From the NCBI GenBank assembly GCA_036488585.1, contig DASXHH010000009.1, forward strand, positions 366-64,365: 64,000 nt of DNA. Direction: 5' to 3'. The notes below the pieces were generated by a model. It saw only the letters and a program-made list of their open reading frames with translations. It was not told the origin of the DNA and made no database searches. Shown here piece by piece: positions 1 to 64,000 of this stretch. Origin of the DNA: Candidatus Saccharimonadia bacterium. Its GTDB lineage: Bacteria > Patescibacteriota > Saccharimonadia > UBA4664. Both the position numbers and the translations under genes were made by a program. The number at the start of each line of letters is the position of its first letter. Within the stretch, counting starts at the first letter, position 1.

Positions 1-202
1 AACTAGCCCAGTCGCCGCGAGGGCCAGGGCAGTAAGCAGTTTTCTTGACGAGCTCCCTATACATATAAAACGCCGGGTGTTCAGACCTGTTCCTCACAAA
101 CTACTTACGCTTTTCATTATGAACTAATTGTGAACCATGCTCAAGTTAAAAAATGGCCATTTTTGACGTTCAGATAAGCAAGATAGTTAACTCCGGTAAA
201 GA

Positions 203-223
203 ATTTACTTATTAAGTAAATTA
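203..223. promoter_or_regulatory. Perfect 10-1-10 palindrome AATTTACTTA-t-TAAGTAAATT in the AT-rich upstream region of ORF 269-994; candidate operator for a dimeric regulator
   Basis: Read directly: the arms are exact reverse complements. It lies ~45 nt upstream of the GGAGAGGGGGTGAG Shine-Dalgarno and ATG at 269. Confidence 0.4.
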
Positions 224-268
224 TGGTTAAATAATTTCGAAATTCCACCGATATCCCCAGGAGAGGGG

Positions 269-994
269 GTGAGTGGCATGTCCATTGAGAACTCAGCGCT
301 TCCGCCGGTCTCTCAGGAGAGGGACCCGGAGGAAATCAGCCACTTCGGAAGATGGGCCATTAAGATCAGCCTGGATACTGCCCTGGGCATGTGGGCGGCT
401 CAGAAGCTGGCGTACCCGCTCCAAATAAAGATGGCTTCGCAGCCGCTGATACTGGTGATGCTGAACCCGATCGCTCCGGCGCTGGCCGACCTGCACGACC
501 ACTACAACTTCTGGCTCTATCTAACCATTGGCGGCTTGCGGTCGTGCATATTTATGCCGACTTCGTACTTTATGGGCCGCTACGGGAAGGAGTACGTGAA
601 GGCTCTGGCTGCTAAGCGCGAGCGCCGCACAGGCCGCCAGCTGATGTGGCCTGGTAAGGCCAGGCGTGGGATCGACCATGTGGTCAGCCCGGTCCGCGAT
701 TGGCTAACTAGCTTTGTAGCGGCCACACCGGTGCTGGCATACCCGTGGGTCTGGCTCAAGGGCCTAGGCCGATGGCTCAAGCCAAGGGTTTTGGACAACT
801 TCGCCAAATGGGGCTGGCTAATGGTCTTTATCCGGCCAAACCAATGGACGCTGATGGCTGCCGGCGCCAAGCGTATGAACCCCTGGGTGACTGGAGCGGC
901 AGCCGTTTCCGGCGAGCTAGCTTGGCTTGTGCTGGTGGCCTACATGGGCCAGCATATACCCCATATTGTGTTGAACATCTTCTCAATCTTTTAG
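269..994 (+). CDS. hypothetical protein (241 aa), Trp/Pro-rich, no recognisable domain
   Basis: Long ORF preceded by a GGAGAGGGGG Shine-Dalgarno and followed by an intrinsic terminator. Confidence 0.55.
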   Translation: MSGMSIENSALPPVSQERDPEEISHFGRWAIKISLDTALGMWAAQKLAYPLQIKMASQPLILVMLNPIAPALADLHDHYNFWLYLTIGGLRSCIFMPTSYFMGRYGKEYVKALAAKRERRTGRQLMWPGKARRGIDHVVSPVRDWLTSFVAATPVLAYPWVWLKGLGRWLKPRVLDNFAKWGWLMVFIRPNQWTLMAAGAKRMNPWVTGAAAVSGELAWLVLVAYMGQHIPHIVLNIFSIF

Positions 995-1031
995 ACCCCT
1001 TGTCGCCGTGCAAGGGGTCTTCACTTTTTAG
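995..1031 (+). terminator. rho-independent terminator (GACCCCTTG-loop-CAAGGGGTC followed by a T-run)
   Basis: Inverted repeat immediately after the TAG at 992-994, followed by TTCACTTTTTA. Confidence 0.7.
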
Positions 1032-1143
1032 TTTACCGTGCAGCGGATTTCGGCGATGAGAAGATGATGGCGCCACAGCACGGAGTTGAATCCAGACTTC
1101 CGGATGGGAGTTTTTCAAGTTCGATGTAAACGTAGCAATTGGC

Positions 1144-1178
1144 GTTCAGGCCGGCAGCTACACGCTGCCGGCCTGAAC
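1144..1178. terminator. 15-bp perfect stem-loop (GTTCAGGCCGGCAGC-tacac-GCTGCCGGCCTGAAC) between convergent genes
   Basis: Perfect inverted repeat downstream of the minus-strand gene 1190-1819. There is no T-run, so it is a hairpin-only terminator typical of high-GC genomes. Confidence 0.5.
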
Positions 1179-1189
1179 TATGGTTGTCC

Positions 1190-1819
1190 TCAGGCGGACC
1201 GTGGCATGAGCGGCGCAGCTGTGCGCCAGGCACGATCTGACAGCGGCTGAACACCGGTCTTGCGGAAGCCCTTGAGCTGCCGGTTGATTGCCAGGGCGAA
1301 ATACCCGGTCGCAAGGAGGGTACACAGACAGGTGAAGATAACGTAGAGGACGAAGCCGATGCTCCCGCCGGAGGCGAGACGGAACAGCTCCTGGTCGTTG
1401 AAGTACCTCTGCTGCTCGGTGTGGTTGAACAGGACCAGCGGGATCCACTTGCCGTGGCGCTGGGCGTGACACATCGTGACGACCTGGCCCGACCAAAGAT
1501 CGACGTTGAAGCCGGTCAGTGAGAAGCTACGCTCGCCCTGCTGGCCAACGAGCCGGAATGAATCGGTGCGCGTCACGTGCGTACCCCGGTTCACGATCAC
1601 CGCGTCGGAAGCCGACAGGTACGTAGCCGTATCGGTGACGGTGGTGGTCTGCGTGCTGCGCGCCCCATTCACAACTCCGGTGAAGGTTTGGATTGGGTAG
1701 CCAAGAACTTCGGTGCCGTCAGTGCTGACGACCATGGGCCTGTGGGCCTTCCGGATTCGTAGGAAGATGGGGATGCTGAAAACACAGCAGACCATCACAT
1801 ACGCGATGAACGCGGTCAA
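1190..1819 (-). CDS. hypothetical membrane protein (209 aa) with N- and C-terminal hydrophobic helices
   Basis: ORF with hydrophobic N-terminus (FIAYVMVCCVFSIPIFL) and C-proximal TM (FVLYVIFTCLCTLLATGYFALAI). Confidence 0.55.
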   Translation of the reverse strand: MTAFIAYVMVCCVFSIPIFLRIRKAHRPMVVSTDGTEVLGYPIQTFTGVVNGARSTQTTTVTDTATYLSASDAVIVNRGTHVTRTDSFRLVGQQGERSFSLTGFNVDLWSGQVVTMCHAQRHGKWIPLVLFNHTEQQRYFNDQELFRLASGGSIGFVLYVIFTCLCTLLATGYFALAINRQLKGFRKTGVQPLSDRAWRTAAPLMPRSA

Positions 1820-2128
1820 GGTTGTCCTCCTGCCTGCGTGGGCGGCGAGTTGCCGTCCAGGTGCGACGCCAAGACGTCCGGAAAATTTTAATATGGATTA
1901 GTCAATTAGTAAAGGCTTGGCTAAGGCTAAAAATTGTAGTGGACAGGGCTTGACTCCTGGGCACCACGCCTCGATTTGCGAGGTGAGTGATGCCCAGGAA
2001 GATGCGAGGACGCACAGTTGGATCAGCCGGCGCCGGAGATGCCGACGTTGTATACCACAAACTCCAGTCGAACTCTTGAAGTGGCTGGATCTGCTTAATC
2101 AGTATTGTGTCTCAATCGTTGAAGATAG

Positions 2129-2464
2129 CTAATAGGACGGCTTCGGAGCTCCAGTGGTAATATCGCACACCGATGAGTGGTTGCCCAAGCAAGCATTTAG
2201 CTTATTGATTTCGTATTGGTTGTATAGCCAAGCCTGCGAGGCTCCAGCGTTCGTAATGTCCTGATTATGAATAGTGGTGAAAAGAACGTAGTTAGTGAAT
2301 ATGAGACATAAAGCTAGGAGGCCAATGATGACGTCCCGAAGGTTGAGTTTATATTTTCGTTTTAACATAAATGCATTATACACTTTTAAGCATAAGAACA
2401 TTGGTGCGCCACACTTCCCAATTCTGGAACCATTTGTTGATAGCTTGCTGCGAGTCGACGTCAA
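2129..2464 (-). CDS. small hydrophobic hypothetical protein in an AT-rich (foreign-looking) segment
   Basis: ORF in a low-GC patch with one TM segment (IIGLLALCLIFTNYVLFTTI). It overlaps the tRNA-flank repeat copy at 2388-2409. The coding call is weak. Confidence 0.25.
   Translation of the reverse strand: MTSTRSKLSTNGSRIGKCGAPMFLCLKVYNAFMLKRKYKLNLRDVIIGLLALCLIFTNYVLFTTIHNQDITNAGASQAWLYNQYEINKLNACLGNHSSVCDITTGAPKPSY
2388..2409. repeat. 22-nt direct repeat of the tRNA-Leu 3'-flank/3'-end (aagcataagaacattggtgcgc), identical to 5085-5106
   Basis: Exact match by eye to the sequence spanning the tRNA-Leu 3' end. Confidence 0.7.
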
Positions 2465-2694
2465 GATAACGAAACTCGGCTTAGTTTACGAAGTCGATCA
2501 AGTTGTTGCCCGCCCGCTGGACGGAGATCCGGTCAAAAATGAACCACCTGAATGCTCAAACTCTTTGCTTAAGCGCTCGGGTGGTGCCGTCCTGGACACC
2601 ACGGGCGCTGTGTTGCACCGTGATGTCCAGGACTGGTACGCCGTTTCGACCCCCCGCAGGGATCGGCCCGAACGGCGACGGGCCGAGTTGTGGA

Positions 2695-3051
2695 TCAGTC
2701 GTGCTGATCCGGTCCGGGGCCGGGGGCCGGCGTGATGTACTCCGGCTCGGCCGGGAGCAGGACGCGCCCGGCTTCCTCGTTCAGGCGGCTCGCCACGAGT
2801 TCGGCCACGACGTTGACGTCGTTGTAGACGTCGTCGCCGGGGATCTCGAGCGATCCGAGGTTGAAGGCGAGCATGCCGTTGCGGCCGACATGGAAGTCGG
2901 CGCTCAGGAGTTCACCCGACGCCCGGAGGCGAGCAAGGACGTCCTCGAGGACGTCCCAGTCCCGCTCATCGGATGTGACCACGCCGGCCAGGTAGGTCGA
3001 ATCGTGGTCCCACTCGACGGTGAACGGGTTGGGGTTGGCGCTAACGGTCAT
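2695..3051 (-). CDS. hypothetical acidic protein (118 aa)
   Basis: ORF with good codon periodicity in GC-rich DNA, lying between two tRNA-fragment repeats. No recognisable domain. Confidence 0.45.
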   Translation of the reverse strand: MTVSANPNPFTVEWDHDSTYLAGVVTSDERDWDVLEDVLARLRASGELLSADFHVGRNGMLAFNLGSLEIPGDDVYNDVNVVAELVASRLNEEAGRVLLPAEPEYITPAPGPGPDQHD

Positions 3052-3117
3052 GACCTCTCCTTGGTATCGACAACCGTGCGTTGCTTATTATACCTTGTTT
3101 CGTATCTGGCGTCAAGT

Positions 3118-3140
3118 TGCGCGAGAGAGGAGTCGAACCT
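3118..3140. repeat. 23-nt direct repeat of the tRNA-Leu 3' half (tgcgcgagagaggagtcgaacct), identical to 5102-5124; att-like remnant
   Basis: Exact match to the acceptor-stem and T-arm 3' strand of the tRNA-Leu gene at 5099-5184. Confidence 0.8.
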
Positions 3141-3222
3141 TTTTCCAGATATAAAATTTCGAAAACACAAAAGGCGCCCAAACTGGGACTCTTCTTATTT
3201 TTAGATCTAAATTGGTGCGCGA

Positions 3223-3235
3223 GGGGTATTTAGAT
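3223..3235. repeat. 13-nt partial copy (attggtgcgcgag) of the tRNA-Leu 3' end and flank (matches 5097-5109)
   Basis: Short exact match. On its own it could be chance, but it is the third such copy within 1 kb. Confidence 0.4.
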
Positions 3236-3402
3236 GGAACTCTTTATGCCATGACATCTTGAGTTTGGGCAAGAAATTGACAGAACTGGGGTTGGGTATG
3301 ACAGGCGAAAAGTTGTTCTAACGATCTCGGATCCCTGTTGTACACTAAGCGTAAGCCTTGTGAGGGCTTGGAGAATACAAAAAATTAACAGGGGGACAAA
3401 AA

Positions 3403-4359
3403 ATGCCTCGCGAACTTGATATATTGCTACCCACCAAACTTAAGCCAGGTGATCGCGTCCGCTTCGTATCGCCGGCTAGCCCAGTGCCGAAGGGCGGGCT
3501 AGACAAGGCCGCGGAGGTACTCGAAGGTCTAGGCTTAGCGGTTGAGTACGGAGAGCATGTCTATGATGTGGATGAGACGATTGATTATCTGGCCGGTAAA
3601 GATGAATACCGGCTGGCAGATATTAATGATGCTCTGCGCGATCCTGGTATTAAGGCCATTATTGCTACTCGCGGCGGCAAAGGCGCCTACCGAATTGCTG
3701 ATGGCCTGGATTTTACTGCGGCACTCAAGCACCCAAAGTTAGTGGTTGGCTTTAGCGAAATAACCATTTTGCACATGGTCTTACTTAAGAACTGCGGGCT
3801 AGCCGGCATTCATGGCGCAGCGTGGGACGCTGAGAGGTTCGGCCAGGCGAGTGCTGCGTCATTTGTGAAGGCAGTCATGACCACTGAGCCCGTCACGGTT
3901 CATTCAACAGACAATGAGCATACGCATTTGCTTACGACCAAAGGCAAGGTAACAGGACGACTAATTGGCGGCAATCAGGATTCGATCGCTACAGGCGCCG
4001 GCTGGGCGCTGCCAAGTTTTGACGGCGCAATTTTGTTGCTCGAGGCGTTTAACTTGCGTCTGGGCCATATTGATCGACAACTGACCATGCTTCTAAAGAC
4101 GGGCATTTTTAAGAATATTGCTGGAGTGGCAATTGGTCAGTATACCAACTGCGGTGCCGCGAGTGATCCTACCGCCACTCCTGATGTGCGCTGTACCGAG
4201 ATTGAGATTTTGCGCGATCGCCTCGGTAGCTTAGGCGTGCCGATTTTGGGTGGATTGCCGTTAGGGCATGGAAAGTACCCGATTGCTGTTCCGATTGGTA
4301 CTATGGCGACGCTCGACGCAGACAACGGAGCTCTTACCGCCTCAGCGGGAGTTAAATAG
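3403..4359 (+). CDS. LD-carboxypeptidase (peptidase S66, LdcA/MccF-like)
   Basis: S66 family signatures in the protein: N-terminal VRFVSPAS, the DPGIKAIIATRGGKGAYRI block, and VVGFSEITILH (catalytic Ser context). Confidence 0.75.
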   Translation: MPRELDILLPTKLKPGDRVRFVSPASPVPKGGLDKAAEVLEGLGLAVEYGEHVYDVDETIDYLAGKDEYRLADINDALRDPGIKAIIATRGGKGAYRIADGLDFTAALKHPKLVVGFSEITILHMVLLKNCGLAGIHGAAWDAERFGQASAASFVKAVMTTEPVTVHSTDNEHTHLLTTKGKVTGRLIGGNQDSIATGAGWALPSFDGAILLLEAFNLRLGHIDRQLTMLLKTGIFKNIAGVAIGQYTNCGAASDPTATPDVRCTEIEILRDRLGSLGVPILGGLPLGHGKYPIAVPIGTMATLDADNGALTASAGVK

Positions 4360-4360
4360 C

Positions 4361-5035
4361 GTGACTCATCAAAAAGAAATACCAGCGCATCCAAGCGATC
4401 TCCAACCCCGAATTGTCCAAAAAGTATATCAACGGCGCGGTTCATTGTACGCATTTCCGACTCTTGATCCAACCAAGACTGCCCTGGTGGTGGTTGACCT
4501 AGATATGGGAACGGCTCGTGATGCTGCAAATCTGCAGCAGGTGGCCGACAACGTAAACGAGCTGGCGACTGCCTTGCGTGATCACGGTGGAACGGTTGCT
4601 TGGGTGATAACCCCAATCCAGAAACCAACTAAAAACTTCCAGGCGGTATTTGGAACGGCCGCGAGTAAGTTTGAGAATATGGGACGGCCGGGCGGGGCGG
4701 CGCATATGCTATGGCCAGAACTCAACCCACCCACAGACACCGATATACGAACTACCAAGTTGGGTCACAGCGCTTTCTTCCCCGGTAAATGTGATCTGAA
4801 TGAGAGGCTGAAAGCCAAGGGTATAGAGTCAATTTTGATCGTGGGGGCGGTCACCAACGTTTGCTGCGAAGCTTCGGCCCGCGATGCGGCGGAACTAGAT
4901 TACCAAGTCACCCTCATTTCTGACGCGATGGCAGGGCTGCCAGGGCTGATTCAGGGAACGCTCACGACATTTTTTCGTTGGTATGGTGACGTGCGAACCT
5001 CGCAGAACGTCATTCAACTCTTAAGCGAGAGTTGA
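4361..5035 (+). CDS. isochorismatase-family cysteine hydrolase
   Basis: ALVVVDLDMG motif and ILIVGAVTNVCCEASARDA (catalytic Cys region). A GTG start abuts the upstream stop; an ATG at 4268 would create a 92-nt overlap, so the start is ambiguous. Confidence 0.7.
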   Translation: MTHQKEIPAHPSDLQPRIVQKVYQRRGSLYAFPTLDPTKTALVVVDLDMGTARDAANLQQVADNVNELATALRDHGGTVAWVITPIQKPTKNFQAVFGTAASKFENMGRPGGAAHMLWPELNPPTDTDIRTTKLGHSAFFPGKCDLNERLKAKGIESILIVGAVTNVCCEASARDAAELDYQVTLISDAMAGLPGLIQGTLTTFFRWYGDVRTSQNVIQLLSES

Positions 5036-5098
5036 ATGAGAGTGATGGATGAATAAAAGCGAAAAAGACCTCACGAGGTCTTTAAAGCATAAGAACAT

Positions 5099-5184
5099 TG
5101 GTGCGCGAGAGAGGAGTCGAACCTCCACGTCCTTGCGGACACTAGTACCTGAAACTAGCGTGTCTACCATTCCACCACTCGCGC
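5099..5184 (-). tRNA. tRNA-Leu (anticodon CAG), class II with long variable arm, encoded CCA
   Basis: Reverse complement folds as a cloverleaf. Acceptor GCGCGAG/CTCGCGC; D-stem GTG/CAC; anticodon stem CTAGT/ACTAG with loop TTCAGGT (U33, CAG, G37); variable arm GTCC-gcaa-GGAC; T-loop TTCGACT; discriminator A plus CCA. Confidence 0.9.
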
Positions 5185-5236
5185 GGGTGGGCGTTAACTG
5201 GGTTACATTAGCATAATTTGGGGGCCTGGGGAAGAG

Positions 5237-6964
5237 TTAGCGAATCGGGATCAGACGGCGGCGGACGGTCCAGCGCTCCACGCCGTAGAAGCGGTCGGCC
5301 GGGGCGACTAGGCGGTGGGCCATTATGCCCGAAACATCGGAGCTGGCGGCATACACGTAAGCGGATTCGTAGAGAACGGCTGCGGGCGCGTCGGCGTCCC
5401 AGGCCTTGAGAAACTCCTCATATTTGCCCTGGCGCACAAGCGGGTCGGACTTCACGCGGCCGGATTCCAAAGCCGAGTCGGCGTCTAGGCTGGAGTAGCC
5501 GGAGAGATTAACACCGGGGTCTTTCGCCTGACTCGAGTGCCAGAATGAGTAGACATCGGGGTCGGAGCCGAGGTTCACGCCGTAGAGGAGCATTTGGAAG
5601 TTGCGCGGGCGCATGTAGGTTTGCTGAAGTTCGTTCTGATCGACGGCGGTAATACTGAGATTTATGCCGAGGGCCGACCACTGGTGCTGAATGTCTTTAG
5701 CGGCGAGCTCAAGCGGACTGCCCGCCAGGGTGACCAGCCTGAGGTGGAGCTGGCCGGGTTTGTAGCCGGCGGCAACCAGGGCTTTTTTGGCATCGGCAGA
5801 GCTGAGAGGGCCGGGGTAGTACTGGTTGGTATAGCCGGTTTGGCCCGGCAGGATGGGTTGAGTAACGGCCACGCCTTGGCCAGCCGAGGCCTGCTGCATG
5901 ACTTCGCCCCGGTCGATGGAGCGCGACAGGATGAGGCGCAAGGTTTTGTCCTTGAGCGTGGAGTCGCCGGTGGCGAAGAACAAAGTGGTCTCCTCGGGCA
6001 ATGTGAAGGTGTACTCGGTGAGTCCAACCGCCGACCGGGCCTGAGAGGCAACTTCGGGCTCGATGCGGCCCGGTGAAGTCACCTGGCGGGCGGCGTAGGC
6101 GGTGAGGGTTTGGGCCGGCGTGTCGTAGAATTTGAACATGAACTCGTCAAGTTTTGGCTTGCCAAAGTAATAATTGGGGTTGGCAGTGAGTTCAATTTCT
6201 TTGGCGGAGGGGGCAAAGGTTTTGAGCTTGAATGGGCCGGTACCCACAGGGTTCTGGTTGAAATCGGCCTCGCGCAACTGCGATGGCTCCACGTTTTCGA
6301 GCAAGTGCCGGGGAACGATGCCGACGGTGGTCGAATCGAGGAACGAATCGAGGGGCTGCGGCAGCTTCATGACCACGGTGTAATTATCGGGGGTGTCACA
6401 GGTGACGCCCTGCCAGGATGAAGCCAGCGGCGAACGGGAGTCGGGGTTTTGGATGGCGGTGAGGGTGAAGGCGACATCCGCAGAGGTGAACGGCACACCA
6501 TCGTGCCACTTGACGCCATGGCGCAGGTGGAAGGTGTAGGTTTTGCCGTCTGGCGAGACATCCCAGCTAGTGGCTAGATCCGGCACGTGCTGGCGGCGCG
6601 AGTTGTAACGGGTAAGGCCGGAGAAGACGAGACGATTAATATCGTCGGCGGTAGCTGATTCGGGAAGCAGCGGGTTGAGGGTTTGCACGGTGCCCACGGC
6701 CGCCTCGGTGTAGGTGCCGCCGGGAAAGCCGACCGCCGTGGTATAGAGCCGGTCGAGCGCACCCATTTGCTGCAGCAAGCCAACGAAGGCGACCGCCGCC
6801 AGCGCCCACCACAGCAGCAAGAAGCGCCGTACCACCCTCACCTGGTGCCATTTGCCCCAGATGTGGCGGTCTATGTAGTTGCGGGACCATTGGCGCCAGA
6901 TGCGGGTGTTGCGGCGCGCTCGACGCACCGCCCTGCGCCATCGGAACCGAAAATAGTTAAACAT
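5237..6964 (-). CDS. ABC transporter substrate-binding protein, family 5 (peptide/nickel/oligopeptide-binding type), with Arg-rich N-terminal extension and signal-anchor helix
   Basis: SBP_bac_5-type sequence along its length (WHDG..., KWHDGVPFTSADV). Its start lies 4 nt after the secG stop. Confidence 0.75.
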   Translation of the reverse strand: MFNYFRFRWRRAVRRARRNTRIWRQWSRNYIDRHIWGKWHQVRVVRRFLLLWWALAAVAFVGLLQQMGALDRLYTTAVGFPGGTYTEAAVGTVQTLNPLLPESATADDINRLVFSGLTRYNSRRQHVPDLATSWDVSPDGKTYTFHLRHGVKWHDGVPFTSADVAFTLTAIQNPDSRSPLASSWQGVTCDTPDNYTVVMKLPQPLDSFLDSTTVGIVPRHLLENVEPSQLREADFNQNPVGTGPFKLKTFAPSAKEIELTANPNYYFGKPKLDEFMFKFYDTPAQTLTAYAARQVTSPGRIEPEVASQARSAVGLTEYTFTLPEETTLFFATGDSTLKDKTLRLILSRSIDRGEVMQQASAGQGVAVTQPILPGQTGYTNQYYPGPLSSADAKKALVAAGYKPGQLHLRLVTLAGSPLELAAKDIQHQWSALGINLSITAVDQNELQQTYMRPRNFQMLLYGVNLGSDPDVYSFWHSSQAKDPGVNLSGYSSLDADSALESGRVKSDPLVRQGKYEEFLKAWDADAPAAVLYESAYVYAASSDVSGIMAHRLVAPADRFYGVERWTVRRRLIPIR

Positions 6965-6968
6965 GGGC

Positions 6969-7190
6969 TTACTTCTTTGAAAGAATGCTCAAAATTACAG
7001 ACAGAACGAGGATAACGGCCGTGATGATGGTGGCATTAAAAATTACAGCCTCAGCGCCACGACGGGAGCGGTAGTAGCTGGTATCGCCGCCGAAGGCCGC
7101 GCCCAAGCTCTGGCCGCGGGATTGGATGAGGATAAACATTATGGTGAGCAGCGCCGAAATGACGGTAATGATATTAAATATGTTCTTCAT
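6969..7190 (-). CDS. secG: preprotein translocase subunit SecG
   Basis: 73 aa with two TMs and the conserved LIQSRGQ(S/G)LG..FGG motif. Confidence 0.75.
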   Translation of the reverse strand: MKNIFNIITVISALLTIMFILIQSRGQSLGAAFGGDTSYYRSRRGAEAVIFNATIITAVILVLSVILSILSKK

Positions 7191-7542
7191 GCTTGGGCTC
7201 CAGAAGTTCAGTTAGCAGGTAGTTTACGATCCATACCACCACCGTGGCTAGGACTGCGGTCCAAAACGAGCGTAGGTGGAACTTGGGATAGATAACCGTC
7301 ACAAGATAGAGCATGAAGGCATTTATCACAAGGGTGAACAGCCCGAGCGTAAGTACAATGGCCGGTAGCGACAACAGCACCACCAACGGCCGAATGACGG
7401 CGTTGACCACCGAGAAGATGAGCGCAGCCACTACTAGAATGCTGAGCTTGTCGTTGTACTGAATGCTGCCCGTCATTAATTCGGCGGCAGCCCAGAGGCC
7501 GAGGAAGTTGACGAGCCAGCGCAAGATAAATTTGCGGATCAT
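7174..7542 (-). CDS. membrane protein of the phage-holin-4/DUF360 type (YvlD-like), 4 TM
   Basis: MIRKFILRWLVNFLGLWAAAEL... matches the usual N-terminus of this family. Overlaps secG by 17 nt. Confidence 0.55.
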   Translation of the reverse strand: MIRKFILRWLVNFLGLWAAAELMTGSIQYNDKLSILVVAALIFSVVNAVIRPLVVLLSLPAIVLTLGLFTLVINAFMLYLVTVIYPKFHLRSFWTAVLATVVVWIVNYLLTELLEPKHEEHI

Positions 7543-7691
7543 GACCCGACTATGTTAGCACAATTACCGCTTCTTGCGTAGGAGCTTGCCCAGCGAGAAC
7601 ACGCTCGCACCCGTTACCTTCATGCGAGGCGTGCGTTTGCGTTCGCGAGCGGCGGCCCGGCGGATGGCTTTGTCGATGTGATAGCCGCGGC

Positions 7692-8951
7692 TCATGATTT
7701 GGCTGATTTGCTTAATAGCTCTTCGAGCTGATCGGGGTCTGAAGGGATGTCGCGGGAGATAACTTCGCACCCACCGGTGGTGATGAGCAGATCGTCTTCG
7801 AGCCGTACCCCTATCCCCTCTGTTTTTAGGTAGAGGCCGGGCTCGCAGGTGATGACCATGCCGGGCTCGAGTGGGGCTCGGAAATCAGAGTTGTCATGGG
7901 CATCGAGGCCCATTTGATGAGAGATGTGACCGGGATAGTAGTTAAAAAGCGGACCTTTGAGGCCGAGTTTTTTGATTTCTTCGGTGAGGACCTCGCGCAT
8001 ATGGTTGTCGACGCTCACGATGGATTCGCCGGGTTTACAACGGGCGATACCAGCGAGCTGGGCCCGGCGCAGAGCCTCGTAAGTATCGCGCTGGCGCTTG
8101 GTGAATCGACCCGATACAGGGGCGACGCGGCTAATGTCTGAGGCATACCAGCCCATTTCGGCGCCGGTATCGAATAAGACGAGGTCGTGATCGCCGAGCG
8201 GAGCGTCATTTTTCATGTAATGGATGATGGTGGCATTACGGCCGGCGGCTACAATTGGCGTGAAGGCGTGGCCGGTGGCTCCGTGGCGTAGGTATTCGGC
8301 GGTGAGCTCGGCCTCAAGCGCGTATTCGGGCAGCCCCGGCGACATGGCCAACCACGCCCGCTCGAGGCCAGCCTTAGTGGTGGCGACGGCGCGGCGGATT
8401 TGCTCGATTTCGGCCGGGTCTTTAATTTGGCGGTGGTGGTTAAGCTGTGGTAGGGCGGAGCGGAGTTGGTGGAGAGGTGCTCGGCGGCGCAGTTCTCTGG
8501 CTCGGCGAGTAGCGGGCGAGGATTGGTGCGAATCGAGCGATTCGTCGGCATTGAGATAAACAGTGTGGTAACGCTCGAGTAATCGATTGAGCAGACGCGG
8601 CAGGTCCGAGAGCGGCATAACGGTTTTAATGCCAGATAGTTTTTCGGCCTGTCTTGGCGTGAGGCGCTCCCCTTCCCAGGTGCCCACAAAGTCGTTGGTA
8701 CCGCTCACGAACAACAACTGGCGGGCCTCAGGGTTAGAGTGACCGGGTACCAGCACCAGCACCGCCTCAGGTTCAGCGATGCCGGTGAGGTAGTAGAAGT
8801 TGGAGTCGGGGCGGAACGGATACTCGGCATCGGCGCTGCGCATGATTACATCGGACGTATCGATAATGGCGATAGCTTCGGGGCCGATAGCTTCCTCGAG
8901 TTTGGATCGGGCCGCGGCATGGAATTTCGGCGGCAGGGGTTCGTAGCGCAT
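7692..8951 (-). CDS. pepP: Xaa-Pro aminopeptidase (M24B, PepP-like)
   Basis: M24 pita-bread motifs: HGATGHAFTPIVAAG, DLVLFDTGAEMGWYASDISR, GHISHQMGLDAHD, LEDDLLIT. Confidence 0.8.
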   Translation of the reverse strand: MRYEPLPPKFHAAARSKLEEAIGPEAIAIIDTSDVIMRSADAEYPFRPDSNFYYLTGIAEPEAVLVLVPGHSNPEARQLLFVSGTNDFVGTWEGERLTPRQAEKLSGIKTVMPLSDLPRLLNRLLERYHTVYLNADESLDSHQSSPATRRARELRRRAPLHQLRSALPQLNHHRQIKDPAEIEQIRRAVATTKAGLERAWLAMSPGLPEYALEAELTAEYLRHGATGHAFTPIVAAGRNATIIHYMKNDAPLGDHDLVLFDTGAEMGWYASDISRVAPVSGRFTKRQRDTYEALRRAQLAGIARCKPGESIVSVDNHMREVLTEEIKKLGLKGPLFNYYPGHISHQMGLDAHDNSDFRAPLEPGMVITCEPGLYLKTEGIGVRLEDDLLITTGGCEVISRDIPSDPDQLEELLSKSAKS

Positions 8952-8984
8952 ACGCGTATTGTACCTGACGGTAGGCCGGCGGTC

Positions 8985-10076
8985 CTAAAATTGGCGCTGG
9001 ATGCAAAAGTTAGCCAGTTCGGTAAGGCGGGAGCGAGCGTCTCGGCCGAGACCGGCTTTAGACAGAGCCTGAAGGCTGGTTTTGAGGAACGACTCGGCTA
9101 GTTCCTGAGTTTTTTGGGGCGCGCCAGTGGCCCGCAGCAGCTCTCGTACCGCCTCAAGCTCGGCGGTGCCGGCGTTGCGATGACCCCAGAGCAGGCCAAG
9201 CTCACGCTTTTGAGCGGAGGTGGCAGCTGCAAGCGCGAAGTGGATGAGCACGGTGCGCTTGCCTTCTTGAAGGTCTGAGAGCACCGGCTTACCGAGCGCC
9301 TCCTCACGGCCAAATACGCCGAGCAGGTCGTCGGTAAGCTGGAAGGCCACGCCGAGGGCCTGGCCAAAGATGGCCAGCTCTCGTTGGGTGCTCTTGGTGG
9401 CGCCGGCAAGCTCTGCACCCACCAAAAGCGGTACTTCGAAGCTGTAGCAGGCGGTTTTGTAGCGGCAGACCCGCAGCAGGGTCTCGAGAGCGGGCGGGCT
9501 GATGGTCGGAAGGGCTGCAGCCACATCGGCGAGCTGGCCGCCCATCTCCTCAAACAGCATGCGCTGAACATGAGCCGCGGCGGCCAGTTTGCGCTCGGCC
9601 GGGAACGGCGCCGTGAGGATGGCCTCGAGTCCGAGGGCCATGGTGGCGTTGCCGGCGAGGAGGGCAAAAGACGAGGCCTGGTGCCAGGCTTCATCGGATT
9701 CGAGCCCCTGCTCCACAAAGCGGCGATGGTACACGCCTAGCACGTTGGGGCGACCATGACGGATGGTGTCGCGGTCGATAATATCGTCGTGAATGAGCAG
9801 AAAATTATGGAACAACTCCTGAGAGATGGCCGCTTGCAATGCCGGCTCGCGCTCGCTACCACCACAACCCTCATAGGCGGTCAGCATGATATACGGCCGC
9901 AAGCGCTTCCCACTGCCGAGCGCCTGATCACGCACCACCCCGAGCAGCTCGGCGTAACCGGGGTCGATTGGATGGGCCCGAGCAATGGCCGATTTGAGCA
10001 GGCGGCTCAGGTGCTCGTCAACCTGGGCCTTAAAGCCCCGCGGCATGACTTGGGGTTGGTCAGTTAAGTGCGGCAT
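8985..10076 (-). CDS. short-chain trans-polyprenyl diphosphate synthase (FPP/GGPP synthase-like)
   Basis: First Asp-rich motif FLLIHDDIIDRDTIRHGRP (aromatic at -5) and second motif FQLTDDLLGVFG. Start set at ATG 10076 (MPHLT...); the upstream 57 codons of the raw ORF look non-coding. Confidence 0.8.
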   Translation of the reverse strand: MPHLTDQPQVMPRGFKAQVDEHLSRLLKSAIARAHPIDPGYAELLGVVRDQALGSGKRLRPYIMLTAYEGCGGSEREPALQAAISQELFHNFLLIHDDIIDRDTIRHGRPNVLGVYHRRFVEQGLESDEAWHQASSFALLAGNATMALGLEAILTAPFPAERKLAAAAHVQRMLFEEMGGQLADVAAALPTISPPALETLLRVCRYKTACYSFEVPLLVGAELAGATKSTQRELAIFGQALGVAFQLTDDLLGVFGREEALGKPVLSDLQEGKRTVLIHFALAAATSAQKRELGLLWGHRNAGTAELEAVRELLRATGAPQKTQELAESFLKTSLQALSKAGLGRDARSRLTELANFCIQRQF

Positions 10077-10164
10077 AATACTAGTTTTGCATCTTGTGGT
10101 CAGTTTTAGGCCATAGTTAAGAAAAAGTTTATCTGGATACCCTATGCTTATGCTAAGGAGAGAT

Positions 10165-10833
10165 ATGCGAATTTTATTGGTTGAGGACGATAGGACCGTC
10201 GCCGAGACTCTCACCGAGGCTCTTGGCTGGTATTTCGTGGTCGACAATGCCTATAGTGGCTCTGAGACACTCGAAATGCTGTTTCAACATGCTTATGACC
10301 TAATAATCTTAGACTACACCCTGCCCGACATCCAGGCGCCACTGCTATACGAGCAGATCCGCAGTATCGACCAGACCGTGAAAGTGCTATTGGTAACGGG
10401 CAATGACAACGTGGAAGACAAGATTAAGATGTTGGACGCTGGAGCCGATGACTACGTGATAAAGCCGTTCGAGATCCGGGAGCTGCGTGCCCGCATCCGG
10501 GCGGTGCTGCGCCGAGGCAACCAACGGCCGGGGTCGTCGTTGATAGTGCTCGACGACCTGCAGGTGGACGTGGCGGGCCGGACGGTGAGACGCCGGGGCA
10601 TTGAGATCAAGCTGCAGCGCAAGGATTTCGATATCCTAGAGTACCTGTTGCGCAACCAAGGTCGGGTAGTGACGCGCGAGATGATTTTGAACCACGTCTG
10701 GACCAACCATAAAGAAAGTTCTGGCAATCTGGTGGACGTGCATATTAAGAAGATTCGCGACCAGATAGACAAACCATTCCAGCACCCGCTGATTCACACC
10801 GTGCCGGGAGTGGGTTATAAAATCGACACCTAG
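10165..10833 (+). CDS. two-component response regulator, OmpR/PhoB family (REC + winged helix)
   Basis: MRILLVEDD, DLIILDYTLPD and DYVIKPF in the receiver domain, with a C-terminal Trans_reg_C-like wing. AGGAGAG Shine-Dalgarno precedes ATG 10165. Confidence 0.9.
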   Translation: MRILLVEDDRTVAETLTEALGWYFVVDNAYSGSETLEMLFQHAYDLIILDYTLPDIQAPLLYEQIRSIDQTVKVLLVTGNDNVEDKIKMLDAGADDYVIKPFEIRELRARIRAVLRRGNQRPGSSLIVLDDLQVDVAGRTVRRRGIEIKLQRKDFDILEYLLRNQGRVVTREMILNHVWTNHKESSGNLVDVHIKKIRDQIDKPFQHPLIHTVPGVGYKIDT

Positions 10834-10881
10834 CAGCCGTGAGGCTTACAGGGTGAATTTAAACGAAAGGAGGTGATATGA

Positions 10882-10995
10882 ATGAGCGAAGTGATTAAGA
10901 AGGCCTTAACCGACAAGAGCGCCCGTAATACGGAAGCGCTCCGGGCGGTGGCCACCAAGGAGGTCGCGTCCCCCTGGGGCAGCGTTGACGTCTAA
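10882..10995 (+). CDS. 37-aa hydrophilic peptide (MSEVIKKALTDKSARNTEALRAVATKEVASPWGSVDV) with strong SD and its own terminator, lying between the RR and HK genes
   Basis: AAGGAGGTGA sits 8 nt upstream of the ATG. The ORF ends 4 nt before a textbook terminator. A 6-codon ORF (ATG 10878) precedes it. Confidence 0.4.
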   Translation: MSEVIKKALTDKSARNTEALRAVATKEVASPWGSVDV

Positions 10996-11001
10996 ATAAG
11001 C

Positions 11002-11031
11002 AGACTGGGCGCGGCTCCGCCCAGTCTTTTA
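11002..11031 (+). terminator. rho-independent terminator (AGACTGGGCG-loop-GCCCAGTCT-TTTT)
   Basis: Perfect 9-10 bp GC stem followed by a T-run. Confidence 0.8.
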
Positions 11032-11083
11032 TGAGAATAACAAAACGCTTATGCTTAAACTAATATGAACTATACTTTGTAAA

Positions 11084-12466
11084 ATGCTTTCCCGACTAAT
11101 CGAACGCACATATAAGCTATTCATTAAACCAAAAACGGCCGATGCCGAACAGCGGCGACAAGAGTTTATTCTAAACATTATTCTGACCGGCTCGTTTGTG
11201 CTGTCGCTGGTGGCACTGTTTGTGGTGATTTTGAATCTGGCGGCTGAGAGGGTGTCGTACACCGGCGAATCTCCGGGAATGGCAGTAGTGAGCGTGGCGC
11301 TATTCGGCGGGCTGCTGGCGATTTCCCGCGGCGGTCGGTTTAAGGTTTCGGGCTACACGATTGTGGCACTGTATTTAATGATGGCCTTTTATACCCTGTT
11401 CCGCTGGGGAATTTCGCTGGCGGAAGGCGTGCTACTGATGGCGCTGGTGCTGGTACTGGCCTGGATTTTGCTGGGGACAATCGGCGGCGTGGCGGCCACG
11501 GCTTTGGCGATGGGCGGGCTGATCGTGTTGGGTTACCTGCAGCAGGAACATTTAGTACATTTTGATTCGAGCTGGATGAAGACGCCCGGCAATATGAGCG
11601 ACGGAGTGACATTTTCGCTGACGTTGTGGGTGATTACTATTGTGTCTTGGCTAAGCAACCATGAAACCGAGCGCTCGCGGCGACGGGCGCAACGCAGTGA
11701 AGAGGAGCTGAGGCGGCAGCGCGACTTGCTCGAGGAGAAGGTGCGCGAGCGGACCCGGGAGTTGGAGATAGCCCAGCATGAGCAGCTTATGCAGATGTCG
11801 AAATTCGCGGAGTTCGGTCGGCTGACCTCGGGCATCGTACACGAACTGGTGTCGCCGTTAATGGCGGTGAGCGCCAACCTGCAGCAGATGAACAACCGGA
11901 CCGCCTCCGATAAGCTGCGCCGGGCCTTGGAGGGAACCAAGCGCATGGAGCGCTACATTCTGGCAGCCCGCAAACAGCTGCAGAACCAAGCCGAGGAAGC
12001 GGAATTTTCGGTCAGCCACGAAATTGAATCGGTGGTGGATTTTCTGGCGCCGTTGGCCAAAAAGCAACAGGTGAAAATTGAGTTTATAAAACTGGGCGAG
12101 CCGGAGCTGCGGGGTAGCGCCATTAAATTGCACCAGATAATGACCAACTTGGTATCGAACGCGTTGGACGCCTACGGAACGGCTGAAGTGGCGAGCCAAA
12201 AGCGGGTGGTGGTGGAGCTGGTACGGGCTGATAGCAATGTAATGATACGGGTGCAGGATTGGGGCACCGGAATAGCGGCGGAAAACTTAGACAAGATCTT
12301 TGAGCCGTTTTATACCACCAAGAGCTCCGACCAGGGGATGGGGTTGGGCTTGTCTTTGGTGAAGGAATACGTGGAGCAAGGGTTTGGCGGCGCAATCTCG
12401 GTGACCAGTGACGATGTAAACGGCACAGTGTTTGCGCTCAGACTGCCAATAAAACGAGCGGGCTAG
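11084..12466 (+). CDS. sensor histidine kinase (multi-TM sensor, HisKA + HATPase_c)
   Basis: N-terminal TM helices, H-box GIVHELVSPL, N-box LHQIMTNLVSNALDA, G-boxes DWGTGI and GMGLGLSLV. Confidence 0.9.
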   Translation: MLSRLIERTYKLFIKPKTADAEQRRQEFILNIILTGSFVLSLVALFVVILNLAAERVSYTGESPGMAVVSVALFGGLLAISRGGRFKVSGYTIVALYLMMAFYTLFRWGISLAEGVLLMALVLVLAWILLGTIGGVAATALAMGGLIVLGYLQQEHLVHFDSSWMKTPGNMSDGVTFSLTLWVITIVSWLSNHETERSRRRAQRSEEELRRQRDLLEEKVRERTRELEIAQHEQLMQMSKFAEFGRLTSGIVHELVSPLMAVSANLQQMNNRTASDKLRRALEGTKRMERYILAARKQLQNQAEEAEFSVSHEIESVVDFLAPLAKKQQVKIEFIKLGEPELRGSAIKLHQIMTNLVSNALDAYGTAEVASQKRVVVELVRADSNVMIRVQDWGTGIAAENLDKIFEPFYTTKSSDQGMGLGLSLVKEYVEQGFGGAISVTSDDVNGTVFALRLPIKRAG

Positions 12467-12496
12467 AATTTGGATCAGCGGCGTCGGAGGGAGCTG

Positions 12497-14422
12497 ATGC
12501 ATCGAGTGGCAGAGGAACAGCAACCGGAGGGATGGTTTACTAGTTGGTCGGCGCCAGAAGGTACAACACCTGGTCTGGGGGATGCGCGCCACGCTACCAC
12601 CTTTTTTACGTCCCTGGTGGCGGTCGCGCTGGCGGAGGTGGACGAACCCGAGGCGGAGGTGGTTCGACAACAGTCGGTGGACTGGCTGCTTGGGGAGCGC
12701 GGATCGCAGTGGTCGTTTAACTACTGGGCGCGCGGATCGGAAGAAGCCGCCGCTCTCCCCTACCCCGACGACTGGGACGACACCAGCTGCGCACTGGCGG
12801 CAATAATGCGGCTGCGGCCAGAGGCGGTGAGCGGTGGGGCGTTAGCAGCCATGGTGAATCTGCTCACCGCCACCGAGGTAGCCGAAGGCGGCCCCTACCG
12901 CACCTGGATGGTGAATGCGGAAGCTGGGCCCGAATGGCAGGACGTGGATGTGGCGGTGAATAGTAACATCGCCTATATGTTGAGCCTGCAGAAGGTAGAA
13001 TTACCGAGCTTGTCGGGATTGATAGAGCGGGCGATTGAGGCGAACGAGCTGCGGTCGCCGTATTACCCCACGAGCTACCCGCTAGTGTATTTTGCGTCGC
13101 GATGGTATCGGGGATCGGAAGCGGCGCGCTTGAGGGAATGGCTGAAGTTGCGCAAACGAAACGGCTGGTGGGGCGACCCGCTGCGGACCGCTCTAGCAAT
13201 AACCGCTAGCCTTAACCTGGGGGCGCGCCCGGAGGAGGTGGCGACGCCACTGGCAGTGCTGGCCGGACGGCCACTTGAGAGCTTAGCCCGGGCCTACCCC
13301 TTTTGCTATGATCCGGAGGCGGGCGGGCAACACTACGTAGCAGGGGCGTCGGCCCTGACCACCGCCCTAGTGTTGGAGGCGGACGCCAAGTACGAGCGGG
13401 CTGTGGCGACGACGGGGCGAGACAAGGCGGAGCACGGCGGGCGTGAGGCGGAGTCCGACCGGATTCACGAGCAGGTAGTGAGCCGAGTGCGAGAACGACT
13501 GAATGTTGCCGGGCCCGACCTGGCGGGGTCAGCCAGCTACATCATCGACCGGGTCACGCGGGATGATCCGGCACGGCAGGTAACGCTTCTACCCTGGGTG
13601 TTTCGGCGAGCACTGGGCGAGGCTGGCGAGACGGTTACGGACGAGCGGTTAGTGCTGCTGGGCGCCTTGAGCTTGTTGGGCTGGATGGCCTACACGATTT
13701 ACGACGATTTTCTCGATAACGAGGGTGAGCCCAAGCTACTGCCACTAGCTAACCTGGCCCTGCGCGAAGTGGTGGTGGCCTTCAATTCCGATACGGCCGG
13801 ATCTGGCCTGATGGCAATGGTGGTGCTCGACCTGATGGACGCGGCCAACGCCTGGGAGGTAAACCACTGCCGGGTGGCCAGCCAGGGCGAGCTACTGCGG
13901 GTGGCGCCGCCGGATTATGGCAATTTGGGCCGGCTGGCCGAACGGTCGATGGGTCACGCGCTCGGGGCTATGGTGATGATGTTGGATCTGGGGTATGGGG
14001 CTGACTCACGGGAGGTGGGCGCGGTGGAGGAGTTTTTCCGTCATTATTTAATTGCGCGACAACTCAACGATGAGGCTCACGACTGGAAACCGGACCTTCA
14101 AAGCGGCCATATCAACGCCGTCGGAGCGCGGCTGCTGGCGGCAGTGAGCAACCGCGGAGACAGCGTGGAACGGCTGTACGACGGGCTCGAGCAGGTGTTT
14201 TGGGAACAAGAGATCGGGCCGGTCTGTGAGCGGGTACTAGAGGAGTTAACGCTGGCGCGGGCGGCGCTGGCGCGGGCCGATGTGTCTCGTCCCGAGGAGC
14301 TGGAGGTGCTGCTCGAGCCAGTAGCTGCAGCCGCCCACCGGGCCCTAGAGGGGCAACGTCAAACATTGGATTTTTTGCAGGCCTATCGAGATAAAACCGG
14401 AAACGGTGGAAAAATACAGTAA
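12497..14422 (+). CDS. two-domain terpene-synthase-like protein: N-terminal alpha/alpha-toroid repeats (prenyltransferase/squalene-oxidase-type) + C-terminal alpha-helical isoprenoid-synthase-like domain with DDxxD
   Basis: N-terminal half has repeated helical-hairpin motifs (VDWLLGERGSQWSF; PYPDDWDDTSCALAAIMRL, which is DxDDT(A/S)-like; NGWWGDP). C-terminal half has IYDDFLD (DDxxD) and about 120 aa later QLNDEAHD (degenerate second Asp-rich/NSE-like motif). GGAGGGAG Shine-Dalgarno precedes ATG 12497. The domain assignment rests on motifs only. Confidence 0.45.
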   Translation: MHRVAEEQQPEGWFTSWSAPEGTTPGLGDARHATTFFTSLVAVALAEVDEPEAEVVRQQSVDWLLGERGSQWSFNYWARGSEEAAALPYPDDWDDTSCALAAIMRLRPEAVSGGALAAMVNLLTATEVAEGGPYRTWMVNAEAGPEWQDVDVAVNSNIAYMLSLQKVELPSLSGLIERAIEANELRSPYYPTSYPLVYFASRWYRGSEAARLREWLKLRKRNGWWGDPLRTALAITASLNLGARPEEVATPLAVLAGRPLESLARAYPFCYDPEAGGQHYVAGASALTTALVLEADAKYERAVATTGRDKAEHGGREAESDRIHEQVVSRVRERLNVAGPDLAGSASYIIDRVTRDDPARQVTLLPWVFRRALGEAGETVTDERLVLLGALSLLGWMAYTIYDDFLDNEGEPKLLPLANLALREVVVAFNSDTAGSGLMAMVVLDLMDAANAWEVNHCRVASQGELLRVAPPDYGNLGRLAERSMGHALGAMVMMLDLGYGADSREVGAVEEFFRHYLIARQLNDEAHDWKPDLQSGHINAVGARLLAAVSNRGDSVERLYDGLEQVFWEQEIGPVCERVLEELTLARAALARADVSRPEELEVLLEPVAAAAHRALEGQRQTLDFLQAYRDKTGNGGKIQ

Positions 14423-14448
14423 CGCGGCCGTGTTACGATTAAGCATTA

Positions 14449-15242
14449 TGAAGAAACTGAAACTGCTGGCCTACACATTGAGCCTAGCCGGAATGCTTGC
14501 AGCGGCGCCGGTGCTAGCGGCCAAACCAGCGGGAGCCGGCAAAATCGGCCCCGGCCTGGGCATGGACGTGTCTTATCCGCAATGCGGCAAGAGCCTACCG
14601 ACGACTCCGGCGTTTGCAGTGGTGGGCGTGAACGGGGGCGTGGCTAACAATTTCAACCGTTGTTTTAGCTCGGAGCTGACCTGGGCCGAGGGTGCCAGTG
14701 GTGGCACACAGCAGCCGAAGGTGTCAGTGTACGTAAACACCGGCAACCCCGGCGACGTGTTGGCCCAATACAATCTGGCCGATTGGCCGACCAGCACCAA
14801 CCCGGCCGATCCGTACGGCTCATGCATGGGCGTGTGGACCGATGACTTGGCCTGCTCTTGGGAGTACGGCTATGAGCGGGCGCAAGGCGATGTGGGTTAC
14901 GCCGGCAGTGGTGCGCGCAGATGGTGGCTGGACGTTGAGACTTCCAACAGCTGGACTATCGATGCCGCCAAAAATCGTGCAGCGCTCGAGGGCATGGTGT
15001 ATGGGCTGACTGAGGCCGGCGGCACGGTGGGGCTGTACTCCACGGCTGGTGCCTGGTCTAGCGTTGCAGGTGCCGTGCCCATGGCCAGTCCGCTGTACGC
15101 GTTGCCGGAGTGGCGACCGGGCGCCGAAACCCAGCGCCAGGCACAAAGCAATTGCAGCCTCTCCCCTCTTACTGGCGGTGGTCACATCACGCTCACACAA
15201 TACACCACCACGCTCGATTACGATTACAGCTGCATTAACTAA
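14449..15242 (+). CDS. secreted glycoside hydrolase-like protein (GH25/DUF1906-like TIM barrel), signal peptide
   Basis: Signal peptide MKKLKLLAYTLSLAGMLAAAPVLAA. GMDVSYPQCG... resembles the N-terminal catalytic strand of GH25 and Rv2525c-like proteins. Function uncertain. Confidence 0.5.
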
Positions 15243-16777
15243 GACGTAGTCATGTCGTCGGAAACGGGAGCTGGGTCGGCTGGTGACTCAACCGGGGCGC
15301 TACTGTGACCCAGGTGCTCCTTCACCACGGCGGCTTTAGCCGGGCCAATGGCGGCCGCTACCTCCTCCTGGGTGGCCTGCCGCACGCCGCGCACCGACCC
15401 GAAGCGCCGGATGAGCGTTTTGCGGGTGGCCGGGCCGATCCCGGGTATGGCATCGAGCAGGCTCTGGGTTTGGCGTTTGCCGCGTAGGATCGACTGGTAG
15501 GTAATGGCAAAACGGTGGGCTTCGTCACGCACCCGTTGCAGAAGTTTGAGCACATGGCTGGAGGGCGGTAGCAGGATGGTTTCGAAATCCTGGTTGGTGG
15601 TGACCCAAGCCTCGTCTTCGTAATGGCCCGGGTCAACCACGCGCGACTCTGGCCGGCGGCGAATTATTTCCTCCTCGCGCTTAGCCAGGCCGATAGCCGG
15701 AATGCCGAGCCCCATGGCATCGAGCACGCTGAGCGCGGCTGCCAGCTGACCCTTGCCGCCGTCAATCAGTAGCAGGTCGGGTTTGGGCCATTCTTCGAGG
15801 TGTTTGGGGCCGAAGCGGCGAGCGAGTACCTCGCGCATGTGGGCGAAATCATCGTTGCCGGCGAGGTGCATTTTGAAGCGGCGGTACTCGTCACGGTTGG
15901 GCACACCGTCCGAAAACACCACCATGCTGGCGACATTATCGGTGCCGCCGAGGTGTGAGATGTCGTAGGCCTCGATGCGACGAGGAATGCCCTTGAGCTC
16001 CAGCCGCTCGGACAGGCCGGTGAGCGCTTGGTCGCGGGTGAGGTCGAAGGCCTCTTTGTCGCCGAATACCATTTGCTTGCCAAACGCGCGTAGGTCGGCC
16101 AGCTGGTCGCGGCGGCGAGCGGCCTCTTCGTAGTGCTTGCGCCCCGCGAGTTGGGCCATTTCACGCTCAAGCTGGTCCATGAGCTTGGTCTGTTCGCCTT
16201 TTAGATAAAGTTCTAGCTTGCGAATGTTCTTGCGGTAATCGGCTACAGTGATCGCGCCTTCTTCCGGCCCCGGACACAGCCCCAGGTGGTATTGCAGGCA
16301 GCCGCGGGCGGGCCATTTGTCGTGTGTGACATACGGAAACACTTTGCGCAACATGCGCATGGCCCGGCGCAGAGCATCACTGGAAGTAAACGGTCCGTAG
16401 TAATGAGCCTTATCATCCAAGGGCCGGCGGACGTATGACACCACCGGAAATTCCTCCGCACTGATCTTCACATAAATGAAGTTTTTCTCGTCTTTCCAAT
16501 CGATGTTGTATTTGGGCTTGTAACGCTTTATGAACTCAGATTCCAGGAACAGCGCTTCGGCCTCACTGCCAGCGATGATCCATTCAGTGTCCGCAATTTC
16601 GGCCACTAGCAGCCGGGTCTTGGGGTCCTTGCGGCCATTCTGGAAGTAACTCATGACACGGTTTTTGAGCACGGCGGCTTTGCCGATGTAAATAATCTTT
16701 TTGTCGGCATCGCGATGGAAATACACACCAGGTTCGGCGGGTAGGGTTTTGAGTTTGGCTTTTAGAGCGTCGGTCAT
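15239..16777 (-). CDS. uvrC: excinuclease ABC subunit C
   Basis: N-terminal GIY-YIG (GVYFHRDADKKIIYIGKA...), UvrBC-interaction region, and C-terminal HhH (AIPGIGPATRKTLIRRFGSV). Confidence 0.9.
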   Translation of the reverse strand: MTDALKAKLKTLPAEPGVYFHRDADKKIIYIGKAAVLKNRVMSYFQNGRKDPKTRLLVAEIADTEWIIAGSEAEALFLESEFIKRYKPKYNIDWKDEKNFIYVKISAEEFPVVSYVRRPLDDKAHYYGPFTSSDALRRAMRMLRKVFPYVTHDKWPARGCLQYHLGLCPGPEEGAITVADYRKNIRKLELYLKGEQTKLMDQLEREMAQLAGRKHYEEAARRRDQLADLRAFGKQMVFGDKEAFDLTRDQALTGLSERLELKGIPRRIEAYDISHLGGTDNVASMVVFSDGVPNRDEYRRFKMHLAGNDDFAHMREVLARRFGPKHLEEWPKPDLLLIDGGKGQLAAALSVLDAMGLGIPAIGLAKREEEIIRRRPESRVVDPGHYEDEAWVTTNQDFETILLPPSSHVLKLLQRVRDEAHRFAITYQSILRGKRQTQSLLDAIPGIGPATRKTLIRRFGSVRGVRQATQEEVAAAIGPAKAAVVKEHLGHSSAPVESPADPAPVSDDMTTS

Positions 16778-16796
16778 AGGTTTATTATATCTGTTA

Positions 16797-16830
16797 TCAA
16801 AAAGACCCGCTTGCTGGCGGGCCTTTTGAA
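16797..16830. terminator. bidirectional intrinsic terminator (AAAA-GACCCGC-ttgctg-GCGGGCC-TTTT)
   Basis: Stem-loop flanked by A-run and T-run, downstream of the minus-strand gene 16848-17090. Confidence 0.6.
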
Positions 16831-16847
16831 TTTAAGGGCCAAGGGGT

Positions 16848-17090
16848 TTACACGGCTTCGTCCATGTCTTCGTCCTCGCTCGCCCGACCTCGAGCCTCAC
16901 CGCCCTTGCGGCCGGCCGCTTCTACATCTTCTTTCGGACGGTTGGCGAAGTTTCCAGGGTTGTTTTGCTTACCTTGCTTCTTGCCGATTTCTGAATAAAA
17001 CTCGGAACCGCGCTCGTTTCGGACCTTCTCTCCGCCCATCCTGCCGGCCTGCGAGGTGGTCATCGAACCGTCTTTGCTCTTGTCTGCCAT
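16848..17090 (-). CDS. KGG-repeat general stress protein (YciG/GsiB-like)
   Basis: 80 aa, hydrophilic, with repeated KGG-type units (GRKGGEARG, GKKQGKQ, GRMGGEK). Confidence 0.65.
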   Translation of the reverse strand: MADKSKDGSMTTSQAGRMGGEKVRNERGSEFYSEIGKKQGKQNNPGNFANRPKEDVEAAGRKGGEARGRASEDEDMDEAV

Positions 17091-17211
17091 ATACGGGATT
17101 TCTCCACTTAATTAAAGCGAAGATTAACAGCCTGGACCGGTGGAGTCACTTACGAAATTCACAAGAAGCCGGCGCCTGTTGGGCCCTAATATCATGGATA
17201 TAGCTTAGCCG

Positions 17212-17694
17212 TTAAAGGCTGGGTGAAGTGCCGATTTGACCTTGAATTTGCAATTCAGACCGAAAGCCAGGCTGGAGGGAATCGGGACCAGAGGCAGGTT
17301 GGTAGGCTGAGGTGGCCATAAGGGAGGCTGGGCTGCCAGCCTGGGCTTGCTGGATGCTGGTGGCAGGCTGCACGGTGAGATTGGGCTGTGCGGGGGTGGC
17401 GGCAAGACCGATAGCGGGAGTAGCGGCGGTGGCTGGCTGGATGGTGGCCTCAGCAATGGGAGTAGGCGGCTGGGTAGTGTCGGCGGTGCGGGATTGCAGA
17501 ATGAGTTGCCCAATGCCGGCGCCGGCTGCGATGGTGGCTAGCGCCCAGACAACCCAGAGCAATGGCTTCAGGCTCGACCGGCTGAGGCTAGGGACGACAA
17601 CTGAGCGCATCGGCGGCGCCAGAGTAAGTGATTCATGGAAGGGTTCGGGTTGATTTTGGGGGGGTTTGGTGGCTTTTGTCATGGCTTTCCTCAT
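17212..17694 (-). CDS. hypothetical membrane-anchored Pro/Thr/Ala-rich protein (160 aa)
   Basis: Single TM (LLWVVWALATIAAGAGIG) followed by a low-complexity PTA-rich tail. Confidence 0.5.
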   Translation of the reverse strand: MRKAMTKATKPPQNQPEPFHESLTLAPPMRSVVVPSLSRSSLKPLLWVVWALATIAAGAGIGQLILQSRTADTTQPPTPIAEATIQPATAATPAIGLAATPAQPNLTVQPATSIQQAQAGSPASLMATSAYQPASGPDSLQPGFRSELQIQGQIGTSPSL

Positions 17695-17775
17695 TGTTTC
17701 ACCCTCCGTAATTTCGGATAGTTTATAACGAGCAGCGCCATTTTGCTAGTTTCTAAAGCCAAAAAGCTTGGCTTA

Positions 17776-20640
17776 CTAGACGCGGGAGGGGGTTTTGGAG
17801 GTAGCAGGGGCGGACTTGGTGCCAGCCTCGAAGATGCGCTTGAGGTAGTGGCCGGTGTGGCTTTCGGCCACCCGCGCCACCTGCTCGGGCGTGCCTTGAG
17901 CGATAATCTGGCCGCCGCCGGAGCCGCCCTCTGGGCCCATGTCGATCAGCCAATCGGACGATTTGATGACGTCGAGGTTGTGCTCGATGATGAGCACCGA
18001 GTTGCCGGTGTCGACCAAGGCGTTTAGCACATGCAGTAGGCGGTTGACGTCCTCGAAGTGGAGGCCGGTGGTGGGCTCGTCGAGGATGTAGAGGGTGCGA
18101 CCGGTACTGCGGCGGGCCAGCTCGGTGGCCAGCTTGATACGCTGAGCCTCGCCACCGGAGAAGGTGGTGGCGGATTGGCCGAGGTGGATGTAGCCGAGGC
18201 CAACCTCGTTGAGCGTGGCAAATTTGCGGCGGATGGCGGGGATGTTCTCGAAGAACTTCACGGCCTCTTCCACGGTCATATCGAGCACGTCCGAGATGCT
18301 CTTGCCCTTGTATAGGATTTCCAGGGCTTCTCGGTTGTAACGCTTGCCCTTGCACTCTTCGCAGGTGACATAAACGTCGGGCAGGAAATGCATTTCGATC
18401 TTGATGATGCCGTCGCCACGGCAGAGCTCGCAGCGACCGCCTTTAACGTTGAAGCTAAAGCGGCCGGCCTTGTAGCCGCGGATTTTGGCCTCGGGGGTTT
18501 GGGCAAACAGCTCGCGGATGTCGGTGAAGACGCCGGTGTAGGTGGCGGGGTTAGAGCGCGGGGTGCGGCCGATGGGCGACTGGTCGACGGAGATGACCTT
18601 GTCGAGGTTTTTGAGGCCCTGGATTTCATCGTGACGCCCGGGTAGGTCACCGGCGCGGTGATATACCTGAGCTAGCTTTTTGGCCAGAATGTCGTTTACG
18701 AGGCTAGACTTGCCGGAGCCGGACACGCCGGTGACGGATACAAGCATGCCGAGCGGAATGCTGACGTCGACACCCTGGAGATTGTGCTCGCGGGCGTTCT
18801 TGACAATGAGTGATTTGCGGTTGCCGGTGCGTCGCTTGGCGGGAACGGGGATGGCTTTGGTGCCGCGCAGGTACTGGCCGGTGAGGCTATCTTCGACGGC
18901 GGCGACCTCGTCGGGGGTACCGGCGGCCACAACTTTGCCACCGTGCTCGCCGGCGGCAGGGCCGATATCGATGACATAGTCGGCCATGCGAATGGTGTCC
19001 TCGTCGTGCTCTACCACAATGACGGTGTTACCGAGGTCACGGAGGCGGCAGAGGGTGGCGATGAGGCGGTCGTTGTCGCGTTGGTGGAGGCCAATGCTGG
19101 GCTCGTCCAGGATGTAGAGCACGCCCATGAGGCTAGAGCCGATCTGGGTGGCCAGCCGGATGCGCTGAGCCTCGCCACCGGCCAGGGTGTTGGCGGAACG
19201 GTCGAGGGTGAGGTACTCGAGGCCGACGTCCTTGAGGAAGTCGAGACGAGCGCAAATTTCTTTGAGGATCTGGCGAGCAATTTGGGCCTCACGCGGACCG
19301 AGGTCGAGGGATTCGAACAGCTTGGTGGCCTCGCCAATGGAGAGCTGAGTCAGGTCAACGATGGACTTGCCGCCGACCGTCACGGCCAGAATTTCGGGCT
19401 TGAGGCGTTTGCCATGGCAGACCGGGCATTCGCGCTCGGCCATGTATTTCTCGATTTCTTTGCGGACAAAATCGGAGTCGGTTTCGTGGTAACGACGCTC
19501 CATGTTGGGTATCACACCCTCATAGGTGGTGCGGTAGGTGCGGCCGCCGGGACCACGCATGGAGATTTCGGTGTCACCAGCGCCGTAGAGCACCACACGC
19601 AGGTCGGCAGGTTTCATTTCGGAGACCGGGGCGTCGAGGGAGAAGCCGAAGGATTTGGCCACCCCTTCGAGCAACTTGACATACCAGTTCATGCGGCTGG
19701 TGGTCTTGGCCCACGGACGGATGGCGCCTTCGGACAGCGTAAGGCGGCGGTTGGGGATGACCAGCTCAGGGTCAACTTCGAGGCGGGATCCCAGGCCGGT
19801 GCAGTGCGGGCAGGCGCCGTGCGGCGAGTTGAAGGAGAAGTTGCGCGGGGCGATGTCGGGCAGCGATACCTCCCGGTGGACCGGACAGGCGTAATGCTCG
19901 GAATAGACCTGCTCCAACCCGGTGTCGGCTTGGAGCACCTTCACGATGCCGTCGCCGAGGTTTAAGGCCTGCTCGAGCGATTCAGTGAGGCGCTGGCGAA
20001 TTTCGAGGTCAACGGCCACGCGGTCGGCCACGGCCTCCACGGTATGCTTCTTTTGTTTGTCGAGTGCCGGAAATTCATCGATGCTGGTGATGGTTCCATC
20101 CACGCGCACGCGGGTGAAGCCGGCCTTTTTGAGTTCGGCCACCACGCCGCGGTGCTCACCTTTTTTGTCGTCGATAACGGGCGCCAGCAGCATAATACGA
20201 GTGCCTGCTGGCAATTCGAGGATTTGGTCGACGATTTGGGCGGGGGTTTGGCGAGTCACTTCGCGGCCGCAAATTGGGCAGTGCGGCACGCCCACCCGCG
20301 CGTAGAGCAGACGGAGGTAGTCGTACACCTCGGTGACGGTGCCGACGGTGGAGCGGGGATTGCGAGAGCTGGATTTTTGGTCGATAGAGATGGCGGGGCT
20401 AAGGCCGTCGATTTGGTCGACGTCGGGTTTCTCCATGAGGCCGAGGAATTGGCGGGCGTAGGCCGAGAGCGACTCCACGTAACGGCGTTGACCTTCCGCG
20501 TAGATGGTGTCGAATGCGAGCGATGATTTGCCGGAGCCGGACAGACCGGTGATTACTACAAGTTGGTCGCGCGGAATCTCGACATCAATGTTCTTGAGAT
20601 TATGTTCTCGCGCACCGCGCACTACGATCTTGTCTGTCAT
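17776..20640 (-). CDS. uvrA: excinuclease ABC subunit A
   Basis: Two ABC ATPase modules ([14 protein letters not shown]; [14 protein letters not shown]), zinc-finger CxxC motifs, and two signature motifs ([16 protein letters not shown]). Start at MTDKIVV with a GGGGAGG Shine-Dalgarno. Confidence 0.95.
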
Positions 20641-20767
20641 AGGCCTCCCCACCCCGAGCCAGAGCTCGGTATTACGAGGTGGAATTGTACACAAAAATTG
20701 CACGTTTGGCAATCCTGAAAGGCGCCAAAAGACACCGCTAGCAAGGTAGCGGCAATTGGCTATTTTC

Positions 20768-20796
20768 TTGACATTTCATCTTAAAGATTGTAATAT
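20768..20796 (+). promoter_or_regulatory. consensus sigma70-type promoter: TTGACA - 17 nt - TAATAT
   Basis: Exact -35 hexamer, 17-nt spacer and near-consensus -10 in the AT-rich divergent region. It would give a ~75-nt leader to ATG 20876 (SD ATAGGAGG). Confidence 0.6.
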
Positions 20797-20875
20797 GTAT
20801 TAACTCCAGCGATGTCTTTTGTGCTCGCTCGAGCGATCCTCTGAACATCCAATTCGAGACCTCTGATAGGAGGCA

Positions 20876-21901
20876 ATGATGCACGCAGAAACGAAACAGC
20901 CTGTGCCCTTGTGGCTCAGCATCTTTGACGAAAGCAAGACCGTTCGGAACTGGTTCAAGTGCGCGATCATCTTGTATGGGGCGGCTGTGTACCTGTTCCT
21001 GATCTTCGCCATCCATACCGGCCGCCCCGAGTTCGCCGTTCTTGGTGAGCTCATGGCATCCAACCTACCCGTGAATCTCATGGGATGGCTATATGAAGAC
21101 CGTGGCGAGTGGACCATAGAGTGCTACGATGGCGTGCGGCGAAATCAGCTCCAACGCCGCCTCGACCCGAGGGTCCAGTCATGGGCCTTCCTCGCCGACC
21201 TGGTGGGGGTGGCGCCAATGCTAGCGTTCGCGGCACTTACCTATCCGCACCTGCCCCACTTCATCCTGTTCAACGGGGCGTGGTGGGCCCAGGCGCTGTG
21301 GGTGGTGCTACCGGTGGCTCCAGCGATCTTCGGCTCGTGGAGCTTCCGGAAGGGTGAGACCGACGAGTACGATCCCCTTCGGTACTTCTCGTTCACTAAG
21401 TTGCTCCACAACGGGGTCGCTTTCAGCGTGCTATTCGCCGTCATCATCCACGTGCTGCCGATGCTCTTTACGGGGCTGATCTTCAGTCTGGTGACAGGAC
21501 ACTACCTGGTGGCCCTATGGGCGAGCCTCGGCCTGCTCGGGTTGGCCATCTGGGGAGCGGCGGCGTTTGGCGACGGCAAGCGGGGCGAGACCAGTCGCTA
21601 TCCGCTGGTAGCGAAACTGCTGCACCGGCAAGTGGACAAATGGGGACGAGGGCTCCCTGAGGAGATCACCGATATCCCAACCATGGCGGGGTTCTGGAAG
21701 GAGGACCCTGCTCGTGCTTCCATCTGGACGGACGTGTTCCATACCAGAAAGCTCATGCCGCGAATCCAGCGGCTGAGAGGACGGAAGCAAGAGCAGTACG
21801 ATCCGGTCCCATCCGGTACCAATCAGGAGCTGTCTCCGACCGACTACGACGAGCGCCAGCCACAAGAGTGGACGGGCGACGGGCCCAATAAGCCGGGCTA
21901 G
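20876..21901 (+). CDS. hypothetical polytopic membrane protein (341 aa), Trp-rich
   Basis: Multiple hydrophobic helices and a hydrophilic acidic C-terminus. No recognisable family. Confidence 0.6.
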   Translation: MMHAETKQPVPLWLSIFDESKTVRNWFKCAIILYGAAVYLFLIFAIHTGRPEFAVLGELMASNLPVNLMGWLYEDRGEWTIECYDGVRRNQLQRRLDPRVQSWAFLADLVGVAPMLAFAALTYPHLPHFILFNGAWWAQALWVVLPVAPAIFGSWSFRKGETDEYDPLRYFSFTKLLHNGVAFSVLFAVIIHVLPMLFTGLIFSLVTGHYLVALWASLGLLGLAIWGAAAFGDGKRGETSRYPLVAKLLHRQVDKWGRGLPEEITDIPTMAGFWKEDPARASIWTDVFHTRKLMPRIQRLRGRKQEQYDPVPSGTNQELSPTDYDERQPQEWTGDGPNKPG

Positions 21902-21926
21902 CAGCAATCAAGTTCAGAGGGTCATG

Positions 21927-21969
21927 GCGATCTCCGGGCGTTTCGCGCAAGCGGCGCCCGGAGATCGCA
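21927..21969 (+). terminator. 14-bp perfect stem-loop (GCGATCTCCGGGCG...CGCCCGGAGATCGC) after gene 20876-21901
   Basis: Perfect inverted repeat 25 nt after the stop. A T-run (GGGTGTTTTTTG) follows about 35 nt later. Confidence 0.55.
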
Positions 21970-22252
21970 ACCCCAGACTTAAATCGCACCCTACTTGATG
22001 TTGGGTGTTTTTTGTTATATAAAATGCGTGACCACAGATTGCATGATCTGGAAGCCCGGCTGGTCCTCGAACCAGATCCGGATGCAGTTTGCCGGCTGGG
22101 GCCCATTGCTCTGAGTTCAGGCAGCATACCTCAACGTGGACAGCCTCGAACGCCGCATATGTGACGTTCGACGGGTTGAGCGTCCAGCCGCCGAATCTGA
22201 ACGTATGCCCGCTATCGGTGACAACCTGCTGCGGGACACCCCGACATAGTAA

Positions 22253-22284
22253 AGCCCAGCCGCGAAGGCTGGGCGTTTTTTTGT
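22253..22284 (+). terminator. rho-independent terminator (GCCCAGCC-gcgaa-GGCTGGGC-GTTTTTTTG) closing a ~250-nt non-coding transcript
   Basis: 8-bp GC stem, 5-nt loop and a 7-T run. No protein-coding gene lies upstream on the + strand. Confidence 0.8.
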
Positions 22285-22303
22285 TATGGGGATAATTTCG
22301 TGA

Positions 22304-22352
22304 CGCCGGCCCGTCACCGCAGCGTAGGATAGCTGCGGTGACGGGCCGGGCG
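22304..22352. terminator. ~20-bp near-perfect stem-loop downstream of minus-strand gene 22370-23293
   Basis: GACGCCGGCCCGTCACCGCAGC-gtaggata-GCTGCGGTGACGGGCCGGGCGCC. No T-run, so a hairpin-only terminator. Confidence 0.55.
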
Positions 22353-22369
22353 CCGTACGGGTTGGCGGC

Positions 22370-23293
22370 TCAGGCCGTCGGGTGGAGCTGGGTCTCAAAG
22401 TGCGGGCGCACCTTCTTGACGAGCGCGTCGCGAATGGCGTCGCGGTCGGCCAGCAGGGTGCCGTGGGCAGAGCCGTCGTACTCGAACGCCAGCAGCCCGG
22501 GGTAGCTCCTGCTAGCTTCCCGGACCGACCGGTCGACGAGCACGACCTTGTCCAGGCTCTTGCCGTGGTGCTTGCGGAGGTTGAGGGTCACAACGTGACT
22601 CCCCGCCTCCGGCATGCGCCTGCCAAGGCCCTGGTAGAGGGCGATGAACTGGGCGTTTTGCAGCACCCACGGCGAATTCCTGGCTGCCCAGCGCATGTGC
22701 TTGAGCAATGCCCTTAGCTCGGTGCGGTCACCCTTCCAGTTGCGCTCCACGCGGTTCATTTCGTCCTGGGCCAACTTGGTGCCGAACCGCCGCGACAAAC
22801 CAATGCCGCGATGGGGGCTTAGCCACAGCGAGGCCGAAACGGCCATACGCTGCACGAGGCTAAGGAACTTGGCGGTCGGAGGGACCTCGGCCAGCACGAA
22901 CCCGATGCCGTCGTGACCGTGAGCGGCCACGTCGCGGCGGTAGGTCTGGTTGAGCTCCATGCCGCCACACGACCAGCCGACGTAAATCCGGCTACTACTG
23001 AGTTCTCGGCAAAGCCGGTCGGCCTCAGCGATGACGGCGGCGTGGAACGCCTTCTCGTGGCCGGGCCGGATGTGGCCGGTCACGATGAGACTGTCTTCGG
23101 GGTGGAGCTCGGGGATAAACCCGAACGCGCTCCAAGGTGCAATGCCTTTGCTCGGAAGGTTTCCGGTGGCGTGCACACAGGGGTCCATGAAGTACCCCGC
23201 CGCGACGATCCAGACCTTGCCGTGCTTGCCGCCAATGGGCTCGCCCGGGTACACAGCCAGGATCGGGTGGGTGGGAACCGTAGTGTAGGCCAT
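22370..23293 (-). CDS. alpha/beta-hydrolase fold protein (esterase/thioesterase-like), GWSCG nucleophile elbow
   Basis: GxSxG-type motif IYVGWSCGGMEL with His/Asp-containing C-terminal region. Confidence 0.6.
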   Translation of the reverse strand: MAYTTVPTHPILAVYPGEPIGGKHGKVWIVAAGYFMDPCVHATGNLPSKGIAPWSAFGFIPELHPEDSLIVTGHIRPGHEKAFHAAVIAEADRLCRELSSSRIYVGWSCGGMELNQTYRRDVAAHGHDGIGFVLAEVPPTAKFLSLVQRMAVSASLWLSPHRGIGLSRRFGTKLAQDEMNRVERNWKGDRTELRALLKHMRWAARNSPWVLQNAQFIALYQGLGRRMPEAGSHVVTLNLRKHHGKSLDKVVLVDRSVREASRSYPGLLAFEYDGSAHGTLLADRDAIRDALVKKVRPHFETQLHPTA

Positions 23294-23449
23294 CTGGCCT
23301 CACATCCCTTCGGAATCGAGGCCTGGTGTGGCCAAATATCAAACCGTACGACTGTCTTACGACTGAACTATTATACCATTTTATTCTGGTTTGGTCAATT
23401 TAGCGGTTATGGTTGAAGCGGTAAGGGTAAAGCAGGTAGCATAATAGTA

Positions 23450-24286
23450 ATGATCCGACACACCGTTACCATTCAGGGCAAGCAGGTATCGTATTGGGAG
23501 CGTAACCCCCACTTGCCCGTCACCATAGTGGCCCTGCATGGATTTCGCGGCAACCATAAGGGCCTCACCGAAATGTCCCAGCATCTGCAGGGCTACCGGG
23601 TGATCGTGCCGGACCTGCCGGGGTACGGGGAGTCGGAGGCGCTGGACGTGCCCCATACGCTGACAAATTACGCCGGATGGCTGGACCAGTTTGTGGGCGC
23701 GCTGGAACTAGAAGAATGGGTGAGCTGGAGCCATTCGTACAGCGGCTCAATTGCGCTCATTCAGGCCACCGAGGGTAAGCACCCGCCGGTGGCGGCGGTG
23801 AGCGTGTCACTGGCTGACGTGCGCCGTGATTTGGCCAGCGCTGCTAGCACGATCTACTACTGGCTGGGTCAATATCTGCCCCGGCGGTGGATCACGAGCC
23901 GCACGATTGATCACGCGGCCGGACGGTGGCTGTTTATGACGGTGACGCCGCGCCGCCGCAAAGTACTCCAGAAGCGGGGTGAGCGCAATTTGCCCATCTT
24001 GAACGCGAAGGTGGTGATTGAAGAATATCTGAGCTCAATGAGCACGCCGCTCGAGCCTTATGCGCGGCGACTAGAAATTCCGATGCTAATAATTGCTGGA
24101 GCCAAGGATGCGATCGTGCCACGACGCCGGCTAGAGAGATTGGTGACCCTAATGCCCAAGGGCTCGATACTGGTTATGCCAGACCAAGGCCATCTGGCGC
24201 CCATCGAGCGGCCGGCCGCTACCGCCACACTTACGAAGCGGTATCTAAGCGAACAGGCCGCTCTGGCGCGGCATCCCCGGTACTAA
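23450..24286 (+). CDS. alpha/beta hydrolase (278 aa)
   Basis: VTIVALHGFRGNHKG and WSHSYSGSIAL (GxSxG-like) with a C-terminal GHLAPIERP His region. Confidence 0.75.
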   Translation: MIRHTVTIQGKQVSYWERNPHLPVTIVALHGFRGNHKGLTEMSQHLQGYRVIVPDLPGYGESEALDVPHTLTNYAGWLDQFVGALELEEWVSWSHSYSGSIALIQATEGKHPPVAAVSVSLADVRRDLASAASTIYYWLGQYLPRRWITSRTIDHAAGRWLFMTVTPRRRKVLQKRGERNLPILNAKVVIEEYLSSMSTPLEPYARRLEIPMLIIAGAKDAIVPRRRLERLVTLMPKGSILVMPDQGHLAPIERPAATATLTKRYLSEQAALARHPRY

Positions 24287-24610
24287 ATTATTGACCGGGA
24301 GTACCCGTAGGTGCGCGAGGATGACTCCGCGGCGCGCTGGGTTGCTGCCAGGTTCGAGGATTCTCGGCGAACCCTAGCCGCCTCACCCTCTAGCTCGCGG
24401 GCGGCTCGGTCCAGGTCCGAGGATTGCCGGCGCATGTCATCGGCCTGTCGCTCCAGGTCATAGGCTGTTCTGTCCAGATCTCGTGGGTCCATATATCGCC
24501 CCTCCTTTAGTGAGGTCGGCTCATTATAGGGGAATCGCGGGGACCATCATTGGGTATTATGCCAAGATGGTAGGGTTGGTGCTGGCATTTTGCACAAGCG
24601 CTCGACCGAG

Positions 24611-26614
24611 CTAGCGACCGCGGACGGCTTTGCGAGGCTTGCGGGTAGCAGTACCGCCGAGCTCTTCGATCTGATCGCGCAAAGCTGCGGCTTTTTCGAA
24701 CTGGAGGTTTTCGGCGGCCATTTGCATCTGCTGAGTGAGCTCGGCGATGAGACGACCCCGCTCTTCTTTGGGAATGTCCTCGGGATGAATATCTTTAACG
24801 TCGGCTTTTTCGGCGGCTTCGGCGGTGCGCATACGCTCTCCCATCGCCTTCTTGATGCCTTCCGGTGTAATGCCGTGCTCTCGGTTGTAGGCCTCCTGGA
24901 TCTGCCGGCGGTGAGTGGTGGTGTCGATGGCCACACGCATGGCCGCGGTAGTGCGGTCGGCGTACATAATGACACGGCCCTCCACGTGGCGAGCGGCGCG
25001 GCCGATGGTCTGGATAAGGGCCGCTTCGCCGCGCAGGAAGCCTTCTTTGTCGGCGTCGAGGATGGCCACAAGCGACACCTCGGGCAGGTCGAGGCCCTCT
25101 CGCAAAAGGTTAATACCCACCAGCACGTCATACACGCCGGCGCGTAGGTCTTGCAAAATGTCGACACGGTCGAGGGTGTTGACCTCGGAATGCAGGTACT
25201 GGACCTTGATGCCGAGCTCCTGGAGGTACTCGGTGAGATCCTCGGACATGCGCTTGGTGAGGGTGGTAACGAGCACGCGCTGGCCCTTAGCGATGGTGGC
25301 GCGGATCTCGGCGATGAGGTCGTCGACCTGACCGCGTACCGGCCGCACGTCGATGGCCGGGTCGAGCAGGCCGGTGGGCCGGATTACTTGCTCTACCACC
25401 TGCGAGCTACGTGACAGCTCTAATTCGGCCGGTGTGGCCGACACGTAGACGGCTTGGTTGAGGTGGCGGTCGAATTCGGCGAACTTGAGCGGCCGGTTGT
25501 CGAGTGCGCTGGGCAAGCGGAAGCCGTATTCCACTAGGGTCTCCTTGCGGGCGCGATCGCCGTTGTACATGCCGCGCACCTGGGGCAAGGTGATGTGAGA
25601 TTCATCCACGAACAGCAGGAAGTCGTCGGGGAAGTAGTCGAGCAAGGTGGCGGGCTGTTCACCGGGCTCGCGTTCGGACAGGAAGCGGGAGTAGTTTTCG
25701 ATACCAGGTACCATGCCGGTCTCTTGGAGCATTTCCATATCGAACTTGGTGCGCTGCTTGAGGCGCTGGGCTTCAAGGTTTTTGCCGGCGGCTTCGAGCT
25801 GGAGTAGGCGGGCGTCGAGTTCCTCGCCGATCTTGGCGACGGCGCGCTGCAATTTTTCCTGGGGAGTGACGTAATGTTTGGCGGGAAAAACCTTAAGCTC
25901 GGAGCGGTCCTCTCCCACCTCGCCGGTGAGCGGGTCGACCGGACGGATGCGCTCAAGCTCGTCGCCAAAGAATTCCAGACGGTAGGCCTGCTCTTCGCCA
26001 ATCGGCCAGACGTCTACAACATCGCCGCGCACGCGGAATTTGCCGCGGGTGAAGTCGATGTCGTTGCGCTGATACTGGATGTCGGTAAGATGGCGGATCA
26101 TTTTGTCACGGAGGCGGGTTTGGCCTACCTTCACGTCGACGGTCATGGTGGTGTAGTCGGAAACGTTGCCGAGTCCGTAGATACAGCTCACAGAAGCCAC
26201 GATCAACACATCGCGACGCGTAAGCAGGCTCATGGTAGCGGCGTGGCGCAAGCGGTCGATTTCCTCGTTGATGGAACTGTCTTTCTCGATAAACGTGTCG
26301 GAGCGCGGAATGTAGGCCTCGGGTTGGTAGTAATCGTAATAACTCACAAAATATTGAACGGCATTGTCCGGGAAAAACTGCTTGAACTCGCCATAAAGCT
26401 GGGCGGCCAAGGTTTTGTTGTGGGACAGCACCAGAGTGGGCCGCTGAAGCTCTTGCACGATGTTGGCCATGGTGAAGGTCTTGCCGGAACCGGTCACACC
26501 CAAGAGAGTTTGCTCGCGATCGCCATGCTTAAGCCCGGCCACCAGCTGCTCGATGGCTTTGGGCTGGTCGCCGGCGGGGGCATAGTTGCTAACAAGTCTA
26601 AACTTTTGGTTCAT
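24611..26614 (-). CDS. uvrB: excinuclease ABC subunit B
   Basis: Helicase motifs ([16 protein letters not shown]), beta-hairpin region, and C-terminal UVR domain ([28 protein letters not shown]). Start at MNQKF. Confidence 0.95.
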
Positions 26615-26773
26615 TCGAGTAATTATAGCAGTTATTTGACATACCTGGTGATAAGTTTTATTCCAGTGCCAGATTGGGACAACACCCAATGTGCTGGCAA
26701 CTATGGACAAGTAGCGTGACCTCGGCACTAAGCCAAGAAGCAGCAAGCTTGAAAATTCGGAAGGAGCTGCCGC

Positions 26774-27601
26774 ATGGATACCCAGCTACTTACCCGTATA
26801 GAGCGCCCGCCCCGGCTGACCGTTGGCATACCAACGCGCAACGAGGAGAACACTATCGCGGTAGTGCTGAGCGACCTAGCTGCGGCGCTACGGAGAGAGC
26901 CGTCGCAGCTAATGGTGCTCGACGACAGCGACGACGACACGCCCGCTCAGGTACAAAGCGCTGTCTTCACAGAGCGAATCGGGGGACATCAGGTGGCGCT
27001 GCTGCACCGCGAGCGTGACGAGCGCAAAGGTGGACTCGCCTCCGAGGTACTACTCGGCCTCGAGATCGCCGGCCAGCAGGACGGTATGAAGTACTTCGCG
27101 CTCATGGACGGCGACGGCCAGCACGACCCGAAGGCCATTACCGACATGCTAGTTAAGATCGAGGAGACCGGCGCCGACATCGTGATCGCCAGCCGCTACA
27201 TCGAGGGTGGCCGGGCGACGGGCCTGAGTCCGGTCCGGGAGGTAGTGTCGCGAGCAGTAACACTACTCACTCGAGCCATTTTCCCGAAGCGGCTGGCCGG
27301 CGTGACTGACGTGGCCAGCGGCATGTTCATGGTGCGGCTGAAGTCGGTCGACACCAGGCCTGTATACGCCGATGGCTTTAAGATCCTGCTATCTCTGCTA
27401 GTCACGCACGACTGGTCCAAGGCCGAGGTAGCTTACGTATTCCGCGACCGGATCGCGGGCGAGAGTAAGGCCGGAGCCGCCGAGGGACTAAAGTTCCTGC
27501 GGCTGGTGGGCGCCCTGCGGCTGCGGTCGTGGCGCGAGCGCAGCCGGCAAGCGACAGAGAGGCTCTTCAAAGAGAGCATGAGCATCAAATCCCTCTTCTG
27601 A
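26774..27601 (+). CDS. GT2 polyprenol-phosphate sugar synthase (DPM1/GtrB/ArnC-like)
   Basis: [18 protein letters not shown] and MDGDGQHDP motifs typical of dolichol/undecaprenol-phosphate glycosyltransferases. GGAAGGAG Shine-Dalgarno. Confidence 0.8.
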
Positions 27602-27612
27602 CATCAGGAAGG

Positions 27613-29058
27613 ATGACAATGAAGAGTAAATGGTGGGTATCGCTACTGATACCGGCAGCGGCAGCGGTGCTAGTGACAAGTGCGCCGCCAGCCCAGGCCG
27701 GGATCGCCCAGCTCACTCGTTACCCCTACCTGACCGACGTGGTGCCGGCAGGTAGTACGGACAATGCAACGGTGAACTTCGCCACCGACCAAACAGTCAC
27801 TGCAGCCTACGCGACCATCGGACCGGTTGGCTCGTGCACAGGTACCAACCGCACGGGATCGAAGACCGCGATAGTCGTTAACGGCAAAGGTGAGTACCAG
27901 TGGAAGGTAAGGTTCACCGGACTAGCAGCCGCTTCAAATTACTGCTACCGGCTGCGGGCCGGAAGTCCAACGGCGCCCGGTCCTGATCTTCTGGGTACTG
28001 ACCCGTCACCGGTATTTATGGCTCCGGGCGGTAGCACCTCGTTCCAATTCGCCGTGATGGGCGACTGGGGCGATACAAACGCCGACGGATCCAACGCAGC
28101 TCAGGCCAGCCTGGACCAGCAGATCGCCTCTAGCGGCGCGCAATTTATGTTCGGCACCGGCGACACGGCCTACAACAGCGGCTCGCAATCGAACTACGGC
28201 GACCTGTTCCAGACCGGTTACCGGATTTCGGATGTGTTCCGGCAATCGTTCTTCGGGCAGGTTGGCGACCATATTCCGATATACAACGCGCTCGGCAACC
28301 ACGGAATGAGCTCCACCTTCCTGAATGTGTGGCCAGAGCCCTCGGCGCCATCGCTCTCTGGCGGGCGCTACCAGATGGACGCGTTCCCAAGTATCAACGG
28401 CTCGACAGCCGCGAGCTACCCGAGCGCATGGTACGCGTTCAGCGTGGGGTCAGCACGATTTTATGTACTGACAGCAGCCTGGGCCAACAGCAATGTTGGT
28501 ACAGGCAACATCTACAGCGACGACTACACGGCCCACTGGACCACCAACGCCGCTGAGTACCAGTGGCTAGCCGCAGATCTGGCAGCGCATCCTGGCGGAC
28601 TTAAGTTCGTATTCATGCACCTGCCGATGTACTCCGATTCCAGTACCGAGCACGCCGATACGTACTTGCACTCGGGCTCCACCGCCATGACGGACGCAAC
28701 GGGTGGCGTGGCCGCGCTGCTGTCCCAATACGGTGTGGATATCGTGTTCAACGGCCACGCTCATATATACGAGCGCAACTCCCGGTATCAGAGCGAGAGT
28801 TTCGTGTCGTACGTGACGGGCGGAGGTGGAAGCGTCCTCGAGCCGGTGGGAACCGGCGGGTGCGGCACCTACGATGCGTACGCCATCGGATGGTCGCCGA
28901 CTGCGCTCAAGGGCTACAAGTGCGGGGCAGCCATCGCGCCGAGTTCCGCCAGCCAGGTGTACCACTTCCTGCTCGTGAGCGTAAAAGGGCTAACCGTTTC
29001 GGTCACGCCGACGGCCTCTACGGGTCAGACCTTTGACGTCCAGACCTACTCCTTCTAG
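27613..29058 (+). CDS. secreted purple-acid-phosphatase-like metallophosphoesterase with N-terminal beta-sandwich domain
   Basis: Signal peptide, then the calcineurin-like motif series GDWGD, GDTAYN, GNHG and GHAHIYER. Confidence 0.75.
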   Translation: MTMKSKWWVSLLIPAAAAVLVTSAPPAQAGIAQLTRYPYLTDVVPAGSTDNATVNFATDQTVTAAYATIGPVGSCTGTNRTGSKTAIVVNGKGEYQWKVRFTGLAAASNYCYRLRAGSPTAPGPDLLGTDPSPVFMAPGGSTSFQFAVMGDWGDTNADGSNAAQASLDQQIASSGAQFMFGTGDTAYNSGSQSNYGDLFQTGYRISDVFRQSFFGQVGDHIPIYNALGNHGMSSTFLNVWPEPSAPSLSGGRYQMDAFPSINGSTAASYPSAWYAFSVGSARFYVLTAAWANSNVGTGNIYSDDYTAHWTTNAAEYQWLAADLAAHPGGLKFVFMHLPMYSDSSTEHADTYLHSGSTAMTDATGGVAALLSQYGVDIVFNGHAHIYERNSRYQSESFVSYVTGGGGSVLEPVGTGGCGTYDAYAIGWSPTALKGYKCGAAIAPSSASQVYHFLLVSVKGLTVSVTPTASTGQTFDVQTYSF

Positions 29059-29249
29059 GTGAAGGGGCAATGATTGGCGAAGCGGCGGCATAGAAACTGC
29101 CGCTTCGCCAACACTTTTTTGTAATTATTTCCAAATATACACCCCGCGGGCGTTGGTACGATGACGCCACCGTTTTCGGCAATAGCTCATTGAGAATATG
29201 GCAAAAAACAACCTTGGGACGATCGTCCCCACTTGCCCCCGGAGGCAAA

Positions 29250-30824
29250 ATGCTCAATGCATCGAACGCGGGCACAACGGTTGTCCCCGCACGCAGGCCG
29301 TTTGTAATGGTACTCACGGACCGCCGCCTACTCACAAGGGCTGCCTGGCTCATGGCTATCATGGGTGCGGGCGGCTTTTTGCGATTGTGGGACCTCGGCC
29401 GGATCGGCTTCAACAGCGACGAAGCCGTGTATACAGGCCAGGCCGCAGCACTAGCCGGCAATCCGCATCTACAGCCGCTATTCCCGGTGTTCCGGGCCCA
29501 TCCCCTGCTGTTTCAAGTGTTGCTGTCGCTGGTACTGCGTACCGGCACGAGCGACATCAAAGCGCGGATGGTAGCGGCGGCTTTTGGCATAGCAACCATC
29601 CTGGTGGTGTACCTGTTGGGCAAACTGCTCTATGGGGCGCCCGTGGGTATGGTGAGCGCAGCCATTATGGCTGTCACGCCTTACGGCGTGGTGGTAAGCA
29701 GGCAAGTACTGCTAGACGGACCGATGGCGTTCTTCGCTACCGTTACGCTCTACTGCCTGGCGCGATACTGCTTGGTGCGAGACCCGCGCTGGCTGTACGC
29801 GGCAGGCGCCATGATGGGCCTCACCATCCTAGCCAAAGAGACCGCCGCGCTGCTTCTCGTGGCCATCTTCGAATTCTTCGCTCTAGTTCGCACCCGGCGA
29901 CCCCGGTGGCGGGAATGGAGCGCGGCCCTGCTGATAATGATAGCGGTGGTGGCGGTATACGTGGCCGCCTTGGTGGTGGCACACCGAACGCACACAGGCG
30001 AGCAGTACTTTCTGTGGCAGAGCGCACGCCCGGCCAACCATTCCTACGGCTTCTACATCCGAGTGGTGCCGCCGGCCGTGGGCTGGGGCGTGATAGCCCT
30101 GGCCTTCGGCGGCGCGGCTTGGACTTGGCGGAGCAACGGGTGGCGGGAAGGGCTACTGTTGACATGGGTACTGGTGCCGGCCGCGGTGTTCTCACTGGTA
30201 GTAGCCATAAAAGGCTTCCAATACCTCGAGTTCATCGCTCCGGCCCTGAGCGTGCTGGCAGCCAGGACAGTCGTTTTGGCCCCGGTTCGGCATAAGCCCA
30301 GGCAGGCCCGGTTGGTGCAAATCGGCCGGGCGGCGGTGGGCGCATTGCTGCTCGTGAGCCTGGCGATCACCAGCTGGCAACAGCTCAACCCGGCGCCCAC
30401 CACCAGCTTCCTAGCGGGATCAGGTGGGCTGCCCGGCGGCCGGGAAACCGGCTACTGGGTAGACGGCCACGTGCCACAAGGTGGGCAACTACTGACGATC
30501 GGGCCATCAATGGCTAACGTGATTCAGTTTTATGGTCACCGGCGGACCTTGGCGCTATCAGTGAGCCCGAACCCGCTTGACCGCAACCCGTCCTACGAGC
30601 CAGTGGACAATCCGGACCAGCAACTCAGACAAGGAAACTTTCAGTACCTGGTATGGGACACCTTCAGTGCCCATCGCTCCCCCACTTTCTCATCCAAGCT
30701 ACTCAGTTACGTCAGCAAATACCATGGCGTAGCGGTGTACACACAGCTAATCCCGGTGAGACAGCGGGACGGACACACGTTCAAGACCCCGGTAATCGTG
30801 ATCTACGAGGTGATAAGCACGTGA
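29250..30824 (+). CDS. GT-C fold glycosyltransferase (PMT_2/ArnT/GT39-GT83-like), polytopic membrane
   Basis: FNSDEAVYTGQ (DE motif in the first loop), about 10 or more TMs, and a C-terminal soluble domain. GGAGG lies 5 nt before ATG 29250. Confidence 0.75.
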   Translation: MLNASNAGTTVVPARRPFVMVLTDRRLLTRAAWLMAIMGAGGFLRLWDLGRIGFNSDEAVYTGQAAALAGNPHLQPLFPVFRAHPLLFQVLLSLVLRTGTSDIKARMVAAAFGIATILVVYLLGKLLYGAPVGMVSAAIMAVTPYGVVVSRQVLLDGPMAFFATVTLYCLARYCLVRDPRWLYAAGAMMGLTILAKETAALLLVAIFEFFALVRTRRPRWREWSAALLIMIAVVAVYVAALVVAHRTHTGEQYFLWQSARPANHSYGFYIRVVPPAVGWGVIALAFGGAAWTWRSNGWREGLLLTWVLVPAAVFSLVVAIKGFQYLEFIAPALSVLAARTVVLAPVRHKPRQARLVQIGRAAVGALLLVSLAITSWQQLNPAPTTSFLAGSGGLPGGRETGYWVDGHVPQGGQLLTIGPSMANVIQFYGHRRTLALSVSPNPLDRNPSYEPVDNPDQQLRQGNFQYLVWDTFSAHRSPTFSSKLLSYVSKYHGVAVYTQLIPVRQRDGHTFKTPVIVIYEVIST

Positions 30825-32140
30825 AAGGTTACCGCATAATCGTGGACCTGGCACTAATGGCTGGGCTGGTAATATGGCCCCAAGCGGCTATAGCCAGCCC
30901 AGCTCCAGGGTCAGTCACACCCATCCAGCACCTCGTGGTGCTGATGCAATCCGGCCACTCCTTCGATAATTACTTCGGCACCTACCCAGGCGCCGATGGT
31001 ATCACTCAAGGAGTGTGCCTGCGCCCCGAGCTAAGCAAGACCAGCACTAACGGCTGCGTGCAGCCGTTCCATCTCGGCAATGAACCCGTTCAGGATCTCG
31101 AGCACAGCCTGAGCGTTTGGAGCCGCCAGTACGATAATGGCCTCATGGATGGTACAGTGGCGGCTTACCGGGCGCTGGGCCTGGGCACCAATACTCCCAT
31201 GGGCTATTACGACAGCCATGACCTGCCCTATTACTGGGGGGTGGCCCAGAACTATGTGCTATTCGACCACTTCTTTAGCTCGGCGCCCGTCGGGACCAGA
31301 CTCAACAGATTCTGGTGGGTTGCCGGGCGCTCCACTCCCGGCAACCTTGAGAGCCTCCCTAAAGGGGGCTACGGCAACATTCCAACCATCTTCGATCGGT
31401 TGGAGGCCGCCGGCGTGTCGTGGAAGTTCTACGTTCAGGGTTACCACCCGAATGTGACCTTCCGCTCCAACACCCGAGGCAAGAACTCCGAGCAGACGGC
31501 CTGGGTGCCACTGGTGGACTTTCCGCGGTTTGTAGATCAGCGAGAGCTGAATTCACACATTGTGGATATGAGCCAGTACTACACCGACCTCAACTCCGGC
31601 ACCCTGCCGGCGGTGGCGTTCATGACCTCGGCGCAGTCCAATGAGAGCCCGCCCGGTAACATCCAGGCGGGCCAACAGTTGGTGCGCCAGCTCACCACCA
31701 GCCTAGTCATGAGCCGCTATTGGCGTTCCAGCGCCTTTATGTGGACCTACGACGACTGGGGAGGCTGGTACGACCAAATGAAGCCGCCCCAGGGTTACGG
31801 TTTCCGGGTACCGGCGCTACTCATGAGCCCATACGCTAAAAAGGGCCAGGTTAACCACACAGTGCTTGATTACACGAGCATCCTGCGGTTTACCGAGTAC
31901 AACTGGCGGCTGGCACCACTGGCTAGTCGGGACTACCGGAGCAACAACCTGCTCAGTGCGTTCGACTTTACAGCTGGCCCACGCCCAGCCCAGCTGATCG
32001 GGCAAGCAGCCGTACTACCAGAAGCCAATGTCGCACCGGCTGTGTCAATTCTGTACCTACTCGCGATGGTGGTAGGGATTGCACTGGCACTGTGGGCATG
32101 GCTTACAACCCGATCGCCTGACGAGGTGATAAAAAAATGA
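30821..32140 (+). CDS. phosphoesterase-family protein (phospholipase C / AcpA acid phosphatase family), C-terminal TM anchor
   Basis: HLVVLMQSGHSFDNYFGTYPG matches the conserved ENRSFDHYFG region of PF04185. GTG start overlaps the upstream stop (GTGA). Confidence 0.7.
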   Translation: MKGYRIIVDLALMAGLVIWPQAAIASPAPGSVTPIQHLVVLMQSGHSFDNYFGTYPGADGITQGVCLRPELSKTSTNGCVQPFHLGNEPVQDLEHSLSVWSRQYDNGLMDGTVAAYRALGLGTNTPMGYYDSHDLPYYWGVAQNYVLFDHFFSSAPVGTRLNRFWWVAGRSTPGNLESLPKGGYGNIPTIFDRLEAAGVSWKFYVQGYHPNVTFRSNTRGKNSEQTAWVPLVDFPRFVDQRELNSHIVDMSQYYTDLNSGTLPAVAFMTSAQSNESPPGNIQAGQQLVRQLTTSLVMSRYWRSSAFMWTYDDWGGWYDQMKPPQGYGFRVPALLMSPYAKKGQVNHTVLDYTSILRFTEYNWRLAPLASRDYRSNNLLSAFDFTAGPRPAQLIGQAAVLPEANVAPAVSILYLLAMVVGIALALWAWLTTRSPDEVIKK

Positions 32141-33174
32141 AACTGCTAAGCCGCGGACTCGGCTTGGTGCTAGGACTGGTGCTCACGGGCGGTCTACTAA
32201 TAGTAGCCGCCCCACCAGCATTGGCCCAGCGCATAGTTACCCTCACCATAGTCACCGTACCGCACCTGCCCGCCGCCCGGTTCTCGTTTGACGGCCAGAG
32301 GGTGACCTCCGACAGCAAGGGAGTGGTGCGGCTATACGTACCGGCGAGCCGGAGCCCACATAAACTGCAATTGCTGACGCCTACGATAAGGAGTGGCGGG
32401 ACGCAAGCCCAGTTTGTGCGGTGGTGGGGGCAACCCAACCACGACCAAGATTACAAAACCAACCTTACAGGACTGTCGGTAGACCGTAGCGAACGACTAC
32501 AGGTAGCGTTCAGGGTAAGTTACCTGGTGAAATATCGCATGGTCAATCAAAACCATCAGCCCGTCGATTCCCGCCGCATCGAGCAGGTGGTGATCAAATC
32601 GGATACCGGTGAGCTCATTAATGTCCATGGAGGGCAAGCACGACTGACAGGCTACCGGCCGGCGCTCCAAAGCGGGACGATGGCCGAGAAGCAAGCGGTG
32701 TACTCGCTGTGGACGATCACCATTAACGGCTCGGATGCGATACACGCAGGCCAAATGCGATTCCTGCCCAGTCTGCCGCGCGATCAGAACCTGGAGTTTG
32801 TGATACCGCTCAAGAGTATCCAAATTACTGCCAGTGATCGGCTGCTCGGAAGGAGCGTGGGGAAGGCAGTGGTACTGACATTTCCAGACCACACATCAAC
32901 CACCATCCCGTTTGGCAGGAGCCACACGATAACGATCAATAACCTGGTACGAGGCAACTACCAAGTCCGACTGGTGGGCTCGAGTGGATTCGGTGGCAAC
33001 CGATCGCTCTCCCTGTCACGCAACCAGAATATAGTCCTTCGGGTCTGGAACTTCGAGGACTTCGCGCTGGTACTGCTAGTGCTGATTATTATCGTCACTA
33101 GCAGTCTGGTGGGTGGTCGGCTGGGACGACCCAGGCGCGCCCGACGCAAAAACGCTAAGGAGTCCGTGCCATGA
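32137..33174 (+). CDS. hypothetical secreted protein with C-terminal TM anchor (345 aa)
   Basis: Signal peptide, beta-rich body, and C-terminal LVLLVLIIIVTSSLVGG followed by a basic tail. Its ATG overlaps the upstream stop (ATGA). Confidence 0.6.
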   Translation: MKLLSRGLGLVLGLVLTGGLLIVAAPPALAQRIVTLTIVTVPHLPAARFSFDGQRVTSDSKGVVRLYVPASRSPHKLQLLTPTIRSGGTQAQFVRWWGQPNHDQDYKTNLTGLSVDRSERLQVAFRVSYLVKYRMVNQNHQPVDSRRIEQVVIKSDTGELINVHGGQARLTGYRPALQSGTMAEKQAVYSLWTITINGSDAIHAGQMRFLPSLPRDQNLEFVIPLKSIQITASDRLLGRSVGKAVVLTFPDHTSTTIPFGRSHTITINNLVRGNYQVRLVGSSGFGGNRSLSLSRNQNIVLRVWNFEDFALVLLVLIIIVTSSLVGGRLGRPRRARRKNAKESVP

Positions 33175-35339
33175 TGCGACTAATACGACGGCTGGGTCTG
33201 CTAACGGGCGCCATGATCGTGGCGCTATCTGTGACAGGCCTGGCGCCCGCCAGTGCCAGCTCTGGGCGACCCCCGGTGCTGGCCTACTACTACATCTGGT
33301 ATAACCAGGCGTCCTGGGGACATGGTAAGAGCGACTACCCGGCCCTAGGACGATATAATAGCGGCGACGCGAACATCATGCGCCAGCAGATCGAGCTGGC
33401 GAAGGGTGCGGGCATCGACGGCTTCATCGTGAGCTGGAAGGAGGCGCCCGACCTGGACGCGCGGCTGGCGACACTGGTGCAACTGGCACAGCAGGAGCAC
33501 TTTAAGCTGTCCGTCATCTACGAGGCACTGGATTACAACCGCCAGCCCCTGCCGGCGGCCAAGGTAGGCAGCGATCTGCAGTGGTTCGCAGCCCGCTACA
33601 GCAACAACCCAGTGTTTAACCTGTTCGGAAAGCCGCTGGTGATCTGGTCGGGAACGTGGATGTTCTCGCCCAGCGACATTCAAAAAGAAGTGGCGCCAGT
33701 GAGCAACCAGTTGCAGGTGCTGGCGTCGGAAAAAGACACTTCCGGATATCAACGACTGGCCGCGAGTGTCGCCGGTGACGCATACTACTGGTCGTCTGTG
33801 AACCCCTCCAGTAACCCCGGTTACGGCGTCAAACTGCACGACATGGCAAACATAGTTCACGCCGACCATGGGCTGTGGATTGCACCCTTTGCCCCTGGCT
33901 TCGATGCTCGGGACGTGGGCGGCCATGACGTGGTGTCGCGCAACGATGGCGACACACTAAGGACTGAGTACAGCACGGCGGTCACCTCCAGTCCTGATGC
34001 GCTGGGATTGATTAGCTGGAACGAGTACTCGGAGAATTCGGAGGTCGAACCCAGCCACAATACCGGCACGCTGTACCTGCGGGTACTACGCCAGCTCACT
34101 CACGGGCTCGGACCGAGCGCCGCTGAGCTGGGTATCGACTCCAGCGATTCCTCGGGCTCGGGCGGCGGCGGCCTGGCGCTACCCTTGCTAGGCCTGCTCG
34201 CGATACTGGTGCTCGTGACGATAGTGGGGATTCGCATGCGTGGCGGCCGCAACGACAACGACGAGGACGAGCCGCCTCCCCCACCACCGCGTCGCCGAGT
34301 TAGTTCAGGAAAGTTTCGAGCCGTAATGCGCCGCCGCGGGCTCGGACTCATCGTTGTGATGCTGGTGGCGCTGGTGCCGGCGGGAGCGACGGTGATTCCC
34401 AGCGACAAAGTCACTGAGACACCTCGTACAACGACGGCGGTGCCCGCGTCGGCGGTGGCTCATTACATGGGGCACATGCCGCCGGCCGGCAAAACCACAA
34501 TCACGATAGCCGCGGCCGGCGACATCGCCTGCACCGCGGGCGACCCGGATGCGGCTAACGCCCCGCTCTACAAAAACGATGTCTGCAAACAGCAGACCAC
34601 TGCCAACCTGATAACCAAGGTGATCCATCCGGATGCGGTGCTGCCGCTGGGCGACAACACCTATCCCAGCGGCAGCTTCAAAGGTTTCGAGCAGCTATAC
34701 GACCCGACATGGGGCAAGCTCAAGGCCATTACCTACCCAGTACCAGGTAACCATGAGTACGGCACGCCCGGAGCTAGCGGCTACTTCGCTTACTTCGGAA
34801 AGGCCGCCGGTATGCCAGGTCAGGGCTGGTACAGCTACAACATCGGCGACTGGCACATGGTGGCTCTCAACTCCGAGTGCGAGGATATTGGCGGCTGCGG
34901 CCGCGGGTCGCCCGAGGAGAGCTGGCTGCGGGCTGACCTGGCGGCCCATCCGGCGGCTTGCACGCTGGCCTACTGGCACAAGCCGCGTTGGAGCTCGGGC
35001 ACACACCACAGCAACGCCGCCTACAACGTCTTCTGGCAAGACTTGTACGCGGGCGGCGCTGACCTGGTGCTGGTCGGCCACGACCACGATTACGAGCGGT
35101 TCGCGCCGCTCGATCCCAGCGGAAAGGTGGATAACAACCGGGGAGTCCGGGAGATTGTAGCTGGCACCGGCGGCGACAGTCACTACCTCATACACACCCC
35201 GGTGAACGGTAGCCAGCGCCGCATCCAAGGAATATTTGGAGTGCTGGACCTAACGCTGCAACCACATGGTTACAGCTGGAAGTTTTTGGCGGAGCCAGGG
35301 GCGGGCGTGCTCGATTCTGGCTTGGCGGCCTGCCACTAA
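33171..35339 (+). CDS. fusion protein: N-terminal glycoside-hydrolase-like domain (GH99-like YYYxWY region) - TM - Pro/Arg-rich loop - TM - C-terminal calcineurin-like metallophosphoesterase
   Basis: PPVLAYYYIWYNQASW...GIDGFIVSW in the first domain. Two internal TMs (LALPLLGLLAILVLVTIVGI; LGLIVVMLVALVPAG). Second domain has GDIACT, GDNTY, GNHEYG and GHDHDYER. It is one uninterrupted ORF. Confidence 0.65.
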   Translation: MMRLIRRLGLLTGAMIVALSVTGLAPASASSGRPPVLAYYYIWYNQASWGHGKSDYPALGRYNSGDANIMRQQIELAKGAGIDGFIVSWKEAPDLDARLATLVQLAQQEHFKLSVIYEALDYNRQPLPAAKVGSDLQWFAARYSNNPVFNLFGKPLVIWSGTWMFSPSDIQKEVAPVSNQLQVLASEKDTSGYQRLAASVAGDAYYWSSVNPSSNPGYGVKLHDMANIVHADHGLWIAPFAPGFDARDVGGHDVVSRNDGDTLRTEYSTAVTSSPDALGLISWNEYSENSEVEPSHNTGTLYLRVLRQLTHGLGPSAAELGIDSSDSSGSGGGGLALPLLGLLAILVLVTIVGIRMRGGRNDNDEDEPPPPPPRRRVSSGKFRAVMRRRGLGLIVVMLVALVPAGATVIPSDKVTETPRTTTAVPASAVAHYMGHMPPAGKTTITIAAAGDIACTAGDPDAANAPLYKNDVCKQQTTANLITKVIHPDAVLPLGDNTYPSGSFKGFEQLYDPTWGKLKAITYPVPGNHEYGTPGASGYFAYFGKAAGMPGQGWYSYNIGDWHMVALNSECEDIGGCGRGSPEESWLRADLAAHPAACTLAYWHKPRWSSGTHHSNAAYNVFWQDLYAGGADLVLVGHDHDYERFAPLDPSGKVDNNRGVREIVAGTGGDSHYLIHTPVNGSQRRIQGIFGVLDLTLQPHGYSWKFLAEPGAGVLDSGLAACH

Positions 35340-35620
35340 CATGGCGAAACTGGGCCGGGGTGCAATTTTTGCCCCCGGCTCGGCCCCTCAGTCAATTGCT
35401 TGGGGGTATGAACGATTTTTGCGCAAAGGTGCGCTATTTTTTTAGGACTTATAGAGATGAGTGACAGTCGTGAGTGGTTTAGGTTTTACACAAGCCGTTT
35501 TTTTCAGAAAAAAGGGGCTGGGTTCGGGCACCTTTCGGGTGCAGGGGGATCTTTCACAACCAAGAGCACATGCTGCTCGTATCGAATCGTGCAAGTGAAG
35601 CAACGAGGAAGAGGCAGACC

Positions 35621-37510
35621 ATGTCTAATGCCATGCCACAAACACAGACCGCTACCGACACAGTGCCGGAGCCCCGGCTCTGGATTATGCGCCTCCTTAG
35701 TCACCGGTTTACGCGCGAGGCCATCAGCTGGGCTATCGTCGGACTCACCGGCGTAGCCGTAAACCAGCTCGCGCTCTGGGTGTTCGTGCAAATCGGCCTT
35801 GGACTGTGGCTAGCCAACATCCTGAACACGCCGGTCTCGACCACCTGGAATTTCTGGTGGATCGAGAAGCAGGTATACCACAGTAGCCGTCACCATCGAC
35901 TACGCCGGTTCGCCGGCGTGCTAGCAATCAACACATCGCTACTCCTGGTGCAGGGGCCGATGCTCATCTTTCTCATCGAGGTGCTACATAAGCACTATCT
36001 GACGGCCAACCTGCTCACACTCGCGCCGCTGTGGATCGTGCGCATGCTGTTGAGCCGGACGCTCTGGTTCAACACGTTCACGTCGGCGATGGCCGGCGCC
36101 GGCACCATTACCGACATCCCGGACACCATCGACCCAGACGAGCGCCGCGGTCCGGCGCGCCTAATCGAAGACGATGAAGTGCGGGGGTACCTCTACCGGA
36201 ACCATCTGCGCTGGAAGCCGCGCGGCCACCGGCGTAGGTTCTTCTACGACGTACATGGTTTGGTCCGGATCGTGAGCGATGTGCGCCTGCCAGAGCTGAC
36301 CGTATTCCAGATACAGCTGCACAACAAGAAGCGAATCGAGAGATTCGTGAAGCGCAGTCAGATTAAGATCGCGCGAGGGCGAGTCGGCAACACCACGCCG
36401 CGACGGCGGGTTGAGGCTTACCGAGTGAATGGTAAGCTGTTTAGCTACCTGGAACAATGTGGTAACCTCGGCGCCAACTTCCATGTTTCCCATAAGCACG
36501 GCGGGGAGCGCGTTCAGATTCGGGTGAGCCCACTGCTGGCTGGATCACCGCATGTGCTATACACCAACGTGGTGGAGGCCGTACTGCGCTTTATGTTGGC
36601 GCAGCGCGGGTACATGCTACTGCATTCGGCTACCATGGAGCTCGATGGGCGCGGAGTAATGCTGTCCGCCCGCACGGACACCGGCAAAACCGGCACAGTC
36701 CTGCGGATGCTAGCGGAACACGGGGACCGTATCCGGTTCCTATCCGACGACATGACCATCGTGAATGCCAAGGGTGAAGCCTGGTGTTACCCCAAGCCGC
36801 TAACTATTAGCTCGCACACACTGCGGGCCGTGAACCGCAAGGCGCTGAACCGATGGCAGCGAGTATTCCTGCCTGTCCAGAGCCGGATCCATTCCAAGAG
36901 CGGCCGAGGGTTCGCATTCCTGCTGGCCAAGCTCAACCTGCCGATTATGTCGATCAACTGCCTGACGCAGATGATCATCCCGCCACCCAAGTACTGGGTG
37001 GACGAACTGGTGCCGTGTCGAATCGCCAGACAGACCAAAGTGAAGCACTTGTTTATCATCGAGCGCGGCCACCAGATGAGCGAGCGCCCGATCGGGTGCT
37101 ACGAGGCTGTGGACGTCATGTTGGCTAACACCGAAGACGCCTACGGCTTCCCACCGTTCGCGATACTGGCGCCGGCCCTCACTCTCGGCGAGATCAACAA
37201 CCTAGTGCTGCGGACACGTGAGCGCGAGATCCTTAACGAGTTCCTGCGCTACATTCCTGTCACCAATCTGGTCGACCCCAACTTTGGTTGGGCCGATCGC
37301 ATTCCGGCGGCGCTGGCCAAGGGTGCACTGCCGAGTTTCCTCGTCCAGCACCAGATTGACAGCGAGCAGCTTCTGGCTCGCCAGGCGGTGCAGTCGGCGC
37401 CAGAGCTGCCGGCACTGGACGGGAGCCATGTGCCAGCCAACGGTACGGTCCTCAGGGGCGTGGTCGTGAAGATAATCAATGCCGAAAACGGTAACCAGGC
37501 GGAGGGGTAG
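35621..37510 (+). CDS. GtrA-like membrane domain fused to a large cytoplasmic domain with P-loop-like motif (AxxxxGKT; HprK/kinase-like?)
   Basis: N-terminal 4-TM GtrA-type region (AISWAIVGLTGVAVNQLALWVFV... WNFWW). C-terminal ~480 aa contains LSARTDTGKTGTVL and an RFLSDD segment. Confidence 0.6.
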   Translation: MSNAMPQTQTATDTVPEPRLWIMRLLSHRFTREAISWAIVGLTGVAVNQLALWVFVQIGLGLWLANILNTPVSTTWNFWWIEKQVYHSSRHHRLRRFAGVLAINTSLLLVQGPMLIFLIEVLHKHYLTANLLTLAPLWIVRMLLSRTLWFNTFTSAMAGAGTITDIPDTIDPDERRGPARLIEDDEVRGYLYRNHLRWKPRGHRRRFFYDVHGLVRIVSDVRLPELTVFQIQLHNKKRIERFVKRSQIKIARGRVGNTTPRRRVEAYRVNGKLFSYLEQCGNLGANFHVSHKHGGERVQIRVSPLLAGSPHVLYTNVVEAVLRFMLAQRGYMLLHSATMELDGRGVMLSARTDTGKTGTVLRMLAEHGDRIRFLSDDMTIVNAKGEAWCYPKPLTISSHTLRAVNRKALNRWQRVFLPVQSRIHSKSGRGFAFLLAKLNLPIMSINCLTQMIIPPPKYWVDELVPCRIARQTKVKHLFIIERGHQMSERPIGCYEAVDVMLANTEDAYGFPPFAILAPALTLGEINNLVLRTREREILNEFLRYIPVTNLVDPNFGWADRIPAALAKGALPSFLVQHQIDSEQLLARQAVQSAPELPALDGSHVPANGTVLRGVVVKIINAENGNQAEG

Positions 37511-37640
37511 ATGGCAAGACAAAGAGAAGAGCTCTAACCAACCAAAGCCACCCGGGTGCCTCGAGTGGCACCCATGCAGTTGCAAGAGAGCGGTCACGCT
37601 CTCTTGCAACTGCCAGTCAACTAGAACTTATTCATGAATA

Positions 37641-38309
37641 TTATTCCGTGGGCTCGGAAAGGCCTTGGCTGTGCAGAAACCGTTCGTGAATTTCGAGGGC
37701 CTCGTCGGCAATCTCCTGCGGATCGGAGGCGCCACGGAAGATAAACTTTTCTTCGGCGCCAGCCGATTCAATCTCCACATCGCCGTAATTGAAGATGGTT
37801 CGGGCAATGCCCTTGCGAGTGCCGGTGACGTCCTGAACACGCACGAAGGCTACCTGCGAAATCCGATGGCTAAACAGTCCGTATTGCTCGGCCACTAGCA
37901 GGTGAACGTTAGTAAAGATGAGCACATTGCGCTGATATACGAACAGTCCGATTAGAAAAATAAGGGCCGCCAGCACCAGCAAGATCACCACGAGTGCGAA
38001 AACCATGAGACGCGGGAACGGGATGGTATCCGGGTAGCGTCCCTCGCCAAACGCGAACGCGAGGGCTACCAGTATAAGCAGAACCGATGTGAACAACGTG
38101 GGCAATAGAGTGAGCGGATGACGGTGAATAATTCGGGTGATTTGCTCACCGGGATCTAGATCGAAGCCATAGGGCGTGGGAGTCTCGCCGGGCTCGGGCA
38201 ATTCGCCCGTTTCGGCCGAGTGCCCGACGGTTGGACCCGGCTGCTCGGGGGCCGGTGGCTGGGCTTGAGCCGGCGATTGGTTGGGCGTTGGAATGGGAGT
38301 TTGGTCCAT
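37641..38309 (-). CDS. bacterial PH-domain (bPH_2/YdbT-like) membrane protein
   Basis: Two TMs followed by a PH-like region (VLIFTNVHLLVAEQYGLFSHRISQVAFVRVQDV...IFNYGDVEIES). Confidence 0.6.
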   Translation of the reverse strand: MDQTPIPTPNQSPAQAQPPAPEQPGPTVGHSAETGELPEPGETPTPYGFDLDPGEQITRIIHRHPLTLLPTLFTSVLLILVALAFAFGEGRYPDTIPFPRLMVFALVVILLVLAALIFLIGLFVYQRNVLIFTNVHLLVAEQYGLFSHRISQVAFVRVQDVTGTRKGIARTIFNYGDVEIESAGAEEKFIFRGASDPQEIADEALEIHERFLHSQGLSEPTE

Positions 38310-38324
38310 GGTAAAGCTATTATA

Positions 38325-39491
38325 CTACCCGACTTTGCCGAAGCCAGATGCCATTAAATTGAGTATCACCAGGGTGAGGCCGGAGAGCTGAGCGGCGGCG
38401 AACAGGCGGTAACGGGGGCTACGCCAGCGCGACAGACCCTTGCGCCATACCACCATGTGTGTGGCCGCGTACACGACGAGCAGCAGCAATAGCAGCATGA
38501 GCGTGGCCTGGGTATTCCAGCTGAGGGTGGCCACAACGGATAGTGGACGGAACAGACTATAGGCCTGAGGCTTGGGAGCCAAGGTGCCCGCTGGCGCCGG
38601 CGAGATTTCGCCGCTCACGACCGGCGGCGTGCCGATAGGCGTGGGCACTGGAGTGGGCGTAGGAACCGGGGTCGACACTGGAGTGGAGGCGGGGGTGGAG
38701 GCGGCGGCCACAGTGGGTCGTGGGGTGGTGGCCGGTGCTGGTGCTGCGGCCACCGGCTGGGCGGCTGTGGCGCCATAATGCGCCACCACCAACGTGGTCG
38801 GCTCGTTGGCCTGGGCTACTGGTGCGGTGCAGGTGGGCGTGGTGTAAGCCGAGCTGCCGCTCGAGGGAATGCTGTCGTAGGGCGACTGGCCGTTTTCCAC
38901 CGCGAAGCCGACGTCGGTATAGTGAGGATTGAGGATGTTGGCGCGGTGGCCGGGCGAATTCATCCAGCCATCCATCACGCCCTGGGCGGTGTCGAAGTCT
39001 TTAGCCAGGTTTTCGCCAGCGTAGGTGTAGTTGTAGCCAGCCAGCGTAAACCAGTGCCAGGGTTGGACGCAGGCCGGGCTGACATGGTTCCAGTAGTCGT
39101 TTGCGAACATGTCTTGGGCCTTCATGGAGGCGGAATTGTTAAGTCGCGCGTCCATGCGCAGAGCGGGCAAGCCACCTGCGGCGCGCTGTTGGTTGGTGAG
39201 ATCGAGCAGCTGGGTGGGCGTGATGCTGCCGGTGGCGTAGGACAGCACGTTACCGCCATTGGTGCTGCCGGCACCTTTCACTATAGGGGTCGGGGCGGAA
39301 TGGTGGATGGCCGTCGCCAGCGCGGAGGCTTGCAACCCGACGATTAGCACGGCCATCAGGGCCAGGCCGGGCAGACGGATCAAGTGGGGGCGATGGTCGT
39401 TGTGGGTATGCGGTACCAACCAGCGCTTGGCGTGACGCGCGAGGTGGTGATGCAACCGAACGGGTTGAGTTTTGCGCTTAGGTGTTCGCAT
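38325..39491 (-). CDS. secreted CAP/SCP/PR-1 domain protein with PT-rich linker and C-terminal TM segments
   Basis: CAP motifs (LLDLTNQQRAAGGLPAL; GENLA; GHRANILNPHYTDVGFAV). Low-complexity PVPTPTPVPTP linker. Confidence 0.7.
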   Translation of the reverse strand: MRTPKRKTQPVRLHHHLARHAKRWLVPHTHNDHRPHLIRLPGLALMAVLIVGLQASALATAIHHSAPTPIVKGAGSTNGGNVLSYATGSITPTQLLDLTNQQRAAGGLPALRMDARLNNSASMKAQDMFANDYWNHVSPACVQPWHWFTLAGYNYTYAGENLAKDFDTAQGVMDGWMNSPGHRANILNPHYTDVGFAVENGQSPYDSIPSSGSSAYTTPTCTAPVAQANEPTTLVVAHYGATAAQPVAAAPAPATTPRPTVAAASTPASTPVSTPVPTPTPVPTPIGTPPVVSGEISPAPAGTLAPKPQAYSLFRPLSVVATLSWNTQATLMLLLLLLVVYAATHMVVWRKGLSRWRSPRYRLFAAAQLSGLTLVILNLMASGFGKVG

Positions 39492-39545
39492 AAAATGCCT
39501 ACGTTAATTGTACACAGTCTTTTTGCTGAGGTGTACCATGAGATC

Positions 39546-40268
39546 ATGGAAGTTCTTACGGTTAAGAAGTTATACAAACAGTACGGGCGGGCCGAAGCCG
39601 CTCGCGACATCAGTTTTTCAGTCGCAGAGGGTGAAATATTTTCGCTGGTGGGCCCTAACGGTGCAGGCAAATCAACCACTTTGCGTATGATCGCAACGAT
39701 CCTGCGGCCGACTGCGGGTGAGATTAAGATTGCTGGGCACGATGTACAGCAGGAGTCCGGGAAGGTCCGTGAATTAATTACCTACTTGCCAGAGGAATCG
39801 GGAGCATACAAAGCGCTAACAGGCCGGGCTTACCTTAAATTCATGGCAGGTCTGTATAGTACCGATGCGGCGAAGCAGCATGAGTACGTGCACAAAGCCG
39901 AAGAAATCACCGACTTGGGCGAGAAGTTAGATACCAAGATCGGCACTTACAGCAAGGGCATGACGCGTAAGCTACTGCTGGCCAGGGCCATGATGACTGC
40001 TCCGAGACTGGCGATACTGGATGAGCCGACCAGCGGGTTGGACGTGCTCAACTCGCTGGAGATCCGCAAATTGATCCGGCGGTTGGCCGAGCACGGCACA
40101 GCGGTACTGCTGTCGAGCCACAATATGCTCGAAATTGAATATTTATCCGACCGGATAGGCCTGATCGTGAGCGGACAACTAAAGGAAGTGGGGACGGCTG
40201 AGGCGCTCAAGTCTAAGCACAAGGCCCGGAACCTGGAAGAGGTATTTTTGAAGGTGGCACAGGCATGA
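39546..40268 (+). CDS. ABC transporter ATP-binding protein (ABC-2/NatA-like)
   Basis: Walker A GPNGAGKST, signature YSKGMTRK, Walker B LAILDEPTSGLD, H-loop. Confidence 0.9.
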   Translation: MEVLTVKKLYKQYGRAEAARDISFSVAEGEIFSLVGPNGAGKSTTLRMIATILRPTAGEIKIAGHDVQQESGKVRELITYLPEESGAYKALTGRAYLKFMAGLYSTDAAKQHEYVHKAEEITDLGEKLDTKIGTYSKGMTRKLLLARAMMTAPRLAILDEPTSGLDVLNSLEIRKLIRRLAEHGTAVLLSSHNMLEIEYLSDRIGLIVSGQLKEVGTAEALKSKHKARNLEEVFLKVAQA

Positions 40269-41527
40269 AACGATTTATGGTGCTGCTGGGCAAAGAGTTG
40301 CGGGAACTCCTGACACCGCAGACGATTTTGCCGATAGTGCTGGTAATTTTGGCCTTCATCGGACTGGGCAAGGTTCTTTCCCAACAGAGCAAGGTGGCGA
40401 GCAAACCCCAGCCGGTGCTGGTGGTGGACCACGATAGCACACCAGCCTCAGCGGCAGTGGCGAAGCTACTGAAGGCGAGCAACTTTGATGTGACCCAGCA
40501 AGCCAGCGACCCGGATTTCAGTCAGAACATTGCCCAAAAAGCGGTGGTAGTGATTCCGGCGGGTTTTGGACGCGACCTGGCTGCCGGCAAGCAGACCACC
40601 CTCGAGACTTACACGGTGCAGAGTGGGTTTTCGCTGGCCAAGATAGCCAACGCCACCCTCCTGACCGGCTTAACAGCCCAACTAAATACTGCCTTGGCAG
40701 CAAGCCGGATAGCGCAAATCGCACCCCGTCTGGACCCGACCAAGGTGCTGGCGCCAGTAAAGAACGACGAGCACATAGTGGCAAATGGCAAAGTGGCGAA
40801 TATTAGCCCCGACAAAATTGCCGCCTATTTGGGCTCCCAGATCACCTTCGTGCCGGTGATACTATTCATTGTGATCGTATTTGCCGGCCAAATGGTGGCT
40901 ACGGCCATGGCGAACGAGAAAGAGAATAAGACGCTGGAGACGCTGCTGTCGCTACCGATTTCGCGGACCACGATTGTCGGGGCAAAAATGCTGGCAGCCG
41001 CCATTGTGGCCGGCGCGACGGCCGTGGCCTACATTTATGGTCTTCATAGTCTGCAGTCGTCTTTCACCGGCGGCGTGGCAGTGGACGATGCCACCAAGGC
41101 GGCGGCAAGCCAGTTGGGGCTGACCCTCTCGACCAGCAGCTATGTAATGCTAGGTGTAGCTTTGTTTCTTGGGATACTGGCGGCTTTGGCGATCGCGCTG
41201 GTGCTCGGAGCATTCGCCGATAACATCAAGAGCATCCAGGCGCTAATTATGCCGCTGCTACTGCTACTATTAGTGCCGTACCTCGCAACGATGGCGACCG
41301 ACATCCAGACACTGCCTGGCTGGTTCAGGGGCGTGCTTTATGTGATTCCCTTCACCTACACCTTCCAGGCCATGCCCAACTTGTACCTCCACAACTATGG
41401 CTTGGTAGCCCTTGGCAGCCTGTATGAGTTGGTGTTTTTCATAGTGTTTATGGTAATAGCGGGGCGACTGTTCGCTTCCGACCGGCTACTAACGCTGCGT
41501 CCGGGCAGCTTGTTTTCGAGGAAATAA
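40265..41527 (+). CDS. ABC-2 family transporter permease
   Basis: N-terminal TM, large extracytoplasmic loop, and 5 C-terminal TMs. Overlaps the ATPase gene by 4 nt (ATGA). Confidence 0.8.
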   Translation: MKRFMVLLGKELRELLTPQTILPIVLVILAFIGLGKVLSQQSKVASKPQPVLVVDHDSTPASAAVAKLLKASNFDVTQQASDPDFSQNIAQKAVVVIPAGFGRDLAAGKQTTLETYTVQSGFSLAKIANATLLTGLTAQLNTALAASRIAQIAPRLDPTKVLAPVKNDEHIVANGKVANISPDKIAAYLGSQITFVPVILFIVIVFAGQMVATAMANEKENKTLETLLSLPISRTTIVGAKMLAAAIVAGATAVAYIYGLHSLQSSFTGGVAVDDATKAAASQLGLTLSTSSYVMLGVALFLGILAALAIALVLGAFADNIKSIQALIMPLLLLLLVPYLATMATDIQTLPGWFRGVLYVIPFTYTFQAMPNLYLHNYGLVALGSLYELVFFIVFMVIAGRLFASDRLLTLRPGSLFSRK

Positions 41528-41532
41528 GCAGA

Positions 41533-43209
41533 CTACTGGCCGGCTTGAGGCGTAACCTCAGCTAGGGCCTGAGCCATCGTGAGGTTGGCGAGGCCGGCGT
41601 TGTGAACGGTAGTCATTTCGGTGGTGAAGTCGGCGGGCGTGGTGTTGTACTCGCCGGCTGCGGGATCGGTGCTGACCTGGTGGTAAACCAAGATGAGCCA
41701 GGTATGATCGGCCGCCGCCTGGTTGATCCAGGCTTGGACCTGGGCCGGAGTGGTGGTGTTGGTGATGTTTTGGACCCGCAACCGGTAGATGTCGAGGTCG
41801 TCTTTCGAGTTGTAACCGGGATCGGTGGTACGCTGTGAGGCGTAATACTGCTGAATCGCGGCGACGGTGCGGTTGTCGTAGGTGCCGTAGGGCGAGGCGA
41901 AATCGGTGACGGGACTACCAAGAACGCTCTGGAGCTTAGTTTGGCTGTTTTTGAGCTCGTTGGTCAGCCGAGTGGCCCCAAGTGTGGTGAGATCGGGGTG
42001 AGTGACCGTGTGTGAGCCAATCTCCATGCCGGCGGCCTTTAGAGCCTTCACCTGGGCCGCAGTCATATAGTCGGGCTGAGAGGTGAGGTTTCCAGAAATG
42101 ATGTAGAAGGTGCCATGTAGGCCGTTTTGCTGCAGGATGGGCAAGGCATTAGTGTACTGATTAGTAAAACCATCGTCGAGGGTGACAGTGACAAGGCCGC
42201 GACTGAAGCCAGTGGGATGGTACTGCGACATGGCATAGTCGTCGGTTTGGAGCCAGCCGTTGGAGTAGAGCAGGTGCATCACCGAGGCGGAGACGGCGCC
42301 GGCGGGCATGTCGTACTCAAGACGCTCCTTGGTCCAGCCCACGGTCTTTAAAGCTGAGCCCATGTAGAGATACTGGGTAGAGCCATCTTGCATGGTAACG
42401 GCGATGTCGACTTCGGTGGCCACATTGGATTGGTACCAGTCGGTGAAGAGGTAATGGCCGCCGGCGACTACGGGTTGGGGCTGGTACATCCAGTTGGCGG
42501 TGCCGCTCTGGTAATTCGACAGTGTGACCTTGAGGCTATGGGTGCCGGTGTGGCCGGAATTCAAATAGGCAAAAGCGTGGGTATTGGTGCCCCAGACAGT
42601 CTTTGTCCAAGAGTTGGGCTGACCGCCTGTGTTGGCTTCGACCGAGGGGTTGGGTACGCCGGAGGCAACTGCAGAACTGGCGTTGGTGAGCGAGAAGTTG
42701 TCGGTGGCGAGGGTGCCGTTGGCCGCAATTAGATGGAAAATTGTAATGAATTTGGCGTTCGCTGGGGCGGTGAAGTTGGCACTCACCTGCTGCCAGCTGG
42801 AACTCGCAGGCACGGTTTGGAGATCGAGATAGGTGTAATTGCCGGAGCCGTCATCGGACTGCACAACCACCGAGGTGCCAACGGTAGCGTGGTAGTAGTC
42901 GCTAAAAGCGTACTGCTGGCTACCGCTGACCGCCACCGGGGTGAAGTACCACTTAGCGTCTCCGCTCTGGTAGCCGGACATGGTAATACCGAGGGCGTGC
43001 GAGCCGTCCTGGGCGCCGGACGCTAGGTAGCTAAAAGTGGCCGTGCCGGTGCCCCATTGGCCTTGGCTCCAGCCCGTGGGCTGACCGGCCGAGGCGGTTT
43101 CGGCCGAGGGGTTAGCGATGATATTGGTGGAGGCAGATGCAGGGTTAATTGGCAACAACAAACTAACCGCCAGCAGTCCAGCCGCCGTGATGCGCGAAAA
43201 CAGTTTCAA
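41533..43209 (-). CDS. secreted polysaccharide deacetylase (CE4/NodB domain) with two N-terminal CBM-like beta-sandwich repeats
   Basis: NodB motifs VTVTLDDGF, HGTFYIISG and IGSHTVTHPDLT. Two ~140-aa repeats each ending in ...TDDY/TDNF. Signal peptide. TTG start preceded by AAAGGAAG. Confidence 0.8.
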   Translation of the reverse strand: MKLFSRITAAGLLAVSLLLPINPASASTNIIANPSAETASAGQPTGWSQGQWGTGTATFSYLASGAQDGSHALGITMSGYQSGDAKWYFTPVAVSGSQQYAFSDYYHATVGTSVVVQSDDGSGNYTYLDLQTVPASSSWQQVSANFTAPANAKFITIFHLIAANGTLATDNFSLTNASSAVASGVPNPSVEANTGGQPNSWTKTVWGTNTHAFAYLNSGHTGTHSLKVTLSNYQSGTANWMYQPQPVVAGGHYLFTDWYQSNVATEVDIAVTMQDGSTQYLYMGSALKTVGWTKERLEYDMPAGAVSASVMHLLYSNGWLQTDDYAMSQYHPTGFSRGLVTVTLDDGFTNQYTNALPILQQNGLHGTFYIISGNLTSQPDYMTAAQVKALKAAGMEIGSHTVTHPDLTTLGATRLTNELKNSQTKLQSVLGSPVTDFASPYGTYDNRTVAAIQQYYASQRTTDPGYNSKDDLDIYRLRVQNITNTTTPAQVQAWINQAAADHTWLILVYHQVSTDPAAGEYNTTPADFTTEMTTVHNAGLANLTMAQALAEVTPQAGQ

Positions 43210-43279
43210 CCTGCTTCCTTTCAGTTATTTAGATATGAAGACGCGGGGGCTGACCCCCGGTAAATAAGGCGACTCTGGC

Positions 43280-43387
43280 TTAGTGTAGCCCTGCCCAAAG
43301 CAAAAACTGTCTGCCAGTGAATACAAACTGGTAGATCAATAATGCAGCGAGAACAGCTACGCCAATCCAGGTGATCCAGCGCTGCAT
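43280..43387 (-). CDS. 35-aa single-TM peptide (MQRWITWIGVAVLAALLIYQFVFTGRQFLLWAGLH)
   Basis: Its ATG lies 4 nt after the stop of the upstream peptide gene, in operon orientation. There is no SD of its own, so it may be coupled to the upstream gene or spurious. Confidence 0.25.
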   Translation of the reverse strand: MQRWITWIGVAVLAALLIYQFVFTGRQFLLWAGLH

Positions 43388-43391
43388 GGTA

Positions 43392-43571
43392 TTAGCGCTT
43401 AAACATTGCCTGGGCCATGTATACAACTGCCCAAGTCGCAAGACCAGCGGCAGCAGCGACAGCCACGTGGGTAGCCGAGCTCATACCGGTCTGGGGCAAA
43501 ACAGTGGTACAGGCAGCGGCGGCGCCACCGGCGATGGTGCAGGAACCTAGAACTTGTCCGTTTCCGTACAT
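43392..43571 (-). CDS. 59-aa peptide with LPQTG + hydrophobic segment + KR tail (cell-wall sorting-signal-like), Cys/Thr/Gly-rich N-terminus
   Basis: GAAAGGAAAG Shine-Dalgarno 4 nt upstream of the ATG. Sits between the GT2 and CE4 genes on the same strand. MYGNGQVLGSCTIAGGAAAACTTV-LPQTG-MSSATHVAVAAAAGLATWAVVYMAQAMF-KR. Confidence 0.45.
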   Translation of the reverse strand: MYGNGQVLGSCTIAGGAAAACTTVLPQTGMSSATHVAVAAAAGLATWAVVYMAQAMFKR

Positions 43572-43585
43572 TGCTTTCCTTTCAG

Positions 43586-44671
43586 TTAATTATTACTTAC
43601 CGCTTCAGTCGCGATGCGGTATCGGCGCCCAGCGGTGCTCCAGCCTGGTGTGGCCGAGCGGAATTTGTGCTGGACGACGATTTCGTACCACGCCCTGAAG
43701 AAGGCAAACAGGTTTACAAATCGCAGGATGTAGAAGAACGGGAAGCCGGAAATCACGTCGGCGCGGTTGTTAACGCCGGCAGCCCAGACGGTGATGCCAA
43801 AGAAGATAGTGAGGTCAGTAAGGAACATGAGCGAGACGGGGCCATAATTTTGCCCCCACCAGGCCAGAAATGGCAGGATGGTGATCTCGGCCAACAGGAT
43901 GAGCTCTTCGGCTACCATCCACAACATATAGCCGTCGACGCGGTGAGGCCGCAGACCGATTTTGTGGCGCAACATAACCTGCCAGGCGCCACGATACCAG
44001 CGCATCACCTGTTTGAAGTAGTCACTGAAGTCCTTGGGATCTTGGGTGAAGGCTTTGGCTTGCGGGATGAAGGCGATCTTGCCGAGTTTCTTGCGGTGAA
44101 TCTGGATGGTGAGGTCCATATCCTCGGTCAGGGATTCGGAATTGAAGTCGAGGTGCTCCAGGATGTCGGTGCGATAAATGCAGGTGGCGCCGGGAATGAC
44201 AGGGATGGCGCCGATGGCGGCCTGAATGCGGCGCATCACCTCAAGGCCAAGCGTGTACTCGAAGGTGCGGTATTTGGAGATCCAGCCGGCCTTGATGCTC
44301 TGGAGATGTCCGGTGGCGGCACAGTATTTGGTGGACAGGCGATTGGTAAGCTCGGCAAAGTAGTTTGGACCAAAGACGCCGTCGGCGTCAGCGATGTGGA
44401 CCCACTCGTAACGATCGGCGATACCGAAGTACTTCAAGCCGCTGAGAATGGCAACGCCCTTGCCGCTTTGGGGCTGCTGAATTACGTGGCCGTCGTCAAG
44501 CATTAGATATGCCAGATCGACGGTCCAGTCGGTGGAGCCGTCGGAGACCAAGAAGATGTCCTCGCGAGGTTGGCCAGCATCAAGAGCCGAGCGAATGGTG
44601 TCGGCGACCACCATCTGCTCGTTGTGGGCTGGAATCAGCAAAGCAAGTTTTCGCTTAGGACTGCGATCCAT
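43586..44671 (-). CDS. processive family-2 glycosyltransferase (PgaC/IcaA/NodC/cellulose-synthase-like)
   Basis: DAD (HIADADGV), TED (SLTEDMDLT) and QxxRW (QVMRWYRG) motifs, with C-terminal TM helices. Confidence 0.85.
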   Translation of the reverse strand: MDRSPKRKLALLIPAHNEQMVVADTIRSALDAGQPREDIFLVSDGSTDWTVDLAYLMLDDGHVIQQPQSGKGVAILSGLKYFGIADRYEWVHIADADGVFGPNYFAELTNRLSTKYCAATGHLQSIKAGWISKYRTFEYTLGLEVMRRIQAAIGAIPVIPGATCIYRTDILEHLDFNSESLTEDMDLTIQIHRKKLGKIAFIPQAKAFTQDPKDFSDYFKQVMRWYRGAWQVMLRHKIGLRPHRVDGYMLWMVAEELILLAEITILPFLAWWGQNYGPVSLMFLTDLTIFFGITVWAAGVNNRADVISGFPFFYILRFVNLFAFFRAWYEIVVQHKFRSATPGWSTAGRRYRIATEAVSNN

Positions 44672-44734
44672 TGCTACACCCTTTCGTGTGATGAAACATC
44701 ATACCGAAATTTGGTCATTTTGTCAAAGCCTACT

Positions 44735-46123
44735 TTAATGCTTAAGCTGTGGTTGGAGTTCTGCATAAGCGTCGTGTACAGTCTTCACCGAAATGCCGGA
44801 CGCGACGACTTTTTGCATGTCGTGAGCAAAGTCGACGTTGTTGCGAGAGAAGGGCGAGCCGGAGGTGTCGACCTGGTGGTACACGAGGATCAGCCAGGCA
44901 TGGTTGGCCTTGGCGGCGTCGAGCCAGCCCTGCAGTTGCTGAGGAGTAGTGTTAACGCTCATATTTACAACCTTGAGCTCGTAAGGGTTGAAGTGGTCGG
45001 CGGTGTTGAGGCCAGTGTCGGTGGAGCGGGCGGTTTGGTAGAGGCCCTTGATAGCGGTTGTGGTACGGACGTTATAGGTGCCATACGGGGCAGCGAAGTC
45101 GGTAGCGGGGTTGTAGCATTTGCTAATAGCGTTGTGCGGAATCGTCAGTTCAGTCCCCAGCTGTTTGTCATTTTGCTTGGTGAGATCGGGGTGAGTGAGG
45201 GTGTGAGATGCGATTTCGTGGCCGGCATTGCGGAAGTCGTAGATATCGCTGGCGGTTTCATAGCCCTTAGTGCCCAGAATGCCGGTCACGATGTACTGCG
45301 TGGAGACCACCCCGTACTGCTTCATGATCGGCAGGGCGTTGGCGTGGGCGCTCTCCCAGCCGTCGTCGAAGGTGATCGAAACCAGCGGCTGCTTAAACTG
45401 GGCTGACGGTGTGGCGGCCTGCAAGGAGTAATCGTCGGTCTCGAGGGCGCCGGCTCGGTCGAGGGTGTGAGATACCATGGCCTGATGCACGTTGCCAGGA
45501 ACGGCAAAGCGCACCGTGTACTGGGTCCAGTTGGTGGAGGACGGAATGGTGCCGAGGCTGTAGTAGCGCTGGTTACCCTGGTCGTCCTTGAACTGGAGGG
45601 TGACATGGGTGGTGACGTTGGAGCGGTAATAATCGCTGAACTGATAGTAGCCGTTTGGCTGGACGCTCGTGAGACCAGTGAACCAGTCGGCAGTACCGTC
45701 CTTGAAGTCGGTGATGTCAATGCGCAGCGCGCGACCGGAGTCGTGGCCCAATACTTGGGTAAACCTGGCATTGTTGTTGCCGGTGTGGTTGTTGTACCAA
45801 CTGGTGGGATTGCCGGCGCTAAGGGTTTCGACGCCGGGGTTCGGGATCAGGTTGGGGCCAGAGGTGGTGACCGGCTGCTGGATGGTGAGCGCGGTGTCGG
45901 ACTCAGAGTCGGTGGCTTGTGACGAGTTGGCGGCGCTGGGAGCATCGGCCACTAAGGCGCCAGGTGCGTTGGTACGGCCCAGGAAGGCGCCGGCTCGGCA
46001 GCGACTCTCATTAATCATCTGGACCGGGTTAACGCCGGCATAACCGACCTGAAACGATCCAAAGCCGCCGATAATTGCGGCAGCGACAAATATGACAATG
46101 CGCTTAGAGAAATGTATGGCCAT
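44735..46123 (-). CDS. secreted polysaccharide deacetylase (CE4/NodB) with one N-terminal CBM-like domain
   Basis: VSITFDDGWESAHANALPIM, HEIASHTLTHPDLT, signal peptide. Confidence 0.8.
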   Translation of the reverse strand: MAIHFSKRIVIFVAAAIIGGFGSFQVGYAGVNPVQMINESRCRAGAFLGRTNAPGALVADAPSAANSSQATDSESDTALTIQQPVTTSGPNLIPNPGVETLSAGNPTSWYNNHTGNNNARFTQVLGHDSGRALRIDITDFKDGTADWFTGLTSVQPNGYYQFSDYYRSNVTTHVTLQFKDDQGNQRYYSLGTIPSSTNWTQYTVRFAVPGNVHQAMVSHTLDRAGALETDDYSLQAATPSAQFKQPLVSITFDDGWESAHANALPIMKQYGVVSTQYIVTGILGTKGYETASDIYDFRNAGHEIASHTLTHPDLTKQNDKQLGTELTIPHNAISKCYNPATDFAAPYGTYNVRTTTAIKGLYQTARSTDTGLNTADHFNPYELKVVNMSVNTTPQQLQGWLDAAKANHAWLILVYHQVDTSGSPFSRNNVDFAHDMQKVVASGISVKTVHDAYAELQPQLKH

Positions 46124-46237
46124 GGTTCATAATCACAAAAGGATTAATCACCATACATTTTATCTGGTGTTTTGTCAACTGCGGCTACGTACTATTTGGG
46201 GCTTGGGAGCACGTAGCCCGCTCTTTTAGAAGCTTGT

Positions 46238-46882
46238 CTACTGGCAGCGGTGGTATTCAAGGGAAATGCGGAAACTGACCGGCTGGGTGAGCTTGGGCGT
46301 TTTGGCAATGAAATAGCGGTTGGTGGCAGTATTGGCAACAGGACAGGTCACAGTGGGAACGGTGAGCGTAGCGTCGACGGTAGTACCGGCGGAGCTGGCG
46401 ATGACGCCGGTGACCTTGAGACCGTAACCGTTGGTGAGCTCGCGGCCACTGGAGAGAGAAACGATGTCGGAGGAGTTAAAGTCGACCGGCAGGATGGGCG
46501 GAATCGAGGGCAGGCCGCTGTGTACTTGGTCCCAATACTGCTGCCAGGCGGCCTGAGTAGTGATAACTTCCTGGCGCTTGGGATAGTTGCCGCCGCTATC
46601 TCCTTCTACCATGAGTTCGAACGGCAAAGTTTGGCCGGCGGGCTCCGTTGGCGTCGTGATGGCATCGCCCAGGAAGGCGCGATGGCCGTCGCTGCAGGCG
46701 GGCGGATTGGTGTCGGTAACGATATAGCCTGCCTGGGTACACTGCGCGAACGAGGTGATGGGCGGCGCCATGCGGCCGCGAAACGCCCAGGATGCCAGCG
46801 CCGACACCACGAATAGGCCTAAGATGGCACCTCCGGCGAGGATTTGTTGACGGCGGCTAAGCGTTCGCAGAGTGATGGCCAC
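46238..46882 (-). CDS. hypothetical N-terminally anchored extracytoplasmic protein (214 aa)
   Basis: One TM (ILAGGAILGLFVVSALASWAF). No confident family assignment. Confidence 0.5.
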   Translation of the reverse strand: MAITLRTLSRRQQILAGGAILGLFVVSALASWAFRGRMAPPITSFAQCTQAGYIVTDTNPPACSDGHRAFLGDAITTPTEPAGQTLPFELMVEGDSGGNYPKRQEVITTQAAWQQYWDQVHSGLPSIPPILPVDFNSSDIVSLSSGRELTNGYGLKVTGVIASSAGTTVDATLTVPTVTCPVANTATNRYFIAKTPKLTQPVSFRISLEYHRCQ

Positions 46883-46884
46883 GA

Positions 46885-47481
46885 TTATAGCTCTTTGGTG
46901 AGGTCCGGCAGTTTACGGTTTTTTTCTTCTATGAGGTCGATGAGGTCGTCGACGAGCGCAGCGGGATCGTGATTGAAAATAATGCCGGTGCGGGCGCGCT
47001 TGGCGGATTTAAGCACGCGCTCGACCTCCTCGGTCATGCCACCGGAGCCGAGCAACACCCCAATGGGTTTGCGCTCCTCGATGGCGATGGTGAGCTCGTT
47101 TAAGGTGCCGATGCGGCCACCCACCATCACCACGGCGTCGGAGCTGCGCACGAGCAGCAGGTTGCGGCCAGTGTACTCGAAACCGGTAAAGAGGATGGTG
47201 TCGAAGGCGTCGACCGGTAGCTGGTATTTTTTGACGTGGGCAATACGACTAGCTGCCGGCGAGAAGCCGATGGAGCTGACGGTGTCGGGTGCGGCCTCTT
47301 TGGCGGCCACGGCGGCATAGTACGGCAGGCCGCGGGTGGCGCCGGAGATCACGAGGTGGCCGCGCCGCACTATTTCGCGGGCAGCCTCGGCGGCCAATTG
47401 CTTGCCCATCTCAATGCTCGGCCCGCGGGCGGCACCAGACACGCAGATCTGGTAGCGAATTTTACTAGCTTTCTGGGTCAC
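46885..47481 (-). CDS. LOG-family / TIGR00725-like Rossmann-fold nucleotide-binding protein
   Basis: ICVSGAARG, VISGATRGLPYYAA and VVMVGGRIGTLNELT motifs of the LOG/YvdD/SLOG superfamily. GTG start overlaps the upstream stop by 1 nt. Confidence 0.7.
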   Translation of the reverse strand: MTQKASKIRYQICVSGAARGPSIEMGKQLAAEAAREIVRRGHLVISGATRGLPYYAAVAAKEAAPDTVSSIGFSPAASRIAHVKKYQLPVDAFDTILFTGFEYTGRNLLLVRSSDAVVMVGGRIGTLNELTIAIEERKPIGVLLGSGGMTEEVERVLKSAKRARTGIIFNHDPAALVDDLIDLIEEKNRKLPDLTKEL

Positions 47482-48725
47482 TATTTAGACCTCACCAGGA
47501 CTTCGGGCTTAATGACGGCATTATCGAGCTTTTCGAGCAATTGCTCCTCGAGCACCTTCTCGCCCATGTAGCGGGCAAATACCTCGTTCCAGAGCGATTC
47601 GCGGAAGTGGTAGAGGTAACGGTCTTGATATGACACAGCGTTGGAGTAACCGAAGCTAAGGTCAAACAGGTTGAAGGTGACGGTGTCGTGGGCGGGACCC
47701 TTAAGGACGGCCACGTAGTCCATGCCTTGCCAGAAATCTAGCTCAGGGTCAATCTCGTACAGCACCTCTTCGGCCCGGCGCCAATGTAGGTCTTCGGGTT
47801 GAAGGTGGGGCTCAAAGATTTCCGGGTGCTTTTCGTTCGTAAGCTTGCCGAAGTAGCGCTGAATGACACGCCAGTGAATACGGGTGGTGTCGGCGATTTT
47901 AACGTGAGCGGGGTCGGCGATGAGCGTGTCGGAAACAATGGCACCAAAATTCTTCTTGGCTTGCATGAGCTTAAAGAACGAACTGTAGAGGCGCACCTCG
48001 TTGAAGTAATGGCACAGCAGCGGGAGAACTTTGAGGGTAATGCCAGGCATATGGGTTTCGACCATGGGCATAACGGCGATGGCGCCCATTTCCTTGGAAT
48101 GCGTGATGTTATGGCGCTTCTTGGCAATGAAGTGCTCAGCGATATCGCCCCACTTTTCAACCGCGAACGGTACTACCTTAATGGGCCGGGTCTCAAAGTC
48201 CGTGGGCTCGAGGTCGAGATAGAGGCGATCGAAGTCGTTAAGCCAGGCGGGGTCTTCGGCGAAACGCAGGGCCAGGATAAGTTCGTAGATGTTTTCCTGT
48301 TCGAGTAGCCGTGACACCAGATGGTAACCGAGGCGTTCCATAATAGCCATGGGCGGCATGTGGCGCAGCATCTCGCGAGCCTTGTCTTCTTTCAGGAACC
48401 AACCGGACTTAGGTAACGGGGCGGCTTCAGCGGCTTTCACGATGAGCGGGATCATCTCGCGCAGATCGGTGGGGTCAGTGCCGCCAATGGAGCGGGCGGC
48501 GTGGTCATCGTCGGCGGCCACCTTTTTAATGAGGGCATCGTAGAGCTCGGGGCCGGTGGCATCTGGGCCGAGGCCGAGCCGTTTGGCGTGCGAGGCAGCT
48601 TTTTCGGTGATTTCAGCGGTGAGCTTGGCATCAACCCCTTTTTGGTGCGTTAAGAGTTCTAGCTGGTGAAGCGCATGATCGAATAGCGGTTCCTTGGCTT
48701 GTAGAAATCGTCCCAGATTAGACAT
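47481..48725 (-). CDS. hypothetical protein (~414 aa), no recognisable domain, translationally coupled between PfkB kinase and LOG-family genes
   Basis: Good GGAGG Shine-Dalgarno 6 nt before ATG 48725. Overlaps both neighbours. Confidence 0.6.
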   Translation of the reverse strand: MSNLGRFLQAKEPLFDHALHQLELLTHQKGVDAKLTAEITEKAASHAKRLGLGPDATGPELYDALIKKVAADDDHAARSIGGTDPTDLREMIPLIVKAAEAAPLPKSGWFLKEDKAREMLRHMPPMAIMERLGYHLVSRLLEQENIYELILALRFAEDPAWLNDFDRLYLDLEPTDFETRPIKVVPFAVEKWGDIAEHFIAKKRHNITHSKEMGAIAVMPMVETHMPGITLKVLPLLCHYFNEVRLYSSFFKLMQAKKNFGAIVSDTLIADPAHVKIADTTRIHWRVIQRYFGKLTNEKHPEIFEPHLQPEDLHWRRAEEVLYEIDPELDFWQGMDYVAVLKGPAHDTVTFNLFDLSFGYSNAVSYQDRYLYHFRESLWNEVFARYMGEKVLEEQLLEKLDNAVIKPEVLVRSK

Positions 48726-49701
48726 TACCAACCTCCGTTACCTTAAGCTTCATGCGTTTGATGCGCCCCGTCTTGAGAATACCGGTCTTGGCGCCCATTT
48801 GGGCCACCACGCTCGAGGCGTTGGCGCTGGCGAGCGACAGAGCGTCTTCGATGGGTAGACCCTTGGACAGTGCGGCCACGAATCCAGAGCCAAAGGCATC
48901 ACCGGCGCCGGTGCGATCCACCACCTTCACCTTCTGGTACTGACCAGCTTGGTAGAGCTTACCGTCCGCTGAGGCGTAGGAGCCGGACGCGCCATTGGTG
49001 CCGACCACATAGGGGCAGGTGTCGGCAGCGCGGAGCACGGTGTCTTTGAGGTTGTCGCCACCAAACAGAGTGGCAAGCTCCTCGGCATTGGCCTTGAGCA
49101 CGGTAACGAGAGGAAGCAGGGCGCGCAGTTTCTTGGCTTGGGCGAGTTCACCGTTGCCGGGGTCGAGAGCCACTTGGATGCCACGATTGTTGGCGTGTTT
49201 GAGCAGACGCCCGAGCAAATCTAGGTTGCCGGCCAACGAGGTAATGTAAAACCAATCGGCCTCGAGGGTGCGGATCGCGATGTCGCGAGCGCCGAGAGCG
49301 TGGGAGGGGCCTCGATAGACCAGCACGGTGCGTTCACCGGTGGGCGCCACCAACAGGACCGAGAAACCGGTGTTTAGGCGCGGGTCGTAGACAATGCGAT
49401 CGGTCGACACACCCTCTCGACGCAGCGCACGCACCACTTCCCCGCCCGCTGGGTCGTGGCCGATTTTACCGATATAGCCGGCCTCAAGACCTTGGCGGGC
49501 GAAGGTGACGGCTGCATTGGTGGCGCCGCCGCCAGTGTCGAAGTAGACATTATCGAGCTCGAGCTTGGCGCCGAGCGGGAATTGTTCAACGTAATCCCGG
49601 GTGCGAACATCGCGCCGGGCATGGAGCGCCTTGCCGGTCAGGAAGACATCCTGAGTGGCGGCGCCAAATGTGAGAATTTTGACATTCACCTCTGCCATCA
49701 C
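48718..49701 (-). CDS. PfkB-family carbohydrate/nucleoside kinase (ribokinase-like)
   Basis: DTGGGATNAAV (substrate-binding GG) and the C-terminal DRTGAGDAFGSGFVAAL ATP/anion-hole motif. Confidence 0.85.
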   Translation of the reverse strand: MMAEVNVKILTFGAATQDVFLTGKALHARRDVRTRDYVEQFPLGAKLELDNVYFDTGGGATNAAVTFARQGLEAGYIGKIGHDPAGGEVVRALRREGVSTDRIVYDPRLNTGFSVLLVAPTGERTVLVYRGPSHALGARDIAIRTLEADWFYITSLAGNLDLLGRLLKHANNRGIQVALDPGNGELAQAKKLRALLPLVTVLKANAEELATLFGGDNLKDTVLRAADTCPYVVGTNGASGSYASADGKLYQAGQYQKVKVVDRTGAGDAFGSGFVAALSKGLPIEDALSLASANASSVVAQMGAKTGILKTGRIKRMKLKVTEVGNV

Positions 49702-49825
49702 ATCTGATGATAGCAGTTATGTTTGGAAAAAAATAGTTGGTTTATAAAACTGATTAATTGATTTTTTGAGCTTTTGCTTGTATAGTTATGTCTTGTACAT
49801 AACGTACGTATAGCGTCGAGAGGAC

Positions 49826-50389
49826 GTGAGGATAATTAAGCGCGTAAGGCTCTGGATCGTAACGGCTGTCTTCGCGGCAGCTTGCATGGCGAGCAGCGGA
49901 TGTTGGCACCCGTTTACCACCTACATGCCCAACGTGCCGACGACATCCGGACCGCTAAATCCGCTACAGCAATGCTCGCAGCCGGATGGGGCCAATGCCT
50001 ACCTCGAGCTGGATGTCGAATCGCCCGACCGAATCAAGACCGTTGGCCGAGCCTTGGTCTTTACCCAGAAGCACGGCTGGGAGACGGCGCCGGCGGGGCT
50101 GATCACATTGCAATTGGTACGAATCGACGACGTTGGCCACTCGCTGCTGAGTTGGCAGACCGATTTGCATCGCATCGACTGGATGGGCGCGGCCTACCAA
50201 AGCTGGCCTGGCAGCACTCAGGTGAACACCCTGCATCCAGATGTCCTGAACAACCAGGAATTTACGGAACAAGTGATAGTTCACCCAGTGGTGGGCGAGC
50301 GGTTTGCGGTGTGGGCGGCTTTGCCCCGAGGTGCCGTGCAGGGCCTCAGCTGCTATGCGACCAACGGTCGCCAGGCGTTCCTTACCTAA
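49826..50389 (+). CDS. hypothetical lipoprotein-like secreted protein (187 aa)
   Basis: Signal peptide with lipobox-like AACMASSGC. Confidence 0.5.
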   Translation: MRIIKRVRLWIVTAVFAAACMASSGCWHPFTTYMPNVPTTSGPLNPLQQCSQPDGANAYLELDVESPDRIKTVGRALVFTQKHGWETAPAGLITLQLVRIDDVGHSLLSWQTDLHRIDWMGAAYQSWPGSTQVNTLHPDVLNNQEFTEQVIVHPVVGERFAVWAALPRGAVQGLSCYATNGRQAFLT

Positions 50390-50538
50390 CCCCTCACACT
50401 TGGCGGCGCGGACACCAGTCTGCGCCGCCAAAGCCGCAATTATTCAAACAGACCCCCAGCCCGGGGGTTTTGTGGTTTTTGACATTGTGGCGTCCAAGCC
50501 GAGCATGTGACATACATACATAACGTGAAGAGTGGCGT

Positions 50539-51024
50539 ATGCAAAGGAAATTCCGGGTGCTAGTGGTCGTGGTGGCCACAGCCGCGGCGATTTGGGGCAG
50601 CGTGTGGTGGGTTCGATATGCCTACGTGAAGCCGCCGAGGCCTGTGGCTATGACATTACCGGCAGGAGGCCCGGTGGTGATTGTGAATGGCCTGAGTATT
50701 ACGCAAAACTGCCGCCTCCCAAACGACACGATTATTACCGATTGCCCAGAGGAGGTGGCGGAGGGCGAAGTAGTGCCAGTGGGGGCCAGCCCGGTACCGG
50801 TGCCGACGCAGGGTGTGGCCGAGGAACCGGAGGCGACGTTAACTCCGGAACCCGAGACAGCCGTAGGCGGGGCAGAGCCGTGCATTACGCCGCCGGGTGC
50901 GATCTTTTCGCCGAGCTGTGCGGCCCCGCCTGGCAGCGCAGTGTTTAGCGGCGGAGGTGGGGGTGGTGGTGCACCTCAACCCTGCGTCACGCCGGCGGGC
51001 GCGATCTTTTCGCCTGGTTGCTAG
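50539..51024 (+). CDS. hypothetical membrane-anchored protein with duplicated C-terminal C(I/V)TP(P/A)GAIFSP(S/G)C motif and Gly-run
   Basis: N-terminal TM, acidic Pro/Glu-rich linker, and two near-identical Cys-flanked 15-mers. Confidence 0.5.
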   Translation: MQRKFRVLVVVVATAAAIWGSVWWVRYAYVKPPRPVAMTLPAGGPVVIVNGLSITQNCRLPNDTIITDCPEEVAEGEVVPVGASPVPVPTQGVAEEPEATLTPEPETAVGGAEPCITPPGAIFSPSCAAPPGSAVFSGGGGGGGAPQPCVTPAGAIFSPGC

Positions 51025-51304
51025 CGCGATTATTGAAACGAATTGGGACTGGGCGAGGCTGTGACGCCCGGCTGCAGACTACGTGTGGGCGATGGGCTCG
51101 GGCTGGGTGAGGCCGCGTCACTGGGGCTGGGCGACACGCTCGCGCTCGGGGTTGGTGACGGCGACGGAGTCGGGTTGGGCAAGCCTAGGAGCGCTGGCCT
51201 GGCCGAGGCGTGCCACCGCATAGATGATGGCGATCATAATGAGAATGCCGGCAAAAATGGCAACCGCGATGCTATCGGCATAGCCGCGTTCGCGTATGGA
51301 TTTT

Positions 51305-52198
51305 TTAGCGTGCCTTGCCACTGGAACCAAAGATGTCCATTTTGTTCTCAACTACGGCCTGAATAGCTTCGATAACGGGAGGCATGAGCTTTACGACAGC
51401 GAACTCGGTGGGGTGCTCGGCCAGCACTTTTTCGAGATTGGTGCGGAAGGCCTTGCGCATCTCAGAGTTGATGTTGATCTTGGAGATGCCACGTTGGACA
51501 GCTCCACGAAAATCGTCTTCGGGAGTGCCGGAGCCGCCGTGAAGCGATAGGTAGGCGGCGTCGGGGACGTCGGCGCGGATTTGCTCGAGCAGGTCCAGGT
51601 GCAACTGCTTGGGTACCGGGTAGAGGCCGTGGAGGTTGCCGATGGCGACTGCGAAGGTGTCGATGCCGGTGTCGTTAATGAACTTCACGGCCTCTTCGGG
51701 CTTCGTGAAGTATTTTTTGATGTCATCGTAGTCGATAGCTTCGGTGTGGACGTTGGAGCTGCCGCCGAAGTAGTGCGGCTCGCTCTCTACCAGTGCGCCG
51801 GTGGTCTTGGCGTAATCCACCACCTCTTTGGTGGCTGCGGTAATTTCGGCATCGGAGGCGTCACGCTTGGCTTGGCTGAGGTCGATGTGAATGAACTCGA
51901 ACCCGGCGTCGATACCGGCCTTGGCAGCCTCCACGCTGGGGCTGTGGTCGAGGTTCACGAACATTTGGATGCCATATTCGGCGCGGTAATTGTCGACCAT
52001 ACAGCGGACGTTCTGGAGGCCAAGTGCCTCGACCTCGCCGGCACTCACCTCCACTAGCACCGGCGACTTCTTGGCAGCGGCAGCTTTGGCGACAGCGATA
52101 AGGGTTTCCTGGTTGTCGATATTAAAGGCACCGAGGGCAAATTTTTCGGCTTTAGTGCGGGCGTACAGTTCACGAGCAGCTAGGATGTTGGGTTTCAT
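51305..52198 (-). CDS. fba: class II fructose-bisphosphate aldolase
   Basis: ALGAFNIDN, MFVNLDHS, IHIDLS, SLHGGSG motifs of the class II FBA/tagatose-bisphosphate aldolase family. Confidence 0.9.
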   Translation of the reverse strand: MKPNILAARELYARTKAEKFALGAFNIDNQETLIAVAKAAAAKKSPVLVEVSAGEVEALGLQNVRCMVDNYRAEYGIQMFVNLDHSPSVEAAKAGIDAGFEFIHIDLSQAKRDASDAEITAATKEVVDYAKTTGALVESEPHYFGGSSNVHTEAIDYDDIKKYFTKPEEAVKFINDTGIDTFAVAIGNLHGLYPVPKQLHLDLLEQIRADVPDAAYLSLHGGSGTPEDDFRGAVQRGISKININSEMRKAFRTNLEKVLAEHPTEFAVVKLMPPVIEAIQAVVENKMDIFGSSGKAR

Positions 52199-52367
52199 AC
52201 CTTAAGTTTACACCTGATTTTAAGCAAAAACGGCTTTCGTTCGTAAAGCTCTTGGAATATTGCAAAACTCACAATATTGTGCTATAATTATGTGCGTTGG
52301 AACTTGAAATTTCACCTCCCACATATACCTGGAAGACTCCGCAGTTCCTCGGAAAGGACCATGTACG

Positions 52368-52847
52368 ATGTACGCAACCATGCACAGCTCTGCCCGGCAG
52401 ACCACTCCCGAGCAGCGCATCGCCGGGCTGCTTATGGCAGCCGGTATGGTAGTGGGTCTGTTCTTTCTGTCGTCCTGGGGCCTCGCTACGCACCCCGCGT
52501 GGCAGCGCCCAGTTGTGGTGACAGTCGTCGGGCAGCCCGCAGTGGTCTGTACCACTGACGCCTGTCAGGAGAACGCCGACGTTGAAATCGCTGGATCCGA
52601 TAATACCTTCACCCTCTGGGGCTTGAAGGACCAATACGGCTCAGGCGACCAGATTAAGGCCTACGGCCTAATCGGCAACAACTACGGGACTGACGGGACC
52701 TCGATCATCGCAGTCTCCCAGAACCCCTACCCGCACGAGTACAGCATCTGGCCCCGGATCTCCGGATTCGTGGTCGCCTGCATCATCGGCCTCTGCTTCT
52801 TCATCTGGGGACTCTACCTGGTCTTCCGACCCACCTACAGGAGGTGA
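52368..52847 (+). CDS. hypothetical two-TM membrane protein (159 aa)
   Basis: TM at N-terminal third and C-terminus, with a Cys-containing extracytoplasmic domain. Confidence 0.5.
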   Translation: MYATMHSSARQTTPEQRIAGLLMAAGMVVGLFFLSSWGLATHPAWQRPVVVTVVGQPAVVCTTDACQENADVEIAGSDNTFTLWGLKDQYGSGDQIKAYGLIGNNYGTDGTSIIAVSQNPYPHEYSIWPRISGFVVACIIGLCFFIWGLYLVFRPTYRR

Positions 52848-53046
52848 TATCTCCCCCGTCCAACGACTGGCCGGTGGCGACGCATTCAATGCGCTCGCCC
52901 CGGCCTTTTCGCTTTAGGGAGACTGAACCGAGGTGCAATGGCGGGCATAAGCGTCATTGACAAAGTAATAATCTTAGTGTATTATATACAGAAGCTTTAC
53001 CGCTTGTTCATCCTGAGTTTAGGCAAACACCCTGAGGGGACGCAAA

Positions 53047-53613
53047 GTGAACATTCCGGTTCGTAATGTGGCGCTAGCCGGGCTCGGCGCCGCGTTGACA
53101 GTGATCGTGGCCGCGATCTTCGGTCTCGGCTTCAACCACTCAACCACCTACGTCACTACCCCGGCTAACGGCCACGCAGTCAACACTGGCCAGCAGTCGG
53201 TTGGCGGCAGCCCTTCTGCAAGCGCGTTGCCGGCCCGCCCCTGGGTAGTGTCGACCGTGGACGAAGGGACTACCCGTATGTCCTGCGCTCTCGGTCTCGT
53301 ACCGATGGACTTGCCGGTAGGCAGCCACGTCGACCCGCACGCTACCTACAACCTGACTGCCGACATCGCGTACGGGGGTGCTCAGACCGACGTCCGCCTC
53401 GCCATACATCACGCGCCCACAGCCATCGTGGCCATGATCGTTCATGCGAGCGGACCCAACGCCAACGGGCACAGCAACGACACGGAACACGACATCAACC
53501 TCAAGTCAGGCGGAAGCCTCGGGGTGCTAGTCGATACGCCCAGCAGCGTCTACGATGGCTATAACGGCATGTACAAGATCACATCGTTGGAGCTGTGTGC
53601 CGCCGCAGCTTAG
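53047..53613 (+). CDS. hypothetical N-terminally anchored secreted protein (188 aa)
   Basis: TM/signal anchor VALAGLGAALTVIVAAIFGL. Followed by a strong terminator. Confidence 0.5.
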   Translation: MNIPVRNVALAGLGAALTVIVAAIFGLGFNHSTTYVTTPANGHAVNTGQQSVGGSPSASALPARPWVVSTVDEGTTRMSCALGLVPMDLPVGSHVDPHATYNLTADIAYGGAQTDVRLAIHHAPTAIVAMIVHASGPNANGHSNDTEHDINLKSGGSLGVLVDTPSSVYDGYNGMYKITSLELCAAAA

Positions 53614-53622
53614 GACGAACGT

Positions 53623-53675
53623 GCCCGGTGGGACCTCTGTAACAGGAGGGTCCCACCGGGCCACTTTCGTTTTAT
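53623..53675. terminator. bidirectional intrinsic terminator (13-bp stem GCCCGGTGGGACC/GGTCCCACCGGGC + T-run)
   Basis: Perfect inverted repeat between convergent genes, followed by CACTTTCGTTTTA on the + strand. Confidence 0.8.
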
Positions 53676-53679
53676 GAAG

Positions 53680-54072
53680 TTATTTCGCTAAACGCTGGGC
53701 TACGAAATTACAGGCGACATAGTACAGACCGAAGAGCAGGTACATCACAAACATAAAGAGGGTGAGCTGGGTGGTGTTGTGAATGGAACCGGCGACGAGA
53801 CGGACCAGCAGTTGAGCGGTGAGTTCGGCCAGGACCATGGCGATGACAGTGGCCACTATGATGGCTTTGAACGAACGCTTGGCGCCGAGGGTAATGGTAG
53901 TGAGGATGGCTATGCCAAAGCCGTAGACGACAGCGCTGATGACGATGCCGAGGGTCTCGGCCAGGAGTTGGCTATTCATGACGGGCACGAAGGTTGAGGC
54001 TTTACTGCTCAGCCAGAAGAAGGCCATGCCGGCGACGAAGCTAACGATAAATTGGATTTCGCCTTTGGACAT
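53680..54072 (-). CDS. hypothetical 4-TM membrane protein (130 aa)
   Basis: Four hydrophobic helices. No family recognised. Confidence 0.5.
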   Translation of the reverse strand: MSKGEIQFIVSFVAGMAFFWLSSKASTFVPVMNSQLLAETLGIVISAVVYGFGIAILTTITLGAKRSFKAIIVATVIAMVLAELTAQLLVRLVAGSIHNTTQLTLFMFVMYLLFGLYYVACNFVAQRLAK

Positions 54073-54110
54073 GGTAAGAGCTTAGGCGACCGCGGGCGAA
54101 CTGTCGAGTA

Positions 54111-55097
54111 TTAATGTTTGCGCTTCAGGAGGTCTTTGGCATGGGCGGCAATGTGCCTGGCAGTGAGTCCGAAGTGCTCCAGGAGCTCGTCAGGAGCGCC
54201 GGACTCGCCGAAGCGATCAGCCATGCCCACACGCACCATTGGGACCGGGTAGTGGTCGGCCAACGCCTCGGCCACGGCGCCACCCAGACCGCCGGCAATT
54301 TGGTGCTCTTCGGCTGTAATGACGGCACCGGTCTTGCGGGCACTTGAGGTGATGGTGATCGTGTCGAGTGGCTTGATGACGGCGGCGTTTATGACCTCGG
54401 CCTCAATACCCTGTTGTTCGAGCTGATGTGCGGACATGAGCGCCTGGTATACCATGGTGCCGCAGGCCACAATCGTGAGGTCGGTGCCGGAGCGCAGCAC
54501 TTGAGCCTTGGAAAGCGAGAACGGGGTGGCGTCAGTGGTGATGACCGGGGTTTTCTCGCGTGCCAGCCTGATGTAAGCCGGACCCTTCTGATGAGCGAGT
54601 GCGATGGTGGCCTTGGCGGCCTCAACGGAGTCGGCTGGGGCGACCACGGTCATGTGAGGCAGCACGCGCATGAGAGCAATGTCTTCGAGCATCTGGTGGG
54701 TGGCCCCGTCTGGACCCACAGACACGCCGGCGTGCGAGCCCACCACCTTAACGTTGGTCTGGTTAAGGCAAACGGTGGTGCGAATTTGCTCCCAGTTGCG
54801 GCCGGGTGAGAAGGCGGCATAGCTAGAGATGAACGGCGTCTTGCCGGCTAGCGCCATCCCGGCCGCGACGGTCACCAAGTTTTGCTCGGCAATACCGATC
54901 TCCACGAAGCGCTCAGGGAAGCTTTTGGCGAACTCGTTCATCTTGGTGGACTCGGTAAGGTCGGCGCAGAGAGCCACGACGTTTTTATCGCGAGTGCCGG
55001 CCTCGAGCAGTCCACGGCCAAAACCAGCCCGGATTGGCTCCTGTTTGATTTCGGGGCTCGAGAGGTCGCGGACCAGGTGTTGCTGCGGATCAATCAT
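54111..55097 (-). CDS. tktB: transketolase, C-terminal subunit (pyrimidine-binding + C-terminal domains)
   Basis: FVEIGIAEQN, GSHAGVSVGPDGATHQ, and C-terminal domain. A separate gene from the N-terminal subunit. Confidence 0.9.
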   Translation of the reverse strand: MIDPQQHLVRDLSSPEIKQEPIRAGFGRGLLEAGTRDKNVVALCADLTESTKMNEFAKSFPERFVEIGIAEQNLVTVAAGMALAGKTPFISSYAAFSPGRNWEQIRTTVCLNQTNVKVVGSHAGVSVGPDGATHQMLEDIALMRVLPHMTVVAPADSVEAAKATIALAHQKGPAYIRLAREKTPVITTDATPFSLSKAQVLRSGTDLTIVACGTMVYQALMSAHQLEQQGIEAEVINAAVIKPLDTITITSSARKTGAVITAEEHQIAGGLGGAVAEALADHYPVPMVRVGMADRFGESGAPDELLEHFGLTARHIAAHAKDLLKRKH

Positions 55098-55256
55098 GGT
55101 CTAATAATACTTGTGCTTTTAGAAAATTACAAAACGCTTATGGCAAGCCAACTGATAGGGGCACTCGCTGGCTATTGATTTTTCTCCGTTATTATGCTAA
55201 CGTTTACATAGGCAATAAGCACAAGCGTCTTCACCGTCTTTCCGAGAGGAAAACAA

Positions 55257-55526
55257 ATGACAATGACAAGGACTGTTGCCGCTTTCGTGGGCACGCTGCC
55301 GACCGACATGATCGACGGCCCGCCCACCGATGCCCTCCAGCTAGTGCTGAACAAGCTCAGCTGCGACATCGACAGCACGCCATTCTGGCACTTCCTCTAC
55401 TACGCGGACATGCTCGCGAACGGGACCGAGATCCACCGTCTCGCCGAGAGCTACGCCGACGCAGATGACAAGGCCAAAGTCCAACGTGCGAAGAACAAGC
55501 TCGCGGTGACCGCCGCCGCCCGCTAG
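55257..55526 (+). CDS. hypothetical small protein (89 aa) encoded on the opposite strand between the two transketolase subunit genes
   Basis: GAGAGGAAAACAA Shine-Dalgarno region before the ATG. No family recognised. Confidence 0.4.
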   Translation: MTMTRTVAAFVGTLPTDMIDGPPTDALQLVLNKLSCDIDSTPFWHFLYYADMLANGTEIHRLAESYADADDKAKVQRAKNKLAVTAAAR

Positions 55527-55636
55527 CGGACCACCGCCCGTCCCACCGGGCACCCGTCCGCACTGCCGCCCATGGGGGACCTACTGCGCACGCGCAGCTA
55601 GCGTCCCTCCTGGGCGGTTCTTCAATTTAGGAGCAA

Positions 55637-56509
55637 TTATTCGTGCTCGGAGCGGATTTGGCCGCCGAGGGTGCGCAGTTCATGTAGAGCCACGCGGGCC
55701 TGATCCTTCTTCTCGGGGTCGCCGGGTAGACTGAGCGTGCCGGGCGGATTGCCATGCCAGTGATAGTCGTATTCCATGTAGTCGACACCCTTGCCGGGGA
55801 TGGTGTGGGCGATGATGGCCACCGGTGACTCAACCACCGCCTTGGCTAGGTTGCAGGCGTCGATGATGGCCTGCATGTTGTGGCCGTCGATTTCGATAAC
55901 ATGCCAGCCGAAGACCGCGAATTTCTTAGCTATATCGCCGAGCGGCATGATTTGCTCGGTGGGGCCGTCGATTTGGATGTTATTGCGGTCGATGATGGCG
56001 GTAAGGTTGGCAAGCTTGTACTTGGCCGCAAACATCACGGCTTCCCAGATATTGCCTTCGTCGAGCTCACCGTCGCCAGTAACGCAATAGACGTGAGCGC
56101 GAGAGCTGTCCATGCGTAGGGCTAGAGCGTGTCCGGCGGCCTGACTGAGGCCGGAGCCGAGCGGGCCCGAGGTGGATTCGAGGCCGGGCAGGCGCAAGCG
56201 TTCAGGGTGACCCTGGAGGCGGGAGCCGAGTTTGCGCAGAGTTTTGAGCTCCGACACCGGAAAGTAACCGGCTCGAGCCATGGTGGCGTAGCGGACCGGT
56301 ACACAATGGCCGTTGGAGAGAAACAGGCGGTCGCGGTCGGGCCAATCGGGTTGTTTTGGCCGATGGCTCATGACCTCGAAGTAGAGGGCGGTAAAGACGT
56401 CGGCGAGGCCGAGCGGGCCGGCGCTATGGCCACTCCCCGCTTCCACGAGCATCTTGACGATGTCTTGGCGGATTTCGTTGGCCTGGAGCTCGAGCTGCTT
56501 GTGGGTCAT
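55637..56509 (-). CDS. tktA: transketolase, N-terminal subunit (TPP-binding)
   Basis: GSGHSAGPLG, GHCVP and VTGDGELDEGNIWEA (TPP-binding GDG...N) motifs. Confidence 0.9.
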   Translation of the reverse strand: MTHKQLELQANEIRQDIVKMLVEAGSGHSAGPLGLADVFTALYFEVMSHRPKQPDWPDRDRLFLSNGHCVPVRYATMARAGYFPVSELKTLRKLGSRLQGHPERLRLPGLESTSGPLGSGLSQAAGHALALRMDSSRAHVYCVTGDGELDEGNIWEAVMFAAKYKLANLTAIIDRNNIQIDGPTEQIMPLGDIAKKFAVFGWHVIEIDGHNMQAIIDACNLAKAVVESPVAIIAHTIPGKGVDYMEYDYHWHGNPPGTLSLPGDPEKKDQARVALHELRTLGGQIRSEHE

Positions 56510-56558
56510 GCGTTAATCATAAGCCGTTTCGAGAGCTTTGAGGAGAGCTTGCCGATCT

Positions 56559-57197
56559 TCATGAAGTGCCCTCGGCGATGGCCTCGATGGCGACGTAGGC
56601 AATCTCGGGATCGACGGAGTCTTGGATAAACGAGCCGACGTCAAGCAGGTCGGCGCCGGCTTCTACGGCCAGGCGGGCGGTTTCCTGATTAAGCCCACCG
56701 TCCACGGCGATCTCAAGGTTGGGGTTGATGGCACGGGCTTGGCCGATCTTTTCGAGGCAGTCGCCGCGGAACTCGCCGCCATTGTGTCCGAGCCGGCCGG
56801 TAAACACCACCAGGTGGCTCACGGTTGAGAGTACGTCTTTGACCTGATCGATGGTGGTCTCGGTTTTAATGGCGAGCCCCACGCGGATTTCGAGCTGGCG
56901 CAGTTCTTTGAAGAAAGCTTCGCGGTCGAACGGCGCCTCATAGTGCACGATGACGAGCTGAGGCTGGAGGGCAATGATGTTTTCGAGCTGGGATTCCGGA
57001 TGGGCCATCATGAGATGAAGATCGAACGGCACGCCGTCGATATCGTAGACCTGAGTGAGACCAACCGATTTTTGATCCTCGAACACACCGTCGGCCACGT
57101 CAATATGCAGACGTTTGGCAAACGGCTTCACGTTGTTGATGCGGTGGGCATAGTCTTCGGGAGTGGTGGCGAGAATGGTGGGCGCGACACTAGCCAT
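56559..57197 (-). CDS. rpe: ribulose-phosphate 3-epimerase
   Basis: IAPTILA..D, HIDVADG, LHLMM, VDGGLN motifs. Start ATG 57197 (GGAGGAG SD) overlaps the rpiB stop by 8 nt. The upstream 57 codons of the raw ORF were rejected. Confidence 0.85.
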   Translation of the reverse strand: MASVAPTILATTPEDYAHRINNVKPFAKRLHIDVADGVFEDQKSVGLTQVYDIDGVPFDLHLMMAHPESQLENIIALQPQLVIVHYEAPFDREAFFKELRQLEIRVGLAIKTETTIDQVKDVLSTVSHLVVFTGRLGHNGGEFRGDCLEKIGQARAINPNLEIAVDGGLNQETARLAVEAGADLLDVGSFIQDSVDPEIAYVAIEAIAEGTS

Positions 57198-57636
57198 AGA
57201 GCTCCTCCAACTCATCGAGGCGCCGAAGGTACTTGGGGTCGGATTTGAATTCGGTGGCGAGCCAGGCATCGACCATGTCCAAGGCGGCCTCTTCGGCGAC
57301 AAACCGGGCCGGGAGCACGAGCACATTGGAGTTGTCGTCGGCGCGGGCGGCTTTGGCGGAGTCGGCATTCCAGGCTAGGGCGGCGCGCACGCCGTTTACG
57401 CGATTGGCGGCCATACTCATCCCCTGCCCCGAGCCACAGATCAAGACGCCGCGGTCGTCCTCGTCGGCGCCGAGAATTTTGGCAGCTAGGGCGTAGGCAT
57501 AGCGCGGGTAGTCATCGTCATCGTCGAGCGTTTTCGCGCCCACATCTTCAACTTCATACCCGTTGTGAATGAGGTGCTCTTTGAGCTGGTTTTTCAGTTC
57601 ATAGCCGGCATGGTCGGCGCCGAGAAATATCTTCAT
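57190..57636 (-). CDS. rpiB: ribose-5-phosphate isomerase B
   Basis: MKIFLGADHAGYELK and CGSGQGMSMAANR (RpiB/LacAB family). Confidence 0.9.
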   Translation of the reverse strand: MKIFLGADHAGYELKNQLKEHLIHNGYEVEDVGAKTLDDDDDYPRYAYALAAKILGADEDDRGVLICGSGQGMSMAANRVNGVRAALAWNADSAKAARADDNSNVLVLPARFVAEEAALDMVDAWLATEFKSDPKYLRRLDELEELYG

Positions 57637-57715
57637 ACTGCTAGCTTACGATAAGCGTTGGTACTTTGCCACCAGCGGACGCCCAATTGAGGTGTCCGCT
57701 GGGCAGGAGCAATTA

Positions 57716-58726
<1,011 letters not shown>

Positions 58727-58813
58727 AATATCCGTGTTTTATCCCGTTTGTCGGTTTAACTATATGAGCAATAGCGGTTTGGGTCAATCTGATGAGAATA
58801 TTGCGAGACAGCC

Positions 58814-58849
58814 GCGCCCCCGGCCGCACAATAACGCGGCCGGGGGCGC
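58814..58849. terminator. 14-bp perfect GC hairpin (GCGCCCCCGGCCGC-acaataac-GCGGCCGGGGGCGC), hairpin-only terminator downstream of gene 58875-59297
   Basis: Perfect inverted repeat in the gap/membrane-protein intergenic region. No T-run. Confidence 0.5.
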
Positions 58850-58874
58850 AGGGGGAAGAGGAGAACGGCGCCCT

Positions 58875-59297
58875 TCAGTGGCCAACTACGACGTTGTACA
58901 CCCATTGTCCGAGGCCGGTGCTAGCCACGAACAGCAGGAAGCCCAAGAAGGCGACTACAACGAACGTTCTCGAGCCCTTGGCGATGAGCACAAGTATGAC
59001 GAGCGCGACCACCATGATCCAGCCCAAGGCCGAAAAGTTGGTATTGATCAGGCTGTAGGGATCGGGCGCAGCGATATGGAACGCCCGCAGGATGGCGGCA
59101 TGAATAGCCAAACCGGGACCGGTGGCAGCCAGGACAACGCCCGCAAACGCGGCCAGGACAGCGGCAGCCTTGTCGCCCAGGCCCCTGGCCTTGGCGATAG
59201 CGATGATGGCAAGCCCTAGCGCCACTAGGCCAAGGACGTCGTTCCAGCCGAGGTGCTTGATCACCGACGGCTCCCTTCCGTGGATTTTCAATTCCAA
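58875..59297 (-). CDS. hypothetical 4-TM membrane protein (140 aa)
   Basis: Four hydrophobic helices. No family recognised. Confidence 0.5.
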   Translation of the reverse strand: MELKIHGREPSVIKHLGWNDVLGLVALGLAIIAIAKARGLGDKAAAVLAAFAGVVLAATGPGLAIHAAILRAFHIAAPDPYSLINTNFSALGWIMVVALVILVLIAKGSRTFVVVAFLGFLLFVASTGLGQWVYNVVVGH

Positions 59298-59432
59298 CCC
59301 TGGTTTAGAGTTGGCGTAGTTATTTTCAAATTCTTAGCGGGTAATGTAAATGTTTTTTAACACATTTACGCGATGGGCAGAGATTTTTCCTTGACATAAG
59401 TAAAAAAGAGGTGTATAAAGTGCTAGCGTTCC

Positions 59433-59879
59433 ATGGCCAAAAATCTAGGTCAAGGAGGTCCCATGAGCGCAAGAAATCCGGACAGACCGGACAGAGCTGA
59501 AGTGTCCAGGCGTCCAGCCAGGCCGTTCAGTTGGCCGGCAGCCATCGGGCTAGTTCTGGTGTTGGTGGTTGTCGGGTTCCTGTTCTCGGCCCTACACGTC
59601 GGGAGCTTGGCGATTCACCTGACCCAGTTCCTCATCGCGTTGGCGACGGCGGCGTACTGGCGGGGAACGAACCGCGACGGCTGGCTTTTGCTAGTGGCCG
59701 TCACCCTGGTCGCCGGCCTGAACAGCCTGCCCATCGGTCAGTGGACCCTGCTCCTGGATGTGCTGGCGGTGATCGGTACGTACGTCTACGGACGGCACCG
59801 GCGATCCGCAGCCATCAGCCCCCAGGGCCCCGGCAACACGCAGCCCATCGACCCCGGAGTCCACGGACCCAACGCCTGA
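59433..59879 (+). CDS. hypothetical membrane protein (148 aa)
   Basis: Basic N-terminus, three TMs, and a Pro/Gly-rich tail. Confidence 0.5.
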   Translation: MAKNLGQGGPMSARNPDRPDRAEVSRRPARPFSWPAAIGLVLVLVVVGFLFSALHVGSLAIHLTQFLIALATAAYWRGTNRDGWLLLVAVTLVAGLNSLPIGQWTLLLDVLAVIGTYVYGRHRRSAAISPQGPGNTQPIDPGVHGPNA

Positions 59880-59897
59880 CCGGGTCGCCCCCCCTAC

Positions 59898-59946
59898 GCC
59901 CGGCCGGACCCGCTTCATGCGGGACCGGCCGGGCGCTGAAGTTTTT
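59898..59946. terminator. bidirectional intrinsic terminator (16-bp stem GCCCGGCCGGACCCGC/GCGGGACCGGCCGGGC + GAAGTTTTTA)
   Basis: Perfect inverted repeat between convergent genes, followed by a T-run. Confidence 0.8.
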
Positions 59947-59963
59947 ATAGGCTGACTAGAGAG

Positions 59964-60497
59964 TTACCACCACTTGTCGGACTGGGCCCGCTCGGAGCAT
60001 TCGCGGATGATCTTCCAGGCCTCGTCCGGGCCCAGGATGCCGCGCACGTTGGTGCCGCCCTTTTTGAGATCCTTGTAGTGGTTGAAGTGATGGGTAATTT
60101 GTTTCTTCCATTGCTCACCCAGCTCGTCCACATGCTTGATCTCGCCATAATGCCGGTCGTCTGAGGGTACGGCCACCACTTTATGGTCATTTTCGCCGTC
60201 GTCTTCGAAGTCGACCAGCCCGATTACACGGCACTCCTCTACCACCAAGCCCATCGGCAACGGCTCGCCGGTGACTAACAGTACATCGAGCTCATCGCCG
60301 TCCTCGTCGAGGGTTTGCGGTATAAAACCATAGTTTACGGGTTTGGCGAAAATGCCCGGCTCCACGCGATCCAGAATAAAGTAGCCCTTCTTGCGGGCCC
60401 ATTCGGCCTTGAGCATCGAACCCTTAGGGATCTCGATTACAGCAGTGATATAGTCGCCGTCTTTGCCAAAAGTGATGTCATTAAAAGGATAACTCAT
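59964..60497 (-). CDS. ppa: inorganic pyrophosphatase (family I)
   Basis: IEIPKGS, YGFIPQTLDEDGDELDVLLV, DHKVVAV motifs. Start at MSYPF (ATG 60497). Confidence 0.9.
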   Translation of the reverse strand: MSYPFNDITFGKDGDYITAVIEIPKGSMLKAEWARKKGYFILDRVEPGIFAKPVNYGFIPQTLDEDGDELDVLLVTGEPLPMGLVVEECRVIGLVDFEDDGENDHKVVAVPSDDRHYGEIKHVDELGEQWKKQITHHFNHYKDLKKGGTNVRGILGPDEAWKIIRECSERAQSDKWW

Positions 60498-60679
60498 GGG
60501 TCTCCAGATGTTAGTTTTCGCGAACATCATAACACGACCAGATTCCTGATTGCTGGCTGAGCTTGGGCGTTTTGCCAAAGGTAGGGAATACCATGGACTA
60601 AGTATTGGAGGAACTACCATTATCCTAATAACCTCGAGACAGCTATTTTTAGTTGGCAATTAATGTGGAGGAACGCGAT

Positions 60680-60943
60680 ATGTTCTGGACAATTGTGACC
60701 TGGATCATTCTCGGGGCGCTCGCGGGATGGATCGCAAGCATTATTACCGGCACCAACGCCCAAGTGAACGGCGTGATGAACGTGGTGGTCGGTATAATCG
60801 GGGCGTTCATCGGCGGCCTGGTGCTGCAGCTCCTAGGCGCCGGCACCCCCAGCGGCTTCAACCTGGCGAGCCTGCTGACCGCCATCCTAGGCGCGGTAAT
60901 CCTGCTGTCGCTGGTGCGGGCTTTCCGGCGCGACACCCTGTAG
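60680..60943 (+). CDS. GlsB/YeaQ/YmgE-family (transglycosylase-associated) small stress membrane protein
   Basis: 87 aa with G-rich TM helices (ILGALAGWIAS; VVVGIIGAFIGG). GTGGAGG SD. Confidence 0.7.
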   Translation: MFWTIVTWIILGALAGWIASIITGTNAQVNGVMNVVVGIIGAFIGGLVLQLLGAGTPSGFNLASLLTAILGAVILLSLVRAFRRDTL

Positions 60944-60963
60944 ACAGTTACCAGTAGCGCGCA

Positions 60964-61000
60964 AAACGGCCCCGCTTTTCATGGCGGGGCCGTTTTTTTT
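60964..61000. terminator. bidirectional rho-independent terminator (AAAACGGCCCCGC-ttttcatg-GCGGGGCCGTTTTTTTT)
   Basis: Perfect stem with an A-run upstream and an 8-T run downstream. Confidence 0.9.
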
Positions 61001-61010
61001 GGGACTAGCG

Positions 61011-61262
61011 CTAGGCGAGGCCGAGTTCTTGAGTGAGGCGGGGCTGGTCGAAACCGATGATGCCCACTTTTTGACCATCGTCTTTGGTGATGACGGTGAA
61101 CGGCACTCCCATCTGGCCCGATAGGTGGACCATTTCGTGTGCGGCCTGCTCATCTGCTTCTACGTTCACATCCTCGAATTTCACCCCTTTTTCGGTCAGA
61201 AATTTCATTTCAGCTTTGCAGAAGGCGCACCAGGTAGTGGAATAAATTTTAACGTTTGGCAT
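61011..61262 (-). CDS. glutaredoxin-like protein (NrdH/mycoredoxin-type thiol-disulfide oxidoreductase)
   Basis: 83 aa, CxxC active site (WCAFC), and the downstream GVPFTVI motif of the glutaredoxin fold. Confidence 0.8.
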   Translation of the reverse strand: MPNVKIYSTTWCAFCKAEMKFLTEKGVKFEDVNVEADEQAAHEMVHLSGQMGVPFTVITKDDGQKVGIIGFDQPRLTQELGLA

Positions 61263-61316
61263 AGTAATGATTGTTCTCCTATATTCACTATACCAAATGA
61301 AGCAATAGGGGGCTGT

Positions 61317-61946
61317 CTAGTTGGTGGTAGCTGGGGCAGCGGTGGAGTCGCCGAGCACTTGAGACTTGGCGGGAGCGGGCTGGATCGTGGGGGTGGGGCT
61401 CGGACTGGGAGTAGGACTCGGTGTGACCGCCGGGCTGGGCGTGGGCATGGGCATGGGCATGGGGCTGGCTAGCGGCATGGGCGTCGATGCGGGCGGGGCC
61501 GGCACAGGCGTGGTAGTGGTTTGCACGCTGGAAGCCTTGGGCTGAGCCACTCGTTTGATGGCGGTGAGTCGCATGTCGCGCTGGGCCGGCTGGGCTGCTG
61601 CGGGGCTGAGACCGGGCGAGGGCACCAGCTGGCTGCGAGCAATGCCCGTGTGGTTGACCGTATGCTGCGGTGCCGGCTGGTGGCCCAGGAGGCTCGCAAC
61701 CGTCTTGCTGCCGACCGACAGCAACGCCACCGCGCCACCAATGGCGGCCAAGATGATAAAGAAGCGGGGCATGTGAATACGCAGGAAATGACGCCGCAGG
61801 TTAATGGTTTTTTTAACTTTTTCGAGATCGGTGCCCCTGAGGTAGTTAGAGAGATGATTGAAGGGCACACGCAGGCTGCGGCCGTCCTTGAATGACAGCA
61901 GCACTATCTTATCGGTTTCTATACTGTAGTTGACCAATTCACTCAT
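61317..61946 (-). CDS. hypothetical protein: small N-terminal cytoplasmic domain, one TM, Pro/Ala/Thr/Met-rich extracellular tail
   Basis: TM FFIILAAIGGAVALLSV and low-complexity PMPMPMPTPSP repeats. Confidence 0.5.
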   Translation of the reverse strand: MSELVNYSIETDKIVLLSFKDGRSLRVPFNHLSNYLRGTDLEKVKKTINLRRHFLRIHMPRFFIILAAIGGAVALLSVGSKTVASLLGHQPAPQHTVNHTGIARSQLVPSPGLSPAAAQPAQRDMRLTAIKRVAQPKASSVQTTTTPVPAPPASTPMPLASPMPMPMPTPSPAVTPSPTPSPSPTPTIQPAPAKSQVLGDSTAAPATTN

Positions 61947-62049
61947 GCGGGCATGGTAGCACTAAGCGGTATGGCCGTCATTTGTTGAAAGTTCCTAAGG
62001 ATAAGAATTGTTGGCTTAATCTGGGGACAAAGGGCTGTGGAAAAAGAAA

Positions 62050-62217
62050 TTATCCGTGGACTAATTTATAGGCACCCCAGATTCCCACGATTCCGCCAAT
62101 GGTGCTGAGCAGGATGCCCCAGCCCGAGAAGTCGCTGGCGTGCCAGAGCCCGGGAACCAACCCGCCGAGGGTGGCGCCGATACCTCCACCGAGGTAGTAC
62201 AGGCTCTTGTTGCTCAC
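62050..62217 (-). CDS. 55-aa Gly-rich membrane peptide, GlsB/YeaQ-like, GTG start overlapping galU stop (GTGA)
   Basis: MSNKSLYYLGGGIGATLGGLVPGLW...GILLSTIGGIVGIWGAYKLVHG with GxxxG-rich helices. Translationally coupled to galU. Confidence 0.4.
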   Translation of the reverse strand: MSNKSLYYLGGGIGATLGGLVPGLWHASDFSGWGILLSTIGGIVGIWGAYKLVHG

Positions 62218-63122
62218 GCGAGCTGGGCCTTTTGAGCTAGCTTGTCTTTGAGGTAGCGCTCAAAGTCGGGCGCGATGGTCGGGTCATCGAGGGCGACATC
62301 CACGATGGCTTCGAGGTACTTCTGCTTGTTACCAGCGTCGTGCCAACGACCGTCGATGACGCGGGCAATTACCTGGCCGTCGTGGTCTTTGGCGAAATGG
62401 TTGATGGCGTTGGCCAGCACTAGCTCGCCGGACTTGTCGGGCTCAAGCTCGTTGACGTATTTCATCATTTCGGGAGTGAAGATGTAGCCGGCGGTGCTGG
62501 CGAAGACCTTGCCGTCGTGTTGGGGGGCATCGGCGGGGTCGGGCTTCTCGATAAGGCCAGAGAGCTCGAGGGAATGGTCGTCGATGACGCGCTTAATGTC
62601 AGCCACGCCGTAGTTTTTGGCCCGGCTCTGCTCCACCGGCACCACCGCGATTACCGGTTGCTGGTACTGATTGAAGGCCTCCATGAGCTGAACGGCGCGC
62701 GGCACCTGGGAGTTGAAGAAATCATCGGCGAACAAGACGAGGAACGGCTCGTTTTCGAGCAAGTGGGCAGCGTTGAGCACGGGCGTGGCGTTGCCGTAGA
62801 GACCTTTTTGGCGCAGGTAAATGAAGTTACCTAGCTCGGCCACCTTCTCCATGCGCTCGGCGAGCTCGACTTTGCCGTCTTTGCGCAGTTTTTGCTCCAG
62901 CTCGTACTGGTGGTCGAAGTGATCCTCGATGGTGCGCTTGTTGGCGCTGCCGACGATAATGATGTCGGTAATGCCGGCGGCAACAGCCTCCTCGACGACG
63001 TACTGAATGATGGGCTTGTCAATGATGGGCAGCATTTCCTTGGGCATGGCCTTGGTCATAGGCAGGAAGCGCGTGCCTAGGCCGGCGGCGGCGATGACGG
63101 CCTTGGTAACTTTTTTCGGCAT
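62214..63122 (-). CDS. galU: UTP--glucose-1-phosphate uridylyltransferase
   Basis: AVIAAAGLGTRFLPMTKAMPKEMLP (GalU signature), with VEKP-type downstream motifs. AAGGAGAG SD before ATG 63122. Confidence 0.9.
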   Translation of the reverse strand: MPKKVTKAVIAAAGLGTRFLPMTKAMPKEMLPIIDKPIIQYVVEEAVAAGITDIIIVGSANKRTIEDHFDHQYELEQKLRKDGKVELAERMEKVAELGNFIYLRQKGLYGNATPVLNAAHLLENEPFLVLFADDFFNSQVPRAVQLMEAFNQYQQPVIAVVPVEQSRAKNYGVADIKRVIDDHSLELSGLIEKPDPADAPQHDGKVFASTAGYIFTPEMMKYVNELEPDKSGELVLANAINHFAKDHDGQVIARVIDGRWHDAGNKQKYLEAIVDVALDDPTIAPDFERYLKDKLAQKAQLA

Positions 63123-63153
63123 TGTCTCTCCTTGGTACAAACGCAGTTTACTA

Positions 63154-64000
63154 CTAGAGCTGGGTCCGGAAAAGGTTAGCGCCAGCTTCGGCAAGCCGTG
63201 CCAGACGGCCGCGCTGAGGCCAAGTGGCGGGCTGGATGTGCGTGGCGTGCTCGAGGTCGGTGCGGAAACTGCGGTCGAGAGCGGCCACTAGCTCGAGGTC
63301 AGTGACGGCGACATTGAGCTCGTCGTTGAGGACCAGCGAGCGATCGTCGAGGTTGGTCGAGCCGATGGTGGCCCAGGATGAGTCGGCGGTAATAATTTTG
63401 CCATGGTGCATGCCACGATACTCGTAAAGCTTAACGCTACCCGCCAGCAGCTGGGCGTAGGAGGCACGGCCGGCTTGGCGGGTGATTTTGTGGTTGGTGA
63501 GCGGGCCGTTGGTGAGCACCCGCACATCCACGCCGCGGCCAGCCGCCCGGATGAGGCCGGCGATAATCTGTTCCGAGGGCACGAAGTAGGCCGAGGTGAT
63601 CCAGAGACGCTCCCGCGACTGGTCGATCACCGCGTGCACCAGCTTCTCCATGCTGGTAGGGCGGAGACGCCGGCCGGCGGTGCTGGAGACGACTTGGACA
63701 GCAGTATGGCCGTTTATGGGGACTGGCGGGTGGTCGGGGAGCTGCTCGCCGGCGCATTCGGCCCAGTTTTCGGCGAAACTCGCACGCAAATCCGCGCAGG
63801 CCGGGCCCGTGATGCGGCAGTGGGTTTCGCGCCAATGATGGGCGTCCTGGCCGGCGCCAGTCCACTCGTCGGCGATGCCAACGCCGCCAGTGAAGCTGAT
63901 GTTGCCATCAACGATCAGAATTTTGCGGTGGCTACGGTTATTGAATTTTTGGAGGTAGGGCCAACGCACCGGCCTAAACCAGCCGAGCTTCACTCCGGCG
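63154..64000 (-). CDS. phospholipase D/cardiolipin-synthase family protein, C-terminal part (gene continues beyond window end)
   Basis: HKD motif HRKILIVDGNISFTGGVGIADEW. The ORF is open to the window edge, so it is partial. Confidence 0.7.
   Translation of the reverse strand, partial: AGVKLGWFRPVRWPYLQKFNNRSHRKILIVDGNISFTGGVGIADEWTGAGQDAHHWRETHCRITGPACADLRASFAENWAECAGEQLPDHPPVPINGHTAVQVVSSTAGRRLRPTSMEKLVHAVIDQSRERLWITSAYFVPSEQIIAGLIRAAGRGVDVRVLTNGPLTNHKITRQAGRASYAQLLAGSVKLYEYRGMHHGKIITADSSWATIGSTNLDDRSLVLNDELNVAVTDLELVAALDRSFRTDLEHATHIQPATWPQRGRLARLAEAGANLFRTQL

Follow-up and report, generated by a model that had tools for sequence, protein, structure and literature searches.

In the window, i.e. 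the whole 64-kb stretch of DNA that was analysed, which comes from a Candidatus Saccharimonadia (Saccharibacteria, TM7) genome, a gene coding for a 59-residue LPXTG protein without cargo is located between the gene of a GT2 processive-type synthase and a second, 35-residue open reading frame, and these three genes are flanked by those of two CE4 polysaccharide deacetylases, A and B (Table 1). An earlier note on this DNA had described the mini-protein gene as provided with a strong SD and followed 4 nt later by a single-TM open reading frame, and the gene layout bears this out; the SD is GAAAGGAA, 5 nt ahead of the ATG.

Table 1. Features of the mini-protein locus and their positions in the window.
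Feature	Position	Strand	Remarks
59-aa cargo-less LPXTG mini-protein gene	43392..43571	(-)	ATG start; HEY2004003.1
Mini-protein head, residues 1-24	43500-43571	(-)	
Mini-protein LPQTG	43485-43499	(-)	
Mini-protein 6-aa spacer, TM and KR tail	43395-43484	(-)	
Mini-protein stop TAA	43392-43394	(-)	
35-aa single-TM ORF	43280..43387	(-)	ATG 4 nt past the mini-protein stop TAA; translationally coupled
GT2 processive-type synthase, 361 aa	43586..44671	(-)	HEY2004004.1; upstream of the mini-protein gene
CE4 polysaccharide deacetylase A, 462 aa	44735..46123	(-)	N-terminal TM or signal, CBM_4_9-like region, Polysacc_deac_1
Secreted CE4 polysaccharide deacetylase B, 558 aa	41533..43209	(-)	Signal peptide, CBM_4_9-like region, Polysacc_deac_1
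Sigma-70-like promoter TTGACA-17-TATGAT	44698..44726	(-)	Upstream of GT2; near-consensus, 11/12 positions match
Promoter-like site of deacetylase A	46150-46178		
GC-rich hairpin CGGGGG-UCAG-CCCCCG	43241..43261	(-)	Between the 35-aa ORF and deacetylase B
13-mer TAACTGAAAGGAA, copy 1	43576..43588	(-)	GT2 TAA stop and SD of the mini-protein gene
13-mer TAACTGAAAGGAA, copy 2	43215..43227	(-)	SD region of deacetylase B, TTG start at 43209

The GT2, mini-protein and 35-aa genes appear, from the signals around them, to form a transcription unit of their own. The mini-protein gene had previously been placed inside an exopolysaccharide operon; rather than simply lying in the middle of one long operon, it seems to belong to a separate unit, given the promoter ahead of the GT2 gene and the hairpin that follows the 35-aa ORF. 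Comparable hairpins are found at the same place in loci L003, L011 and L014. A simple terminator scan made no call at this hairpin, and folding of the region 43200-43300 gave a z-score of 0.2, with no significant structure beyond the small hairpin itself, which is possibly a weak terminator or attenuator. Homologues of the 35-aa protein (33-36 aa, with the pattern M[KQ]R..G....Y[HQ]...[TS][GSA]) are encoded -1 to +4 nt from the mini-protein stop in 9 of the 11 loci that have the gene order of the window, and the exact 35-aa sequence is missing from the public protein collection, the gene being unannotated. The TTG start of deacetylase B is confirmed because its orthologue has ATG at the same codon.

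The translation of the mini-protein ORF reads MYGNGQVLGSCTIAGGAAAACTTV-LPQTG-MSSATH-VAVAAAAGLATWAVVYMAQAMF-KR. This sequence matches the model TIGR01167 (LPXTG_anchor) with 17.7 bits, above the curated cut-off of 15.9, and the only other NCBIfam match is a weak and spurious one; no Pfam family is matched at E<=0.01 and no similarity to IcaD or PgaD was found. One TM helix exceeds the hydropathy threshold (residues 35-53), and in the AF2 model the TM helix spans residues 31-57 (block-mean pLDDT 72-85). The head was drawn by AF2 as a helix at a pLDDT of about 53, a low confidence that makes the model uninformative for this part. The head of the window copy consists of 24 uncharged residues, including 2 Cys and 4 Thr and no Lys, and holds no domain. 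Neither a Sec signal peptide nor a secreted passenger domain is found in the 24 residues before the motif, which have no basic n-region; the absence of the signal peptide was judged by inspection. An in-frame stop lies 6 codons upstream of the ATG, and the closed frame makes a longer form or a signal peptide impossible. The proposal of an intact 59-aa ORF with a full sorting signal and neither signal peptide nor cargo is consequently borne out by the ORF, the TIGR01167 score and the closed frame. In public annotation the protein is named either 'LPXTG cell wall anchor domain-containing protein' or 'hypothetical'.

The mini-protein belongs to a family of 76 clusters at 90% identity, and an exhaustive HMMER profile search of 1.84 billion proteins returned 116 representatives at 50% identity, 113 of which are 32-92 aa long with the profile match starting at residue 1. 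A metagenome scan with the same profile found at least 5 loci. Of the 76 clusters, 73 have the motif [LMI]PxTG, and LPxTG is found in 90 of 106 members; the x position is variable (Q, V, L, N, A, S, R, D, F, M and others), the P and the G are invariant, and 29-31 residues follow the motif Gly across the family. From the LPxTG motif onward (34 codons) the median dN/dS is 0.28. The N-terminus is MY in 61/76 members, and start and SD are conserved. Heads of 17-29 aa carry 0-1 K/R and almost no D/E, and the last 9 residues 1-4 K/R and no D/E; the mean best-window hydropathy of the TM is 2.08, and the head has a mean of 1.36 over 15 residues. The best conserved part is the TM helix, with the unusually conserved motif AxAxxAGLxxW[AG]xxY. 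Counted from its invariant Trp (171/171), A(-10) is kept in 165, G(-4) in 142, L(-3) in 161 and Y(+4) in 168 sequences. A helical-moment test on this conservation was not significant (p = 0.25), and no claim of a single conserved TM face is therefore made. The mini-protein gene is genuine, conserved and under purifying selection.

These data bear on the possibility, raised in the earlier note, that the gene is the decayed 3' remnant of a longer LPXTG gene, to which a chance ORF may be added. The head and sorting signal are indeed homologous to the C-terminal ~55 residues of LPXTG proteins of about 180 aa. However, the frame is closed 6 codons upstream, 113/116 representatives are mini-proteins that match from their first residue, the MY start (61/76) and the SD are maintained, and the dN/dS of 0.28 is accompanied by a position beside the GT2 gene that is kept down to 43% GT identity. 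Purifying selection acts on more than 100 diverged clusters in which motif, position and a length of 50-65 aa have all been retained, which indicates that the present gene is not decayed; for its present state this explanation is refuted and considered hardly credible.

The homology with longer proteins points to the origin of the family. The family HMM matches the C-terminal ~55 residues of two canonical LPXTG proteins (L014, 9855-10400, and L011, 11241-11777), both of about 180 aa and with signal peptides, and PG[KQ]G..VL..TT..V-LPxTG is common to them and to the mini-protein head. From its sequence, the mini-protein looks like the descendant of an LPXTG protein C-terminus, and its head is related to a segment that is outside the cell in the canonical proteins. 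Neither the canonical LPXTG proteins nor the mini-LPXTG peptides encoded beside a distantly related GT2 type (GT2b) have the motif AxAxxAGLxxW[AG]xxY. The latter peptides constitute a second mini-LPXTG kind, represented by pepA in L028, for which a homologue search retrieved only the query itself; no mini-LPXTG was found upstream in the other four GT2b loci, L008-L010 and L019. The two canonical proteins also indicate that genomes with the window's gene order carry classical sortase substrates.

The head had been described as rich in Cys and Thr. Both residues are present in the window copy, but this richness is no family trait, Cys being found in about 10-15% of the members. Among the 76 members, 66 heads have no Cys, none has one and 10 have two; in 98 further representatives the corresponding numbers are 88, 2 and 8. 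P0146, a single-Cys member with the residue at position 2, has an atypical sequence. The occurrence of Cys as either none or two per head suggests, as judged from the sequences, a disulfide in an extracytoplasmic head. A RiPP-like precursor, with the head modified at its Cys and Thr (e.g. thioether rings) and then released, would agree with the 2 Cys and 4 Thr in the 24-aa head of the window copy. This explanation is highly improbable, since Cys is missing in about 85-90% of the members, Thr positions are not conserved, and the 0-or-2 distribution with a variable spacing of 5-10 residues is a better fit to a disulfide; moreover, no RiPP dehydratase, cyclase, radical-SAM enzyme or leader peptidase is encoded across about 20 contexts. 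A sortase-assembled pilin was also considered and discarded, as no Ig-like domain (CnaB/CnaA) is present, the window head has no Lys, and any K/R is found in the heads of only 40 of the 76 members.

A search of related genomes located the mini-protein gene beside the GT2 orthologue at all the loci with enough flanking sequence (the window, L001-3, L005, L006, L011, L013, L014, L016-21 and L023-28), with CE4 deacetylase genes also alongside GT2. In L027 two tandem deacetylase-GT-peptide modules are found, each with its own mini-protein copy. Orthologous operons lacking the ORF or carrying it frameshifted, which would have fitted a gene in decay, are not the rule: the GT orthologue locus L004 has no mini-protein within 6 kb, and the orthologues are not mostly frameshifted. 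A sortase gene is included in the orthologous cluster in L006, L013, L018 and L021, which form one clade, and in L007 a sortase follows GT-deacB directly. These cluster sortases pass the cut-off of the general model TIGR01076 and that of no class model. At the loci that share the window's gene order, which are the majority, no sortase is found near the mini-protein, and in the 64-kb window neither a sortase nor a further LPXTG ORF was detected by TLxTC/LPXTG regular expressions, tblastn or a six-frame HMM built from the four cluster sortases.

The motif pattern is, at the level of sequence, that of a sortase substrate. The best explanation is that the mini-protein is a stand-alone sortase sorting signal and a dedicated accessory of a Saccharibacterial GT2 and CE4 exopolysaccharide module, a proposal for which we judge the chances to be evenly balanced. 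It agrees with one of the three readings in the earlier note, that of a minimal sortase-processed peptide, which is the best supported of them by the [LMI]PxTG with its free x, the cluster sortases and the homology to canonical LPXTG C-termini. The data suggest a link, previously undescribed, between sortase and exopolysaccharide production. The family was not found in the full-text literature searched, which covered sortase or LPXTG proteins in Saccharibacteria/Patescibacteria, signal-less LPXTG proteins, and sortases with deacetylase and GT or with a glucosamine nucleophile.

For the topology, cleavage, acceptor and polysaccharide-tethering role of the mini-protein we infer the following sequence of events. 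The protein would share its transcript with the synthase and the 35-aa TM protein and be translated in close coupling with both, and would insert into the membrane without a signal peptide, N-terminus out and C-terminus in, driven by its neutral head and basic tail. The conserved helix AxAxxAGLxxW[AG]xxY would pack onto the 3-TM synthase, and a sortase would cut between Thr and Gly and transfer the A/G/V/T-rich head of ~26 residues, for which an amine of a wall precursor would be the acceptor. This transfer would couple the synthase, or the de-N-acetylated polymer, to the cell wall. Several observations weigh against the proposal: neither a sortase nor another LPXTG ORF is encoded in the 64-kb window; with no signal peptide, the head could be exported only by a route of N-tail insertion that has to be assumed; anchored in a thick wall, 26 residues by themselves would serve no evident purpose; and the AF2 confidence for the head is low. 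In addition, the best conserved, C-terminal part would be the piece discarded after cleavage, the opposite of ordinary sortase substrates, a GT orthologue in L004 has no mini-protein within 6 kb, and no enzyme joining polysaccharide to peptide was identified.

The properties of the synthase have to be considered in relation to a different role for the mini-protein. The GT2 protein has the motifs DGSTD, DAD, TED and QxxRW (QVMRW) and matches Glyco_tranf_2_3 in Pfam (4.9e-22). Its best NCBIfam match is PgaC_IcaA (9.9e-27), with residues 7-258 on profile positions 45-297 of 407, and, as it scores 94 bits where the equivalog cut-off is 422, the protein is PgaC/IcaA-like only. No sequence match was found among PDB structures. 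Hydropathy indicates 3 C-terminal TM helices and no N-terminal one, and the protein has no counterpart to the first 35-50 positions of the PgaC_IcaA, NodC, EpsU and TIGR03111 profiles. An unprocessed membrane subunit is accordingly conceivable, in which the mini-protein and the 35-aa protein would lend TM helices to the 3-TM synthase, like IcaD/PgaD in function, and the LPxTG would be a relic or a turn that is never cut. This is compatible with the missing N-terminal TM of the synthase, the TM helix as the most conserved part with its specific W, Y and G-L residues, the tight translational coupling to GT2 and co-duplication with it, and the lack of a nearby sortase at most loci, i.e. those with the window's gene order. 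Nevertheless, it is rather unlikely: L-P-x-T-G with a free x and invariant P and G in more than 170 diverged sequences is a sortase recognition pattern, for which a turn has no need, a sortase is encoded inside four orthologous clusters and a fifth after GT-deacB, and no IcaD or PgaD family similarity exists. The IcaD/PgaD-like partner advanced earlier is thus retained in part, the missing N-terminal TM of GT2 and the conserved TM motif suggesting a role as TM partner, but there is no family match and one TM is present instead of two.

The conservation of the C-terminal part may alternatively reflect a regulatory device, in which the mini-protein would report or titrate the supply of sortase or wall precursor, and the uncut peptide or the C-terminal fragment (GM.SA..-TM-KR) would switch synthesis at GT2. 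Intramembrane sensing of sortase-cleaved C-peptides has been described in streptococci, and this device can be likened to it. The fragment left after cleavage is the conserved one and has a fixed length of 29-31 aa, the protein has no cargo, and it is paired one-to-one with GT2. On the other hand, neither a sensor kinase nor a protease recurs consistently from locus to locus, and the head has a constrained composition and is homologous to canonical pre-LPXTG segments, neither of which a pure switch needs, so that this explanation is regarded as quite improbable.

A further extension of the stand-alone sorting signal is that the mini-protein itself would be the covalent link between polysaccharide and wall, or a building block, which we consider distinctly unlikely. 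Three chemistries are possible. The amine of GlcN, made available by the adjacent CE4 enzymes, may resolve the sortase-LPXT thioester to give a peptide-polysaccharide conjugate. Alternatively, the Thr-rich head may prime the polymer in the cytoplasm and leave with the nascent chain through the synthase channel, a sortase then fixing the conjugate to peptidoglycan; export with the nascent chain would explain the lack of a signal peptide. Finally, a sortase may join the 26-residue heads head-to-tail, or through the Lys of PGKG, into a minimal fibre.

Compared with canonical LPXTG substrates (TIGR01167), the mini-protein has the same LPxTG, short spacer, hydrophobic helix and basic tail, but it constitutes a whole sorting module with no signal peptide or passenger, its TM is highly conserved rather than degenerate, and its gene is strictly tied to GT2. 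With IcaD and PgaD, the partners of IcaA and PgaC, it shares the small size, the membrane location and a gene beside a PgaC/IcaA-like GT2 that is apparently short of TM helices; it differs from them in having no sequence similarity, one confident TM versus two and a sortase motif, and in being encoded downstream of GT2 with a second, 35-aa TM protein.

Sortases dedicated to a single target are known, such as the class GN 'marine' sortase with one LPXTG target (NCBIfam). In a similar way, L006, L013, L018 and L021 encode a sortase and one LPXTG substrate per small cluster; here, in contrast, the target has no passenger, the cluster is centred on synthase and deacetylase, and the sortases fit no class model. 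Glycan and sortase-anchored protein also occur together at Gram-positive-type surfaces in Actinomyces oris, in which the LPXTG protein GspA is glycosylated and then anchored to the wall by sortase, and in Streptomyces, in which chaplin fimbriae are tied to sortase-anchored chaplins and to a cellulose-like glycan that the GT2 synthase CslA makes. Unlike the mini-protein, GspA and the chaplins are made with signal peptides and contain domains that fold or form amyloid, and neither an LCP ligase nor a chaplin domain was found in the mini-protein clusters. The Pf3 coat protein is inserted without a signal, with its N-terminus outside, and the short, near-uncharged N-tail, single TM and basic C-terminus of the mini-protein may be compared with it as an analogy of topology.

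A sorting signal and a transpeptidase that are genomically tied to exopolysaccharide loci have been described in the PEP-CTERM/exosortase (EpsH) system (PMC1569441). The GT2 and deacetylases of the window show weak NCBIfam matches to XrtG- and XrtP-associated GT2 families and to an XrtA-system deacetylase family (TIGR03111, NF053846, TIGR03006). That system differs by its PEP motif, by a polytopic exosortase in place of a sortase, by its occurrence in outer-membrane bacteria and by proteins generally provided with signal peptides, and the resemblance is only an analogy, not membership.

In the accepted view, a sortase substrate is a secreted protein that loses its C-terminal signal. In the mini-protein the sorting signal is the entire gene product, in more than 100 sequence clusters from an uncultivated phylum, and its linkage with GT2 points to a functional coupling of sortase chemistry with a synthase-dependent polysaccharide of PNAG or chitin type. 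We know of no resolved mechanism by which monoderm cells covalently retain synthase-dependent polymers, which offer no lipid carrier for LCP ligases to use. If the mini-protein were the covalent link or a building block, sortase would serve a novel function, and synthase-dependent exopolysaccharide would be anchored in a novel way in a Gram-positive-type envelope. Saccharibacteria are obligate epibionts, and a surface polymer and its anchoring may therefore matter for host attachment; a covalent link could bear on how these episymbionts stick to their hosts. The family also offers, at about 55 aa, a natural sortase substrate of very small size that is easily tested as synthetic peptides, together with unclassified sortases dedicated to it, and it reveals a gap in annotation, as the mini-protein is vaguely named and the coupled 35-aa gene is missing from the annotation altogether.

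The 13-nt sequence TAACTGAAAGGAA had been singled out as a duplicated initiation element held by functional constraint. The duplicate is real, with exactly two copies in the window against 0.02 predicted from shuffles, and the first copy begins at 43576 instead of the 43575 given before. The SD within it is GAAAGGA. Orthologues have TAAC-GAAAGGA before the mini-protein gene, the 13-mer as such not being conserved, and vary before deacetylase B (TAAATAACAAAGG in L016, TCTCGAAAGGA in L014 and CCAAGGAGG in L011). An Rfam scan of the whole window at the gathering threshold, and a more permissive one (E<=1) of 43100-46400, returned only a tRNA at 5102-5184 and no riboswitch or leader to account for the repeat. 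A special element was rejected in favour of a stop codon plus SD, given the variation at deacetylase B; with TAAC-GAAAGGA kept before the mini-protein gene and varied sequences before deacetylase B, an ordinary SD constraint is sufficient to explain the 13-mer.

The peptide encoded downstream of the processive-type GT2 synthase gene (GT) has the sequence MYGNGQVLGSCTIAGGAAAACTTV-LPQTG-MSSATH-VAVAAAAGLATWAVVYMAQAMF-KR. Its reading frame is closed six codons upstream of the ATG, and therefore a hidden signal peptide is absent. A score of 17.7 bits was obtained against the TIGR01167 LPXTG_anchor model, above the curated cut-off of 15.9, and together these data confirm the earlier note's description of a 59-aa LPQTG peptide with sorting-signal architecture and without signal peptide. 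By sequence the peptide qualifies as an LPXTG sorting signal; unlike a canonical LPXTG substrate, it carries neither a signal peptide nor a passenger. The gene encodes a sortase-type sorting module that has no cargo. An identical protein from Candidatus Saccharimonadia is publicly annotated as 'LPXTG cell wall anchor domain-containing protein'; its gene lies on a MAG contig of 157.6 kb.

Features of the locus in the window and in related loci of other genomes (L001-L028). deacA and deacB, deacetylases A and B; GT2b, second, distantly related GT2 type
Feature	Locus	Coordinates	Strand	Remarks
CE4 deacetylase A (deacA)	window	44735-46123	-	462 aa
GT2 glycosyltransferase (GT)	window	43586-44671	-	361 aa; NCBI HEY2004004.1
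59-aa LPXTG ORF	window	43392-43571	-	NCBI HEY2004003.1, identical peptide
35-aa single-TM ORF	window	43280-43387	-	between peptide gene and GC hairpin
Small GC hairpin	window		- (order)	between 35-aa ORF and deacB
CE4 deacetylase B (deacB)	window	41533-43209	-	558 aa, TTG start
Promoter, TTGACA-17-TATGAT	window	44698-44726	-	directly 5' of GT
Promoter, TTGACA-17-TATGGT	window	46150-46178	-	directly 5' of deacA
35-aa ORF homologues	L001, L003, L011, L014, L016, L019, L020, L024	L001 3836-; L003 3362-; L011 8177-8287; L019 8183-8293
Canonical LPXTG protein	L014	9855-10400	+	~180 aa; C-terminal ~55 aa homologous to peptide
Canonical LPXTG protein	L011	11241-11777	+	~180 aa; C-terminal ~55 aa homologous to peptide
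Cluster sortase	L007	3576-4238	+
Cluster sortase	L013	10299-11006	-
Cluster sortase	L018	5320-6012	-
Cluster sortase	L006	7062-7772	-
Second kind of mini-LPXTG	L028	5038-5214	-	directly 5' of GT2b 3743-4915 (-)
Second kind of mini-LPXTG	L026	~3800-3982	+	directly 5' of GT2b 4055-5398
Type I order	window, L001-3, L011/12, L014/15, L016, L019, L020, L023, L024, L026-28			deacA-GT-peptide-(35 aa)-deacB
Type II order	L006, L013, L018, L021			peptide-deacetylase (TM-anchored)-GT, then convergent sortase
Type III order	L005, L017			GT, gap, peptide

At 90% identity, a profile search yielded 76 clusters of this peptide: 75 measure 50-65 aa, and the remaining one is a 95-aa prediction that starts further upstream. 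When 1.84 billion representatives were scanned exhaustively with HMMER, 116 matched at E<=1e-3; of these, 113 were 32-92 aa long and aligned from residue 1, and the three long matches were repeat-protein noise. The N-terminus is MY in 61 of the 76 members (MYGQG in 21), the others beginning with M-x-x-PGKGG-type sequences, and the head (17-29 aa) is 65% A/G/V/T, contains 0-1 K/R and is nearly free of acidic residues. In the motif [LMI]PxTG the proline and glycine are invariant and x is free (Q 24, V 15, L 11, N 6 and others). The 29-31 residues after the motif glycine comprise an approximately 7-residue spacer followed by a TM helix that, numbered from its invariant Trp (171/171), conserves A(-10) in 165, G(-4) in 142, L(-3) in 161, A/G(+1) in 167 and Y(+4) in 168 of 171 sequences, and the tail has 1-4 K/R and zero acidic residues. 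Median dN/dS, computed for the 34 codons that start at the motif, was 0.28, with dS saturated. The peptide gene is real and under purifying selection, and both the decayed LPXTG gene suggested earlier and a chance ORF are refuted.

The Cys/Thr richness previously remarked in the head is not conserved across the family. Cysteines are absent from the head in 66 of the 76 clusters and number two in the other 10, none having one; among further representatives, 88 have none, two have one and eight have two. One of the single-Cys sequences is P0146, with Cys at residue 2. The pairs occur in several subclades with a spacing of 5-10 residues, and cysteines that are either paired or absent are a typical disulfide pattern, which argues for an extracytoplasmic head. 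In two related loci (L014 and L011), an ordinary LPXTG protein is encoded a few genes away, and the family HMM matches its last ~55 residues as well. Both proteins have a normal signal peptide, a charged H/D/K-rich body and a C-terminus of the form ..TPGKGNADTQGKVLAATTAPVAVTAAKT-LPATG-..TM..KRRSRA or a close variant. The entire head corresponds to their PG[KQ]G...(K/Q)VL...TT...V-LPxTG segment, and the mini-protein is therefore a Saccharibacterial surface protein's C-terminal sorting module encoded as a separate gene. The bodies of both proteins are of low complexity, with repeated CD(R/H)K motifs that possibly bind metals.

Related loci were sampled by two independent routes, GT orthologues and peptide family members. 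Wherever the flank of a peptide locus was long enough, a GT orthologue (43-68% identity) was found within about 1.5 kb, the GT stop usually lying 14-20 nt upstream of the peptide ATG, and in every such locus the peptide is linked to the GT2 synthase and CE4 deacetylases. Three gene orders were distinguished; L025, cut at the GT, was placed with type II. L027 contains two tandem deacetylase-GT-peptide modules (394-3229 and 5460-8177) whose GTs are 59% identical and which each keep their own diverged mini-LPXTG (LPRTG and IPATG). In L004 (GT-deacA) the peptide was absent within 6 kb. The modules of the window, L011, L014, L019, L027 and L028 share flanks (window 37641-39491 and 46238-49701, both -), with a PfkB kinase, an unknown 416-aa protein, a SLOG/LDcluster4 protein and a PrcB_C-like protein on one side and CAP-domain and bPH_2 proteins on the other; in the window an ABC-2 transporter pair (39384-41527, +) is inserted between deacB and the CAP gene.

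The sortase belongs to the cluster in one clade, and L007, whose contig ends just 5' of the GT, has the order GT-deacB-sortase. These sortases pass TIGR01076 and fall below all class A-F and GN cut-offs, which leaves them unclassified; Pfam Sortase was confirmed for that of L007. The latter carries its own ..PGTSTTTAALPQTG.. within the linker after the N-terminal TM helix, and the L013, L018 and L006 sortases end in ..VLPT, ..VLPGKN and ..TLPGN; these could be self-substrate or pseudo-substrate motifs. No sortase gene or further LPXTG ORF was found in the 64-kb window. The L014 and L011 LPXTG proteins show that classical sortase substrates occur in genomes with the window's gene order, despite the lack of a GT-adjacent sortase. 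Sortases are abundant in CPR bacteria (PMC6744442).

The GT carries the processive-synthase signatures DGSTD, DAD, TED and QVMRW, and its best NCBIfam match is PgaC_IcaA (9.9e-27, far under the equivalog cut-off). This alignment begins at profile position 45, and those with NodC, EpsU and XrtG-associated GT2 at 36-53; hydropathy analysis gave three C-terminal TM helices and zero N-terminal ones. The start is not mis-called, because a near-consensus promoter lies directly upstream. The enzyme thus seems short of TM helices relative to related synthases, as judged from the topology of PgaC, NodC and BcsA, and the peptide and the 35-aa protein would each supply one extra helix. The 35-aa ORF is conserved at 33-36 aa (M[KQ]R..G........Y[HQ]...[TS][GSA]) and shows translational coupling with the peptide gene, the usual junction being TAAnnATG; in 9 of the 11 type I loci it starts between -1 and +4 nt of the peptide stop. 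The window copy is not in a 15-billion-protein collection and is therefore unannotated. CBM_4_9-like regions occur in the deacetylases, CE4 enzymes that are either secreted or membrane-anchored; among named families they best match HfsH, PdaB and NodB types.

The peptide is predicted to adopt, without signal peptide, a topology with the N-terminus outside and the C-terminus inside, given its short neutral head and basic tail, the paired cysteines and the head's homology to a segment that is extracellular in the LPXTG proteins; the Pf3 coat, with its N-tail insertion, is the nearest model. The conserved TM helix would then pack on the three-TM synthase. The main rival explanation is that the peptide is a mere TM subunit that is never cleaved, a view that accounts poorly for the conservation of LPxTG with a free x and for the clustering of sortases. 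In the preferred reading, a sortase would cut between T and G and move the head onto a wall amine, and the most economical idea is that, through the wall-linked 26-mer, either the synthase product or the machine itself is anchored there. Bolder chemistries (a GlcN amine as sortase nucleophile, peptide-primed polymer export or sortase-mediated head polymerisation) are considered improbable. Among the identities proposed earlier, an IcaD/PgaD-like partner is matched neither in sequence nor in TM count and a RiPP precursor is not supported; a pilin was also rejected. By analogy, the closest concept is the PEP-CTERM/exosortase system of Haft, where exopolysaccharide loci are associated with a sorting signal and its transpeptidase (PMC1569441), although its motif and enzyme are different and its hosts have an outer membrane. 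In full-text literature searches, no paper was found to describe the peptide family or, for Saccharibacteria or Patescibacteria, a module combining sortase and synthase.

Directly upstream of GT2b (Glyco_transf_21/chitin-synthase-2-like, about 26% identical to the window GT), L028 and L026 encode a second kind of mini-LPXTG, whose TM is without the GLxxW..Y motif; for the L026 copy the gene caller had instead predicted a 29-aa ORF in a different frame, overlooking the peptide. Four other GT2b loci (L008-L010, L019) have no mini-LPXTG beside GT2b.

The 13-nt element TAACTGAAAGGAA, flagged in the earlier note before the peptide gene and deacB, indeed has exactly two copies in the window (43576-43588 and 43215-43227), 0.02 being predicted from shuffles. 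The first comprises the TAA stop of the GT and the Shine-Dalgarno (SD) sequence of the peptide gene, GAAAGGAA, and orthologues have TAAC-GAAAGGA (L001, L011, L019) or TAATCGAAAGGA (L014) at this place. The second is the SD region of deacB, where TAAATAACAAAGG (L016), TCTCGAAAGGA (L014), CTCAAAGGAA (L019) and CCAAGGAGG (L011) are found. Of the constraint proposed for the element, the strong SD is conserved, whereas the full 13-nt identity is lineage-specific. The region had zero Rfam family matches and no significant RNA structure; the sole Rfam match in the 64-kb window is one tRNA gene (5102-5184, -). The two near-consensus promoters of the window are of sigma-70 type, and TTGACA..TATAAT with very short leaders precedes deacA in several orthologous loci.
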